A stretch of DNA of 64,000 bases from IMG/VR virus record IMGVR_UViG_3300045988_090963, one strand, 5' to 3'. Each line of letters starts with the position of its first letter. Positions within the stretch are counted from its first letter, which is position 1. The DNA comes from a virus. Both the position numbers and the translations under genes were made by a program. The notes below the pieces were generated by a model. That model worked only from the letters and a program-made list of their open reading frames with translations, was not told where the DNA came from and ran no database searches. Positions 1-64,000 of the stretch are shown here, one piece after another.

Positions 1-19539: not shown

Positions 19540-20394
19540 ATGGGATATAGTATCAAAAAACATAGTCTCTATTCTTATGTTCAAATTGTAACAATTCCCT
19601 TCACAGACATTGAAAAAATTGACTTTGCCTTATGCAATCAACCGACGGAAACTCCAGATGCTTATTATAAAAGACAGGCTACTAAACCAGATATTATTAC
19701 TAATGGAGGTTTCTTTGCCATGAATAATGGCAACACTTGCTTTAGTTATAAAGACGAAGGAACTGTTATTTAGTCTGATTTTCGTCATGGAGTTGCAATT
19801 AGCGGCAATAAAACACTTATATATACAACATTAAAAGATTATGAAACCGCTAGAGATTTTATCGCAGCTTATCCTGCATTAATTGTAGATAGCAAAAAAG
19901 TAGTTATAACAGATGGAAAAGAATTAGATTATAAAGCCCGCAGGACTTGTATTGGATGGAATAAAAATAATTATTATATTGTAACCGTAGATTCTCCAGG
20001 TCTTGTTTATGCTGCCCTATAGCAAATTTTTCTTGAATTGAAAGTAGAATATGCTATTAATTTAGATGGAGGCGGATCTACTAGATTACTAATAGATGGG
20101 AAAAGAAAAACTTCTCAAATTTATGCAAGACCAGTTGATAATGTAATGTGTGTATATTTTAAGAAAGAACAAGAGGTAGTTCTTTACAGAGTTCAAGTAG
20201 GAGCATTTCTATCTAAAACCAATGCAGAGAATATGTTAAAGGAATTGGAAGAGAAAGGATTTAGCGGGTATGTCAAGAAAGTAGGAATTTTTTATAAAGT
20301 TCAATTAGGTGCTTTCTCTGTGAAATTAAATGCAGAAAGACTAAAAGATAAATTAAAATCTGCTGGATATAGCTCTTTCATTACAAAAAAATAA
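19540..20394 (+). CDS. phosphodiester glycosidase (NAGPA-like) with C-terminal SPOR domain; 2 in-frame TAG
   Basis: DGGGST motif; tandem SPOR-like VQVGAF...GY..K / VQLGAFS repeats. The domain is continuous across the TAGs at 19774 and 20020. Confidence 0.55.
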
Positions 20395-20396
20395 AA

Positions 20397-21806
20397 ATGA
20401 CTAATGCTCAAATTATTTGGAAATACTTTAAAGGCAAAGGTTTTAGTGATTGCGGAATTGCCGGTTTAATGGGTAATCTTTATGCCGAAAGTGGTCTTAA
20501 TTCTATTAACTTATAGAACACCTATGAAAAAAAATTAAAAATGACCGACGCAGGATATACCTCCGCAGTTGATGATGGAAGGTATAAAAACTTTGTAAAA
20601 GATGGGGCGGGATATGGATTGGCTCAATGGACATTTTGGAGCAGAAAACAAAATTTGCTTTAGTTCTGTCAAAGTCGAGGTAAATCCATTGGAGATTTAA
20701 ATACTCAATTAGATTTTTTATATTAGGAGTTAATTACAAGTTTTTCTAGTTTAGTTAAAATTTTGATTTCTGCCACTTCTGTCACAGAAGCCTCTACCGC
20801 AGTATTACTCTAGTTTGAAAGACCTTCAGACTAGAGTTTTTCTATGCAACAAAAGAGAGCTAATTATGGTCAATAGTATTATAATAAATTTGCTAACATT
20901 TCAAATGTAATTGAAGGAGGTAATAAAATGAAATATAGCGATAGCAATAAACCACTTCAATGTATGATGACAAATAGCACTTGCTATAAACAAACACGCA
21001 CCATGCAAGTTAAAGGAATCTTATGGCATAGTACTGGTGCAAATAATCCTAATTTAAAAAGATATGTATAGCCAAGCGATAATGATCCTAACTACACCAG
21101 TTTAATAAATAAATTAGGAAAAAATACTAGCAAGAATGACTGGAATCATATATCTGTTCAAGCTGGATTAAACTGTTGGATTGGTAAATTGGCTGATGGA
21201 ACAGTAACAACAGTATAGACAATGCCATGGAATTATCGTCCTTGGGGATGCGGTTCTGGGTCTAAAGGTTCTTGTAATAATGGATGGATTCAGTTTGAAA
21301 TTTGCGAAGATGGATTAAATGATGCAAATTATTTTAACAAAATTTATGAAGAGGCTTGTCAAATTACTGCTTATTTATGTAAAATGTATAACATAAATCC
21401 ATTGGGAACCACTACTTTAAATGGTATCACCGTTCCGACTATTTTATGTCATGCTGATAGTCACAAGCTAGGATTAGGATCTAATCATGCAGATGTAAAC
21501 CATTGGTTTCCAAAATTTGGGAAAAGCATGGAAACCGCAAGAACAGATGTTTATAATTTAATGTCAAATATCTAGGAGGATGATGAAGATATGACTGACG
21601 AGAAATTCGCTGAACTTATGAATACTTGGCTTACTAATAAAGCTAATGAAAAAGAAACTTGGGGCACCGATAATCTTGAATGGGCTAAAGCGAATGGGAT
21701 TATGGCTGGAGACAGTGCTGGAAGAATGATGCCAAATAAATTCTGTACTAGATTAGAAACTGTAACTATGTTAAGAAGATTGGCTGAAAAGCTGGGTTTA
21801 AAATGA
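20397..21806 (+). CDS. multi-module endolysin, 9 in-frame TAG
   Basis: Three modules in one frame with no TAA/TGA until 21804: (1) Phage_lysozyme2-like N-module (GIAGLMGNLYAESG...GYGLAQWTF..R...QLDFL..FERP...RANYGQ.YY); (2) Amidase_2/PGRP module (ILWHSTGA...CHADSHKLG); (3) C-terminal SLH-like cell-wall-binding module (W..DNLEWAKANGIMAGDSAGRMMPNKFCTRLETVTMLRRL). Strong internal RBS and ATG at 20929 could give a second product (amidase-SLH). Confidence 0.55.
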
Positions 21807-22138
21807 AAAAATTAGAATTTTCCAAAAAACTTATAAATGATATTCGTATGTTATTATGGGTCGTGACTGTGTCAGGTATCCTTTTGGCATTTATGTGTGT
21901 TTATATGGGATATTTAGGAACCCTTCCATGGATTAGTGCTCTTGTTGGTCTACCATGGAGCGCCCACGGAGTAGTTTGTTCTTTTTATTTAGCAATGGCT
22001 AAATCAGATCACAAAAAGGGCGGCATTACTTATGACCTAGCTTTAAAAGAAACTGAATTCAATTCTGCATATAACATCCCCGCAGAAGATTTTTCAGCCT
22101 CTAATGATATTCCCATTGATCTCGATGGTCCTATTTAA
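21803..22138 (+). CDS. holin-like protein (2 TM plus charged C-tail)
   Basis: Overlaps the endolysin stop; two hydrophobic helices. Confidence 0.45.
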   Translation: MKKLEFSKKLINDIRMLLWVVTVSGILLAFMCVYMGYLGTLPWISALVGLPWSAHGVVCSFYLAMAKSDHKKGGITYDLALKETEFNSAYNIPAEDFSASNDIPIDLDGPI

Positions 22139-22141
22139 TAT

Positions 22142-22185
22142 AAAGGCTTAATGAGTTAAATACTCATTAAGCCTTTATTTGTTTG
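22142..22185 (+). terminator. rho-independent terminator (AAAGGCTTAATGAG..CTCATTAAGCCTTT)
   Basis: 14-bp stem plus T-rich tail; promoter at 22210. Confidence 0.7.
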
Positions 22186-22264
22186 TAGTTTGATTTTTCT
22201 TAAAATATATGATATTATATATTAAGAAAATAAAAAGAATAAAAATAAAGGAGCATTTGTATTT

Positions 22265-22729
22265 ATGACTATATATACTGATGGTTCTTGCTTAGGAAAT
22301 CCCGGCCCAGGAGGTTTTGGGGTTATAGTAGTTGATGATAATGGTATCGTTATAGCTGCTTATGCAGAGCGTGAACCTAAAACTACTAATAATAGGATGG
22401 AAATGTCTGCTATAATTTATGCTCTTGAAAACTATGGAGCTAAAGATGGAGATTTCTTTGCCCCTATTGTTTATAGCGATTCCGCTTATTGTGTAAATAG
22501 TTTTACTTCATGGATTAAAGGATGGAAAGCTAATGGTTGGACAAGAGCTGGAGGTAAAAAGCTAGAAAATCTTGATTTAATTAAGACCTATGATATGTTA
22601 AGCAAAGACTATAGAATTGATTTAAGAAAAATCAAAGGTCATGACGGAGAGCTTTATAATGAACTAGCTGATGCATTAGCTACTGGAAGAATGACCTCAG
22701 AAGAAATTTTAAGAGAGTATGGTGAATAA
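22265..22729 (+). CDS. rnhA: ribonuclease H (RnhA)
   Basis: YTDGSCLGNPGPGGFG signature. Confidence 0.75.
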   Translation: MTIYTDGSCLGNPGPGGFGVIVVDDNGIVIAAYAEREPKTTNNRMEMSAIIYALENYGAKDGDFFAPIVYSDSAYCVNSFTSWIKGWKANGWTRAGGKKLENLDLIKTYDMLSKDYRIDLRKIKGHDGELYNELADALATGRMTSEEILREYGE

Positions 22730-24619
22730 ATGTCAGATAAGTTATATAATGAAAAAAGTATTGAGTCATTAAGTCCTCTAGAATTTACTCGTTTAAGACC
22801 TGGGGTATATTGTGGAGATACATCAACTTCTACTCAATTAGTAGTAGAGATTGTATCAAACTCGGTAGATGAATTTAGATTGGGTCACGGTAATGAAATA
22901 GACGTACAAATTAATGGTGCCAGAGTGTCTGTCAGCGATCATGGTCAAGGATTTATTCCTAATTCTTTTAGAGAAGATGGGAAAACAATTTTGGAAGCCG
23001 CATTTAGTGTATTAAATACCAGTGGTAAATATAGAGAAGATGGAACTTATGAGGGAACTTCTCTTGGTAGTTTTGGTATTGGTAGCAAACTTGCAACTTA
23101 TCTTAGTCATGAATTAACTGTGTGGACATATAGAGATGGAGAAGGAGAACAAGTAAGATTCAAAGAGGGCATTTTTGAATCTAGAGATTCTTATAAGGTT
23201 GATAAAAATGTTCATGGAACTTCTGTTTTCTGGATTGCAAGTGAAGAGTTTTTTACTGATCCAAAGCCAGACGCAAAAGCATTAAACTCCTTGTTTAAAA
23301 CTATTGTATGTCTTTGTCCGGGGCTAACTATCAAACTAGATGATAATGGAAAAAAGACAGAGTTCTTCTCTAAGAATGGTCTTATGGATTTGTTAGATGA
23401 AGGCGTTAAGGGAAAAGAGATTCTGAAAAATCGTTTCTCAATTAATTTTTCCGAAGGTAAAAATAAGTTGGATTTAGCTCTAACTTACACAAATAACTAC
23501 TCTTCTACGATTGTTCCATATGTAAATACTGGTTTAACAGAAGCAGGTCCGCATATTACGCAAATTAAAACCCTTTTAACAAGAGAATTTAATAAATTCT
23601 TCCGAGAAAAAGGGTGGCTAAAAGATAAGGATGAAAATCTCTCTGGAGATGATTGCCAAGAAGGAATGTATCTTGTTTTTAATATTACAGCACCAAATAT
23701 TGGATATGATGCTCAAGTAAAATCTCGTGTCACAAAACTAGATATGAAACCTTTTACACAAGCAATAGCAGAAGAGCTGCAATATTGGTTCACAACAAAT
23801 GAAAAAGAAATTAAAAGTATCGCGGATAAAGCATTAAATGCTAGAAAAGCAAGAGAGGCAGCTCGTAAAGCAAGAGAGGCAGCAAGAGGAATAAAGACAA
23901 AGAAAGAAACCGGATTAAAGGCAAAAATGAAACTTAGTAATAAGTTTATTGATTGCGGAAATCGTAGTCCTAAAGATCGTAATCTCTTGCTTGTTGAGGG
24001 ACTATCAGCAGGAGCTTCCGCAGTAGAAGCACGAAATCCTAAAACTGATTGCATTTATATGTTGCGAGGAAAGATTATCAGCCCATTAAAGACTGCTATT
24101 GATAAGCTGCTTTCTAACCAAGAAATGTCTGATATTATTAGGATCCTTGGTGGAGGTTTTGGTAAAGATTTTGATATTAGTAAATTGACCGTTGATAAAG
24201 TTGTAATCACGGCCGATGCAGATAGTGATGGTGCAGATATTGAATTAATGCTTATTACTTTCTTCTATACATATATGCGTCCTCTTATTGAAGCTGGTAA
24301 GTTATATAGAGCTGTAACTCCATTATATATTATTCGACAAAAAGGAAAAGAGTATTACTGTTATAGTGACAATGAACTTGAAGAGTGGAAAAAGAATCAT
24401 AGCGGCAGTTATGATTTACTTAGAGCTAAGGGATTGGGAGAATTAAATCCAGAGGATCTGCAAAAAGTATGTTTTATGAATGAAAGATATAAACGAATTA
24501 CTATTAGTGATGCCAAAGCTACCACAGAATTGCTCGAAATTTTGATGGGAAGCGCAGTTGAACCCCGCAAGCAATATATCTATGATAATGCAGAAGAATT
24601 AGGATTTAATTTTGAATGA
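22730..24619 (+). CDS. type IIA topoisomerase ATPase/Toprim subunit (GyrB/T4 gp39-like)
   Basis: GHKL ATPase plus Toprim (EGLSAGAS; DADSDG). Confidence 0.7.
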   Translation: MSDKLYNEKSIESLSPLEFTRLRPGVYCGDTSTSTQLVVEIVSNSVDEFRLGHGNEIDVQINGARVSVSDHGQGFIPNSFREDGKTILEAAFSVLNTSGKYREDGTYEGTSLGSFGIGSKLATYLSHELTVWTYRDGEGEQVRFKEGIFESRDSYKVDKNVHGTSVFWIASEEFFTDPKPDAKALNSLFKTIVCLCPGLTIKLDDNGKKTEFFSKNGLMDLLDEGVKGKEILKNRFSINFSEGKNKLDLALTYTNNYSSTIVPYVNTGLTEAGPHITQIKTLLTREFNKFFREKGWLKDKDENLSGDDCQEGMYLVFNITAPNIGYDAQVKSRVTKLDMKPFTQAIAEELQYWFTTNEKEIKSIADKALNARKAREAARKAREAARGIKTKKETGLKAKMKLSNKFIDCGNRSPKDRNLLLVEGLSAGASAVEARNPKTDCIYMLRGKIISPLKTAIDKLLSNQEMSDIIRILGGGFGKDFDISKLTVDKVVITADADSDGADIELMLITFFYTYMRPLIEAGKLYRAVTPLYIIRQKGKEYYCYSDNELEEWKKNHSGSYDLLRAKGLGELNPEDLQKVCFMNERYKRITISDAKATTELLEILMGSAVEPRKQYIYDNAEELGFNFE

Positions 24620-24631
24620 GGAAGTGTATAA

Positions 24632-26998
24632 ATGAGTAGTTTAATTACAGAAGTAGATATTCTTGATGAAGCAAAAAACACATTTTTAACATATGCAGAA
24701 GAGGTTTTAACTGATAGAGCCATTCCTGCGGCGGAGGATGGGCTGTTAAGCGCGCAAAGAAAAATCATTTGGACTATGGAAGATTATTTAAAGATGAATA
24801 ATAAGAGTAAGACCAAAAAGTGTAATGCTATTGTTGGTTCTACTCTAGCCACCTCTTACTTTCATGGTGATATTGCTTGCTATGGTGTTCTTCGAAAGAT
24901 GGCACAACCATTTTTAATGCGTTATCCTCTTATTACAGGACAAGGACAATTAGGAACTCAAGAAAATAATGATATGTTTTCTTCTTCTCGTTATACAGAG
25001 GCAAAACCTTCATTATTTGCTGATATAATGATGAATGATTACAAGAAAAATGTAGTTCCAATTAAAGAAACATATAATGGAGAATTTATGGAGCCAGTGA
25101 TTTTACCAGCCCTTTTTCCAAATGCTATTTGCAATGGAAGACAAGCCATTGGCATTTCCATGGCCCATAATAGCGCTCCACATAATTTAACAGAAGTATG
25201 TAATGCAGCAATTGCTCTAATTCAAAAAGGCTCGCTCACTATTGATGAATTACTAACCTATATTCCTGGCCCAGATTTCCCTCTTGGCGGAACTGTTCTA
25301 AATATCAAGGATGTAAAGAGCGCGTTTAAAACGGGAAAATCCACAATCTCTTTGAAAATTCAAGGCGACTATGAGATTGATGGGCAAAAAATTATCTTTA
25401 CAAGTATTCCTTATAGAACCTATCGAAATAAAATAAAAGAGCAAATAGAGAAGAATATTGAAACATTAAGTGAGATTATTGAAGATTTTGATGATGAATC
25501 AAATATCGGTAATAATAGGCTTGTATTTTATGTAAAAGATGGTGTTTCTGTATCTAAAGCATTAAATCAATTATTTGTATTAACTGACTTACAATCTTCT
25601 ATTTCTTATAATATGAATTATATTGTAAATGGAACTCCTAGACTTTGCTCAATGATAGATTTATTACAGATTTATGTCAGCCATCAGGAAGATGTATTAA
25701 TTAAAGCAACTCAGTTTGATAAGGAAAAAGCTGAGGCCCGCAAACATATTCTTGAGGGATTGATCGCTGCTGTTGATAAAATTGATGAAGTTATCAAAAT
25801 TATTAAAAGTGCAAATAACACTAATGAAGCAAAGAAAGAACTAATTGCTTTCTTAGATGTAGATGATATTCAAGCTAAAGCTATTTTAGATATGAAACTT
25901 GGCAAATTAACTCGCATTGATAAACAAGAGTTAGTTGACGAGCTAAACGAAAAAATAGAGTTTATAGCTAAGTGTAATGAGTTGTTAAATAATAAAGAAG
26001 TAAGGAATAATAAGTTAATTAAACTTATTACCGAACTTAAAGATACATATGGAGATGCTCGCCGCACAAAACTTATTAATACAGAAATCCCTAAACAAGA
26101 GAAAGAACAAGTAGTTGTAGAGCCAGAAGATTGCGTTGTTATTATTTCTAGTAAAGGCACAGTAAAAAGAATTGCAAAAAAAGCCTTTAAACCTCAAAAA
26201 AGAAATACTACTGGAATGAAAATTAATGACATTATAGCGTTTTCTTCTGCTACAAATACACAAGATACTTTGATGATATTTTCATCAAAAGGAAAGATGT
26301 ATAGACTGCTCGTGGATAATATTCCAGAAGGAAATAACAATTCTATTGGCGTACCCTTATCTACTTTGATTACTTTTGAAGATAATGAAGCTCCTATGGC
26401 ATATACTACTTTAACAAGAGATACAAATAAGAAGTTTATATTCTTTGCTACTAAAAAAGGAATAGTCAAAAAAGTTCCTCTGGAAGAATATGACGCAATG
26501 AAGAGAACTGGAATTGTATCAATTAAGTTAAAAGATGGTGATGAACTTGCAGCAGTAACTTTTATAAATCAAGAGGAAATGATACTTGTTACTAAAAATG
26601 GAATGACTATAAGATTTAATACTGCGGAAATGCCAATTTCTTCTAGAACCGCGCAAGGAGTAAAAGGAATGAATATATCCGATGATGATAGTATTATCGC
26701 TGCATTACCAATAAGTAATAATGCAGATTACCTTGCTATTATTTCAAAAGATGGTCTTGGAAAGAAAATTGAGTTAAAAGAGTTTAATAAACAAAACCGC
26801 GGTGGCAAAGGAGTATCATGTTACAAAGGAACAGTTGTCGGAGCAGAATTGGTGTCTGATGATAATGATATTTTAATTTCTGGTAATAAGAGTTCTATTG
26901 TCGTTAGTGTAAAAGATTTTCCCAAGCTATCAAGAATTTCTATGGGAAATATAATGATAAAAAATAATGATAAGATTATTTCAGTAGCCAAGATTTAA
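24632..26998 (+). CDS. type IIA topoisomerase DNA breakage-reunion subunit (GyrA/T4 gp52-like)
   Basis: DGLLSAQRKIIW; active-site SRYTEAK. Confidence 0.7.
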   Translation: MSSLITEVDILDEAKNTFLTYAEEVLTDRAIPAAEDGLLSAQRKIIWTMEDYLKMNNKSKTKKCNAIVGSTLATSYFHGDIACYGVLRKMAQPFLMRYPLITGQGQLGTQENNDMFSSSRYTEAKPSLFADIMMNDYKKNVVPIKETYNGEFMEPVILPALFPNAICNGRQAIGISMAHNSAPHNLTEVCNAAIALIQKGSLTIDELLTYIPGPDFPLGGTVLNIKDVKSAFKTGKSTISLKIQGDYEIDGQKIIFTSIPYRTYRNKIKEQIEKNIETLSEIIEDFDDESNIGNNRLVFYVKDGVSVSKALNQLFVLTDLQSSISYNMNYIVNGTPRLCSMIDLLQIYVSHQEDVLIKATQFDKEKAEARKHILEGLIAAVDKIDEVIKIIKSANNTNEAKKELIAFLDVDDIQAKAILDMKLGKLTRIDKQELVDELNEKIEFIAKCNELLNNKEVRNNKLIKLITELKDTYGDARRTKLINTEIPKQEKEQVVVEPEDCVVIISSKGTVKRIAKKAFKPQKRNTTGMKINDIIAFSSATNTQDTLMIFSSKGKMYRLLVDNIPEGNNNSIGVPLSTLITFEDNEAPMAYTTLTRDTNKKFIFFATKKGIVKKVPLEEYDAMKRTGIVSIKLKDGDELAAVTFINQEEMILVTKNGMTIRFNTAEMPISSRTAQGVKGMNISDDDSIIAALPISNNADYLAIISKDGLGKKIELKEFNKQNRGGKGVSCYKGTVVGAELVSDDNDILISGNKSSIVVSVKDFPKLSRISMGNIMIKNNDKIISVAKI

Positions 26999-27048
26999 AG
27001 ATAAGAGTGGTTTTACCACTCTTATCTTTAGTTGATTTTTCTTTTTTA
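26999..27048 (+). terminator. rho-independent terminator (AGATAAGAGTGG..CCACTCTTATCT)
   Basis: Hairpin plus T-run. Confidence 0.65.
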
Positions 27049-27091
27049 TTATTATAATATATTTATATAAAGAGAAAAAATGAGGTTTTAT

Positions 27092-27286
27092 ATGATTGAT
27101 AAATTAAAAAATTCTACTCTTATTAAATTCATACTAGTTGACATTCTTCTTGTCTTCGTTTTAGCTATGACAATATTTTTACCAATCATCTTATGTTTTA
27201 CTGTTAGTCCTTGGTTTTTATTTTTATATGCCATTCCTATAGGAATTTACTTTGGATATAAAGAATATAAGGAGTTTGATAAATAA
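27092..27286 (+). CDS. small membrane protein
   Basis: Two TM helices; alternative start at 27080. Confidence 0.35.
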   Translation: MIDKLKNSTLIKFILVDILLVFVLAMTIFLPIILCFTVSPWFLFLYAIPIGIYFGYKEYKEFDK

Positions 27287-28392
27287 TGTATCCTGAAGCT
27301 AAAATGATAGATGCTATGAAGGTGTGGAAATTACCTGCTGGTAAAGAATCTATGCTTTCTGAAATGTGCCAATCTGGAGATTATTTTCTCGAAGAAAAAA
27401 TTGATGGATATTGGTATGAGTTTGAAAAGACAGATAACTACAGTTATCTATTTTCTCGTAATACAAGTACAACAACTGGATTACTCTCTGAAAAAGGTGC
27501 AAATGTGCCTCATATTATTGAAGCCTTAAATTGTATGCCATCAAATACAATTTTAATTGGCGAGATTTATTATCCTGGAGGGACATCTAAAACAGTAACA
27601 AGCATAATGGGATGCCTACCAGATTTAGCTATCAAAAGGCAAAAAGATAATCCTATTCATTATTATATACATGATATAATTGAATATGATAATATTAATT
27701 TAGTAAATGTCGGTGCAGAAGATAGATATAAAATCCTTGCGGCAGTATGGGAAAAACATAATTTATCACAATATAGTTTCTTGCGGCTAGCAGTAAAAGT
27801 AGACACTAATCTTGAAGAAGAAATCTCTCGAATCTTGAAAAGTGGCGGCGAAGGCGCGGTTTTAAAGAAAAGGGATTATCCTTATACTCCTGGAAAACGT
27901 CCCGCTTGGTCTACAATTAAAATTAAACAGATGGATTCTATTGATTTAATCTGCATAGGTTTTTGTCCTCCAACAAAAGAATATACAGGAAAAGAGATAG
28001 ATACATGGGAGTATTGGGCTATTGAAAAACAAGGCGAGAATGGAGTATGGGTAGAACAAGAAAAAATAAATTCCTATAAAGCAATTAGATCTCCCGATTA
28101 TAGAACAATTCCTATTAGTAGATACTATTTCTATGGATGGAATACAGCAATTAAAGTTGGCGCTTATGATAATCAAGGCGAACTAATAGAATTAGGTACG
28201 GTTAGTTCTGGTCTAACTGATGACATGAAGCGCGATATGACTGAAAATCCGCAGAACTATCTTAATAAAGTTGTTTCTCTTGATTGCATGTCTATTGATA
28301 AAAAAGAACATACATTAAGACACCCAGTATTAAAGTTGTGGAGAGAAGATAAAGACACAAAAGATTGTATTATAGATGAAATTTTCTCATAA
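27286..28392 (+). CDS. ATP-dependent DNA ligase
   Basis: Motif I EEKIDGY (KxDG); motifs IV/V EGAVLKK...KIK. Confidence 0.65.
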   Translation: MYPEAKMIDAMKVWKLPAGKESMLSEMCQSGDYFLEEKIDGYWYEFEKTDNYSYLFSRNTSTTTGLLSEKGANVPHIIEALNCMPSNTILIGEIYYPGGTSKTVTSIMGCLPDLAIKRQKDNPIHYYIHDIIEYDNINLVNVGAEDRYKILAAVWEKHNLSQYSFLRLAVKVDTNLEEEISRILKSGGEGAVLKKRDYPYTPGKRPAWSTIKIKQMDSIDLICIGFCPPTKEYTGKEIDTWEYWAIEKQGENGVWVEQEKINSYKAIRSPDYRTIPISRYYFYGWNTAIKVGAYDNQGELIELGTVSSGLTDDMKRDMTENPQNYLNKVVSLDCMSIDKKEHTLRHPVLKLWREDKDTKDCIIDEIFS

Positions 28393-28426
28393 AATCTAAC
28401 TTTGCTGAGATATTTACCTAAAATTC

Positions 28427-28460
28427 TTGACTTAAAAAAATATTTTAGATATAATATATA
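28427..28460 (+). promoter_or_regulatory. sigma70-like promoter TTGACT-N17-TATAAT
   Basis: Exact consensus hexamers with a 17-nt spacer. Confidence 0.55.
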
Positions 28461-28490
28461 TGTAATTCAGGGATAAAGGATAGAAATTAT

Positions 28491-28694
28491 ATGACCCGAA
28501 AATAGATGAAAAAGCTCGCTCAAGAACTTTATAAATGTGAGCAAATTCACCAAAATGAAACTTCCTCAAAGGAAGAAAAATCCCGAGCCGATAATCGAAT
28601 TATGCAGATTACCAATCAAATTATGTCATTAAGCGACGGGATAAATATTATGCTAGAAATTGACACTATGGTTCAAGATTTAGCAACAAATTAA
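28491..28694 (+). CDS. small hypothetical protein (TAG at codon 5)
   Basis: The RBS-supported ATG needs TAG read-through; alternative start at 28506. Confidence 0.35.
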
Positions 28695-28731
28695 ATTAAA
28701 ATAAATTTATTATTAAAGGAGAATGTCTACT

Positions 28732-28998
28732 ATGGCAGCTATGAAAGAAAATACTCGTAAGGTTTTAGATTATTTAAAGGAGCATAATGGTGAAAATTTA
28801 ACAGCGGCAGATGTTGCTGAAGCTCTTGGACTTGAGAAGCGTCAAGTTGATGGTATTTTTACTTCTGCTTTCCAACGCAAGGGACTTGGAGAGCGCGTTC
28901 CTGATGAGGTAACTCTTGAAGATGGTTCTCATCAGAAGGTAAAGTATCTCCATTTAACTCAAAGCGGGCTAGATCTCGACCCAGACGCTCAAGAGTAA
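28732..28998 (+). CDS. winged-helix DNA-binding protein
   Basis: RBS AAAGGAGAA; HTH-like LTAADVAEALGL. Confidence 0.45.
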   Translation: MAAMKENTRKVLDYLKEHNGENLTAADVAEALGLEKRQVDGIFTSAFQRKGLGERVPDEVTLEDGSHQKVKYLHLTQSGLDLDPDAQE

Positions 28999-29002
28999 TT
29001 TT

Positions 29003-29036
29003 GTTCGGGGAGAGTTAACCTCTCCCCGAATTTTTT
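29003..29036 (+). terminator. rho-independent terminator (TTCGGGGAGAG..CTCTCCCCGAA followed by a T-run)
   Basis: Perfect hairpin plus T6. Confidence 0.75.
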
Positions 29037-29040
29037 AAAT

Positions 29041-29952
29041 ATGATTATAGGGTTATTATTAATTACTATAATCGGGTTAATAATTTATATCTATTATCTC
29101 AAGAAACAAGAGCATCAAATAATTGAAGTTAATATAGATAATTAGAGGAAAAACTCAGAGATAGAATAGGAAATAAAACATAATAGAGAAGTATTATCTA
29201 ATATAAAAGAAAATATATACTCTGAAAATGAAATTCTTTCTTCTCTAGTAAAATCTTAGGAAGAAATGCGGGAAAATGCACAAAAGCAAGCTGATGAGGC
29301 ATACTAGATTCGCATTTCCGCACTTTTAAAATCCTATAAAGAAAAAGAAAATGAGCTTACTATGACTTTTGATGCTAAAAGTCAAGATTTATCAAATAAA
29401 ATTTCTATCGAATCCAGTAAATTAGCGGATTTACAAGCTAAACAACTTGCTTATATTTAGGCTCAACAAAGATAGGAAGAGATTGACTCTAATCAAGATT
29501 ACTATCGTTTAGCTCTTGATGAAATTGATATAAATGATATTACATTATTGCGTGAGTTGCAACCTAGATTTGTCAAAAAAGAAAGCATAGATAAGTTAAT
29601 ATGGGAAGTGTATTATAAACCAGCTTATGATATATTAACAGCTCGGTTATTCCCAAAAGCAATTAAATATTGTGGGATTTATAAGATAACTGATTTGACC
29701 ACTGGGAAATCCTATATAGGATAGTCAGTTGATATAAAAGAACGTTTTAGACAACATATTAAATCTGCTTTAACTTACGGAAAAGCAACCAATAAACTAT
29801 ATTCTACCATGTAGAAATCTGGAGTTCATAATTTTACCTTTGAGATTTTAGAAGAAGTTTCAAGGGAAAATTTAAATGAGAGAGAAACTTATTGGATTGA
29901 GTTTTATAAAACGAAAGATTTTGGTTTAAATACTACTCGCGGAGGATCTTAA
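29041..29952 (+). CDS. GIY-YIG nuclease-domain protein with N-terminal TM helix and coiled coil; 8 in-frame TAG
   Basis: C-terminal GIYKITDLTTGKSYIG[TAG]SVDIKERFRQH...ERETYWIEFYK is a GIY-YIG core; the TAG sits at the conserved Gln of YIGQS/T. Confidence 0.5.
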
Positions 29953-30227
29953 TGTTTAGAATTATTGGTAACAGATGTACTGGAAAAACCTATCAACTAA
30001 TGCAATATGCTAAAGATAATGATGCTATTTTTGTATGTAGCAATCCACGCTCAATGAGAATTAAAGCAGAACAATATGGAATTATTGGACTAAATTGTAT
30101 TAGTTATTCTGAATTTCTAAAAAGTAGAGATTTGAAGGAAAAATTCGTAATTGATGAAGTAGAGATATTATTGCGATTAATAAATCCTTGTATGGAACTT
30201 ATTGGATATAATTTAAGTGAGGAATAA
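29952..30227 (+). CDS. hypothetical protein
   Basis: ORF with ATGA coupling. Confidence 0.4.
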   Translation: MFRIIGNRCTGKTYQLMQYAKDNDAIFVCSNPRSMRIKAEQYGIIGLNCISYSEFLKSRDLKEKFVIDEVEILLRLINPCMELIGYNLSEE

Positions 30228-30228
30228 T

Positions 30229-30855
30229 ATGAAAATTATTAAGCCAGATGTTGAACTGATTACACCTATTGACGGTGAGATAATTCTTAAACGAATTGAA
30301 CAGTGCGGTAGAGTTTGTTATAAATCTGAAGATAAGATTACAGAAGATAGTGCTGTAAAATTTGTTTAGAATATTATTAAAAGAGGACATGAAGCAGTCC
30401 TCGAGCATTGCTCTTTTACTCTTAAATTTATTTGCGATAGAGGTGTTAGCCATGAAATTGTTCGTCATAGATTGGCTGCCTATTGTCAAGAATCTACAAG
30501 ATATTGCAATTATTCGAAAGACGGGTTCGGAAATGAAATTACTGTTATTGAACCCTGTTTCTTAATCAAGAGTAATCCAGCTTACGATCATTGGTATAAT
30601 GCTTGCCAAAATGCGGAAGAGGAATATTTTAATATGCTCTCTACTGGATGCACACCCCAAGAAGCAAGAGCAGTTCTACCTAATAGTTTAAAAACAGAAG
30701 TAGTTATGACTGCGGATTTGCGGGAATGGCGGCATTTCTTCAAGCTTCGCTGCTCTCCAGCCGCCCATCCGCAAATGAGAGAAGTAGCAATTATTGCACT
30801 TAATAAAGTCAAGGAAAAAATCCCTGTAATCTTTGATGATATTGCTCTTGATTGA
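30229..30855 (+). CDS. thyX: flavin-dependent thymidylate synthase ThyX (1 in-frame TAG)
   Basis: ThyX signature RHRLAAYCQES (RHRx7S); the frame is continuous across the TAG at 30367. Confidence 0.7.
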
Positions 30856-30886
30856 CAATCTTTATTTTATATGTTATTATATTTAT
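30852..30886 (+). promoter_or_regulatory. promoter TTGACA-N17-TATTAT
   Basis: Consensus -35 hexamer with a 17-nt spacer. Confidence 0.4.
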
Positions 30887-30908
30887 ATAAAATAAAGAGG
30901 AAAATGAT

Positions 30909-31304
30909 ATGAACAAATGTGAGACTTTTTTAAATTATTTTGATTGGCTTATAGCTAATTGTAAAGAACCTGTTATTATCCCGGATGAAGTAAAAGAATT
31001 TTATGATATTCTTCGTTCACAACAAGACAAGCATATTGATAAACCTCTTTTTACTGAAACTGGATTTCAAATCCTTGAGTATCTTCAAAATAGTAATGCT
31101 AAATCTTTAAAAGCAAAAGATATAGCTGATGGGATGGAGATTTCTTCCAGAAAAGTTTCTGGTTCTATTAGAAAGTTAGTTTCTGATGGTTTTGTTGAGA
31201 AGTTTGGTTCTAATCCTGTGGTTTATACCCTGACCGAAAAAGGTAAAAATTTTGATATTGAAAAGTATAGAGGAGAGTTAAATAATGAAAAAGAAAATGA
31301 TTAA
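30909..31304 (+). CDS. winged-helix (MarR-like) regulator
   Basis: HTH segment LKAKDIADGMEISSRKVSGSIRKL. Confidence 0.45.
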   Translation: MNKCETFLNYFDWLIANCKEPVIIPDEVKEFYDILRSQQDKHIDKPLFTETGFQILEYLQNSNAKSLKAKDIADGMEISSRKVSGSIRKLVSDGFVEKFGSNPVVYTLTEKGKNFDIEKYRGELNNEKEND

Positions 31305-32241
31305 TGCTACTCATATTGAAGGGTATGTCTATGAGCATAAGCTCGAAAAGAAAGTTTCTGGAGAAAATTCTAAAAATCCTGGAACAGAGTTTATTAACGG
31401 TATTTTGAGAATTGCAACCGATGATGAAATGCTCAATGTAGTTGATGTTCATTTTAGTTATGTAACTGAGACTACTAAAAATGGAAAAGCAAATTCTACC
31501 TATGGAGTTCTTTTGAATATTATTGAGGGAAAGATTGGCTCTGTAATGGAGCATGGTAAAGAAAACGCAGGAAAGCTCCGTATTGATTCTGCTATTGGTC
31601 TAAATGAGTGGTATGATAATAATACTACTGGTCACCCTCTTGTAAGTGTAAAAAGAAATGAGGGTGGGTTTGTCCATGTGACTCAGGAGCTCGCGGAAGA
31701 AAAGAATCGTGCAACATTTGATACCGATATGGTTATTACTAATGTAATTCGTACAGAAGCTGATGAAGAGCGCGATTTACCTGAAAAGGTAACTGTAAAA
31801 GGGTGTATTTTTGATTTCCGTGGATCTCTGCTTCCTGTTGAATTTAATGTATATACTCCTTATGCACCAGAAAAGGCTCTTGATTATTTTGAGAATCTTG
31901 GAGCAACTTCTAGTTCTCCAGTATTTACTAGAGTACAAGGTGTTCAAATTTCTAAGACAGTAATTCGCAAAATTGAAGAAGAAAGTGCTTTTGGTGATAC
32001 AAAGGTAAAAGAGGTTCGTAACTCTCAGCGAGATTTTGTGATTAACTGGGCACAACCTGAAACTTATGCGTGGGATAGCGAAGAGACTCTTCTTGTTTCT
32101 GAACTTAATGAAAAGATGGCGGCTCGCGAAGTTACTCTTGCAGAAATTAAAAAGCGTCAAGACGAGTATCAGGCTACAAAGGGTAACGCACTTAGCGGCA
32201 CTTCTACTTCCGCTCCTGCAAAGGGAGAATATAAATTCTAA
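31285..32241 (+). CDS. hypothetical protein (possible ssDNA-binding/annealing partner of the Sak4-like ATPase)
   Basis: Position only; no recognisable motif. Confidence 0.4.
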   Translation: MKKKMINATHIEGYVYEHKLEKKVSGENSKNPGTEFINGILRIATDDEMLNVVDVHFSYVTETTKNGKANSTYGVLLNIIEGKIGSVMEHGKENAGKLRIDSAIGLNEWYDNNTTGHPLVSVKRNEGGFVHVTQELAEEKNRATFDTDMVITNVIRTEADEERDLPEKVTVKGCIFDFRGSLLPVEFNVYTPYAPEKALDYFENLGATSSSPVFTRVQGVQISKTVIRKIEEESAFGDTKVKEVRNSQRDFVINWAQPETYAWDSEETLLVSELNEKMAAREVTLAEIKKRQDEYQATKGNALSGTSTSAPAKGEYKF

Positions 32242-32268
32242 AAAAGGGAGATTTTCTCCCTTTTTTCC
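32242..32268 (+). terminator. rho-independent terminator (AAAAGGGAGA..TCTCCCTTTT)
   Basis: Hairpin plus T-run. Confidence 0.7.
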
Positions 32269-32297
32269 CAATTAATTTTAGAAGGAGCGATTAATAA

Positions 32298-33278
32298 ATG
32301 AGTTTATTAGATATTAAACCACATGAGGTATCAAGAGATTTAAGAGGTTATTCAGTATTTTTCTATGGGGATCCAAAGTCTGGCAAAACAACTATTGCTA
32401 GTAAGTTTCCAAAAGCGCTACTACTTGCTTTTGAGAAAGGTTATAATGCCTTGCCAGGAGTATATGCTCAACCAATCAATAGTTGGGGTGAATTTAAGAA
32501 ACTTTTTAGTGAATTAAAAACTCCAGAAGTTCAAGAAAAATTCCAAACTATTGTAATTGATACAGCAGATATTGCATATGGCTATTGTGAGAAGTTTATT
32601 TGCGGACGCGAGGCTGTTGATACTATTGGTGATATTCCTTATGGAAAGGGATACGCACTTGTTAGTACAGAATTTGATGAAGCAATTCGTAAAATTCTAC
32701 AACTTAATTATGGTCTTATTTTGATTTCTCATGCCAAAGTAAAGACAGAAAAAAATGCAAAAGGAGAAGACGTCGCTTCTCAAATTGTACCAACTCTTGA
32801 CAATAGAGGTAGATTAATTTGTGAGAGAACTTGTGATATTATTGGTTATTCTCGTTCTGTAACCAATGAATCTGGAGGCACAGAAACTCGTCTCTTTATG
32901 CGCGGAACTCCGCAATATGTTGCCGGTTCAAGATTTAAATATGTTCCAGAATCTATTGAATTTACATATGATAATCTTGTAAAAGCAATTTCTGATGCTA
33001 TTGATAAGCAAGCAGAAGAAACTGGTGGCAAGTATATTACAGATGAGGCAACACAAGTTGTCACAGAAGATGTTACTTATGATTTTGATTATCTAATGAC
33101 AAGATTTAATGATTTAGTTGGAAATCTTATGTCAGAAAATCAATCCAATGCAGTTAAAATTACTGCTATTGTTGATAAATTTTTAGGCAAAGGGAAAAAA
33201 GTTGGAGACTGCACTCCCGAACAGTCTGAACAATTGGATCTAATTATTCATGAATTAGAAGACTTAATTAAGACCTAA
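32298..33278 (+). CDS. AAA_24 / Sak4-like RecA-fold ATPase
   Basis: FFYGDPKSGKTT Walker A; VIDTADIA Walker B. Confidence 0.6.
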   Translation: MSLLDIKPHEVSRDLRGYSVFFYGDPKSGKTTIASKFPKALLLAFEKGYNALPGVYAQPINSWGEFKKLFSELKTPEVQEKFQTIVIDTADIAYGYCEKFICGREAVDTIGDIPYGKGYALVSTEFDEAIRKILQLNYGLILISHAKVKTEKNAKGEDVASQIVPTLDNRGRLICERTCDIIGYSRSVTNESGGTETRLFMRGTPQYVAGSRFKYVPESIEFTYDNLVKAISDAIDKQAEETGGKYITDEATQVVTEDVTYDFDYLMTRFNDLVGNLMSENQSNAVKITAIVDKFLGKGKKVGDCTPEQSEQLDLIIHELEDLIKT

Positions 33279-33285
33279 ATAAAAG

Positions 33286-33328
33286 GAAGGAGAGTATCAA
33301 GGATATTTCTCCTTTCTTGATTTTTTAT
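33286..33328 (+). terminator. terminator-like hairpin plus T-run, followed by a TGATATTAT promoter
   Basis: AAGGAGAG..TCTCCTT then TTGATTTTTT. Confidence 0.45.
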
Positions 33329-33380
33329 CTAAAATATGATATTATATTTATATAAGGTTATAAAGAAAGGAGCGTAATGT

Positions 33381-33914
33381 ATGGCGAAACACATGGTAAA
33401 ATGTTTTTACTGTGGAGAAGTATTTGATGCATCAACCACCCCATACGTTAAACCAAACTCAAGACGTTACGCTCATAAAACTTGTGCGCAAACGGCAGAA
33501 GAAAATAAAACTCAAGAAGAAAAAGATAAAGAATTATTAGAAAAATATATAAAGGATTTATTTGGAATTAATTGTATCTCCCCAAAAATTAAAAAACAAA
33601 TAGAAACTTTTAAAAAAGATAAAAATTATTCATATACAGGGATATATAAAACATTAAAATATTTTTTTGAGATAAAAGGAAATTCTATTGAAAAGGCCAA
33701 TGGTGGAATTGGTATTGTTCCTTTTGTTTATGATGAAGCATATCTATATTGGAGAGCATTGTGGGAAGCAAGAGAAAGAAATGAGCAGGTAGATATAAAA
33801 GAATTTATTTTGCCTGTAAGAGAAGTTCATATAGAGCCTCCTCAGCGACAACCAATGAAACATATACGAAAGCTATTTACTTTCTTAAATGAGGAGGAAA
33901 CACATGAAGAGTAA
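33381..33914 (+). CDS. zinc-finger protein (CxxC...HxxC)
   Basis: CFYCGE..HKTC. Confidence 0.4.
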   Translation: MAKHMVKCFYCGEVFDASTTPYVKPNSRRYAHKTCAQTAEENKTQEEKDKELLEKYIKDLFGINCISPKIKKQIETFKKDKNYSYTGIYKTLKYFFEIKGNSIEKANGGIGIVPFVYDEAYLYWRALWEARERNEQVDIKEFILPVREVHIEPPQRQPMKHIRKLFTFLNEEETHEE

Positions 33915-35445
33915 CTATGTAGATACAGCAGCAATTACTCAAATAATTGGGTGTGTATTTAATAATGCCTCTATTCTCGATGATGCAGATAAATATATAA
34001 TTCATGAAGATGATTTTCAAGAGGATTTTCACAAAATTATCTTTGGGAGTATCTATAATATTCATCTAACAGGCAGTCAAGTCAATATTGATGCAATTAT
34101 AGATTATTTAGCGAATAGACCCAAATTTGATGCTATATTTAAACAAAATAAAGGTGTAGATTATCTTCTTGAAGCATCACAAAACGCTCGATAGGATACT
34201 TTTAATTACTACTATAATAGATTAAAAAAATTTACTCTATTAAGGGCATATAATAATTTTGGCCTTGATGTAACCTATCTTTACGATCCAAATAATATTC
34301 TTGATACTAAAAAGAGACAAATGCAAGAAGATTGGTTAGATAATACAAGTTTAGTTGAAATAGCTCATGCTATTGATGTAAAAATAGATGAAATCAAGAG
34401 TAAATATATTGAAGATGATTTAGGATTAGGGTATCAAGCCGGAGACGGAATCGACGATTTAATCAGTGATTTAGAACAACATCCAGAAGTTGGTATTCCT
34501 TTATATGGCCCATTGATTAATACAGTAACAAGAGGCGCAAGATTGCGAAAATTTTATTTGCGGTCAGCTGCTACAGGAACTGGAAAAACTAGATCAATGA
34601 TTGCAGATGCTTGTAATTTTGCGTGTAATGAGATCTATCATGATCAATTTGGCTGGATTAAAAACGGAACTTCTCAACCAACTTTGTTTATCGCGACAGA
34701 GCAAGATAAAGGAGAAGTGCAAACTATGATGTTAGCATTTCTTTCTGATGTAAATGAAGAACATATCTTGAATGGCCAATATTTTGATGGAGAAAAGGAT
34801 CGAGTTCTCAAAGCCGCGGAAATTATTAAAAGAAGTCCGATTTGGATTGAAGAATTGCCGGATTTTTCTTTGCAAGATGTAGAAAATAAGATAAAAAAGA
34901 ATATCCGTGAACATGAAGTTAAGTATGTTTTATTCGATTATTTACAAACATCTCTCAAGATTCTTGAAGAAATTAGTAAGAAATCTGGCGGAGTTAAATT
35001 AAGAGAAGATAATATCTTATTCATGCTTTCCGCAAGATTAAAAGATTTAGCAAATAAATATGGTATATTCATTATGTCTGCAACTCAATTAAATGCAGAT
35101 TATTAGAATAGTGAAACACCAGATCAAAATTTGTTGCGTGGAGCTAAAAGTATTGCAGATAGAATTGATGTTGGCATGATTCTTCTTGGAGTTACAGATG
35201 AAGATTTGGTAAAACTTGATCCAATACTTGATAGCAATAAAAATCTTCTTCGTCCTAATTTAAAATTATCTATTTATAAGAATAGACGAGGATCATATAA
35301 AGGAGTTTACCTATGGTGTTCAGCAAATTTAGGTACTTGTCGTATATTACCACAATTCTGTACTAATTGGAGACATGAAATGATTAGTATTGAAGATATT
35401 AGAGTAATTGTAGATGAAGGTCCTGCGGCATGGGAAAAATAATTT
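33905..35445 (+). CDS. dnaB: DnaB-family replicative helicase (2 in-frame TAG at 34192 and 35104)
   Basis: Walker A GTGKT; the C-terminus SATQLNADY[TAG]NSETPDQNLLRGAKSIADRIDVGMIL aligns with DnaB H4 ALSQLNR..E.R..KRP..SDLRESG.IEQDADVV; three ORF-track fragments lie in one frame. Confidence 0.7.
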
Positions 35446-35458
35446 TGGAGGAATTAAT

Positions 35459-35635
35459 ATGAAAAACAATCAATCTTTAGAGTATCGTATGAGTAAAAAA
35501 ATGTTTAATGCTATGCTTGCCGATAGAAGCGAGACGGAGAAGAAACAAAATCCTAAAGATTATGTTGCAAAAGTAATTAATGAGCAATTTGGTCTTAAAG
35601 GAACTGTAACAAATGTTTCCGTATATGATGCTTAA
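35459..35635 (+). CDS. small hypothetical protein
   Basis: RBS GGAGG. Confidence 0.35.
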   Translation: MKNNQSLEYRMSKKMFNAMLADRSETEKKQNPKDYVAKVINEQFGLKGTVTNVSVYDA

Positions 35636-35637
35636 TT

Positions 35638-36741
35638 ATGTCACGCTATTATGATAAAGATGAACTAAAAGGAAAATTAGAGTTAGAACAAATTTATGAT
35701 TTAATTGAAGCATGGGGCGGTGAGCCTGAATATGTAGATGGTGGGCTCATCTCCCAAACTATATGTCATAATCTTCCAGGAGAGGGATCAAGAAAGTTAT
35801 ATTATTACGAAAATACAAAACTTTTTAGATGTTATACTGGATGTATAGATCCTACTTTTGATATATTTGATTTATGTATAAAGGTTAAAAAAAAGCAAGA
35901 AGGTAAAAAGTGGGAACTATATAATGCTATGGATTATATAGCTGGATATTTTGGTTTTGATGGAATAGAACTAGAAGATGAAGAACAAGAATTAGAAGAT
36001 TGGGATATCTTTAAAAGACATAATATTCAGTTACCAAAACCTAAACAGCCTATTTGCTTGAAGGAATATAATCCGATTATTCTTACTCGATTTTCTTATC
36101 CTAGAATTGCTGGATGGGAAGCAGAAGGAATCTTACCCGAGGTTAGTAAAAGAAATTTTATTGGGTATTATCCGGGAGGAGGACAAATAACAATTCCTCA
36201 CTTTGATATTAATAATAGATTAGTAGGAATTAGGGGAAGAACATTATCTTCTGAAGATGCAGAAAGATATGGAAAATATAGACCTCTTATGGTGAACAGA
36301 CAATTATATAATCATCCTTTAAGTATGAATTTATATAATTTAAACCATAGCAAAGAGAATATAAGAAAAGTAAAAGCTGCAATTATATTTGAATCTGAAA
36401 AGAGTTGTCTTATGTATCAGTCTTACTATGGGTACGATAATGATATATCTGTAGCTTGTTGTGGAAGTAGTATATCTAGTTATCATATAGATTTACTTAA
36501 ATCTTTAGGAGTTAATGAAATCATAGTTGCTTTTGATAGACAATTTGTCGAAATTAGCGATGATGAATTTAAGAGATTGAAAGCAAAGTTAATTCATATA
36601 TATAACAAATATAGTAAGAATGTACGCATATCTGCTATCTTTGACAAACGAATGATTTTGCCATATAAAGCAAGTCCTATAGACAAGGGACCGCAGATTT
36701 TTGAAGAGTTACTAAATGAAAGGATAATTCCTTATGAGTAA
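35638..36741 (+). CDS. DnaG-type DNA primase (zinc finger plus TOPRIM)
   Basis: CHN..C..C zinc motif; TOPRIM E (IIFESEKS) and DxD-like (IIVAFDRQ). Confidence 0.55.
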   Translation: MSRYYDKDELKGKLELEQIYDLIEAWGGEPEYVDGGLISQTICHNLPGEGSRKLYYYENTKLFRCYTGCIDPTFDIFDLCIKVKKKQEGKKWELYNAMDYIAGYFGFDGIELEDEEQELEDWDIFKRHNIQLPKPKQPICLKEYNPIILTRFSYPRIAGWEAEGILPEVSKRNFIGYYPGGGQITIPHFDINNRLVGIRGRTLSSEDAERYGKYRPLMVNRQLYNHPLSMNLYNLNHSKENIRKVKAAIIFESEKSCLMYQSYYGYDNDISVACCGSSISSYHIDLLKSLGVNEIIVAFDRQFVEISDDEFKRLKAKLIHIYNKYSKNVRISAIFDKRMILPYKASPIDKGPQIFEELLNERIIPYE

Positions 36742-37018
36742 AGAGATTTTAAATCTAGTACCTGCTATTAGAGCAATAGAAAAAGAAATAGGAAAATTAG
36801 CAGATGATTATAATAAGAGAATACAACCCTATTTTGACAGTTTAGAGAAACTTAGAGAAATTAATCAAGCATGTGAGTACTGTAACGGAACTGGTCATGT
36901 TTTAAGATCTAGATCTTGCGCGGAAGATGATAGGCCAGATCCAAACGATCTTAATGACTATATAAAATGTAGAGCTTGCAAAGGAACTGGATTATCACAT
37001 AATAAGGAGAGTGATTAA
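36734..37018 (+). CDS. small zinc-ribbon protein
   Basis: CEYCNGTG...CRACKGTG. Confidence 0.4.
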   Translation: MSKEILNLVPAIRAIEKEIGKLADDYNKRIQPYFDSLEKLREINQACEYCNGTGHVLRSRSCAEDDRPDPNDLNDYIKCRACKGTGLSHNKESD

Positions 37019-37021
37019 AGA

Positions 37022-38773
37022 TTGGAATATTCATTAATTAACCCAAGAAATTAGGATTATAGTGCTTTAGAGTAGGTATTAGTTAATAGAGGTATTAAAT
37101 ATGGTGATATATAGCATTATTTAACAGTATCAGAAAAAGATAATTTATCTCCCTTACTTCTTAATAATATTGAAAGCGCTGCTAAGCTAATTATTAAGCA
37201 CATTTTAAAAGACAACTCTTATATTTATGTCTAGGTAGATAGCGACTGCGATGGTTACACCTCTTCTGCATTATTGCTAAATTATCTTCATGCGCAGTTT
37301 CCCTCTGCAATTAACAAGTTTGTTTATAACTTCCATTCTGGTAAAATTCATGGAATAAAACCAGAATTAATCCCCGATAATATTTCTCTTGTTATTGCAC
37401 CGGATTCAAGCTCTAACGACTATCAAGAGCATGAAGAATTGGCTAATCGCGGAATTGATGTATTAGTTATAGACCATCACTTAGCTGATAAAATATCTGA
37501 ATACGCCTGTGTTGTTAATAATCAGTTATGCGATTATCCAACAAAATCGTTATCTGGTGTAGGAGTAGTTTATAAATTGTGTTAGTATATGGATAGTATT
37601 TGCGGAACTGCCTATGCGGACAATTACCTTGATATTGTAGCCACCGGTCTTGTAGGAGATATGATGGATATTAGAGATTTTGAAACTCATTATCTTATTC
37701 AATAGGGGCTACAGAGGTCAAGTCTCCGCAATCCTTTTATTAAAGGTATGGCTGATAAAAATGCTTACTAGTTAGGCAGAGGAGATTTATCTCCTATTGG
37801 AGTAGCGTTTTATATTGTTCCTCTTGTTAATGCCATTACTCGTATGGGTACTCAAGATGAAAAGTAGATTTTATTTGAAAGTATGCTTGAATGGAAAGCA
37901 TATGATCTTATTCCTTCTACTAAACGAGGATGTAAAGGGCAAGAGGAAACTAGATTAGAGCAAGCATTAAGAGTTTGCACTAATGTTAAGAATCGTTAGA
38001 CTAGAACTAGAGATGCCGAAGTTGAACAAATAGAGAATATTATTCAAGAAAAAAATCTATTATAGCATAAACTTTTAGTAATTAAACTAGAAGATATGTA
38101 GGTTGATAGAGGTATTACTGGTTTAATTGCTAATGAATTAATGAGTAAGTATAAGCGCCCCGTTATTCTCTTATCAAAGACTGTAAACAATAAACAAGAT
38201 GCTTGGGAAGGATCAGCTAGAGGATACGAAAAGTCTAAATTAAATGATTTTAGACAATTTGTAAGAGATTCAAATTTAGTCTTTTTAGCTGAGGGGCACG
38301 CAAATGCTTTTGGCTTTGGCATTTATGAAAAAGATTTTGAAGATTTTATTACATGGTCAGACAATCAATTAAAAGATATAGAATTTTCGCCAAGCTATAA
38401 GGTAGATTTTATTTACTCTATGTCAGATATTAATTCTAAAGATATATTAGAACTAGGCAATTCTAAGTATCTTTGGGGATAGAATATCGACGAACCGCTA
38501 ATTGCGGTAGAAAATGTTGCAGTAACAAATGACATGATTAGTCTTATGTCACGAGACAAGAATCCTACTTTGAAGATTCAATTACCAAATGGAGTTACTT
38601 GCATCAAGTTTAAATCAAGCGAAGAGGAGCTAGAAGATTTATCTAGCGAATTAGGTTGCGTGAGTATAAATTTGATTGGTAAACCAGAAGTAAATAGATA
38701 CTTCGGTAGTGTGACACCACAAATTATTATTACAGATTATGAAATTATAAGTAGATAGAAGTATTACTTTTAA
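37022..38773 (+). CDS. recJ: RecJ-like DHH/DHHA1 phosphoesterase (ssDNA exonuclease), 13 in-frame TAG, TTG start
   Basis: DHH motifs VDSDCDGYTS, IAPDSS, VLVIDHH; DHHA1 motif GHANAFGFG; the frame is open from 37019 to TAA 38771 only if TAG is sense. RBS AAGGAGAG before TTG 37022. Confidence 0.6.
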
Positions 38774-38812
38774 TGATTGCGCAACCTCTTACTAAAGGAG
38801 GAAACAATCACA

Positions 38813-39580
38813 ATGAGACGTTTTATGAGTATTATACTAAGTTTAATCATTTTATTATCTATAATGTGTAGTTGCAACAGTACATTTATTTCTGTTGCAT
38901 CAGCATATTCAGTTCAGTATAACAGCAATACAAGTTATACCTATAATGATTTAGATACATTGATTGAGCTTATTGCGGAACAAATTTCTAACATGAATGC
39001 CGCACATCAAATGGCTGATGCCGCTAGGCAATTAGGTTATTCTGAAAACCATGATGTTATTGAGTTAGCCGTAAATGAATATGATAAAGCTAATGAATTA
39101 AGACAATCCTATCAAAACGTATATGATAACCTCATGGAACACTGGCATCAAAAGGAAAAAGAGTACCCAGTAGCAACATATATATGGAGCTATTTCAAAG
39201 ACCTAGGTTATAATAATCAAGTGTGTGCTGGAATACTTGGTAATATAATGACTGAAGTTGGTGGTAATACCTTGAACATTCAATATGAATTAGGTAATTC
39301 TTCATATTATGGGATGTGTCAATGGAATAAGGCGTATTCTGAGGTTTGGGGAGCCTCATTAGAAGAGCAATGCAATTATTTGGAAAATACTATTGAATAT
39401 GAATTTAATACATTCGGTCATGCCTATAAGAGAGGGTTTGATTATGAAGATTTTCTAAATATGACAAGTATAACTGATGCTGCTTTAGCGTTCGCGAAAT
39501 GCTATGAAAGATGCAGTTCTGGAAGTTATACAGTACGACAAAATAATGCGATAATCGCATATAATTATTTTGTAAGTTAA
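38813..39580 (+). CDS. secreted Phage_lysozyme2-like peptidoglycan hydrolase (signal peptide, AxA site VASA|YS)
   Basis: GILGNIMTEVGG...YYGMCQWNKA motif, paralogous to the endolysin N-module. Confidence 0.5.
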   Translation: MRRFMSIILSLIILLSIMCSCNSTFISVASAYSVQYNSNTSYTYNDLDTLIELIAEQISNMNAAHQMADAARQLGYSENHDVIELAVNEYDKANELRQSYQNVYDNLMEHWHQKEKEYPVATYIWSYFKDLGYNNQVCAGILGNIMTEVGGNTLNIQYELGNSSYYGMCQWNKAYSEVWGASLEEQCNYLENTIEYEFNTFGHAYKRGFDYEDFLNMTSITDAALAFAKCYERCSSGSYTVRQNNAIIAYNYFVS

Positions 39581-39588
39581 AATAAAAT

Positions 39589-39654
39589 ATCTGCGGACTG
39601 GCCGGAACCTAGACGACCGTCCGCAGAAACTAAAATTGGTTTTACTATTTTTTG
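39589..39654 (+). terminator. terminator-like hairpin (TCTGCGGAC...GTCCGCAGA) with a distal T-run
   Basis: 9-bp outer stem; the T-run is about 13 nt downstream. Confidence 0.4.
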
Positions 39655-39663
39655 AGGTAAAAT

Positions 39664-39924
39664 ATGGAAGAATTAAAACAAACTATAAAATTTTTAGATT
39701 CTATTCAAATAGATAAGTATATAATAGGTTATATGGATATACACGATATTATGGATAGAATAGAAGATGATTATGGCGCATTTTTAGAAGATCATCCTAT
39801 TTTTGAAGGATATGTTTTTAATTGGATGACTTCTGATGAATTTGCTGATTATTTAAGGAAAAAGGGTTATAGAGTTCAAGAAAATATTAGTTATGAGGTT
39901 TGGAAAAATGGAATTAACTCGTAA
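39664..39924 (+). CDS. hypothetical protein
   Basis: ORF with RBS GAGG. Confidence 0.4.
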   Translation: MEELKQTIKFLDSIQIDKYIIGYMDIHDIMDRIEDDYGAFLEDHPIFEGYVFNWMTSDEFADYLRKKGYRVQENISYEVWKNGINS

Positions 39925-41089
39925 ACAAGAGGAAGGATTGCGCATTGCAATAGATAGATATAATCACAACGAGCCCTATACTGTAATAGCGGGTTACGCA
40001 GGTACTGGAAAAAGTACCTTGATTAATTTTATTATAGCAGCTCTTGAGGTAGATCCAGAAGAAGAAGTTGCATATATTACTTTTACAGGAAAAGCCTCAG
40101 AGGTATTGCGAGAAAAAGGTTGCCATAATGCTATGACCGCGCATAAATTATTATATTATAGTAAGCAAATGCCAAATGGTAAATTTTTCTATAAACCAAG
40201 GACTGTTCTTGAAAAGCCTTATAGAGTAATTGTTGTAGATGAAGTAAGTATGCTTCCTAAAGATATGTGGGATTTGCTTTTAAGTCATAATATCTATGTA
40301 ATAGCTTGCGGAGATCCTTTTCAGATTCCTCCAATAGATAAGAAACAAGATAATCATATTTTGGATAATCCGCATATTTTTCTTGATGAAGTAATGCGTC
40401 AAGCAAAAGAAAGTGATATTATTTGCCTTAGCATGGATATTAGAGAAGGAAAGAGATTATCTCCTTTTAGCGGTCATGATGCTCAAGTTTTTAAGAAAAA
40501 TGATCTGTGCGATGGAATGTATTTTTGGGCAGACTAGATTCTTGTATCTACCAATAAAAGTAGACATGATATTAATTCTTATATTAGAGATGATTTAGGC
40601 AGAGGATTTGAGCCAGAAATAGACGATAAGATTATTTGTTTGCGGAACTGTTGGGATACTTGCTCTGAAAAACATGAAAATCCACTCATAAATGGCTCTG
40701 TTGGATATATTAAAACTAAAAGAATGGAATCTATTGATTATATCCTCGCTGGAAAGTTAGTATCTGCTCCTGTTTTATTTGCAGATATTGAAACAACAAA
40801 TGATACATATAGAGAAGTTGGTATTGACTATACCGCTTTAACTACTGGAGAAAAGTTTTTTACTCCTCAACAAGAATATTTAATTAGGAGAAATAAAGAA
40901 AATCCAGATCTCCCTATTGAGTTTAATTTTGGTTATGCAATTACTGGACATAGAGCGCAAGGTTCACAATGGGATAAGGTTTTAGTATTAGAAGAATCAT
41001 TTCCATTTGATAAAATTGAACACGCTAGATGGATATATACTACAGTTACAAGGGCCATTGAAAAACTTACATTGATATTAAAGAATTAA
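39908..41089 (+). CDS. SF1B Dda/RecD-like DNA helicase (1 in-frame TAG at 40535)
   Basis: Walker A GYAGTGKST; Walker B VVDEVSM; motif III GDPFQIPP; motifs V/VI AITGHRAQGSQWD, YTTVTRA. The two ORF-track fragments are in the same frame. Confidence 0.65.
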
Positions 41090-41091
41090 TA

Positions 41092-41110
41092 TGCTATAAT
41101 GTAAGTATAA
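41092..41110 (+). promoter_or_regulatory. extended -10 promoter TGCTATAAT
   Basis: Upstream of the polymerase gene. Confidence 0.4.
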
Positions 41111-41132
41111 AGAAAATAAGAGAGGTATAATT

Positions 41133-44100
41133 ATGGGTATGTACTTTAACAATCATGCGCATACGGAGTTTAGTAACTTGCGTTTGCTAGATTGTATAAA
41201 TAAACCTGAGGCACTGATTGATAAAGCTATTGAAGTCGGATTGACGGGAATTGCTATCACAGACCACGAAAGCCTTTCGGCGCATATGAGAGTAAATAAA
41301 TATGCAAAGAAAATTAGGGAGCAAAATCCCGATTTTACGATTGCATTAGGAAATGAGATTTATTTAACTGATACAAGAGATTTAGGACAAAAGTATTATC
41401 ACTTTATCCTAATCGCGAAAGATAAAGAAGGATATAGAGGACTAAAGGAGTTATCCTCTATTGCTTGGATGAATGGATATTATGACCGTAGAATGGAACG
41501 CGTTCCTTTGCTTAAATCTGAGCTTAAAGATGTAATGCAGAGATTTAAGGGTCATATTATTGGGACTACTGCTTGTATTGGTGGAGAACTTGGTAGTTCC
41601 ATTTTAAATCTTCATAATTGTGAAGAAATTAAAGATGAAATTAACGCACAGAGATACCATAATCAAATTGTTGATTTTATGACATTCTGCATTGATGTAT
41701 TTGGTAAAGATGATTTTTACATTGAATGTGCTCCCGCTTCTTATCCAGATCAAATTATCGCAAATAAAAGAATGTTAAGTATCTCTGAGGCTTTTAATAT
41801 AAATATGTGTATTGGAACAGATGCGCATTACTTAACAAAAGAAGATAGATATGTTCATAAAGCGTATCTTAATTCTAAGGGTGGAGAACGAGAGGTTGAT
41901 AGTTTCTATGAGTTTACTCATTTGATGGATGAACAAGAAACTAGAGAACTTCTTAGATTGAGTTATGACGAAGGCATAATTGATTGGATTTTTAAATGCT
42001 CAAACGAAATGAAAGATAAAATTGAATTTTATTCTCTTGAACGTCATCAATCAATTCAAGAAGTAGAAGTAACAGATTATAAAAAAGGGTTTGTACCATA
42101 TCAGTGGGAAGATAAATATCCTGTTCTATCTAGTTTGATTTGGAGCGATAATATTCAAGAAAGATATTGGGTAAATGAATGTATTATTGCTTTGCAGAAA
42201 AAAGGTTTATTTAATGATCCTAGATATCTTGAAAGATTAGAAGAAGAAGCAAGAGTAAAGAGAGTGATTGGAGAAAAACTAGGAACTTGTATGTTCGCAT
42301 ATCCAAATACTCTAAAACACTATGTAGATTTGTTCTGGAATTGCGGAAGTACCGTAGGCGCGGGGCGAGGATCAGCTTGTGCTGCTTTGAACCATTATCT
42401 TCTTGGAATCACTCAACTAGATCCCATTGAATGGGATCTTCCTTTCTGGCGCTATATTAACGATGAAAGAACTGAACTTGGTGATATTGACCTAGATTTG
42501 GCACCATCAAAAATTCAAAAGATTTTCGCGGAGATTAGAAAAGAACGAGGAGAACTTGGCTTAGTACAAGTTTGTACTTTTGGCACAGAAGGAACTAAAT
42601 CTGCGATTTTAACAGCTTGTCGAGGCTATCGTTCAGAAGATTATCCTGATGGAATTGATGTAGATATGGCTCAATATATGAGTTCTCTTATTCCACAAGA
42701 AAGAGGTTTCTTATGGCCTATTGAGGATGTAGTTAATGGTAATCCAGAAAAAGGTCGTAAACCTGTTACAGTTTTTGTAAATACTGTGAATCAGTATCCT
42801 GGATTATTAGATATTATTACTAGAATACAAGGACTAGTAAATAAACGTTCGAGTCATGCTTCTGGAGTAATCTTATTTGATCAAAATATTTTTGATACAG
42901 CCGCAGTAATGAGAACTCCAAAAGGAGCATTAATTACTCAATGGGATCTTCATGATCAAGAAGCCGCTGGATCTGTCAAGTATGATTTCTTGCTTACAGC
43001 AGTACAGGATATTATTATTCAAACTATTGAGCTATTGCAAAAAGATGGCGCTATTGAAAAAGATTTAACATTGCGTGAAGTCTATAATAAATACCTCCAT
43101 CCATCTGTCCTCCCACAAGACGATAAAAAAATGTGGGATGCTCTTGCCAATGGAGATGTTCTTGGCTGTTTCCAATTTGATTCTAGTGTTGGTGCTCAAG
43201 CAGCAAAAAAGATTAAGCCTCAAAATCCGCACGAAATGGCGGACGCTAATGGATTGATGAGACTAATGACTGCGGAAAAGGGTGCAGAAACTCCAATGGA
43301 GAAGTATGTTCGTTTTAAAAATAATATTTCTCTTTGGTATAAAGAAATGGATCAGCAGGGTTTAACAAAAGAAGAACAAAAAATTCTTGAACCTCATTTC
43401 TTACGTTCTTATGGTGTGCCTCCCAGCCAAGAACAAATGATGACTATGCTTCAAGACCCAAATATTTGTGGATTTACGTTAGCTGAAGCTAATACTGCAA
43501 GAAAAATAGTTGGTAAGAAGCAAATGAACAAAATTCCAGAATTAAGAGAAAAAGTTTTAAATTCTGCAAAGTCTCCAGCATTAGGACAATATGTATGGAA
43601 TTATGGCATCGGCCCGCAAATGGGCTATAGTTTCTCTATTATCCATGCTCTTGCTTATAGCTTTATTGGTATGCAAACTCTTTATCTTGCTACCCATTTT
43701 AATCCAGTATATTGGAATACAGCATATCTTATTGTCAATAGCGGTGCCATTAATGAAGAAGAAGGAGAACAATCAGATTATACCAAGATTGCTAAAGCCA
43801 TTGGAGAAATTCGTAATGCTGGTATAAAAGTGTCTTTGGTTGACATTAATCATTCTGATTTTGGTTTTAAACCAGATGTTGAACATAATCAAATCTTGTT
43901 TGGTTTAAAAGGGTTATCTAATGTAAACAATGATTTAATTAAAACCATTGTTGATAATCGCCCCTATGTATCTTTAATTGATTTCTTTAATAAAGTACAT
44001 CCAAATAAACAAGCAATGATTTCTTTAATTAAGGGCGGAGGATTTGATCAGTTTCATCCTAGGATGGAAGCAATGATTCAATATATATGGATTACCTGTG

Positions 44101-45014
44101 ATAAAAAGAAAAGAATTACTTTACAAAATCTACCTGGGTTAATGAGATATAATCTCATTCCTGATGATGAAAAATTTGTAATGCCCAAAAGAGTTTACGA
44201 ATTTAATAGATATTTAAAGGCAGAATGTAAAGACCCATATAATGCAGGTAAGTATAAGCTAGATGAAAGAGCAATAACTTTCTTAGTTGAAATTGATTGC
44301 GAAAAACTGCTTGAAACAGATAATTTAATTTGGTATATTGATATAAAATCTTGGGATAAGGTTTATCAAAGTTACATGGATGTATTTAGAGCATGGATTG
44401 CAGAAAACAAAGAAAAGATTTTAGATGACTTAAATACTACAATCTTTATGGAAGATTGGAAGAAATATGCTTCTGGTAATATTTCTTCTTGGGAAATGGA
44501 ATCTTTGTGCTTTTATTATCATGACCATGAATTATCAAATATCAACAATAGTAAGTATGGTTTTGTAGACTTCTTTAGTTTACCAGAAGAACCTCAGGTA
44601 GATAAGGTATTTAAAAAGGGTGCTTCATTAATTCCTATCTATAAGCTACATAAGATTTGTGGAACTTGTATTGCAAAAAATAAAGTAAAAAGTACGGTAT
44701 ATCTTCTTACCACCACTGGAGTTGTAGCGGTTAAGTTTAGACAAGAATACTTCGCGTTGTTTGATAAGCAAACTTTCCAGAGAAACGAAGATGGCACAAA
44801 AAAGGTCATAGAAAAATCATGGTTTAATAGAGGTAATATGATTGTTGTGCAGGGAATTAGACGCGGAGATGAATTTGTAACAAAGAAATATGCAAGTTCT
44901 GGAGGTCATCAACTTTATCACATTGATGAAATTGTCAATGGTACAGACTTAATTTTAAGAAGTGAAAGAAAACAAGGAGAAGAAGAGGATGAAGATAGTA
45001 GCGTTAATGGGTGA
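41133..45014 (+). CDS. dnaE: DNA polymerase III alpha-subunit family (DnaE-like, N-terminal PHP domain)
   Basis: PHP motif HAHTEFS; GAGRGSACAALNHYLLGITQLDPIEWDLPFWRYIN..DIDLDL matches DnaE [30 protein letters not shown]. Confidence 0.7.
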   Translation: MGMYFNNHAHTEFSNLRLLDCINKPEALIDKAIEVGLTGIAITDHESLSAHMRVNKYAKKIREQNPDFTIALGNEIYLTDTRDLGQKYYHFILIAKDKEGYRGLKELSSIAWMNGYYDRRMERVPLLKSELKDVMQRFKGHIIGTTACIGGELGSSILNLHNCEEIKDEINAQRYHNQIVDFMTFCIDVFGKDDFYIECAPASYPDQIIANKRMLSISEAFNINMCIGTDAHYLTKEDRYVHKAYLNSKGGEREVDSFYEFTHLMDEQETRELLRLSYDEGIIDWIFKCSNEMKDKIEFYSLERHQSIQEVEVTDYKKGFVPYQWEDKYPVLSSLIWSDNIQERYWVNECIIALQKKGLFNDPRYLERLEEEARVKRVIGEKLGTCMFAYPNTLKHYVDLFWNCGSTVGAGRGSACAALNHYLLGITQLDPIEWDLPFWRYINDERTELGDIDLDLAPSKIQKIFAEIRKERGELGLVQVCTFGTEGTKSAILTACRGYRSEDYPDGIDVDMAQYMSSLIPQERGFLWPIEDVVNGNPEKGRKPVTVFVNTVNQYPGLLDIITRIQGLVNKRSSHASGVILFDQNIFDTAAVMRTPKGALITQWDLHDQEAAGSVKYDFLLTAVQDIIIQTIELLQKDGAIEKDLTLREVYNKYLHPSVLPQDDKKMWDALANGDVLGCFQFDSSVGAQAAKKIKPQNPHEMADANGLMRLMTAEKGAETPMEKYVRFKNNISLWYKEMDQQGLTKEEQKILEPHFLRSYGVPPSQEQMMTMLQDPNICGFTLAEANTARKIVGKKQMNKIPELREKVLNSAKSPALGQYVWNYGIGPQMGYSFSIIHALAYSFIGMQTLYLATHFNPVYWNTAYLIVNSGAINEEEGEQSDYTKIAKAIGEIRNAGIKVSLVDINHSDFGFKPDVEHNQILFGLKGLSNVNNDLIKTIVDNRPYVSLIDFFNKVHPNKQAMISLIKGGGFDQFHPRMEAMIQYIWITCDKKKRITLQNLPGLMRYNLIPDDEKFVMPKRVYEFNRYLKAECKDPYNAGKYKLDERAITFLVEIDCEKLLETDNLIWYIDIKSWDKVYQSYMDVFRAWIAENKEKILDDLNTTIFMEDWKKYASGNISSWEMESLCFYYHDHELSNINNSKYGFVDFFSLPEEPQVDKVFKKGASLIPIYKLHKICGTCIAKNKVKSTVYLLTTTGVVAVKFRQEYFALFDKQTFQRNEDGTKKVIEKSWFNRGNMIVVQGIRRGDEFVTKKYASSGGHQLYHIDEIVNGTDLILRSERKQGEEEDEDSSVNG

Positions 45015-45534
45015 AGCAGGAAGTGGGAAGGATACTATTCTCCATAGTATTATGGAGAAATATCCTTCTTATTTCAATGAAATTATCAGTTGTACTACAC
45101 GCCCTCCGCGAGAAGGGGAAAAAGAAGGAGTTAATTATTATTTTCTATCTATTGATGAATTTACAAAAAAAGTTCTTAATGGAGATATGCTAGAAGCAAC
45201 AGAATTTAATGATTGGCATTATGGTACAGATAGAAAAAGTCTAACAATAGACAAAATAAATATAGGGGTCTTTAACCCTGAAGGAGTAAGATGTCTGCAA
45301 GAAGATGACAATATTGAGCTTTATGTATTTTATGTGCGGGCCGCGGGTAAATAGAGATTATTAAGATAGTTAAATAGAGAAGAAAATCCTGACGTAAATG
45401 AAATTATTAGAAGATACAAAGCAGATGCGGAAGACTTTCATTTCCTTGATGATATAAAATATAAAACTCTTAAAAACGACACCTTAGAAGATATTGATGT
45501 CGCTGTTGATACTATATTTGGACAATTTTATTAA
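44989..45534 (+). CDS. gmk: guanylate kinase-like NMP kinase (2 in-frame TAG)
   Basis: P-loop GEAGSGKDT; CTTRPPREGE..GVNYYF; the C-terminal helix after the TAG at 45352 (RLLR.LNREENP..IIRRYKADAED..FLDDIKYKTLKNDTLEDIDVAVDTIF) matches the Gmk C-terminus. Confidence 0.6.
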
Positions 45535-45602
45535 ACAATTATATCTTAAATTACAATATATAGTGTTCAACTAAAAATTTTATACAAGGAGTTGTTTTAT
45601 AT

Positions 45603-47816
45603 ATGCTTCAAGTAAGAAAGAGAAATGGTATCCTAGTACCATTTGATAAAGAGCGTATTATTAACGCTATAAATAAAGCTTTCATCGAAGTTGATGGGGC
45701 ATTATATGAAGATGATACAGCAAATGATATTGCAGATGAAATTAAGTATGCTGTAAAAACATCTGATGATGTAGTTTCCGTTGAAAAAATTCAAGATATG
45801 GTTGAAGATTATCTTATGAAATCTGAACGTAGAGACGTAGCCAAAGAATATATTAGATATAGATATAAAAGAGAGATTGCAAGAAAAGGCCAAGATGATT
45901 TTATTAAAGCCTTTTCTGCAAAGATTCAAGGTTCTGATATTGAAAACCAAAATGCCAATGTAGATGAAATGTCATTTGGCGGACGAGTTGGAGCAGCGTC
46001 AGATTTACAAATGAAAAGGTATGCTCTTGATTATTTAGTTTCTAATAAATCACGAGTAAATCATGAAAATAATAGAATTTATATTCATGATTTAAATGCT
46101 TATGCTGTAGGTATGCACAACTGTCTTTCTATTCCTTTCGATGATTTACTTGAAAAGGGATTTAATACTAGACAAACTGATGTGCGCCCCGCGGGTTCTG
46201 TAAATACCGCTTTCCAGCTTGTTGCAGTTATTTTCCAACTACAGAGTTTACAACAATTTGGTGGAGTATCTGCTACTCACTTGGATTGGACTATGGTTCC
46301 ATATGTACGAAAGAGTTTTTATAAACATTTTAATGATGGACTTGTTTATGTTGAACATACTTTATCTATGGATGATAGATTAAATTCTACTCTTCCTATT
46401 GATAGTGAAATATATAAAGAATACCCAAATGCGTATCAATATGCTATAGATATGACAGAAAGAGAGACTCATCAAGCAGTTGAAGGTATGTATCATAATT
46501 TAAATACTTTGTAGTCTCGATCTGGAAATCAATTACCTTTTACTTCTATTAACTATGGTACTTGTACTCTTCCAGAAGGGAGAATGGTAATTAAGGCTTT
46601 ACTTGAAGTTTCTATTGAGGGACTTGGTAGACTTCACAAAACTTCTATTTTCCCTTGTGGCATCTTTCAATGTGCAAAAGGAATTAATCGAGCTCCTGGT
46701 GATCCCAATTATGATTTATTCAGAATCGCTTTAAAATCTACTGCTTTAAGATTATATCCCAATTATGCCAATGTTGATTGGAGCGGAAATGCAGGATATG
46801 ATAAAAATGATCCTAAGACATACTTCTCTACTATGGGTTGTAGAACTGCGAATGGGTTCGACATTAATGGATTAGGCCAACAAAAAGATGGTCGTGGAAA
46901 TATTTGTCCAGTAACAATTATTATGCCAACATTGGCTATGGAGGCTAAAAAGTATTGGGAAACCATGCCAAGCGGAGACGACTCTTGTGTTGAAACTTTT
47001 ATTGATTTCTTAGATCAAGCTATAAATGATGCTAAAGATATGCTTCTTGAGAGATTTGAGTATATTTGTTCTCAACCCGCGGAATCCGCGAAATTCATGT
47101 ATGAAAACGGCTTAATGGCTGGATATGATGGAATTTCTACTCGAAGCGCTTTAAAACATGGAACTTTAGCTATGGGACAACTTGGATTAGCTGAAACTCT
47201 ACAAATTCTTATTGGTAAAGACCATACCACAGAAGAGGGAATGAAGTTAGCTAAGCGTATTGAGCAATTATTCAAAGATAGATGTGCTGAGTATAAAGAA
47301 AAATATCAACTAAATTTCGGAGTATATTTTACTCCAGCCGAGAATTTATGTTATACAGCTATGACTAAATTTAAAAATAAATACGGAATTATTCCAAATG
47401 TAAGTGATAAAGAATACTTTACTAACTCTATTCATGTTCCTGTATGGAAACAAATGTCCCCTTTTGATAAGATTGATATTGAATCCCAATTAACTGGCTA
47501 CTCTTCTGCCGGTTGTATCACTTATGTTGAACTTGATAGTGGTATGGAGAATAATATTGATGCATTAGAGACTTTAGTTAATTATGCTATGAATCATGAT
47601 ATTCCATATTTTGCAATTAATGTCCCTAATGATACTTGCTTAAAATGTGGTTATACTGGTGAATTTAATGATAAGTGTCCAATGTGTGGTAGTGAAGATA
47701 TTCAACAGTTAAGACGCGTAACAGGATATCTTACTGGAAATTATAAAACAGCCTTTAATAAAGGAAAAGTAGCCGAAACACAAGCGAGAATTAAACACGT
47801 GGGGTATATGGAATGA
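45603..47816 (+). CDS. nrdD: anaerobic ribonucleoside-triphosphate reductase NrdD (1 in-frame TAG at 46512)
   Basis: ATP-cone; glycyl-radical motif RRVTGYL; C-terminal Cys4 zinc ribbon; fragments in the same frame. Confidence 0.75.
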
Positions 47817-48286
47817 AGTATGCAGGTATTATAAAAAATGACTTTTCTGCCGCACCTGGAGTGTCTTTGAGTTTTTTTACATAGGGATGTCCTCATAGAT
47901 GTCAAGGTTGCCACAATCAAGAGACTTGGGATTTTAATGGAGGAAAAGAATTTACCCATGAAACCCTTAATTCAATCTTAGAAGGGCTTACTGCAAATGG
48001 AGTTAAAAGAACTCTATGTATTATGGGCGGCGAGCCACTATGTCCAGAAAATACATTTCTAACTCATTTGGTAATACAAACCGCAAAAGAAACAATTCCT
48101 GATTTAAAGGTTTATTTATGGACTGGATACTTGTATGAAGATTTAAAAAATTCAACAGATACAGTTATTTAGAATATATTCCAATTAGTTGATGTGCTAA
48201 TTGATGGGCCATATATTGAACATGAAAGAGATATTACGGAACCTCTTAGAGGAAGCCGCAATCAAAAAATAATTTATCTAAAATGA
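47813..48286 (+). CDS. nrdG: anaerobic RNR activating protein NrdG (radical SAM), 2 in-frame TAG
   Basis: FFT[TAG]GCPHRCQGCHN = CxxxCxxC; the TAG aligns with the Gln of FFQGC in PflA-type activases. Confidence 0.65.
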
Positions 48287-48825
48287 ACTTTGTAAAGAGT
48301 ATTTTAGGAGGATTAATGATAGCAATAGCTAGCTATATCTACTTATCTGTTGGAGGTATAGTTGGAGCTATTATGTTTTCCATTGGCCTACTGACTATAT
48401 TAAATATGTAGTTTAAATTATTTACAGGTTCAGTTGGTTATATCAAGAGCAAAAATGATATAAAAGATAACTTCATTATTTTAATAGGAAATATTATTGG
48501 AGCGTGCGGGATCTTAGCCTTTCCGCACGCAGCCGCCCTATCTCTAGTCTCTGCTAAGATCGCGATCCCACTATATTTAGTTTTCTTAAAGGGGATAGTT
48601 TGCGGCATATTTATATATTCAGCAGTATCCTCGTTTAAAAGAAATAAAGATTATATGGTGCCAGTCTGCGTAACAGGTTTTATATTATTCGGCGGAGAAC
48701 ACTGTATTGCCGATCTTTGTTACGCCCTGGCCGCAGGCGTATTTTCTATTGATATAGTATTATTTTTAATAGTAGTTACAATAGGCAATGCTATTGGTGC
48801 AATTATTGTTGACAGAATAAAATAA
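48283..48825 (+). CDS. formate/nitrite transporter (FNT)-like channel, short form (1 TAG)
   Basis: FNT motifs FKLFTGS and LFGGEHCIAD; about 5 TM. Confidence 0.45.
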
Positions 48826-48861
48826 TTATGATATTATATTAAAAGAAATGGAGGACTAGAT

Positions 48862-49200
48862 ATGACTTTATACGAGCTAAATCAAGCGGGATATGCCTCC
48901 CTTCCAAAAATGACGAAGGCTGAATTAGAGAAAGCTAAAGAAAATATTATCACATTCTTAGATTCCAATGATTCTAGATATTATATGATGCTTAATCACG
49001 ATAATAAATATTTTACTTTATTTACCTATGAAAACGATGTAAATAAAAATAAAATGGCAAGCGAGATTATTTCTGTTTCTAAGACACTTGGAGAAATCAA
49101 GGCAATAGAAATAAATGGAAATATTGTAGAAATTTGGATTTTACATGGAGAGAAATGTGATATGTATGCGTTCTTTGATTATACAAAAGGGGTGATATAG
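48862..49200 (+). CDS. hypothetical protein
   Basis: RBS GGAGG; TGATATTAT promoter upstream at 48833. Confidence 0.45.
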   Translation: MTLYELNQAGYASLPKMTKAELEKAKENIITFLDSNDSRYYMMLNHDNKYFTLFTYENDVNKNKMASEIISVSKTLGEIKAIEINGNIVEIWILHGEKCDMYAFFDYTKGVI

Positions 49201-49202
49201 GT

Positions 49203-49469
49203 ATGACAAATGCTATTATTGTAAATTATGATCCATTTGCTATGGAATCTGCTGTATATGTTGTTGATAATGGACTACAAAAACAAATGAAAGTATGCTC
49301 TGATATTAATGGATTAGCTGAAGCGCTTGTAGGAATTGCTTATGGAAATGGAATATATAGTATACAAGTTCATGCTCCTTTTGCAATAACAGGAGAAATC
49401 AATAAACTTGTAAATGATTTGGAAAAAAATATGTATTCAAATAGTAAAATTACAGTTGAGGGAATTTAA
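49203..49469 (+). CDS. hypothetical protein
   Basis: ORF. Confidence 0.4.
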   Translation: MTNAIIVNYDPFAMESAVYVVDNGLQKQMKVCSDINGLAEALVGIAYGNGIYSIQVHAPFAITGEINKLVNDLEKNMYSNSKITVEGI

Positions 49470-49713
49470 TATGTTTTATAATTTAAAGTCTACAAATACT
49501 TATAGGGTGCCTACTGTAGAAGATGCTCTTAGATTGCGCAAATGGTTAGAAAAAACCTCGGTAGGAGAATTAACTTCATTTAAATACACTACTAAATATA
49601 TTAAGCAAAAAGGTGAAATAGTTGAAGAGTATCAACTCGTCACTGCCACTATTACTATTGACAACGAGAAAGAACCAGAAGGCATTATGCCAATTACTAT
49701 TATGGAGGAATAA
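49470..49713 (+). CDS. hypothetical protein
   Basis: RBS GAGGG. Confidence 0.4.
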
Positions 49714-49714
49714 T

Positions 49715-50281
49715 ATGGGTGTATATTTTGAGAAAGTGAGTCGCTTTAATGACATTGATCTACCTATTCCAACCCGCGCGACCGCCAATTCCGCAGGTTA
49801 TGATTTCGTAGTCGCAGAAGATACAGTTCTACCTCCAATGAATTTTTTAACTTCTAAAATTCAAGACCATATTTTTGAAAAAGATAGTGACAAGGATTTT
49901 TATGGATTTGTGAGCCCTTTTACTCTTGATGATATGGCCAATCTTACTAAAAAATTAAAGTCTAAGATTACTCTTGTATCAACAGGAATGAAATGTCATT
50001 TAAATCCTGGTCAATATCTTGAATTAAGTGTTCGCAGTTCTACTCCTCTTAAACATTGGATTATTTGCGGAAATAGCGTTGGTATTATTGATGCCGATTA
50101 TTGTGATAATCCAGATAATGAAGGAGAGATCTTTTTCCAGCTTGTTAATTTATCTCCTTTTGCTATTCAGTTAAAGCGTGGAGATAAAATTGGACAAGGA
50201 ATTATTAAGAGTTATCAAATTACTGATGACGATAATGCAACTGGAGAAAGACTCGGTGGATTCGGAAGCACATCTAAATGA
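49715..50281 (+). CDS. dut: dUTPase (trimeric Dut family)
   Basis: RATANSAGYD and GIIDADY motifs. Confidence 0.6.
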   Translation: MGVYFEKVSRFNDIDLPIPTRATANSAGYDFVVAEDTVLPPMNFLTSKIQDHIFEKDSDKDFYGFVSPFTLDDMANLTKKLKSKITLVSTGMKCHLNPGQYLELSVRSSTPLKHWIICGNSVGIIDADYCDNPDNEGEIFFQLVNLSPFAIQLKRGDKIGQGIIKSYQITDDDNATGERLGGFGSTSK

Positions 50282-50750
50282 GTAATCTATTATCACTCGA
50301 TTAGAGTTCGAAGATTACCGGATATGCGGTCTTTGAAGATAATAAGTTAAAAACTTTTGGTAAATTTGCTGTTGAAGATAATAATATAGATACTAGATTA
50401 GTAAAAATAAGATAGAAGATTAAAGATCTTATTGAATAGTATCATATAGATGAAGTAGTTTTTGAAGATATATAGTAGTAGAATAATATTTCTAATAATG
50501 TTTAGACTTTTAAGATTTTAGCAGAAGTATATGGGGTAGTTTCTGAATTACTAGAACAAGAAAAAATTCCCCATTCTTCTATTTTAGCAGTAACATGGAA
50601 ATCTTTATTGGGTATAAAAGGAAAAACTCGACCAGAGTAGAAAAAAAATGCTCAGAATTATGTTTTTTATAATTATGGGGAAAAACCCACACAGGATGAA
50701 AGTGACGCTGTTTGTATCGGCCTTGCGCATATTAAATAGCATCAATGCGC
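50277..50750 (+). CDS. ruvC: RuvC-like Holliday-junction resolvase, 9 in-frame TAG including three consecutive
   Basis: LSLD.SSKITGYAVFE (cf. LGIDPGSRVTGYGV), VVFEDI (cf. FAIEQVF), ESDAVCIGLAH (cf. ADAADALAIAITH). Confidence 0.55.
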
Positions 50751-50772
50751 TTGGTAATATTGGTCTAAATAA

Positions 50773-50829
50773 AAAAATCCTCCTTTCTTAACTTTAAAAT
50801 AATTTGAGAAGTTAAGAAAGGAGGATTTT
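50773..50829 (+). promoter_or_regulatory. long hairpin whose 3' arm sequesters the RBS (AAGGAGG) of the next gene
   Basis: AAAATCCTCCTTTCTTAACTT...AAGTTAAGAAAGGAGGATTTT, directly followed by ATG 50830. Confidence 0.4.
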
Positions 50830-51261
50830 ATGTTTGCTTTTATTACAGAACATATAGTAGAAATTCTTTTTGGTCTAATTTCCGCCGGAGCGTTGGCTTT
50901 TTGTAGATACTTATATAAATAGTTAATGGCATATAAAAAAATGTTATAGGAAAAAGAAAATAATGATATAGTAGAACTTATTGACGAAAAATTAAAACCA
51001 ATAGTAGAAGATATTGAAGAATTAAGAACATATATACGGAAAATAAAAGATAAAGAAAGACAAGATTTAACATTAATTATAGCTTCATATAGATTCAGAC
51101 TTGTTTAGCTATGTAAAATATATATAAAGCAAGGATATATGACTCAAGATTAGTATGATCAACTAACAGAATTTTACAAACTATATTATTCTTTAGGTGG
51201 TAATGGACAAGCTAAAGAATATTATAAGAAAACCATGGAATTAGAAATTAGATCAGAATAA
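50830..51261 (+). CDS. membrane protein, possibly BhlA/UviB-like holin (4 in-frame TAG)
   Basis: N-terminal TM plus a charged coiled coil. Confidence 0.35.
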
Positions 51262-51264
51262 AAA

Positions 51265-51300
51265 AAATGGGGAACTCAAGTGAGTTCCCCATCCTTCTTT
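51265..51300. terminator. terminator hairpin GGGGAACTCA..TGAGTTCCCC between convergent units (T-run on the - strand side)
   Basis: 10-bp stem; A-run upstream and T-run in the reverse sense. Confidence 0.6.
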
Positions 51301-51338
51301 AAGCGATTAAAAATAGAATTAGTCATATTTATTATTTC

Positions 51339-51602
51339 CTAGCCATATGTAGCAATTAAATCAGCTAGTAATTCTTCTTGTTCGATAGACAATTCTATTC
51401 CATAACTAAACATTGCAGCGTGCGTTAACTCATGACATAAAACTTTTTTCATCATTAATGGAGATAATTCTCCATTAATATAAATACCTTTAGTTTCATT
51501 ATCACAAGCTCCTATCGTTAATTGTCCATCGCTTCTAATTAACATAGGATGAATTGGAGAAGTTAAAAATAATTTCCATCCTTCTCCATTAATATTAAAC
51601 AT
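51339..51602 (-). CDS. small HExxH zinc-metallopeptidase-like protein
   Basis: LCHELTHAAM motif. Confidence 0.4.
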   Translation of the reverse strand: MFNINGEGWKLFLTSPIHPMLIRSDGQLTIGACDNETKGIYINGELSPLMMKKVLCHELTHAAMFSYGIELSIEQEELLADLIATYG

Positions 51603-52209
51603 GGTTTAAAGAAGATATTTTTGTAGCAAGAGCAGAAATTTTCTTTTCTAATAACTATCTTTCTTCTGGGCTTGCGTCATCAATCATTTCAACTAAATCT
51701 TCGCTTAATTCTTTCATGTATTTATCTAATTCTTTTATCTTTATTTCTTTATCTTTATGAAGCTCTTTTGATTCCATATACATCCGACGCATCATAGGAC
51801 TACGACCTTCGCGAGAATCTCTTAAATCCATTGGAAATTCTTTCTCATTATAATATATTGGTCTATCTCCATAGTTTCTGCGGCTATCCTGCATATCTCC
51901 TCTATCTGATTCAGTATATCTCCCTTGAGAATCTCTTGAACGAGGATAGTACATTCTACCCCATTCATTTCTGTCCATATCTCTATCGGGTAAATAATAT
52001 GGAGGAGTAATTGGAATGTAATACTTTCTATGTTCTTCATCTTTCTCTTCCATTGCTTTTACAATAGAACAGTAGTACATTGCCTGCTCTAAATCTTTTA
52101 TCATATCAATAGCTTCGCCTAATTCATGAGTGTCTACATTATGAATATCACTTAGCTATGATTGAACACACCCAATAAGAGTTTCTTTCATATGTTTAAG
52201 TCTTTCCAT
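51595..52209 (-). CDS. hypothetical Tyr/Arg/Asp-rich protein (2 TAG; may instead stop at TAG 51655)
   Basis: ATG at 52207 with an RBS; Tyr-rich low-complexity segment (YYP..YY). Confidence 0.4.
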
Positions 52210-52211
52210 AA

Positions 52212-52634
52212 TTAAGCCACCCTTTCAATAATTAAATTTGCATTTTGGACGTCAATAGTCTGAGTAGAAACATTTTTTACTGCAATTTCAAAGCAACATC
52301 CTCTTGGCACATCAATAAATATAGAACTTGCTACATTATTATAATCTCCTACCGCCGCCGGAGTAGAAATCATAGTAGTAGAAGCTACCCCTTCTCCATT
52401 GATAGCAATAGCTAAAGAAATTGGACCTGCTGTTCCACCTGCGGCGATTGCAATATTACCGCTAAAATGAGCTTTATATCTAGCTCTGCATTGAGTAGAT
52501 GTATTACCTTTTAGTGTTACTAGTCCACTTCCAACGCGATGTAGTAGGCTGTTGGAACAGCCTACTACCGCATCGGTAAAAAGGACATTTTGATTAGCTT
52601 GTACTGTTTGTACGGCATTCGCAATAATTTCCAT
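52212..52634 (-). CDS. BclA C-terminal-domain-like (C1q/TNF-fold) protein
   Basis: C-terminus ...VQNANLIIERVA vs BclA ...GTSASIIIEKVA; Gly/Ala-rich beta-strand pattern similar to the BclA CTD. Confidence 0.5.
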   Translation of the reverse strand: MEIIANAVQTVQANQNVLFTDAVVGCSNSLLHRVGSGLVTLKGNTSTQCRARYKAHFSGNIAIAAGGTAGPISLAIAINGEGVASTTMISTPAAVGDYNNVASSIFIDVPRGCCFEIAVKNVSTQTIDVQNANLIIERVA

Positions 52635-52662
52635 TGAACCAAATCTCTCCTTTTAATTTAAA

Positions 52663-53568
52663 TTAACACCCGCAATTACTCATGCTATAGCAACAGTTGG
52701 GGTTTGGTACTACATAAGCGGGAATTGGATTATCACGTCCTAATCTACGAATAAGCTCCGCAGTTTGAGCTTCTTGGTTAGCTGTAATAAAGTTATTTTG
52801 AGCTTGTTGAGAAGCAGCGAGACGAAGGGCCTGATTCTCGTTTTGCAAATCAGAGATTTTCTCCTGGCAGAGATAATCAAGAATTGCACGAGTTCCAGCA
52901 TTTTGACTGTCAATAATATCACGAGTATTATTGGCCATAGAAGTCTGTAGTGCATTAGTATTAGTCGCTAGATTGTAGTTGACGTCGGCAAAACCTCTCT
53001 CAATCTGACGACCAGTCTCGCAGCAACAATCTGCAATTTGACGAGAAATAGCATTTTGATTTGTGAGATTATCAAAACTTGCTTGCTGAATTGCAGATTT
53101 TGTATCACAACAACAGTTAGAAAGCTGTGTAGCTAAAGCATTTTGACCCTGCATTAAAGCTACATTAGTGCTATTGAAACCTTGCTGTGTCTGATATCCA
53201 AGATTGCATACTGCGTTGTCTACTCCATGGAAACCATTTGTTAAAGCATTATTTAAAGCATATGTGCTATCACAGATTCCCTACTGGATAGAATTAATTC
53301 CAGACTGTAGATTTTGGAAAGCAAAACCTTCATTAATGTCTGCGCGAGTTGCCCAACCTTGACCAGAAGGAGAACCCAGACCATTACTGTTGGCTCCATA
53401 TCCACCAAAACCGCCAAATCCATTTCCCCATCCAGAGAAGCAGAATAAGAATAGAATTATAATCCACCAAGCTCCTCCGTCGTTCCAAATTCCGCCATTG
53501 TTACGATCATTGCCACCTGTAGCAGCAGCAATATCAGCTAAAGAGTATCCATTGTTAGAATTGAACAT
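52663..53568 (-). CDS. cysteine-rich, Gly/Asn/Gln-rich protein (CCC motifs), 1 in-frame TAG
   Basis: Both fragments in the same frame; strong RBS AAAGGAGGAA; repeated CCC(D/E)T motifs. Confidence 0.5.
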
Positions 53569-53593
53569 TTAAGTTCCTCCTTTAAGAAAATTA

Positions 53594-53827
53594 TTAAAGG
53601 CCGAGCATTTTCTTAAAGTCAGCAAACTCCTTGTCATAATTTAATCCTCTTTGGGATAAAAGATTTCTAGCTATTTGTTCAATCTCTTCGGTTTTATTCT
53701 ATTTGGCAAGATCTAACAAATTAGCTCCAAACGGATTATTCCCCATCTAACTTTCTAATATATTTAGAGTTAGCTATTGAGGATTCTATCCATTCCTAAT
53801 CATTTGAATTAACTACATTGGATTCAT
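53594..53827 (-). CDS. small hypothetical protein (5 TAG)
   Basis: RBS AAGGAGC; open only with TAG as sense. Confidence 0.35.
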
Positions 53828-53839
53828 TTTATCGGCTCC

Positions 53840-54265
53840 TTAAAAATCTAATTTTGGCTTTGATTCCTGCTATTGCGCTGTAGGCTATTTATTTGCCTAT
53901 GGCGCAATTTTTTCTTTTAATTGAGCAAGTACGGTTTCAAATTCTTCTCTAGTAACAAACTAAGAAGGATTGACAACTGTTTCAATCGGAATATTTTTTA
54001 ATTCATAAACATTAAGTGTTGAAGTTCCATCTAAATTTATCTATTTTGTATATATTTTTTTATTAGCTAAATCAGGAAAGAAAAATACAGAACCATCAAA
54101 GTCAATGCTAGTTGCCTTTACTTCTTCTATTGAAGAAACTGGGCGACCTTTAATTCCAATCTAGGGCTATTCCACATAGGGCATTCTTTGTTGCGGAGCA
54201 TAAGGGATTGCCGCATACTAAGGTTGCTATTGTTGTGGTATATAGTATGGATAATTAACTGCCAT
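53840..54265 (-). CDS. Pro/Gln/Tyr-rich protein (9 TAG)
   Basis: RBS AAAGGAGG 7 nt before the ATG; the N-terminus YPYYIPQQ[Q]QP[Q]YAAIPYAPQQ becomes uniformly Q-rich if TAG is Gln. Confidence 0.45.
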
Positions 54266-54314
54266 AGTTTTACCTCCTTTAAAATATTCCCTTGGCCTTT
54301 CATTATTATATAAA

Positions 54315-54365
54315 ATTTTGGCAAAGATAATTTTACTATTTTGCCAAAATTTTTGCCAATTTTAG
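54315..54365. promoter_or_regulatory. TTTGGCAAA / TTTGCCAAAA repeat cluster upstream of - strand late genes
   Basis: AAAATTTTGGCAAAG-N15-TTTGCCAAAATTTTTGCCAATTTT; related cluster at 55490-55540. Confidence 0.35.
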
Positions 54366-54367
54366 TA

Positions 54368-54400
54368 TAAAAATATAATGGGGCATAGTAACCCCATTAT
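54368..54400 (-). terminator. terminator for the - strand gene (AATGGGG..CCCCATT plus T-run)
   Basis: Hairpin directly after the TGA of 54402..54791. Confidence 0.5.
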
Positions 54401-54401
54401 A

Positions 54402-54791
54402 TCATGATGCTCTATTTTCATTAACCGCGGCTTCAATGAGATTAGTTAGGTAAGTATTTAAGTCGCCAGTTGTCTCAATAATATATTGTTTTGCATCAGA
54501 TGATAAGATCTCTAATACAGATTCCATAGTCTTATCAAATGCAATTTTTTGAGCCTCAGCATCAAAAGCACCTTGTTCTTTTAAGCTATTAACATAAGTC
54601 TGATTTGTAGCTATTACACATTTAGTAATAGTATCAAATATCATAGTGGTGTATTTCTAAGCTGTTTCATTCTCTGTCTTAGAATTTAACTCATCTCGTT
54701 TAGCAGAGAGGAAATCTATGAGATATTTTGTTAAAATACCAAGCAGAGGAAGAATACAAAGCTAGAATATTTGAATAACAATTTCAGGCAT
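54402..54791 (-). CDS. membrane protein (2 TAG)
   Basis: RBS AAGGAGG; N-terminal TM. Confidence 0.4.
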
Positions 54792-54842
54792 ATTAATTCC
54801 TCCTTTATATTATATATAAAACAATAGGAAGATAATTTAACT

Positions 54843-55550
<708 letters not shown>

Positions 55551-55584
55551 TTATATAAAATTTTATTATATAATATATATAAGA

Positions 55585-55833
55585 TTACCAAGGATAATCT
55601 CTAGCAATCAAAACATCGCCTTCTGGCATTATAAATTTATATCTACCATCTGAATAAACATAATCAATAGAGCTTCCATCTTTTATTAAATATACATTAT
55701 CTGATATTCCTGCACTCATAGGACTGCTGTAAACAATTTCTCCAGGGGTTGCTCTTACTGGATAGCCATATTGAAGGCTTGTTTTATCTATTATTGAATA
55801 CTTTTCCGTCTGAAAAGTTTGGTTAATAATCAT
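55585..55833 (-). CDS. hypothetical tail-associated protein
   Basis: RBS AGGAGGTG; ATGA overlap with the upstream gene. Confidence 0.45.
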   Translation of the reverse strand: MIINQTFQTEKYSIIDKTSLQYGYPVRATPGEIVYSSPMSAGISDNVYLIKDGSSIDYVYSDGRYKFIMPEGDVLIARDYPW

Positions 55834-56228
55834 GTTCGCACCTCCTACAAAATTATATATATCTATATATCATTTTCTGGAATTTTTTGGGCTTTAAAAG
55901 TTAAACTATTTTCTTGTTGATTTATACACTAAATGCCTGAATTATTATATATATCTATATCTTTTATTGTTGGAGTTGGACAAATTATCTATTTGCCCTC
56001 ATCGCTCAATACTCCAATTATATTTACTGTTTGAGTATTATTAGACCAAGCTGATGAATATAGAGTTATCAATTTAATAATAGGTTTAAGTGCAGAATTT
56101 GCTAATATAGTATTGAACTCCTTTTCAGTTCCAGTAAACCCTCCTTCTTTAGCTGTTTCATAAGCAGATTTACCGTTTAATCCAGGCTACCCTATTCCAG
56201 CAACCTTTTTCCCATTTACTTTTATCAT
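55830..56228 (-). CDS. tail-fibre segment protein (collagen-like G-x-PG plus KSAYE.A..GF.GTE.EF motif), 5 TAG
   Basis: GIG[TAG]PGLNGKSAYETAKEGGFTGTEKEF is a common phage tail-fibre motif. Confidence 0.5.
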
Positions 56229-56250
56229 AGTATAATACTACCTCCTAAAT

Positions 56251-56889
56251 TTAATTAATAATACCTCCAGTAGAAGTAATTGTAGCGGGACCAATAATTT
56301 TATATGCTATAACTTGATAATTATTATTTATTAATATAACTCCCAAACTTTCATATGCAGACTGAGGAGTAATTTTAAGTCCTGAAGAAGAACCGGCATT
56401 TATAGTTATAATACTATTTTTTATCACTTTATAATTATTTTTCTACACTACCCATACTGACATTGGCGCATTTTCATATTCTATTATTACAGTACATCCA
56501 CTTATACCACTCAATGATTCAAATATAATATCCACCGTTTCTATAGGGGTTTCTGTTGTAATCTATCCTATCTTATCTGCCATAGTTGAAAAACTATCGG
56601 TCGCCGCAGTTTCTACTCCTTTGTCAGTGACTGCGGTCGCTATTAGGGTTTTGCCCTCACTGACATCGGTAAAAAGCTCATCAATAGCTGATTGAACATT
56701 AGTGGCTTTCATACTTGAAGTTTCATTATTATATTCTATTGATGATGCAGTAAGATTTTCATTATCTTCTTCATCAAATTCAATAGTATAAGGTCCTAAC
56801 CCTAATGTTTCTCCCATTTCTGCGCTACCGCCTCCTGGTACGGTAATAGCATTTTGGTTTTTAACCTATCCAGTTAAAATACATTCCAT
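56251..56889 (-). CDS. tail fibre / receptor-binding protein N-terminal module (3 TAG)
   Basis: TNVQSAIDELF motif typical of siphophage fibre N-termini; RBS AAAGGAGAA. Confidence 0.5.
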
Positions 56890-57012
56890 AGATATTTTCT
56901 CCTTTCATCTAAAACCTTTAAAAAAGTACACTTTACTGAACTTGGTCAACTATATATAATTTATCTACTCTTTCTTTCATATATATTTGAAAAGAGTAAG
57001 ATACTCACTTTT

Positions 57013-57048
57013 GGGAAAAGGGTTTCTTACCCTTTTCCCAATTTTTTG
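57013..57048. terminator. bidirectional terminator GGGAAAAGGGTTTCTTACCCTTTTCCC
   Basis: Hairpin with T-runs on both sides, between divergent units. It is flanked by a 14-bp inverted repeat AAAAAGTACACTTT (56920-56934 / 57078-57094). Confidence 0.55.
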
Positions 57049-57214
57049 TTATCTAGACAGAAGAAGTATTTTTCCTGTTAAAAAGTGTACTTTTTCTCGG
57101 AAATTGTTAATGACTTTCTAAAAGACTGGAGCGAAGATCGCTTCCATCCTCGACCTTCTATCTAGTAATTTAGATTTGTTTATAGCAATAGCTAGATAGA
57201 AGGAGGTAAACAAT

Positions 57215-58972
57215 TTGCCTAAATGTATTTTAGCTGAGTAGGGTGGAAAAGGTGGAGGCTCTCTTTCTCTTGTAAAAATTGAAGTAACCACTCCCCCTAA
57301 TAAAACGAGCTATCTTGCTGGTGACACATTTAATCCTGCTGGAATGGTAGTTACCGCATCTTACGGCATGGATGGTGTTATTGTAACAACAGCAGAAGTA
57401 ACTGGATATCAAGTTACTCCAAGTCCTTTAACAGACGGAGTTACTGAAGTAACTATTACTTATTCAGAACTCGGTGAAACTTGTCAAACTGCATAGAAGG
57501 TAACTGTTATTCATAAACTTCTTAGTATTTAGGTTACTACTAACCCAACTAAGATGACCTATGAATATGGCGACACCCTTCAAACAACAGGAATGGTAGT
57601 TACAGCGAGTTACTCTGATAGTAAAAGCGCGGCTGTCACAGGTTATACGTGCTCACCAACATCCTTAACTACAGTTGGCAGCTAGCAAATTACTGTTTCT
57701 TATACAGAGAATGAAGTAACTCAATCTGCGAAATTTACGGTAACTGTTGAGCGTAAATCTGTCGCTAAACCAACCTGGAAAAGTAATCTTACCTATACAG
57801 GTAATAGTCAATCAGTAAGTGGAACTTCTTATTGGAATAATTTCAATACCACTTATATGACGATTGGTGGAACTACTTCCGCTACTAACGCAGGAACTTA
57901 TACAGCTACATTTACTCTAAAGAGCAACTATAGATGGGCTGATAAGACAACCGATAATCTTGATGTAAACTGGGTTATTAATAAAGCCGCGGGTAGTTTA
58001 ACCGTAAATCCAACTTCTGTTGCTCTTGATGGAGATAATTATAGTGCTGGCGTTAAAGTTACTATTACTCGCGCGGGAGATGGAGCTATTAGCTATACTC
58101 CAACTAGTGTTACTGGTCTTACCCTCTCTTTAAGTGGTAATATTCTTACTATTAAAGGTGATGGCAGTACAGCTATTTCTTCTACCACGATTACTATTAA
58201 AGTTGCGGCCGGAACTAACCATACTGCTCCAGGTAACAAGACTGTTACAGTAACAGCAAGCTATTGGGAGTGGGGTTCTGAAACTGCTACTGGTGATGCT
58301 AAGTGGTGGGCTGGATTAAAGACCTGGGCAGCTAAGGCTTCTTCCAGTGAAAGAAAGAAATGTGTAGGTAAAAAGAAACTTGTAAGTCTTTCTAGTGCGG
58401 TACTTGGTGCCAACGCTGCTACAATGATTTGTATTGGTGCTGATTAGGATGGAACTGGAACATTAACTTTCCAGACTGCGGGAACTTTACCTAACAGTAC
58501 ATCATTTGGTAGTAACGCGTTATGGAATGGTTCAACCGCTCAATCCTTGTGCAATGATTTTGGTAATAGATGTAGCGCAACCGCTTCTATTAAATCTGTT
58601 ACTAAGAAGACAAGTTCTGCTAGTAATGGTAATTAGAATAATACTGCGGATGTTCAAACAACTGCAAAATGTTGGCTACCTTCTGAATGTGAGATGGGAT
58701 TTACTAGCTCTAGCGGCTATGCTAGTTCTTATTAGGAGTGGACTGTTGGAGGAAGTTAGACGGCCTATAGTTACTATACAAGCAACTCTACTAGAGTTAA
58801 ATACCAGATGAACGCCAATGGTTCGTTGACGAATTCAACGATGTGGTATTGGGAACGGTCCCGTGGCTACAACTACTCGGGCTACGTTTGCGGTGTCCAC
58901 GGCGATGGGTCTGCGAGCTACGGCTACTACTACCACAGCTACGGGCTCGCGCCGGCTTTCGTCATTGGATAA
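57215..58972 (+). CDS. DGR target protein: Ig-like (Big_3-type) repeats plus C-terminal C-type-lectin/DUF1566-like variable domain; 8 in-frame TAG; TTG start
   Basis: RBS GAAGGAGG 8 nt before the TTG; repeated PNKTSYLAGDTFNPAGMVVTASY...VT motifs; the C-terminus CWLPSECEM...WYWERSRGYNYSGYVCGVHGDGSASYGYYYHSYGLAPAFVIG carries the VR. Confidence 0.6.
58857..58955 (+). repeat. DGR variable repeat (VR)
   Basis: 99-bp near-copy of 59580-59678; all 22 mismatches fall where the TR has A, mostly in AAC codons. Confidence 0.8.
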
Positions 58973-59053
58973 TACAGCAAAATAACAATTCGGGACAGTT
59001 AAGGTTAAATTGTCCAATAAAAAAATTATATATTCAAGTGAGGGAAATTTTAA

Positions 59054-59392
59054 ATGTCTGTAAAAGTAAAGGATAGACACCTATCAAAACAAGACTGTCT
59101 TTATAAAGCCCGTGAATTGGTTGGCTACATTTTAGTCTTAACTCGTCCTAGAGAATTTGATAAGGATGGAAAACAAATCTGCAAACCTGGACTGCTTGGA
59201 GAGGGTCAACCTCTTCAAGCGTTCGGGTACGATATAATTAAATGCGGAAAGGGTATACACGCTTGCTGTTATGAGGCGTGTAGGATAAACTTAAAAGATA
59301 AAGAAACCCTTACAAAAAGAAATGAATATCACAATAGAGCGATTGAATATTGTGATAGTATATTTCGACAAATCGACCTATGTATTTATTAG
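59054..59392 (+). CDS. avd: Avd-like DGR accessory protein (112 aa; plus 52 aa basic extension to 59549 if the terminal TAG is read through)
   Basis: Small protein between VR and TR, as in BPP-1 mtd-avd-TR-brt; the basic tail KKKRRSFEHLARLTKKVK... follows the TAG. Confidence 0.5.
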   Translation: MSVKVKDRHLSKQDCLYKARELVGYILVLTRPREFDKDGKQICKPGLLGEGQPLQAFGYDIIKCGKGIHACCYEACRINLKDKETLTKRNEYHNRAIEYCDSIFRQIDLCIY

Positions 59393-59579
59393 TATGCTCA
59401 GAACAGCAAAAAGAAAAGAAGATCTTTTGAACATCTAGCTAGATTGACTAAGAAAGTAAAAGAATCAATCCAAGATAGAAAAAATAGAGATAAACTTATA
59501 GTCGAGCATAGATATTCGGCTCCTAAAACCCATAGGAGAGGTCGATAATATTTTTCTGCGGTTAAGTTCTGTATCTTTC

Positions 59580-59678
59580 GGTCCCGTAACTACAACAACT
59601 CGAACAACGTTTGCAATGTCAACAACGATGGATCTGCGAACAACAACAACTACAACAACAGCAACGGGCTCGCGCCGG
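59580..59678 (+). repeat. DGR template repeat (TR)
   Basis: Adenine-rich (AAC-rich) template; 3' GC-rich GGGCTCGCGCCGG shared with the VR (IMH-like). Confidence 0.8.
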
Positions 59679-59987
59679 ATTAGATGGAGCTATCATGTTG
59701 CGAGTTAAGCTGCGGAGCAGCGCAAACGAGCAACGCCTAAATAGTACCCCGGAGTATATTATTATCCATCTAATTAAGGTTTACTCTGGATTGCACTCAC
59801 TATGTGGGGAAGAGATTGAGAGACCATTAAAGAGCTTTGCTCTACAACTATCGAATAATATACTATAGGTAGATCTGCCTTTTCATCTAAGGAGAACTTA
59901 ACCATTTCACTGAAAAAGTGGATAAAGTAAGACTGTAGACGTGGAGCTCGAGTAGCTACCACTATAGCTACATGATAAGGAGAAAGT

Positions 59988-61204
59988 ATGTCTGAAATAA
60001 ATCAAGATACTACTTTCGAGCGTTTTTGTAGTTTTGACACTATGTATGATGCGTCTTATAAGGTATGCCGAAACGTTCGATGGAAAGATAGTACAATTAA
60101 TTTTGAAGAGAATAGGATAGAAACAATTTTAAAAACAGAAGCTGATCTGCGAGCGTGTGAATACGAATAGCTTGTGTTTAGTTGTTTTTCGATAATCGAA
60201 CGAGGCAAACCAAGAGATATAAGAGCGTGTCATATCAACGACAGACTGGTACAAAATGCGTTATGTGAACAAGTTTTATTACCAGAATTAACTCCTAGAT
60301 TTATCTACGATAATTGTGCTACTTTAAGAGGAAAAGGAATAGACTTTGCTTTAAAAAGAGTAAAGAAACATCTTCAACAAGCTCATAGAGAATATGGATT
60401 AGGAAAAGATTTTTATGGGTTAAGAATTGATATTCAAAAATATTTTGATTCTATTGACCATAAATCTTTAAAGAAAGCGGCTAAACGTTTGATAAAAGAT
60501 AAAAGAATTTATCAACTATGCTGTTATTTAATAGATACATTTTCTTTTAAGCTAACAAAAGATTCCTCTCCCATACCAGGAAAAGATTGTTATATTAGTA
60601 AACGGCACAAATACACGAGAATTAGTACCACTAATTTTAAGCCTGGCCGCAAATACTATGAATATGATAATAAAAGTCTTGGATTAGGAAGTCAAACATC
60701 ACAATTATTCGCATTGCTAGCATTGAACGAAATTGACCACTTCATCAAAGAAGAGTTACATATTAAGTATTATGGTCGTTATATGGATGATTTATATTTA
60801 TTCCACAATGACAGTCAATACTTAGCCGAATGTGAAAAGAGAATAGAAGTTCGCTTAAATAAGCAAGGATTAAAGATGAATAAGAAAAAGACTACTATTA
60901 CTAGAATCTCTCCTATTCATGCGGACGGCAAACGTCACGCTCCATTAAAATACTTAAAGTGGAACTTTTATCTCACAGACACTAATCATATAATACAAAT
61001 TCCTTTTAAAAAGAAAGTGGCTCATTAGCGCAGAAAGTTAAAGAAAATGCAAGCGCTATGGTTAGAGGGTAAAATTTCAACAGATGAAATTTAGAAATCC
61101 TATCAAGGTTGGAGGGCACATATTTCTAAAGGAACTTGTTTTTATATAATTCAAGATATGGACAATTATTTTCGTTCATTATTTAAAGGAGTTGAAATAA
61201 AGTA
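59988..61204 (+). CDS. DGR reverse transcriptase (3 in-frame TAG)
   Basis: NDRLVQNALCE (bRT KDRLVQHALCN), SQLFA (bRT SQLFANVYG), YMDDLYLF (bRT YMDDIVVL); the C-terminal GWRAHISKGTC (bRT SWSGHAQWADT) follows two TAGs. Fragments 59988.. and 60174.. are in the same frame. Confidence 0.8.
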
Positions 61205-61867
61205 ATGTATATTCTATTAAATAGAGAGAATGTAGTAGTTGATATTCTTTCAGAAGCACGTTACATTAAACTGCAATCCTCAAATGGTATTGTCGTTGCC
61301 TGCGAGGAAGAAGAGGGAACTGGGGTTATCGGCTCAAATGGAGATACACATTATACTCTAATTAAAGCCGATGTATTAAATCAATCTAATGCTGTAAAAG
61401 TATTAGAGATAGAAACAATTCCATCAGATGTTACTCCTAATTATTCAATATATAATCAAGAAGATGGAACATTCACTTCTGATTTAGATTAGGCAAAGTA
61501 TGACAAACAAGAGGAAAACAAGAAACTATTCGCAGAGTATCTTGCTACCCACCCACTAACTTGGGTTGATGGAAAAGAATATGGAATTACGTAGGAGGAC
61601 CAGTCTGAGATTAGCTTAAATCTCAATCAATATCAAGTCGCTCTCGCGGCTGAAGTAGAAAATCCTACGCTTGAGTGGCACGCTCGACACGAAGAATGTG
61701 TGCCATGGAGTTTAGAGCAATTATCCGCTCTAAGTTTAGCTATTTTAAATGTGGTATATCCCAAATATCATTTAATGCAAGAATATAAAACTTAGATATT
61801 TGAAGCTGATTCAATAGATAAATTAAAAGCTATTGAATTAAACTATGAAGATACCGACAGTGAGTAA
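61205..61867 (+). CDS. hypothetical protein (tail-fibre-assembly/DUF4376-like?), 3 TAG
   Basis: ATG right after the RT stop; open to TAA 61865 with TAG as sense. Confidence 0.4.
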
Positions 61868-62303
61868 AAATATAATTCTATTTGCAGTTGGAGGAACTCT
61901 ATATTACGGTATAGAGTTCCTCTATAAAACTTTTATCAGCTTTGGAACTTGTCATTGGTCTATGTTCTTATTGGGCGGCTTATGCTTTTTATTAATAGGA
62001 CTAATGAATGAGAACGTTCTTTGGGAAGAATCTATTCTTACTCAAGGAGTAAAAGGCTCTTTAATCATAACTGCTTTAGAATTAATCTTTGGTCTAGTAT
62101 TAAATGTAAAACTAGGCTTAGGTATTTGGGATTATTCTCACGTTCCATTGAATTTTATGGGGTAGATTTGTTTACCATTCTCTATCGCCTGGTTCTTTTT
62201 AAGCCTTTTGGCAATAGTATTAGACGACTACCTAAGATGGAAATGGTTTGGAGAAGAAAAACCGCATTATCATTTATATAGTAAACCTCCTTGCGAGAAA
62301 TAA
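61845..62303 (+). CDS. polytopic membrane protein (1 TAG)
   Basis: 4 TM helices; continues past the TAG at 62163. Confidence 0.4.
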
Positions 62304-62349
62304 AAAAAATGGGGAGAACCTTGAAATTAAGGTTCTCCCCATTTTTTTT
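62304..62349. terminator. bidirectional terminator (A-run GGGGAGAACC..GGTTCTCCCC T-run)
   Basis: 10-bp stem flanked by A8 and T8 between convergent genes. Confidence 0.75.
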
Positions 62350-63130
62350 ATTTTACATCAATGATAATAATAGCAATATCATTTGTTGGTTTTTCTTTTG
62401 TATAAAAGGTAATTCCAACCCCAACTGATGCATCAGCGTGATCAATTTTACTATACTCTTCAAGATTAGAAGTATAACTAATAATAGGTGGCACATTACC
62501 TGCTTTTCCGCAAGTTAAAGAAGTATTGGAATAAGTATATGTATACATATCTTCATTTAATACCCAACCTGATGCAGAAAGAGTTGCTGGATAAGCTGCC
62601 GTAGTACTTCCACTAATCTAGTTATCTGTTTCCAATTTGCTATACACATCTAAATTAGTTCTCGCCCCTGCTGCATTAATTGCCCCAGTTCCACCAACTG
62701 AAATTGGAAGCGTTCCAAATTGCGGAGCGCCAGCTGTAGCGGCAAATAAAGCGCCAGTTCCTTGCAATCCTGTTACACCATTCTCGCTATTTCCGATAAC
62801 AACCTAACCAGCCTCAATTTCAACCATCTTTACCGCATTAGTTCCATTACCAATTAATAAAGCATTTACAGTTAGACTATTATGTCCAGTTCCGCCCTGA
62901 GCTACAGTGGCAGTCATATTTTTAAGAAAAATATCATCAATATCAATCTCAGTAATATCATTCTTTAGAACTTGAGCAGCATAGGCATTTACCTGCAAAC
63001 GCCCACCTTCTTCATTACTAATATCAATAAAGAGATTTCCTTTATCTTCTGTGAAATAAGCGTATCCTTCATGAAGAGGTACACTATTCAAATTATCTTC
63101 TGGTCCTCGAAAAATCTTAAATAAAGCCAT
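62348..63130 (-). CDS. tail fibre protein (2 TAG)
   Basis: RBS AAGGAGGGCC; ATVAQGGTGHNSLTVNALLIGNGT fibre-like motif; the two track fragments are in the same frame. Confidence 0.5.
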
Positions 63131-63163
63131 TTTAGGCCCTCCTTTATACTCTCTAAATATAAA

Positions 63164-64000: not shown

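Follow-up and report, generated by a model that had tools for sequence, protein, structure and literature searches.

The window analysed here, a 64,000-nucleotide stretch of the virus record IMGVR_UViG_3300045988_090963, carries three consecutive genes on its + strand. The first, nrdD (45603–47816; 737 aa, including an N-terminal ATP-cone; TGA stop at 47814–47816), encodes the catalytic subunit of a class III (anaerobic) ribonucleotide reductase (RNR); the second, nrdG (47813–48286; 157 aa, TGA stop at 48284–48286), encodes the radical-SAM activase of NrdD; and the third (48283–48825; 180 aa, ATG at 48283, TAA at 48823–48825) encodes a minimal FNT-family channel. Read directly from the sequence, the nrdD/nrdG and nrdG/FNT junctions are both exact ATGA overlaps, in agreement with the initial annotation, which had described the third ORF as a 180-aa reading frame coupled to nrdG in this way.

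The three genes are flanked by further replication and nucleotide genes on the same strand. Upstream lie a DnaE-type DNA polymerase III alpha subunit (41133–45014), about 40% identical to the polymerases of SPbeta-like and Enterococcus EF1-like phages, and a guanylate kinase (44962–45534; Guanylate_kin, 83.8 bits) whose gene contains two TAG codons; the order DnaE, guanylate kinase, nrdDG is the same in relatives. Downstream, two small ORFs (48862–49206 and 49203–49469), neither matched by a Pfam family, precede a dUTPase (49613–50281; 50.3 bits) and a RuvC-like resolvase (50278–50757; RuvC, 34.3 bits). A scan for terminator-like sites on the + strand returned none between 44900 and 50400, and the promoter and terminator counts were close to chance. 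Many independent metagenomic contigs of about 145–149 kb show the same synteny. As part of the formate-import explanation developed below, nrdD, nrdG and the FNT gene probably constitute a single, TAG-recoded operon with translational coupling, within the replication/nucleotide module of an SPbeta-related gut phage of about 146–149 kb.

Recoding and gene content of the operon

Read in the standard bacterial code, all three genes are interrupted. In-frame TAG codons occur in nrdD (46512–46514), in nrdG (47882 and 48170) and at codon 43 of the FNT gene (48409–48411), and a mechanical ORF list shows nrdD in two pieces and the FNT gene reduced to a 56-aa C-terminal tail. All three are intact only because the phage reads TAG as Gln. 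This reassignment is seen at codon 24 of nrdG, which is TAG in the window and CAA (Gln) in close relatives, and in the coding density of the window, of which 95% is covered by 79 non-overlapping ORFs once TAG is read through; standard-code ORF calling, which splits the genes, was dropped on these grounds. Codon 43 of the FNT gene is kept as TAG in eight close relatives and is a sense codon in others (AGA or GGA in loci L006 and L007). The recoding of all three genes had been absent from the initial annotation.

An alternative start for the FNT gene lies at 48306–48318, where AGGAGG is followed by an internal ATG (Met12) that would give a 169-aa product. Automatic gene callers use Met12, and homologues P0001–P0006 begin there; other homologues lack a Met at this position, yet the upstream K-S-I-x-G-G, part of TM1, is conserved in them, and we therefore prefer the start at 48283. 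The GGAGG ahead of Met12 doubles as the codon pair of the conserved Gly-Gly.

NrdD is matched by the Pfam families NRDD (482.8 bits), ATP-cone (77.2 bits) and Gly_radical (43.5 bits), and among solved structures it is closest to Prevotella copri NrdD (8p23; E = 7e-122). The P. copri enzyme needs formate, and formate-type NrdDs are recognized by having no third Cys on beta-strand 6, with an Asn instead (PMC11226230). The window NrdD contains an MGCR thiyl loop and an RVTGY glycyl motif, with Asn (RGN) occupying the "third cysteine" position, and its alignment with 8p23 pairs HNCLS with LTCVQ, TMGCRT with TMGCRT, GRGNI with ARGNL (Asn435) and RVTGYL with RITGYL. Two catalytic Cys residues, an Asn in place of the third Cys and a C-terminal radical Gly are thus arranged as in formate-dependent class III enzymes. 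A further Cys lies two residues past the Asn (RGNIC). NrdG scores 137.5 bits against NCBIfam TIGR02491 (cut-off 126.1) and 125.2 bits against Pfam Fer4_12. By sequence, the window NrdD looks like an enzyme of the formate-dependent (NrdD1) type, with NrdG as its predicted activase.

Fold and pore of the minimal FNT protein

The 180-aa protein matches PF01226 at 58.1 bits (gathering score 34.6; E = 1.1e-15), with residues 3–175 aligned to positions 22–232 of the 240-position profile, so that the family assignment first proposed from two motifs is borne out; the motifs themselves are present as F-K-LFTGS at residues 44–50 and LFGGEHCIA at residues 135–143. Its homologues span 170–190 aa, PF01226 is found in all 73 of those with precomputed Pfam assignments, and a 50-homologue profile recovers solved chains of FocA, HSC, NirC and LCIA. 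The database homologues P0007 (77% identical) and P0002 (97% identical) stood in for the window protein, and the structural model used is the AlphaFold2 prediction of full-length P0007 (pLDDT 96.6, pTM 0.91). It displays six helices (2–22, 24–41/46–52, 56–78, 96–118, 124–135/140–149 and 155–177), including the broken TM2 and TM5 typical of FNTs. Foldseek searches with this model retrieved FNT channels (HSC, FocA, NirC and PfFNT) as all of the top PDB matches, with TMq of 0.80–0.88 and a probability of 1.0. Profile match and predicted fold together confirm that the third protein truly belongs to the FNT family.

The protein is nevertheless not a FocA orthologue as judged from its NCBIfam scores, which are 18.4 bits for the FocA equivalog TIGR04060 (cut-off 290.1) and 25.1 bits for the generic fnt model TIGR00790 (cut-off 232.3); a PHROGs search with the window protein matched no family. 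TM1 begins at about residue 2–5, and the alignment with FocA starts at FocA residue 30. The cytoplasmic N-terminal helix is absent and most loops are shorter, in line with the earlier suggestion of a minimal FNT. By analogy with all solved FNTs, the phage protein is presumably pentameric. Over its full length, the gene shows dN/dS of 0.04–0.09 against six relatives and is under strong purifying selection.

The pore residues were assigned from alignments to VcFocA, HSC, LCIA and Escherichia coli FocA together with a conservation table of 50 homologues; the key positions of the window protein are F32, L36, L46, F47, T48, K92, G108, F133, E139, H140, A143, D144 and N169. The central constriction of FocA (F75/F202/H209/A212) corresponds to F32/F133/H140/A143, an FFHA arrangement found in FocA, FdhC, HSC and NirC-beta/gamma and not in YfdC (PMC5525234). 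The cytoplasmic slit (FocA L79/L89/T91/V175) corresponds to L36/L46/T48/I111, with the hydrophobicity of V175 retained; for the TM4 positions, three HMMER alignments agree, whereas hhalign offsets TM4 by four residues. K92, E139 and N169 are the counterparts of FocA K156, E208 and N262. Every one of the 50 homologues has H140 (in GGEHCIAD) and T48 (within KLFTG); these two residues align to FocA H209 and T91, both of which are essential for formate uptake by FocA (PMC11841067). Among the nine pore residues of Kammel and Sawers 2022, five are identical in the window protein (T91, H209, K156, E208 and N262) and four differ (N172 to Gly, N213 to Asp, S210 to Cys and D88 to Lys); Gly at N172 is a natural variant, and FocA N213D is functional (PMC9380403). 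The EHC sequence also occurs in V. cholerae FocA. By alignment, the pore residues (FFHA, the Leu/Leu/Thr slit, the Lys and the Glu-His pair) are of the formate-channel type.

Linkage with nrdDG and candidate functions

A search with the short-FNT profile found nrdD and/or nrdG adjoining the FNT gene in 69 of 78 viral loci, in the orders D-G-F (44), D-F-G (18), D-F (4), G-F (1), F-D-G (1) and an arrangement in which F comes before G and D encoded on the other strand (1). Among cellular short-FNT loci, nrdD or nrdG is nearby in 1 of 77, and neither lies within 5 kb in the other 76. The linked FNTs fall into at least eight clusters with less than about 45% identity between clusters, and some adjoin distant NrdDs (27–33% identical) on other backbones. 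Since a DnaE-Gmk-NrdD backbone is common to most linked loci, part of the linkage may be inherited synteny and not repeated independent recruitment. Every one of the 69 alignable FNT-linked NrdDs has CR and RGN at the diagnostic positions, with nine of these alignments starting inside the MGCR motif, where CR alone is visible. When loci were instead seeded with the window NrdD (30–73% identical), about 30 of 42 had neither an FNT nor another polytopic membrane protein nearby, and no substitute membrane transporter was found in the FNT-less phage nrdDG operons. The channel gene is thus accessory: many of the related phage operons with nrdDG do without it.

In public gut metagenomes the phage lineage is common, and one close variant of the FNT protein occurs on 831 contigs. 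The 50,697 GenBank phage records gave only two weak FNT-like matches, which shed no light on function: a 29%-identical protein of phage Phass-1, whose surroundings to about 6 kb contain neither an nrdD nor an nrdG match, and an unannotated 4.6-kb fragment. A literature search on phage FNT, formate channels or nrdD returned nothing relevant, and a survey of the FNT family does not mention phages or viruses.

We consider formate import for NrdD to be the best-supported function of the phage FNT, and a probable one on the sequence evidence. NrdD, once activated by NrdG, would reduce ribonucleoside triphosphates at the cost of one formate per dNTP, and the FNT protomer would offer formate/formic acid a route that is ungated or gated in another way. 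Formate from outside would then enter the infected cell and accumulate along the pH gradient, and reductant would not be limiting for dNTP synthesis during replication of a large genome. By our own estimate, a 147-kb genome and a burst of 50–100 demand about 1.5–3 × 10^7 formate molecules. In a cell of 1 fL this corresponds to tens of mM, which makes a shortage of supply plausible. The initial annotation had already connected the channel with formate for the class III RNR; the viral linkage and the formate-type NrdDs strengthen this connection, while the pentamer, formate as the substrate, the import direction and the benefit to phage replication are parts that we infer.

FNT pores are poorly selective, and a substrate cannot be assigned from sequence. 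A different FNT substrate or the opposite direction, such as export of formate, lactate or acetate against acidification of the cytoplasm, or transport of nitrite or hydrosulfide, with adjacency to nrdDG reflecting early/middle co-expression, is worth weighing, and we regard it as rather unlikely. The top structural matches are to HSC and not to FocA, JGI pipelines label relatives "nitrite transporter NirC", and the solved FNTs have been described for formate, nitrite and hydrosulfide, with PfFNT and the low-CO2 inducible LCIA in addition; the many nrdDG phages without a channel also fit. This account does not anticipate a linkage that is specific to nrdDG and survives changes of gene order, including insertion between nrdD and nrdG, nor does it anticipate partner NrdDs that are all of the formate type. 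Nitrite- and sulfite-reductase genes were absent among the scanned neighbours, and formate channels have the same FFHA plus LL(F)T signature in the pore. The cellular short FNTs have no conserved neighbour common to more than 11 of 77 loci, so their contexts give no pointer to the substrate.

Alternatively, the gene could serve lysogenic conversion as a "moron" expressed from the prophage, altering the formate or organic-acid exchange and fitness of the host and not phage replication. The phage looks temperate, with a serine recombinase (54843–55514) and an ImmA-like peptidase nearby, and stand-alone short FNTs exist in cellular gut anaerobes. A gene of that kind is hard to reconcile with the ATGA junction to nrdG and the lack of a separate start signal at 48283, with an in-frame TAG that requires the phage recoding machinery as nrdD and nrdG do, or with a position within the replication module, and we judge this possibility improbable. 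Even less credible is a membrane-active, non-transport role on an FNT-like fold (superinfection exclusion, a holin-like function or membrane depolarisation), which could suit a small, very hydrophobic, phage-encoded protein matched by no PHROG. All the catalytic and constriction residues known from functional FNT pores are unchanged in 50 homologues, a pattern not anticipated for a pore without a role, and the gene does not lie in a lysis module, amidase- and lysozyme-like genes being located elsewhere. A decaying pseudogene truncated by the codon-43 stop, as the lone 56-aa ORF visible in the standard code might suggest, is refuted by the reading of TAG as Gln throughout the window, the retention of that TAG in the eight relatives and the low dN/dS.

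If the channel does import formate, as we favour, it would represent a new kind of phage auxiliary gene, one that secures the reductant for nucleotide reduction and not an enzyme, and formate, a cross-fed gut metabolite, would be among the resources shaping how phages replicate in anaerobic communities. More tentatively, the short helix-less FNTs might form a distinct minimal subfamily that gut and rumen phages have taken into class III RNR operons, possibly repeatedly, for reductant supply. Were this recruitment to prove true, formate availability could limit viral DNA synthesis in anaerobes.

Comparison with known FNT groups and RNR operons

Phage class III RNR operons such as nrdD-nrdG of T4 have in common with the present locus a formate-type NrdD and its NrdG activase; the literature searched yielded no description of a reductant channel in such operons. 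Among FNTs, short proteins of about 195–215 aa from gut and rumen anaerobes resemble the phage protein in their truncated build and their EHC(I/V)AD motif, and are 30–40% identical to it. Their cellular carriers are Lentisphaeria/Victivallales, Thermoguttaceae, Methanomassiliicoccales, Bacilli and Oscillospiraceae, in which the genes are stand-alone, with variable neighbourhoods and without nrdDG; none of them is characterised. The same architecture, motif and identity range hold for UniProt A0A8S5NWF3, "Formate/nitrite transporter [Siphoviridae sp. ctTnV63]".

The uncharacterised YfdC-alpha/beta groups share with the phage protein the Gly at the position of FocA N172 (G108), a YfdC hallmark, for which YfdC membership was considered. 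YfdC proteins have the longest N-termini of the family (42–55 aa), an aliphatic residue in place of F202 and an aromatic one in place of L79, whereas the phage protein retains F133 and L36 and lacks the N-terminal extension; the assignment was rejected. HSC/FNT3 of Clostridioides difficile (3TDO and others) is the top structural match of the P0007 model, with TMq up to 0.88 and 24–26% identity, and its L82, T84, K148 and F194, which are mutated in deposited structures, have identical counterparts in the phage protein. HSC differs in its length of 256–268 aa and in an N-terminal helix containing K16, whereas the phage protein is set in an nrdDG context.

FocA of E. coli, Salmonella and Vibrio (TCDB 1.A.16) has the six-helix fold, the broken TM2 and TM5 and the pore core in common with the phage FNT, which is about 100 residues shorter, with shortened loops, and is phage-encoded and TAG-recoded. 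The cytoplasmic N-terminal helix of FocA, its PflB-binding gate, is absent from the phage protein. Removal of this helix severely impairs in vivo translocation by E. coli FocA (PMC11841067); a channel that naturally lacks it may therefore work differently. At about 180 residues and without an N-terminal gate, the phage protein is a natural minimal FNT and a convenient test object for FNT mechanism, all the more useful as the gating roles of the N-terminal helix, N172 and N213 are currently studied. The FocA gene lies beside pflB, whose product PflB, a formate-handling glycyl-radical enzyme, is an interaction partner of FocA, and the phage FNT is encoded with nrdD; under the recruitment reading, the phage channel might work directly with the glycyl-radical NrdD, as FocA does with PflB.

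Reading and content of the recoded operon

The initial annotation proposed an anaerobic RNR pair followed by a formate-channel-like gene, and reading the sequence confirmed a plus-strand array of three ATGA-joined genes at 45603–48825: nrdD (45603–47816), nrdG (47813–48286, overlapping on both sides) and a 180-codon FNT ORF (48283–48825). Read with the standard bacterial code, all three are broken by in-frame TAGs, in nrdD (46512), nrdG (47882 and 48170) and the FNT ORF (48409, codon 43), so that a standard-code ORF list splits nrdD in two and leaves only a 56-aa FNT tail. Judged from the sequence, TAG is glutamine in this phage (genetic code 15) and recoding extends over the whole window. Reading TAG as a sense codon gives 79 non-overlapping ORFs, many with several TAGs, that cover 95% of the window; codon 24 of nrdG is TAG in the window and two near-identical contigs, and CAA in eight other relatives. 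No tRNA gene, hence no suppressor tRNA, was found within the 64-kb window. TAGs are distributed very unevenly among the genes, with zero in DnaE (41133–45014) and the topoisomerase genes (22730–26998), nine each in the genes at 20397–21806, 50278–50757 and 57176–58972, and 13 in that at 37022–38773. The FNT stop codon falls within a strong sigma-70-like site (48809–48837, plus strand; 11/12 matches, extended -10 TG) that precedes the gene at 48862. Across the region, promoter-like sites are about as frequent as expected by chance.

The anaerobic RNR pair was borne out by ATP-cone, NRDD (483 bits) and glycyl-radical domains in NrdD (Pfam profiles) and by an NrdG score of 137.5 bits, which passes the NCBIfam NrdG equivalog cut-off of 126.1. 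The nearest solved relative of the phage NrdD is P. copri NrdD (E = 7e-122), which needs formate and in which the diagnostic Asn435 replaces the third Cys on beta-strand 6 (PMC11226230). At this site, phage GRGNI aligns to P. copri ARGNL, and the first-strand Cys, the TMGCRT thiyl loop and the RVTGY glycyl motif are all retained. CR and RGN occupy the diagnostic positions in 69 of 69 alignable FNT-linked NrdDs, in nine of which the alignment starts within the MGCR motif. A Cys lies two residues past the formate-type Asn (GRGNIC, 46905–46919); RGNIC is kept in most relatives, with RGNLA or RGNIA in a few. In seven relatives (loci L006, L007, L128, L144, L147, L148 and L153), nrdD is interrupted by ~1.5–1.9 kb, at or near the MGCR thiyl-radical loop in at least five, in a manner resembling an intron, intein or homing-endonuclease insertion; nrdD of the window is uninterrupted.

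Family and fold of the third protein

The third protein contains both FNT motifs noted initially, FKLFTGS and LFGGEHCIA, and matches Pfam PF01226 (Form_Nir_trans) above the cut-off (58.1 vs 34.6 bits, residues 3–175). It lies far under the NCBIfam cut-offs for generic fnt and FocA and has no match among PHROG families. A profile of 50 homologues matches the solved FocA, HSC, NirC and LCIA chains. The structure was modelled on P0007, a full-length database homologue 77% identical to the window FNT (pLDDT 96.6, pTM 0.91). The helix pattern of this model is that of an FNT protomer, both broken helices included, and its top Foldseek matches in the PDB are FNT channels only, led by HSC (TMq 0.86–0.88) and followed by FocA (V. 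cholerae, E. coli, Salmonella), NirC and PfFNT. Profile and fold thus agree with the original proposal, and the window protein is an FNT family member. It was rejected as a FocA orthologue on its NCBIfam FocA score. YfdC membership was also rejected. The protein has the FFHA pattern that an FNT survey assigns to FocA, FdhC, HSC and NirC-beta/gamma and withholds from YfdC (PMC5525234).

A decaying pseudogene is refuted by pairwise dN/dS of 0.04–0.09 against six relatives (86–98% aa identity), together with a codon-43 TAG that is kept in eight close relatives and is a sense codon in others (AGA in L006, GGA in L007). Position 43 is Gly, Asp, Asn or Glu in more distant homologues.

Linkage to nrdDG and distribution

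A phage FNT, where present, almost always lies inside an nrdDG operon. nrdD and/or nrdG adjoin the FNT in 69 of 78 loci on viral contigs retrieved with the short-FNT profile, and in one of 77 loci in cellular genomes. With D, G and F for nrdD, nrdG and FNT, the 69 viral loci are ordered D-G-F (44), D-F-G (18), D-F (4), G-F (1) and F-D-G (1); in the remaining locus, F comes first, and G and D lie after it on the opposite strand. The linked FNTs form at least eight clusters under ~45% identity, the two largest at only 34%. Most linked loci share a diverged DnaE–Gmk–NrdD backbone; a few (L134, L135, L048 and others) are without it, and their NrdDs are only 27–51% identical. The reverse relation is weak: when this NrdD served as the seed, only 12 of 42 loci had an FNT, which makes the channel an accessory found in some phage nrdDG operons. 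The FNT-less loci of this set had no alternative polytopic membrane protein nearby. Among the viral contigs so seeded (L170–L204), many nrdDG operons with an NrdD 64–73% identical to that of the window have neither an FNT nor another polytopic membrane protein within 4 kb; the channel has thus been repeatedly gained or lost in the lineage.

Close FNT homologues are 170–190 aa, and one close variant occurs on 831 contigs. Recurrent contigs of ~145–149 kb show the order DnaE, guanylate kinase, NrdD, NrdG, FNT, small ORFs, dUTPase; two had been assigned by binning to MAGs of Eubacterium and Oscillospiraceae, and DnaE is ~40% identical to that of SPbeta-like Bacillus phages and large Enterococcus phages. 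An exhaustive HMMER search gave 1511 representatives at E ≤ 1e-3, the best 150 of which are nearly all 175–215 aa, indicating a broad short-FNT clade. Cellular short FNTs (Lentisphaeria/Victivallales, Thermoguttaceae, Methanomassiliicoccales, Bacilli, Oscillospiraceae) are 30–40% identical and have no conserved neighbours. One similar virome protein, already labelled 'Formate/nitrite transporter' in UniProt, is the sole confident FNT fold in BFVD. GenBank phages gave two weak FNT matches only, and in the literature searched neither a phage FNT nor a connection of such a gene with class III RNR was described. The code-15 gut phage Phass-1 (L005, OQ749652.1, 89049–89729) encodes a distant FNT-like protein (226 aa, 29% identical), annotated as hypothetical and not adjoining nrdDG.

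Elsewhere in the window, an NAPRTase family gene (NAMPT-like phosphoribosyltransferase; 11143–12732, plus strand) is a further nucleotide/cofactor auxiliary gene. An ImmA-like M78 peptidase (51276–51602, minus strand) and a serine recombinase (Resolvase; 54843–55514, minus strand) just downstream of the replication module suggest a temperate lifestyle. At 57176–61205 (plus strand), a 598-aa protein with Big_3 Ig-like repeats and a C-terminal DUF6273 precedes a reverse transcriptase (PF00078, 59988–61205), an order typical of a diversity-generating retroelement.

Proposed role and comparison with FocA

In the proposed mechanism, one operon encodes reductase and activase along with a channel that would carry the reductant. 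A His-containing FNT transports formate as formic acid, and a more alkaline cytoplasm would concentrate formate from the acidic gut lumen. By our estimate, 50–100 copies of a 147-kb genome need ~1.5–3 × 10^7 formate molecules, or tens of mM in a 1-fL cell. We infer formate as substrate, import as direction, a pentameric assembly and a benefit to the phage. Alternatively, the channel may serve another substrate or the other direction; the gene may be a lysogenic conversion gene; or the protein may have a membrane role other than transport.

The formate-import reading can be set against FocA, whose proton-coupled formate uptake requires T91 and H209 (PMC11841067). Residues were mapped by three concordant HMMER alignments, hhalign to E. 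coli FocA (in a sequence whose numbering agrees with published residue numbers) and a conservation table. The central constriction F75/F202/H209/A212 of FocA corresponds to F32/F133/H140/A143, the cytoplasmic slit L79/L89/T91/V175 to L36/L46/T48/I111, and K156, E208 and N262 to K92, E139 and N169. Apart from A143 (conserved to at least 90%) and I111 (absent from the conserved positions), these residues do not vary in 50 homologues. The hhalign placement of TM4 differs by four residues from that of HMMER; K92, G108 and I111 are therefore assigned from the HMMER alignments. Several FocA positions differ: N172 is Gly, a natural variant and YfdC hallmark; S210 is Cys, as in V. cholerae FocA; D88 is Lys; and N213 is Asp, a substitution functional in FocA (PMC9380403).

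The 'minimal FNT' of the initial annotation was likewise upheld. The protein is ~100 residues shorter than FocA, with shortened TM1–TM2, post-omega, TM3–TM4 and TM5–TM6 loops. Gene callers chose an alternative start at Met12 (ATG 48316), after AGGAGG; other homologues lack Met12 yet keep the upstream K-S-I-x-G-G, part of TM1, and the start at 48283 is therefore preferred. TM1 begins within the first five residues, which leaves the protein without the 25–32-residue N-terminal cytoplasmic segment that formate, nitrite and HSC channels possess. In E. coli FocA, PflB is bound by the N-terminal helix, and translocation is severely impaired when this helix is deleted (PMC11841067); gating in the phage protein, which is without this helix, must therefore be different or none.

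What the first reader, a model, noticed from the sequence alone, without database searches (positions are those of the whole stretch)
57215..61204. Complete diversity-generating retroelement with the canonical target-avd-TR-RT layout, itself dependent on TAG read-through
VR (58857-58955) and TR (59580-59678) are 99-bp repeats differing at 22 positions. Every difference has A in the TR and G, T or C in the VR, and 16 of 17 variable codons are AAC in the TR. This is the adenine-specific mutagenesis signature.
The VR is the last about 33 codons of a 585-aa Ig-like-repeat protein ending in a CLec/DUF1566-type fold. A small Avd-like ORF, a 300-nt spacer and a YMDD reverse transcriptase closely matching the Bordetella phage bRT motifs follow.
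The GC-rich 3' block GGGCTCGCGCCGG (IMH-like) is shared by VR and TR, and a hairpin follows the VR (about 58992-59015).
Target, Avd (terminal TAG) and RT (3 TAGs) all need the suppressor, so hypervariation would be coupled to the late, recoded phase.
Basis: seen in the sequence. Interest (0 to 1): 0.75.

Follow-up and report, generated by a model that had tools for sequence, protein, structure and literature searches.

The report
Active DGR in an amber-recoded phage
This is a complete and evidently active diversity-generating retroelement that hypermutates the tip of a tail-fibre-like protein in a ~146-kb gut phage that reads TAG as glutamine; it is a well-supported example of a kind already described.

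Summary
The finding is real. All 20 are adenines in the TR (chance 6e-12). The order is target, accessory gene, TR, 306-nt spacer, RT.

In 28 related viral contigs every VR is different, and 496 of 500 VR/TR mismatches fall on TR adenines. Rare non-A changes in a TR are copied into that genome's own VR, so the element has been active recently.

The target ends in a C-type-lectin fold (Pfam DUF6273, not DUF1566). The accessory protein has no sequence match to Avd, but it models as an Avd-like basic four-helix bundle.

TAG means Gln: relatives have CAA or CAG at the same sites. The target has 8 in-frame TAGs, the RT 3, and the accessory gene one internal TAG (not a terminal one). The suppressor tRNA(CUA) is not in the window; in near-identical genomes it lies about 3 kb beyond the left edge.

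New here: three covariation-supported RNA duplexes around the TR that match by position the BPP-1 priming duplex, Avd-binding stem-loop and stop duplex.

DGRs with TAG-interrupted RTs in recoded gut phages are already published, so this is a new member of a known kind. Coupling to a "late phase" is untested.

The parts
57215..58972 (+). DGR target gene: 585-aa tail-fibre-like protein with two Big_3 Ig-like domains, further beta-rich repeats and a C-terminal C-type-lectin/DUF6273 domain. It has 8 in-frame TAG (Gln) codons.
   Evidence: ORF and TAG positions. Pfam Big_3 (6.5e-14) and DUF6273 (2.7e-10). phrog_37900. The start at TTG 57215 follows an AGGAGG, and homologs begin with the same M-x-KCIL-x-GQ motif.
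58424..58969 (+). C-type-lectin-fold (DUF6273) domain of the target, residues 404-585. The VR encodes its last beta-strands.
58856..58955 (+). Variable repeat (VR), covering codons 548-581 of the target. There are 14 amino-acid-changing variable codons in this copy, plus one silent change.
   Evidence: VRs of close relatives are 79-84% identical while the flanks are 97-99% identical.
58943..58955 (+). GC-rich block GGGCTCGCGCCGG at the 3' end of the VR (IMH-like). VR and TR diverge immediately after it.
   Evidence: It is conserved in all relatives. TR substitutions inside the block are mirrored in the same genome's VR.
58993..59015 (+). Weak AT-rich hairpin downstream of the VR (8-bp stem with one G.T pair, 7-nt loop). 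It is probably not the canonical DGR target hairpin.
   Evidence: Criteria from PMC3240598: 7-10 bp GC-rich stem, 4-nt GRNA loop, 4-34 bp from the VR. None of these is met.
59054..59548 (+). Accessory gene: 164-aa basic (pI 9.7) four-helix-bundle protein that resembles Avd in fold. It has one internal TAG at codon 113 (59390). Helix 4 and the most basic segment (pI 11.3) lie after that TAG.
59559..59569 (+). 5' strand (GGTTAAGTTCT) of a long-range RNA duplex that brackets the TR. By position it corresponds to the BPP-1 cPRT-stop duplex.
   Evidence: It pairs with 59893-59903. 97% of cells are paired against 34-59% for slid controls, and 4 of 11 pairs are compensatory across 6 lineages. BPP-1 element.
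59579..59678 (+). Template repeat (TR). It is non-coding and has 35 adenines, with 14 AAC and 1 AAT in the VR reading frame.
   Evidence: It is 98-100% conserved among close relatives.
59679..59688 (+). TR-proximal strand (AUUAGAUGGA) of a perfect 10-bp TR:spacer duplex. It begins exactly where VR/TR homology ends. Proposed template:primer duplex.
   Evidence: It pairs with 59765-59774 and forms helix H1 of the consensus structure. L029 has compensatory changes. L027/L028 have an alternative partner, UUAGAUAA/UUAUCUAA. BPP-1 analog.
59689..59745 (+). Compound stem-loop (H2-H4) just downstream of the TR, with many compensatory changes. By position it corresponds to the Avd-binding stem-loop.
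   Evidence: BPP-1 element.
59765..59779 (+). Spacer strand (UCCAUCUAAUUAAGG) of the TR:spacer duplex. The predicted priming nucleotide lies around 59774-59777.
   Evidence: The priming position is an inference.
59893..59903 (+). Spacer strand (AGAACUUAACC) of the TR-bracketing duplex.
59934..59972 (+). 3' stem-loop of the spacer (H8/H9), supported by covariation.
59988..61205 (+). DGR reverse transcriptase, 405 aa, with TAG (Gln) at codons 61, 347 and 369. It has YMDD at residue 265, GxxxSQ at residue 234, and a ~50-aa insertion relative to bRT.
56921..57095 (+). Context: a conserved upstream element. It has a promoter-like site (56932-56960) and a strong terminator (57011-57041), flanked by a unique perfect 14-bp inverted repeat. 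It may be a leader or control region for the cassette.
   Evidence: Its function is not established.

Best explanation
The region is a functional diversity-generating retroelement of a large (~146 kb) gut phage that decodes TAG as glutamine and is related to phages of Bacillota.

Proposed mechanism:
1. A transcript spanning the end of the accessory gene, the TR and the 306-nt spacer folds into a structured DGR RNA.
2. A duplex between 59559-59569 and 59893-59903 brackets the TR.
3. A 10-bp duplex between 59679-59688 and 59765-59774 abuts the last TR nucleotide shared with the VR.
4. The RT, together with the Avd-like four-helix-bundle protein, binds this RNA and primes cDNA synthesis at the GC-rich 3' end of the TR (around G59677/78).
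5. The RT copies the TR faithfully except at adenines.
6. The mutagenised cDNA replaces the VR (58856-58955) at the 3' end of the target gene.

The effect is to randomise up to 15 AAY codons, about 4e17 possible protein variants. [quoted passage not shown]

The first TAG truncates the target at codon 9 and the RT at codon 61, and it removes helix 4 of the accessory protein. None of the three can therefore be made without the phage's tRNA(CUA).

Shown here: the anatomy, the adenine specificity, natural VR diversification with a constant TR, TR-to-VR transfer of non-A changes, the protein folds, the RNA covariation, and TAG = Gln.

Inferred: the priming site, the roles of the RNA elements, receptor binding, and any timing of activity.
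For: - Repeat and A-only mismatches: (P = 6e-12).
- AAY codon register.
- Family-wide pattern: 28 of 28 loci have distinct VRs, and 496 of 500 mismatches fall on TR adenines.
- Close relatives: TR 98-100% identical, flanks 97-99%, VR 79-84%. 31 of 36 A columns vary against 3 of 67 non-A columns. TR substitutions C>G and G>A are mirrored in the same genome's VR.
- RT: RVT_1 and phrog_1423. The best solved-structure match is BPP-1 bRT 8ub7. GxxxSQ and YMDD are present.
- Target: DUF6273 and C-type-lectin fold. DUF6273 is a known C-lectin-like DGR target domain (PMC10743442).
- RNA: 57 pairs, 97.4% paired against 33-51% for slid controls, 25 compensatory pairs, 0 of 500 shuffles as good.
- Recoding: ORF coverage is 0.74 under the standard code and 0.93 with TAG recoded. 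TAG aligns with CAA/CAG. tRNA(CUA) lies 2.8-3.6 kb left of the window in 99-100% identical relatives.
Against: - No direct evidence of retrohoming. No reads or population data were available, so activity is inferred from differences between assemblies.
- The accessory protein has no detectable sequence relationship to Avd/PF05635. Four-helix bundles also give many non-specific structural matches.
- The canonical GC-rich GRNA-loop hairpin downstream of the VR is absent.
- The structure model used a close homolog (P0092), not the window's own sequence.
- Helices H1 and H5 are almost invariant, so they have little covariation support of their own.
- The suppressor tRNA was found in relatives, not in the window.
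Confidence: 0.9

Rival explanations
1. The TAG codons in the DGR genes are only a passive by-product of genome-wide TAG>Gln recoding. They do not form a dedicated switch that times hypermutation. The DGR is made whenever other recoded genes are made, and that set is not strictly 'late'.
For: - TAG makes up about 31% of Gln-type codons across 32 TAG-containing genes. These include RecJ-like (13 TAGs), RuvC-like (9) and a GIY-YIG-like gene (8).
- The RT and accessory gene are TAG-poor by comparison (0.17 and 0.12).
- The accessory TAG at codon 113 is GAA in 23 relatives and TAG only in the close group.
Against: - RT TAGs at codons 61 and 347 are shared by 20 and 29 of 36 loci across about 76% protein identity, which could reflect retention.
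- All three proteins are truncated early without suppression.
Confidence: 0.55
2. The cassette is a recently inactivated relic: the VR/TR signature is inherited from past activity and the element no longer works in this genome.
For: Activity in this particular genome was not observed. The canonical target hairpin is missing.
Against: - All ORFs are intact under code 15.
- There are zero non-A mismatches here, so no decay has occurred.
- Genomes 97-99% identical in the flanks all carry different VRs.
- The RNA elements are intact.
Confidence: 0.06
3. The 164-aa ORF between VR and TR is not a functional Avd equivalent. It is an unrelated small basic protein that happens to sit there. The RT would then work alone or with another factor.
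Against: - BPP-1 Avd aligns over 103 of 109 residues at rmsd 2.0 A.
- The protein is basic, like Avd.
- Its position is the same as avd in BPP-1, and it co-occurs with the RT in the related loci.
Confidence: 0.12
4. The TAGs are genuine stops, so the RT and target are pseudogenes or fragmented ORFs in a standard-code genome.
For: No suppressor tRNA lies within the 64-kb window.
Against: - TAG positions carry CAA/CAG in relatives, and the reverse also holds.
- Sequence downstream of each TAG is conserved and needed for the fold.
- Coding coverage rises from 0.74 to 0.93 with TAG recoded.
- Near-identical genomes carry tRNA(CUA).
Confidence: 0.01

Closest known systems
Bordetella phage BPP-1 DGR (mtd-avd-TR-brt)
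   Same: - Same gene order.
- The VR is at the 3' end of a C-type-lectin-fold receptor-binding protein.
- Adenine-only mutagenesis centred on AAC codons.
- A GC-rich element at the VR/TR 3' end.
- An RT with GxxxSQ and YMDD; bRT is the best solved-structure match.
- A basic four-helix-bundle accessory protein.
- Three RNA elements in matching positions: a TR:spacer duplex at the initiation site, a stem-loop just after the TR, and a duplex bracketing the TR.
   Different: - The RT is only distantly related (E 5e-15) and has a ~50-aa insertion.
- The accessory protein is not detectably homologous in sequence. It is 164 aa, whereas the solved Avd chains are 109-122 residues, and it has a conserved beta-hairpin insert.
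- The spacer is about 306 nt.
- VR/TR homology stops right at the GC block, so there is no extended IMH/IMH*.
- There is no GC-rich GRNA hairpin after the VR.
- The target domain is DUF6273 preceded by Ig-like repeats.
- All genes need TAG>Gln suppression.
DGRs of TAG-recoded persisting gut phages (Shen et al., bioRxiv 10.1101/2023.08.07.552389)
   Same: The RT has multiple in-frame TAGs, lies next to a recoded tail-protein target, and the VR is near the target's 3' end and mutates over time.
   Different: I could not test whether this lineage is one of their three phages. The one RT sequence printed in their methods is different. They did not report the accessory protein or the RNA elements in the text I read.
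[quoted passage not shown]
   Same: Amber suppression in DGR RT genes, a GxxxSQ motif, and C-type-lectin tail-fibre targets, some with Ig-like domains.
   Different: This phage is not crAss-like. Its Pol III alpha is about 40% identical to Enterococcus and Bacillus SPbeta-type phages, whereas Zeta crAss phages use PolA or PolB. Most Zeta cassettes lack an Avd gene; this one has an accessory gene.
DUF6273 C-lectin DGR targets (tentaclins and Mtd-like targets of gut and Faecalibacterium phages, PMC10743442)
   Same: A DUF6273 domain with a C-type-lectin fold carries the VR, combined with Ig-like domains.
   Different: In tentaclins the C-lectin domain and VR are N-terminal. Here they are C-terminal, after the Ig-like repeats.

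Membership tests
Diversity-generating retroelement (DGR) | TR/VR repeat pair whose differences are confined to TR adenines | tested here: met
   20 of 20 mismatches here fall on TR adenines (P = 6e-12). In 28 relatives the figure is 496 of 500.
Diversity-generating retroelement (DGR) | Reverse transcriptase of the DGR type (YxDD catalytic motif and GxxxSQ in motif 4) encoded next to the TR | tested here: met
   RVT_1 1.3e-16 and phrog_1423 2e-84. The best PDB sequence match is BPP-1 bRT. YMDD at residue 265 and GSQTSQ at residue 234. No curated DGR-RT HMM was available; NCBIfam hits to group II, Drt and retron models are all far below their cut-offs.
Diversity-generating retroelement (DGR) | VR located at the 3' end of a protein-coding target, with variable sites in the first two positions of AAY codons | tested here: met
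   The VR covers codons 548-581 of 585. The 15 variable codons are 13 AAC, 1 AAT and 1 silent GGA.
Diversity-generating retroelement (DGR) | TR invariant while the VR diversifies; information flows from TR to VR | tested here: met
   TR 98-100% identical, VR 79-84%. Non-A TR substitutions are mirrored in the same genome's VR. This compares assemblies and is not an experiment.
Diversity-generating retroelement (DGR) | IMH-type GC-rich element at the VR 3' end plus a downstream GC-rich hairpin with a GRNA tetraloop | tested here: inconclusive
   The GC block is present and conserved. The only hairpin is AT-rich, has a 7-nt loop, lies 37 bp away, is weak and is not maintained in relatives. Criteria from PMC3240598.
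Diversity-generating retroelement (DGR) | Structured RNA around the TR that supports cis-priming (TR:Sp duplex, Avd-binding stem-loop, stop duplex) | tested here: met
   Covariation-supported helices in matching positions, compared with the BPP-1 RNP. Their function is not tested.
Diversity-generating retroelement (DGR) | Mutagenic cDNA synthesis and retrohoming demonstrated | not testable with these tools
   This needs population sequencing or biochemistry.
Avd / PF05635 (23S rRNA-IVS protein) accessory family | Sequence match to the family HMM | tested here: not met
   No Pfam, NCBIfam or PHROG hit. A profile search against PDB sequences found nothing. A profile search against 1.84e9 representative proteins found 28 hits, none with a Pfam domain.
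Avd / PF05635 (23S rRNA-IVS protein) accessory family | Four-helix-bundle fold resembling Avd | tested here: met
Avd / PF05635 (23S rRNA-IVS protein) accessory family | Strongly basic, and encoded between the target and the TR | tested here: met
   pI 9.7, with 38 K+R against 20 D+E. Position.
Avd / PF05635 (23S rRNA-IVS protein) accessory family | Pentameric barrel that binds the RT and the DGR RNA | not testable with these tools
   No multimer modelling or biochemistry was available.
C-type-lectin-fold DGR variable proteins (Mtd/TvpA-like; Pfam DUF6273 subgroup) | C-lectin fold carrying the VR | tested here: met
   Only Big_3 and DUF6273 pass their cut-offs.
TAG>Gln (code 15-type) recoded phage | In-frame TAGs in conserved genes that align with Gln codons in relatives | tested here: met
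   RT codon 61: TAG 20 / CAG 13 / CAA 3. Codon 347: 29 / 4 / 3. Codon 369: 9 / 20 / 5, plus 2 ATG. Target codons 9, 157 and 411 are CAA in about 20 loci. GADQDG column.
TAG>Gln (code 15-type) recoded phage | Phage-encoded suppressor tRNA(CUA) | tested here: inconclusive
   None in the window. It is present 2.8-3.6 kb left of the window edge in relatives that are 99-100% identical, and also in more distant relatives. The feature is met for the lineage but not shown for this exact genome.
Crassvirales (Zeta crAss-like phages with DGRs) | crAss-type replication module (PolA or PolB) | tested here: not met
   The window encodes a Pol III alpha closest to Enterococcus and Bacillus SPbeta-type phages. 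Zeta crAss phages list PolA or PolB. Hallmark capsid and terminase genes were not examined.

The most novel reading that the evidence does not exclude
The amber codons act as a real translational gate on hypermutation. RT codons 61 and 347 are retained as TAG across a family with about 76% protein identity. Every DGR protein is truncated without tRNA(CUA). Mutagenic retrohoming would therefore be licensed only once the phage's suppressor is expressed. The conserved promoter-terminator leader upstream of the target (56921-57095) may add a second, antitermination-type layer. This would be a new regulatory principle for DGRs. It would come together with a previously unannotated Avd-like accessory family and a DGR RNA whose three core duplexes are conserved from a proteobacterial phage to a phage related to those of Bacillota.
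Probability: 0.3. Interest if true: 0.6.

Novelty: new member of a known kind. Interest (0 to 1): 0.38.

Why it matters
This is a clean, well-documented case of a DGR that standard annotation would miss. Under code 11 the RT, target and accessory genes all fragment, and the accessory protein has no family model.

It provides three useful things:
1. A natural-variation data set: 28 distinct VRs against near-constant TRs.
2. A narrow, unannotated family of Avd-like proteins that DGR finders could add.
3. Covariation evidence that the three RNA elements seen in the BPP-1 cryo-EM structure recur in a distant phage lineage. The boundary of VR/TR homology coincides to the nucleotide with the start of the proposed template:primer duplex.

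The headline idea, a DGR that depends on amber suppression, is already in the literature. The value is confirmation and mechanistic detail rather than discovery.

Tried and rejected
- **Invertible promoter.** A perfect 14-bp inverted repeat (56921-34 / 57082-95) and a nearby DNA invertase gene suggested a phase-variable switch in front of the target. All 30 relatives have the segment in the same orientation, so I found no evidence for this.
- **crAss-like identity.** Suggested by the literature hit and rejected on polymerase type.
- **Second VR or remote target in the window.** None at up to 20 non-A mismatches.
- **Known RNA families.** None at gathering thresholds in the window. Only sub-threshold noise appears in the cassette.
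- **Sequence link from the accessory protein to Avd.** Pfam, NCBIfam, PHROGs, a PDB profile search and a 1.84e9-protein profile search were all negative.
- **Modelling the window's own target domain.** I used the near-identical homolog P0092 instead.
- **Post-VR hairpin as a DGR target hairpin.** Weak, and not conserved as a structure.
- **blastn of the cassette against GenBank phages.** No meaningful hit.
- **Whole-region RNAduplex for the bracketing helix.** Uninformative. My first pair count was mis-registered by two columns and was corrected.
- **Local hairpin H6 (59888-91 / 59897-900) from RNAalifold.** It has no double-sided covariation, and the long-range duplex explains that sequence better.
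- **Small-RNA reading of the upstream element.** No covariation.

Full report

Yes. The repeat finder reports a 103-nt direct repeat, 58856-58958 / 59579-59681, with an offset of 723. Within the true homology (58856-58955 / 59579-59678, 100 nt) there are 20 mismatches. All 20 have A in the downstream copy: 12 A>G, 6 A>T and 2 A>C. The TR has 35 A in 100 nt, so the chance that 20 randomly placed mismatches all fall on A is 6e-12.

A 21st difference, at 58956 (VR C / TR A), is identical in every relative, so it marks the end of the homology and is not mutagenesis.

In the target's reading frame there are 15 variable codons: 13 AAC, 1 AAT and 1 silent GGA>GGG. The TR holds 14 AAC and 1 AAT in frame. 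Since each NNC/NNT set encodes 15 amino acids and no stop, this gives about 15^15 = 4.4e17 possible variants.

**2. The genes**

With TAG translated, three uninterrupted ORFs appear.

- The target runs from 57215 to 58972. It starts at TTG after an AGGAGG, is 585 aa, and has TAGs at codons 9, 94, 106, 157, 411, 474, 507 and 515.
- The accessory ORF runs from 59054 to 59548. It is 164 aa, has one TAG at codon 113, and ends on TAA. This is not a "terminal TAG".
- The RT runs from 59988 to 61205. It is 405 aa with TAGs at codons 61, 347 and 369.

The TR is non-coding and begins 30 nt after the accessory stop codon. The order target / accessory / TR / spacer / RT is that of BPP-1 (established knowledge).

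**3. The recoding is real and means Gln**

Coverage by ORFs of at least 100 aa rises from 0.74 to 0.93 when TAG is read through. At the RT's three TAG sites, 36 related loci carry only TAG, CAG or CAA, apart from two ATGs at codon 369. Target codons 9, 157 and 411 are CAA in about 20 relatives. Where relatives have TAG, the window most often has Q. In protein alignments the TAG in GAD-X-DG lines up with a conserved Q. The accessory TAG lines up with Q or E, and the next 51 residues are conserved.

The window itself has no tRNA (ARAGORN; Rfam). Relatives that are 99-100% identical in the window's first large gene carry a tRNA with anticodon CUA. It lies 2.8-3.6 kb to the left of the window's edge.

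**4. Evidence of activity from related genomes**

A scan of viral contigs with the RT gave 36 loci on contigs of up to 148 kb.

In five close relatives the TR is 98-100% identical to the window's. Four of them have flanks 97-99% identical to the window's. Their VRs are only 79-84% identical. Across the six VRs, 31 of 36 TR-adenine columns vary, against 3 of 67 other columns. The few non-A substitutions in a TR are found in that genome's own VR: C>G in the GC block of L003/4/5/31, and G>A in L005. This is what one-way TR-to-VR transfer predicts.

Across all 28 loci that include the VR, every VR is unique. 496 of 500 VR/TR mismatches lie on TR adenines. Only one VR and one TR exist in the window.

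**5. The proteins**

*RT.* It matches Pfam RVT_1 (1.3e-16) and phrog_1423 (2e-84). Its best match among solved structures is BPP-1 bRT (8ub7, E 5e-15). Residues 163-229 have no counterpart in bRT, a ~50-aa insertion. YMDD and the DGR-type GxxxSQ motif are present. "Closely matching" overstates the similarity.

*Accessory protein.* It has no hit in Pfam, PHROGs or NCBIfam, and no hit in PDB sequences even with a 32-sequence profile. A profile search of 1.84 billion representative proteins found only 28 relatives, none with a Pfam domain.

The protein is basic (pI 9.7). The 52 residues after the TAG, which include helix 4, are the most basic part (pI 11.3). It behaves like Avd in fold, charge and position, but membership by sequence is not met.

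**6.

I aligned the TR 3' end plus spacer from 26 loci. RNAalifold predicts 57 pairs, 25 of them with compensatory changes. With controls, 97.4% of cells are paired against 33-51% when partners are slid. There are 25 compensatory pairs against 3-7 for slid partners. None of 500 shuffles does as well.

- A perfect 10-bp duplex joins 59679-59688 and 59765-59774. It starts exactly where VR/TR homology ends. L029 has compensatory changes. L027/L028, which lack about 120 nt of spacer, pair the same TR-proximal sequence with a nearer partner (UUAGAUAA/UUAUCUAA, read).
- A compound stem-loop occupies 59689-59745.
- A 3' stem-loop occupies 59934-59972.
- An 11-bp duplex joins 59559-59569 (upstream of the TR) and 59893-59903 (in the spacer). 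97% of cells are paired against 34-59% for slid partners. 4 of 11 pairs are compensatory across six lineages.

In the BPP-1 ribonucleoprotein, a TR:Sp duplex places the priming nucleotide next to the initiating G. An Avd-binding stem-loop lies just after the TR. A "cPRT stop" duplex pairs sequences on either side of the TR (10.1101/2023.10.23.563531). The three elements here match these by position.

From this I infer that cDNA starts at about G59677/78, and that the priming nucleotide lies near 59774-59777. A predicted helix that would sequester the RT's Shine-Dalgarno (59879-87 / 59974-82) is invariant and so remains unproven.

**7. The hairpin**

It lies 37 bp past the homology. It is weak: -3.8 kcal/mol, z -1.7, with 11 of 200 shuffles as good. 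Relatives conserve the sequence but not the pairing. Known DGR target hairpins have 7-10 bp GC-rich stems and GRNA tetraloops, and lie 4-34 bp from the VR (PMC3240598). This feature is not met.

**8. What phage is this?**

It is not crAss-like. The window encodes Pol III alpha, DnaB, a GyrA/B-like topoisomerase, NrdD, NAMPT and PhoH. The Pol III alpha is about 40% identical to those of ~130-140 kb Enterococcus and Bacillus SPbeta-type phages. The related contigs reach 146 kb.

The cassette sits among tail-fibre-like genes, with a DNA invertase gene nearby. TAG-rich genes are not confined to a late block: RecJ-like has 13, RuvC-like 9, a GIY-YIG-like gene 8 and the lysin 9.

**9. Comparison with what is known, and novelty**

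DGRs whose RT carries multiple in-frame TAGs, next to a recoded tail-protein target whose VR mutates over years, were reported in three recoded gut phages (10.1101/2023.08.07.552389). Amber-interrupted DGR RTs were also reported in Zeta crAss-like phages (PMC12386605). The headline of the finding is therefore known, and this is a new member of a known kind.

The incremental points are the unannotated Avd-like family, the covariation-supported RNA elements, and the nucleotide-exact match between the homology boundary and the duplex start.

**10. The "late-phase coupling" idea**

Without suppression the target stops at codon 9, the RT at codon 61, and the accessory protein loses helix 4. Dependence on the suppressor is therefore solid. 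Whether this is a selected timing device is open.

- For: RT TAGs 61 and 347 are shared by 20 and 29 of 36 loci.
- Against: the accessory TAG is recent, with GAA in 23 relatives. The RT and accessory genes are TAG-poor relative to their neighbours, and recoded genes include replication and repair functions.

**Verdict**

Confidence that this is a functional DGR dependent on amber suppression is 0.9. Interest is moderate to low (0.38), because the phenomenon is published.

Noticed in passing
window 56921-57095: A conserved element lies about 170 nt upstream of the DGR target. It has a promoter-like site (TTTACT-17-TATAAT, 56932-56960) followed by a strong terminator (13-bp stem plus T-run, 57011-57041). 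A perfect 14-bp inverted repeat, AAAAAGTACACTTT, flanks it and occurs nowhere else in the window. It is 100% conserved in close relatives and about 80% in distant ones, always in the same orientation. There is no covariation and no Rfam match. It could be a short RNA or a lambda pR'-tR'-like antitermination leader for the cassette.
   Followed up: partly
window 54843-55514 (- strand): A DNA-invertase-type serine recombinase gene (phrog_125, 4.5e-53; 6 TAGs) sits among tail-fibre-like genes near the DGR target. I found no inversion of the nearby inverted-repeat-flanked segment in 30 relatives.
   Followed up: partly
window 56858-56885 and 57222-57249; genes 56251-56889 (-) and 57215-58972 (+): The DGR target and the divergently transcribed fibre-like gene share an N-terminal motif (MECILTGQ / (M)PKCILAEQ). 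Database homologs have it too (MSVKCILTGQ, MSLKCILQGQ). This produces a 28-nt inverted repeat across the intergenic region and suggests a common N-terminal anchor for interchangeable fibre proteins.
   Followed up: no
window 60474-60674 (RT residues 163-229): The RT has a ~50-aa insertion with no counterpart in BPP-1 bRT, between the regions that align to bRT residues 10-161 and 178-246. The relatives match over nearly the full RT length, so they presumably share it.
   Followed up: no
window 37022-38773, 50278-50757, 29041-29952, 20397-21806: TAG-rich genes are interspersed with TAG-free ones and are not only structural or lysis genes: RecJ-like (13 TAGs), RuvC-like resolvase (9), a GIY-YIG-like gene (8) and the lysin (9). 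Pol III alpha, the topoisomerase subunits and NAMPT have none. Recoding here is a mosaic rather than a simple early/late split.
   Followed up: partly
L046 6691-6766; L050 5943-6018 (2.8-3.6 kb left of the window's position 1): The suppressor tRNA(CUA) sits in a small tRNA cluster (Ser-UGA, Sup-CUA, Leu-CAA, Cys-GCA) in near-identical relatives. It has a U1.U72 mismatch and G73, which from general knowledge is consistent with Gln identity. It is not similar to the tRNA-Gln(CUG) of a related contig.
   Followed up: partly
L027 4796-4985 and L028 (spacer region): Two related loci lack about 120 nt of the TR-RT spacer yet keep the stem-loop after the TR, the bracketing duplex and an alternative TR:spacer duplex. 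This defines a minimal version of the DGR RNA.
   Followed up: partly
L017 and L036: In these two related loci the TR, accessory gene and RT are present, but no VR was found upstream at 6 or fewer non-adenine mismatches. The target may be diverged, may carry indels, or may have been replaced.
   Followed up: no
window 6809-8497 (- strand): A 562-codon open frame with 5 TAGs lies antisense to well-formed + strand genes. Its low-complexity, Leu/Ile/Ser-rich translation looks spurious.
   Followed up: no
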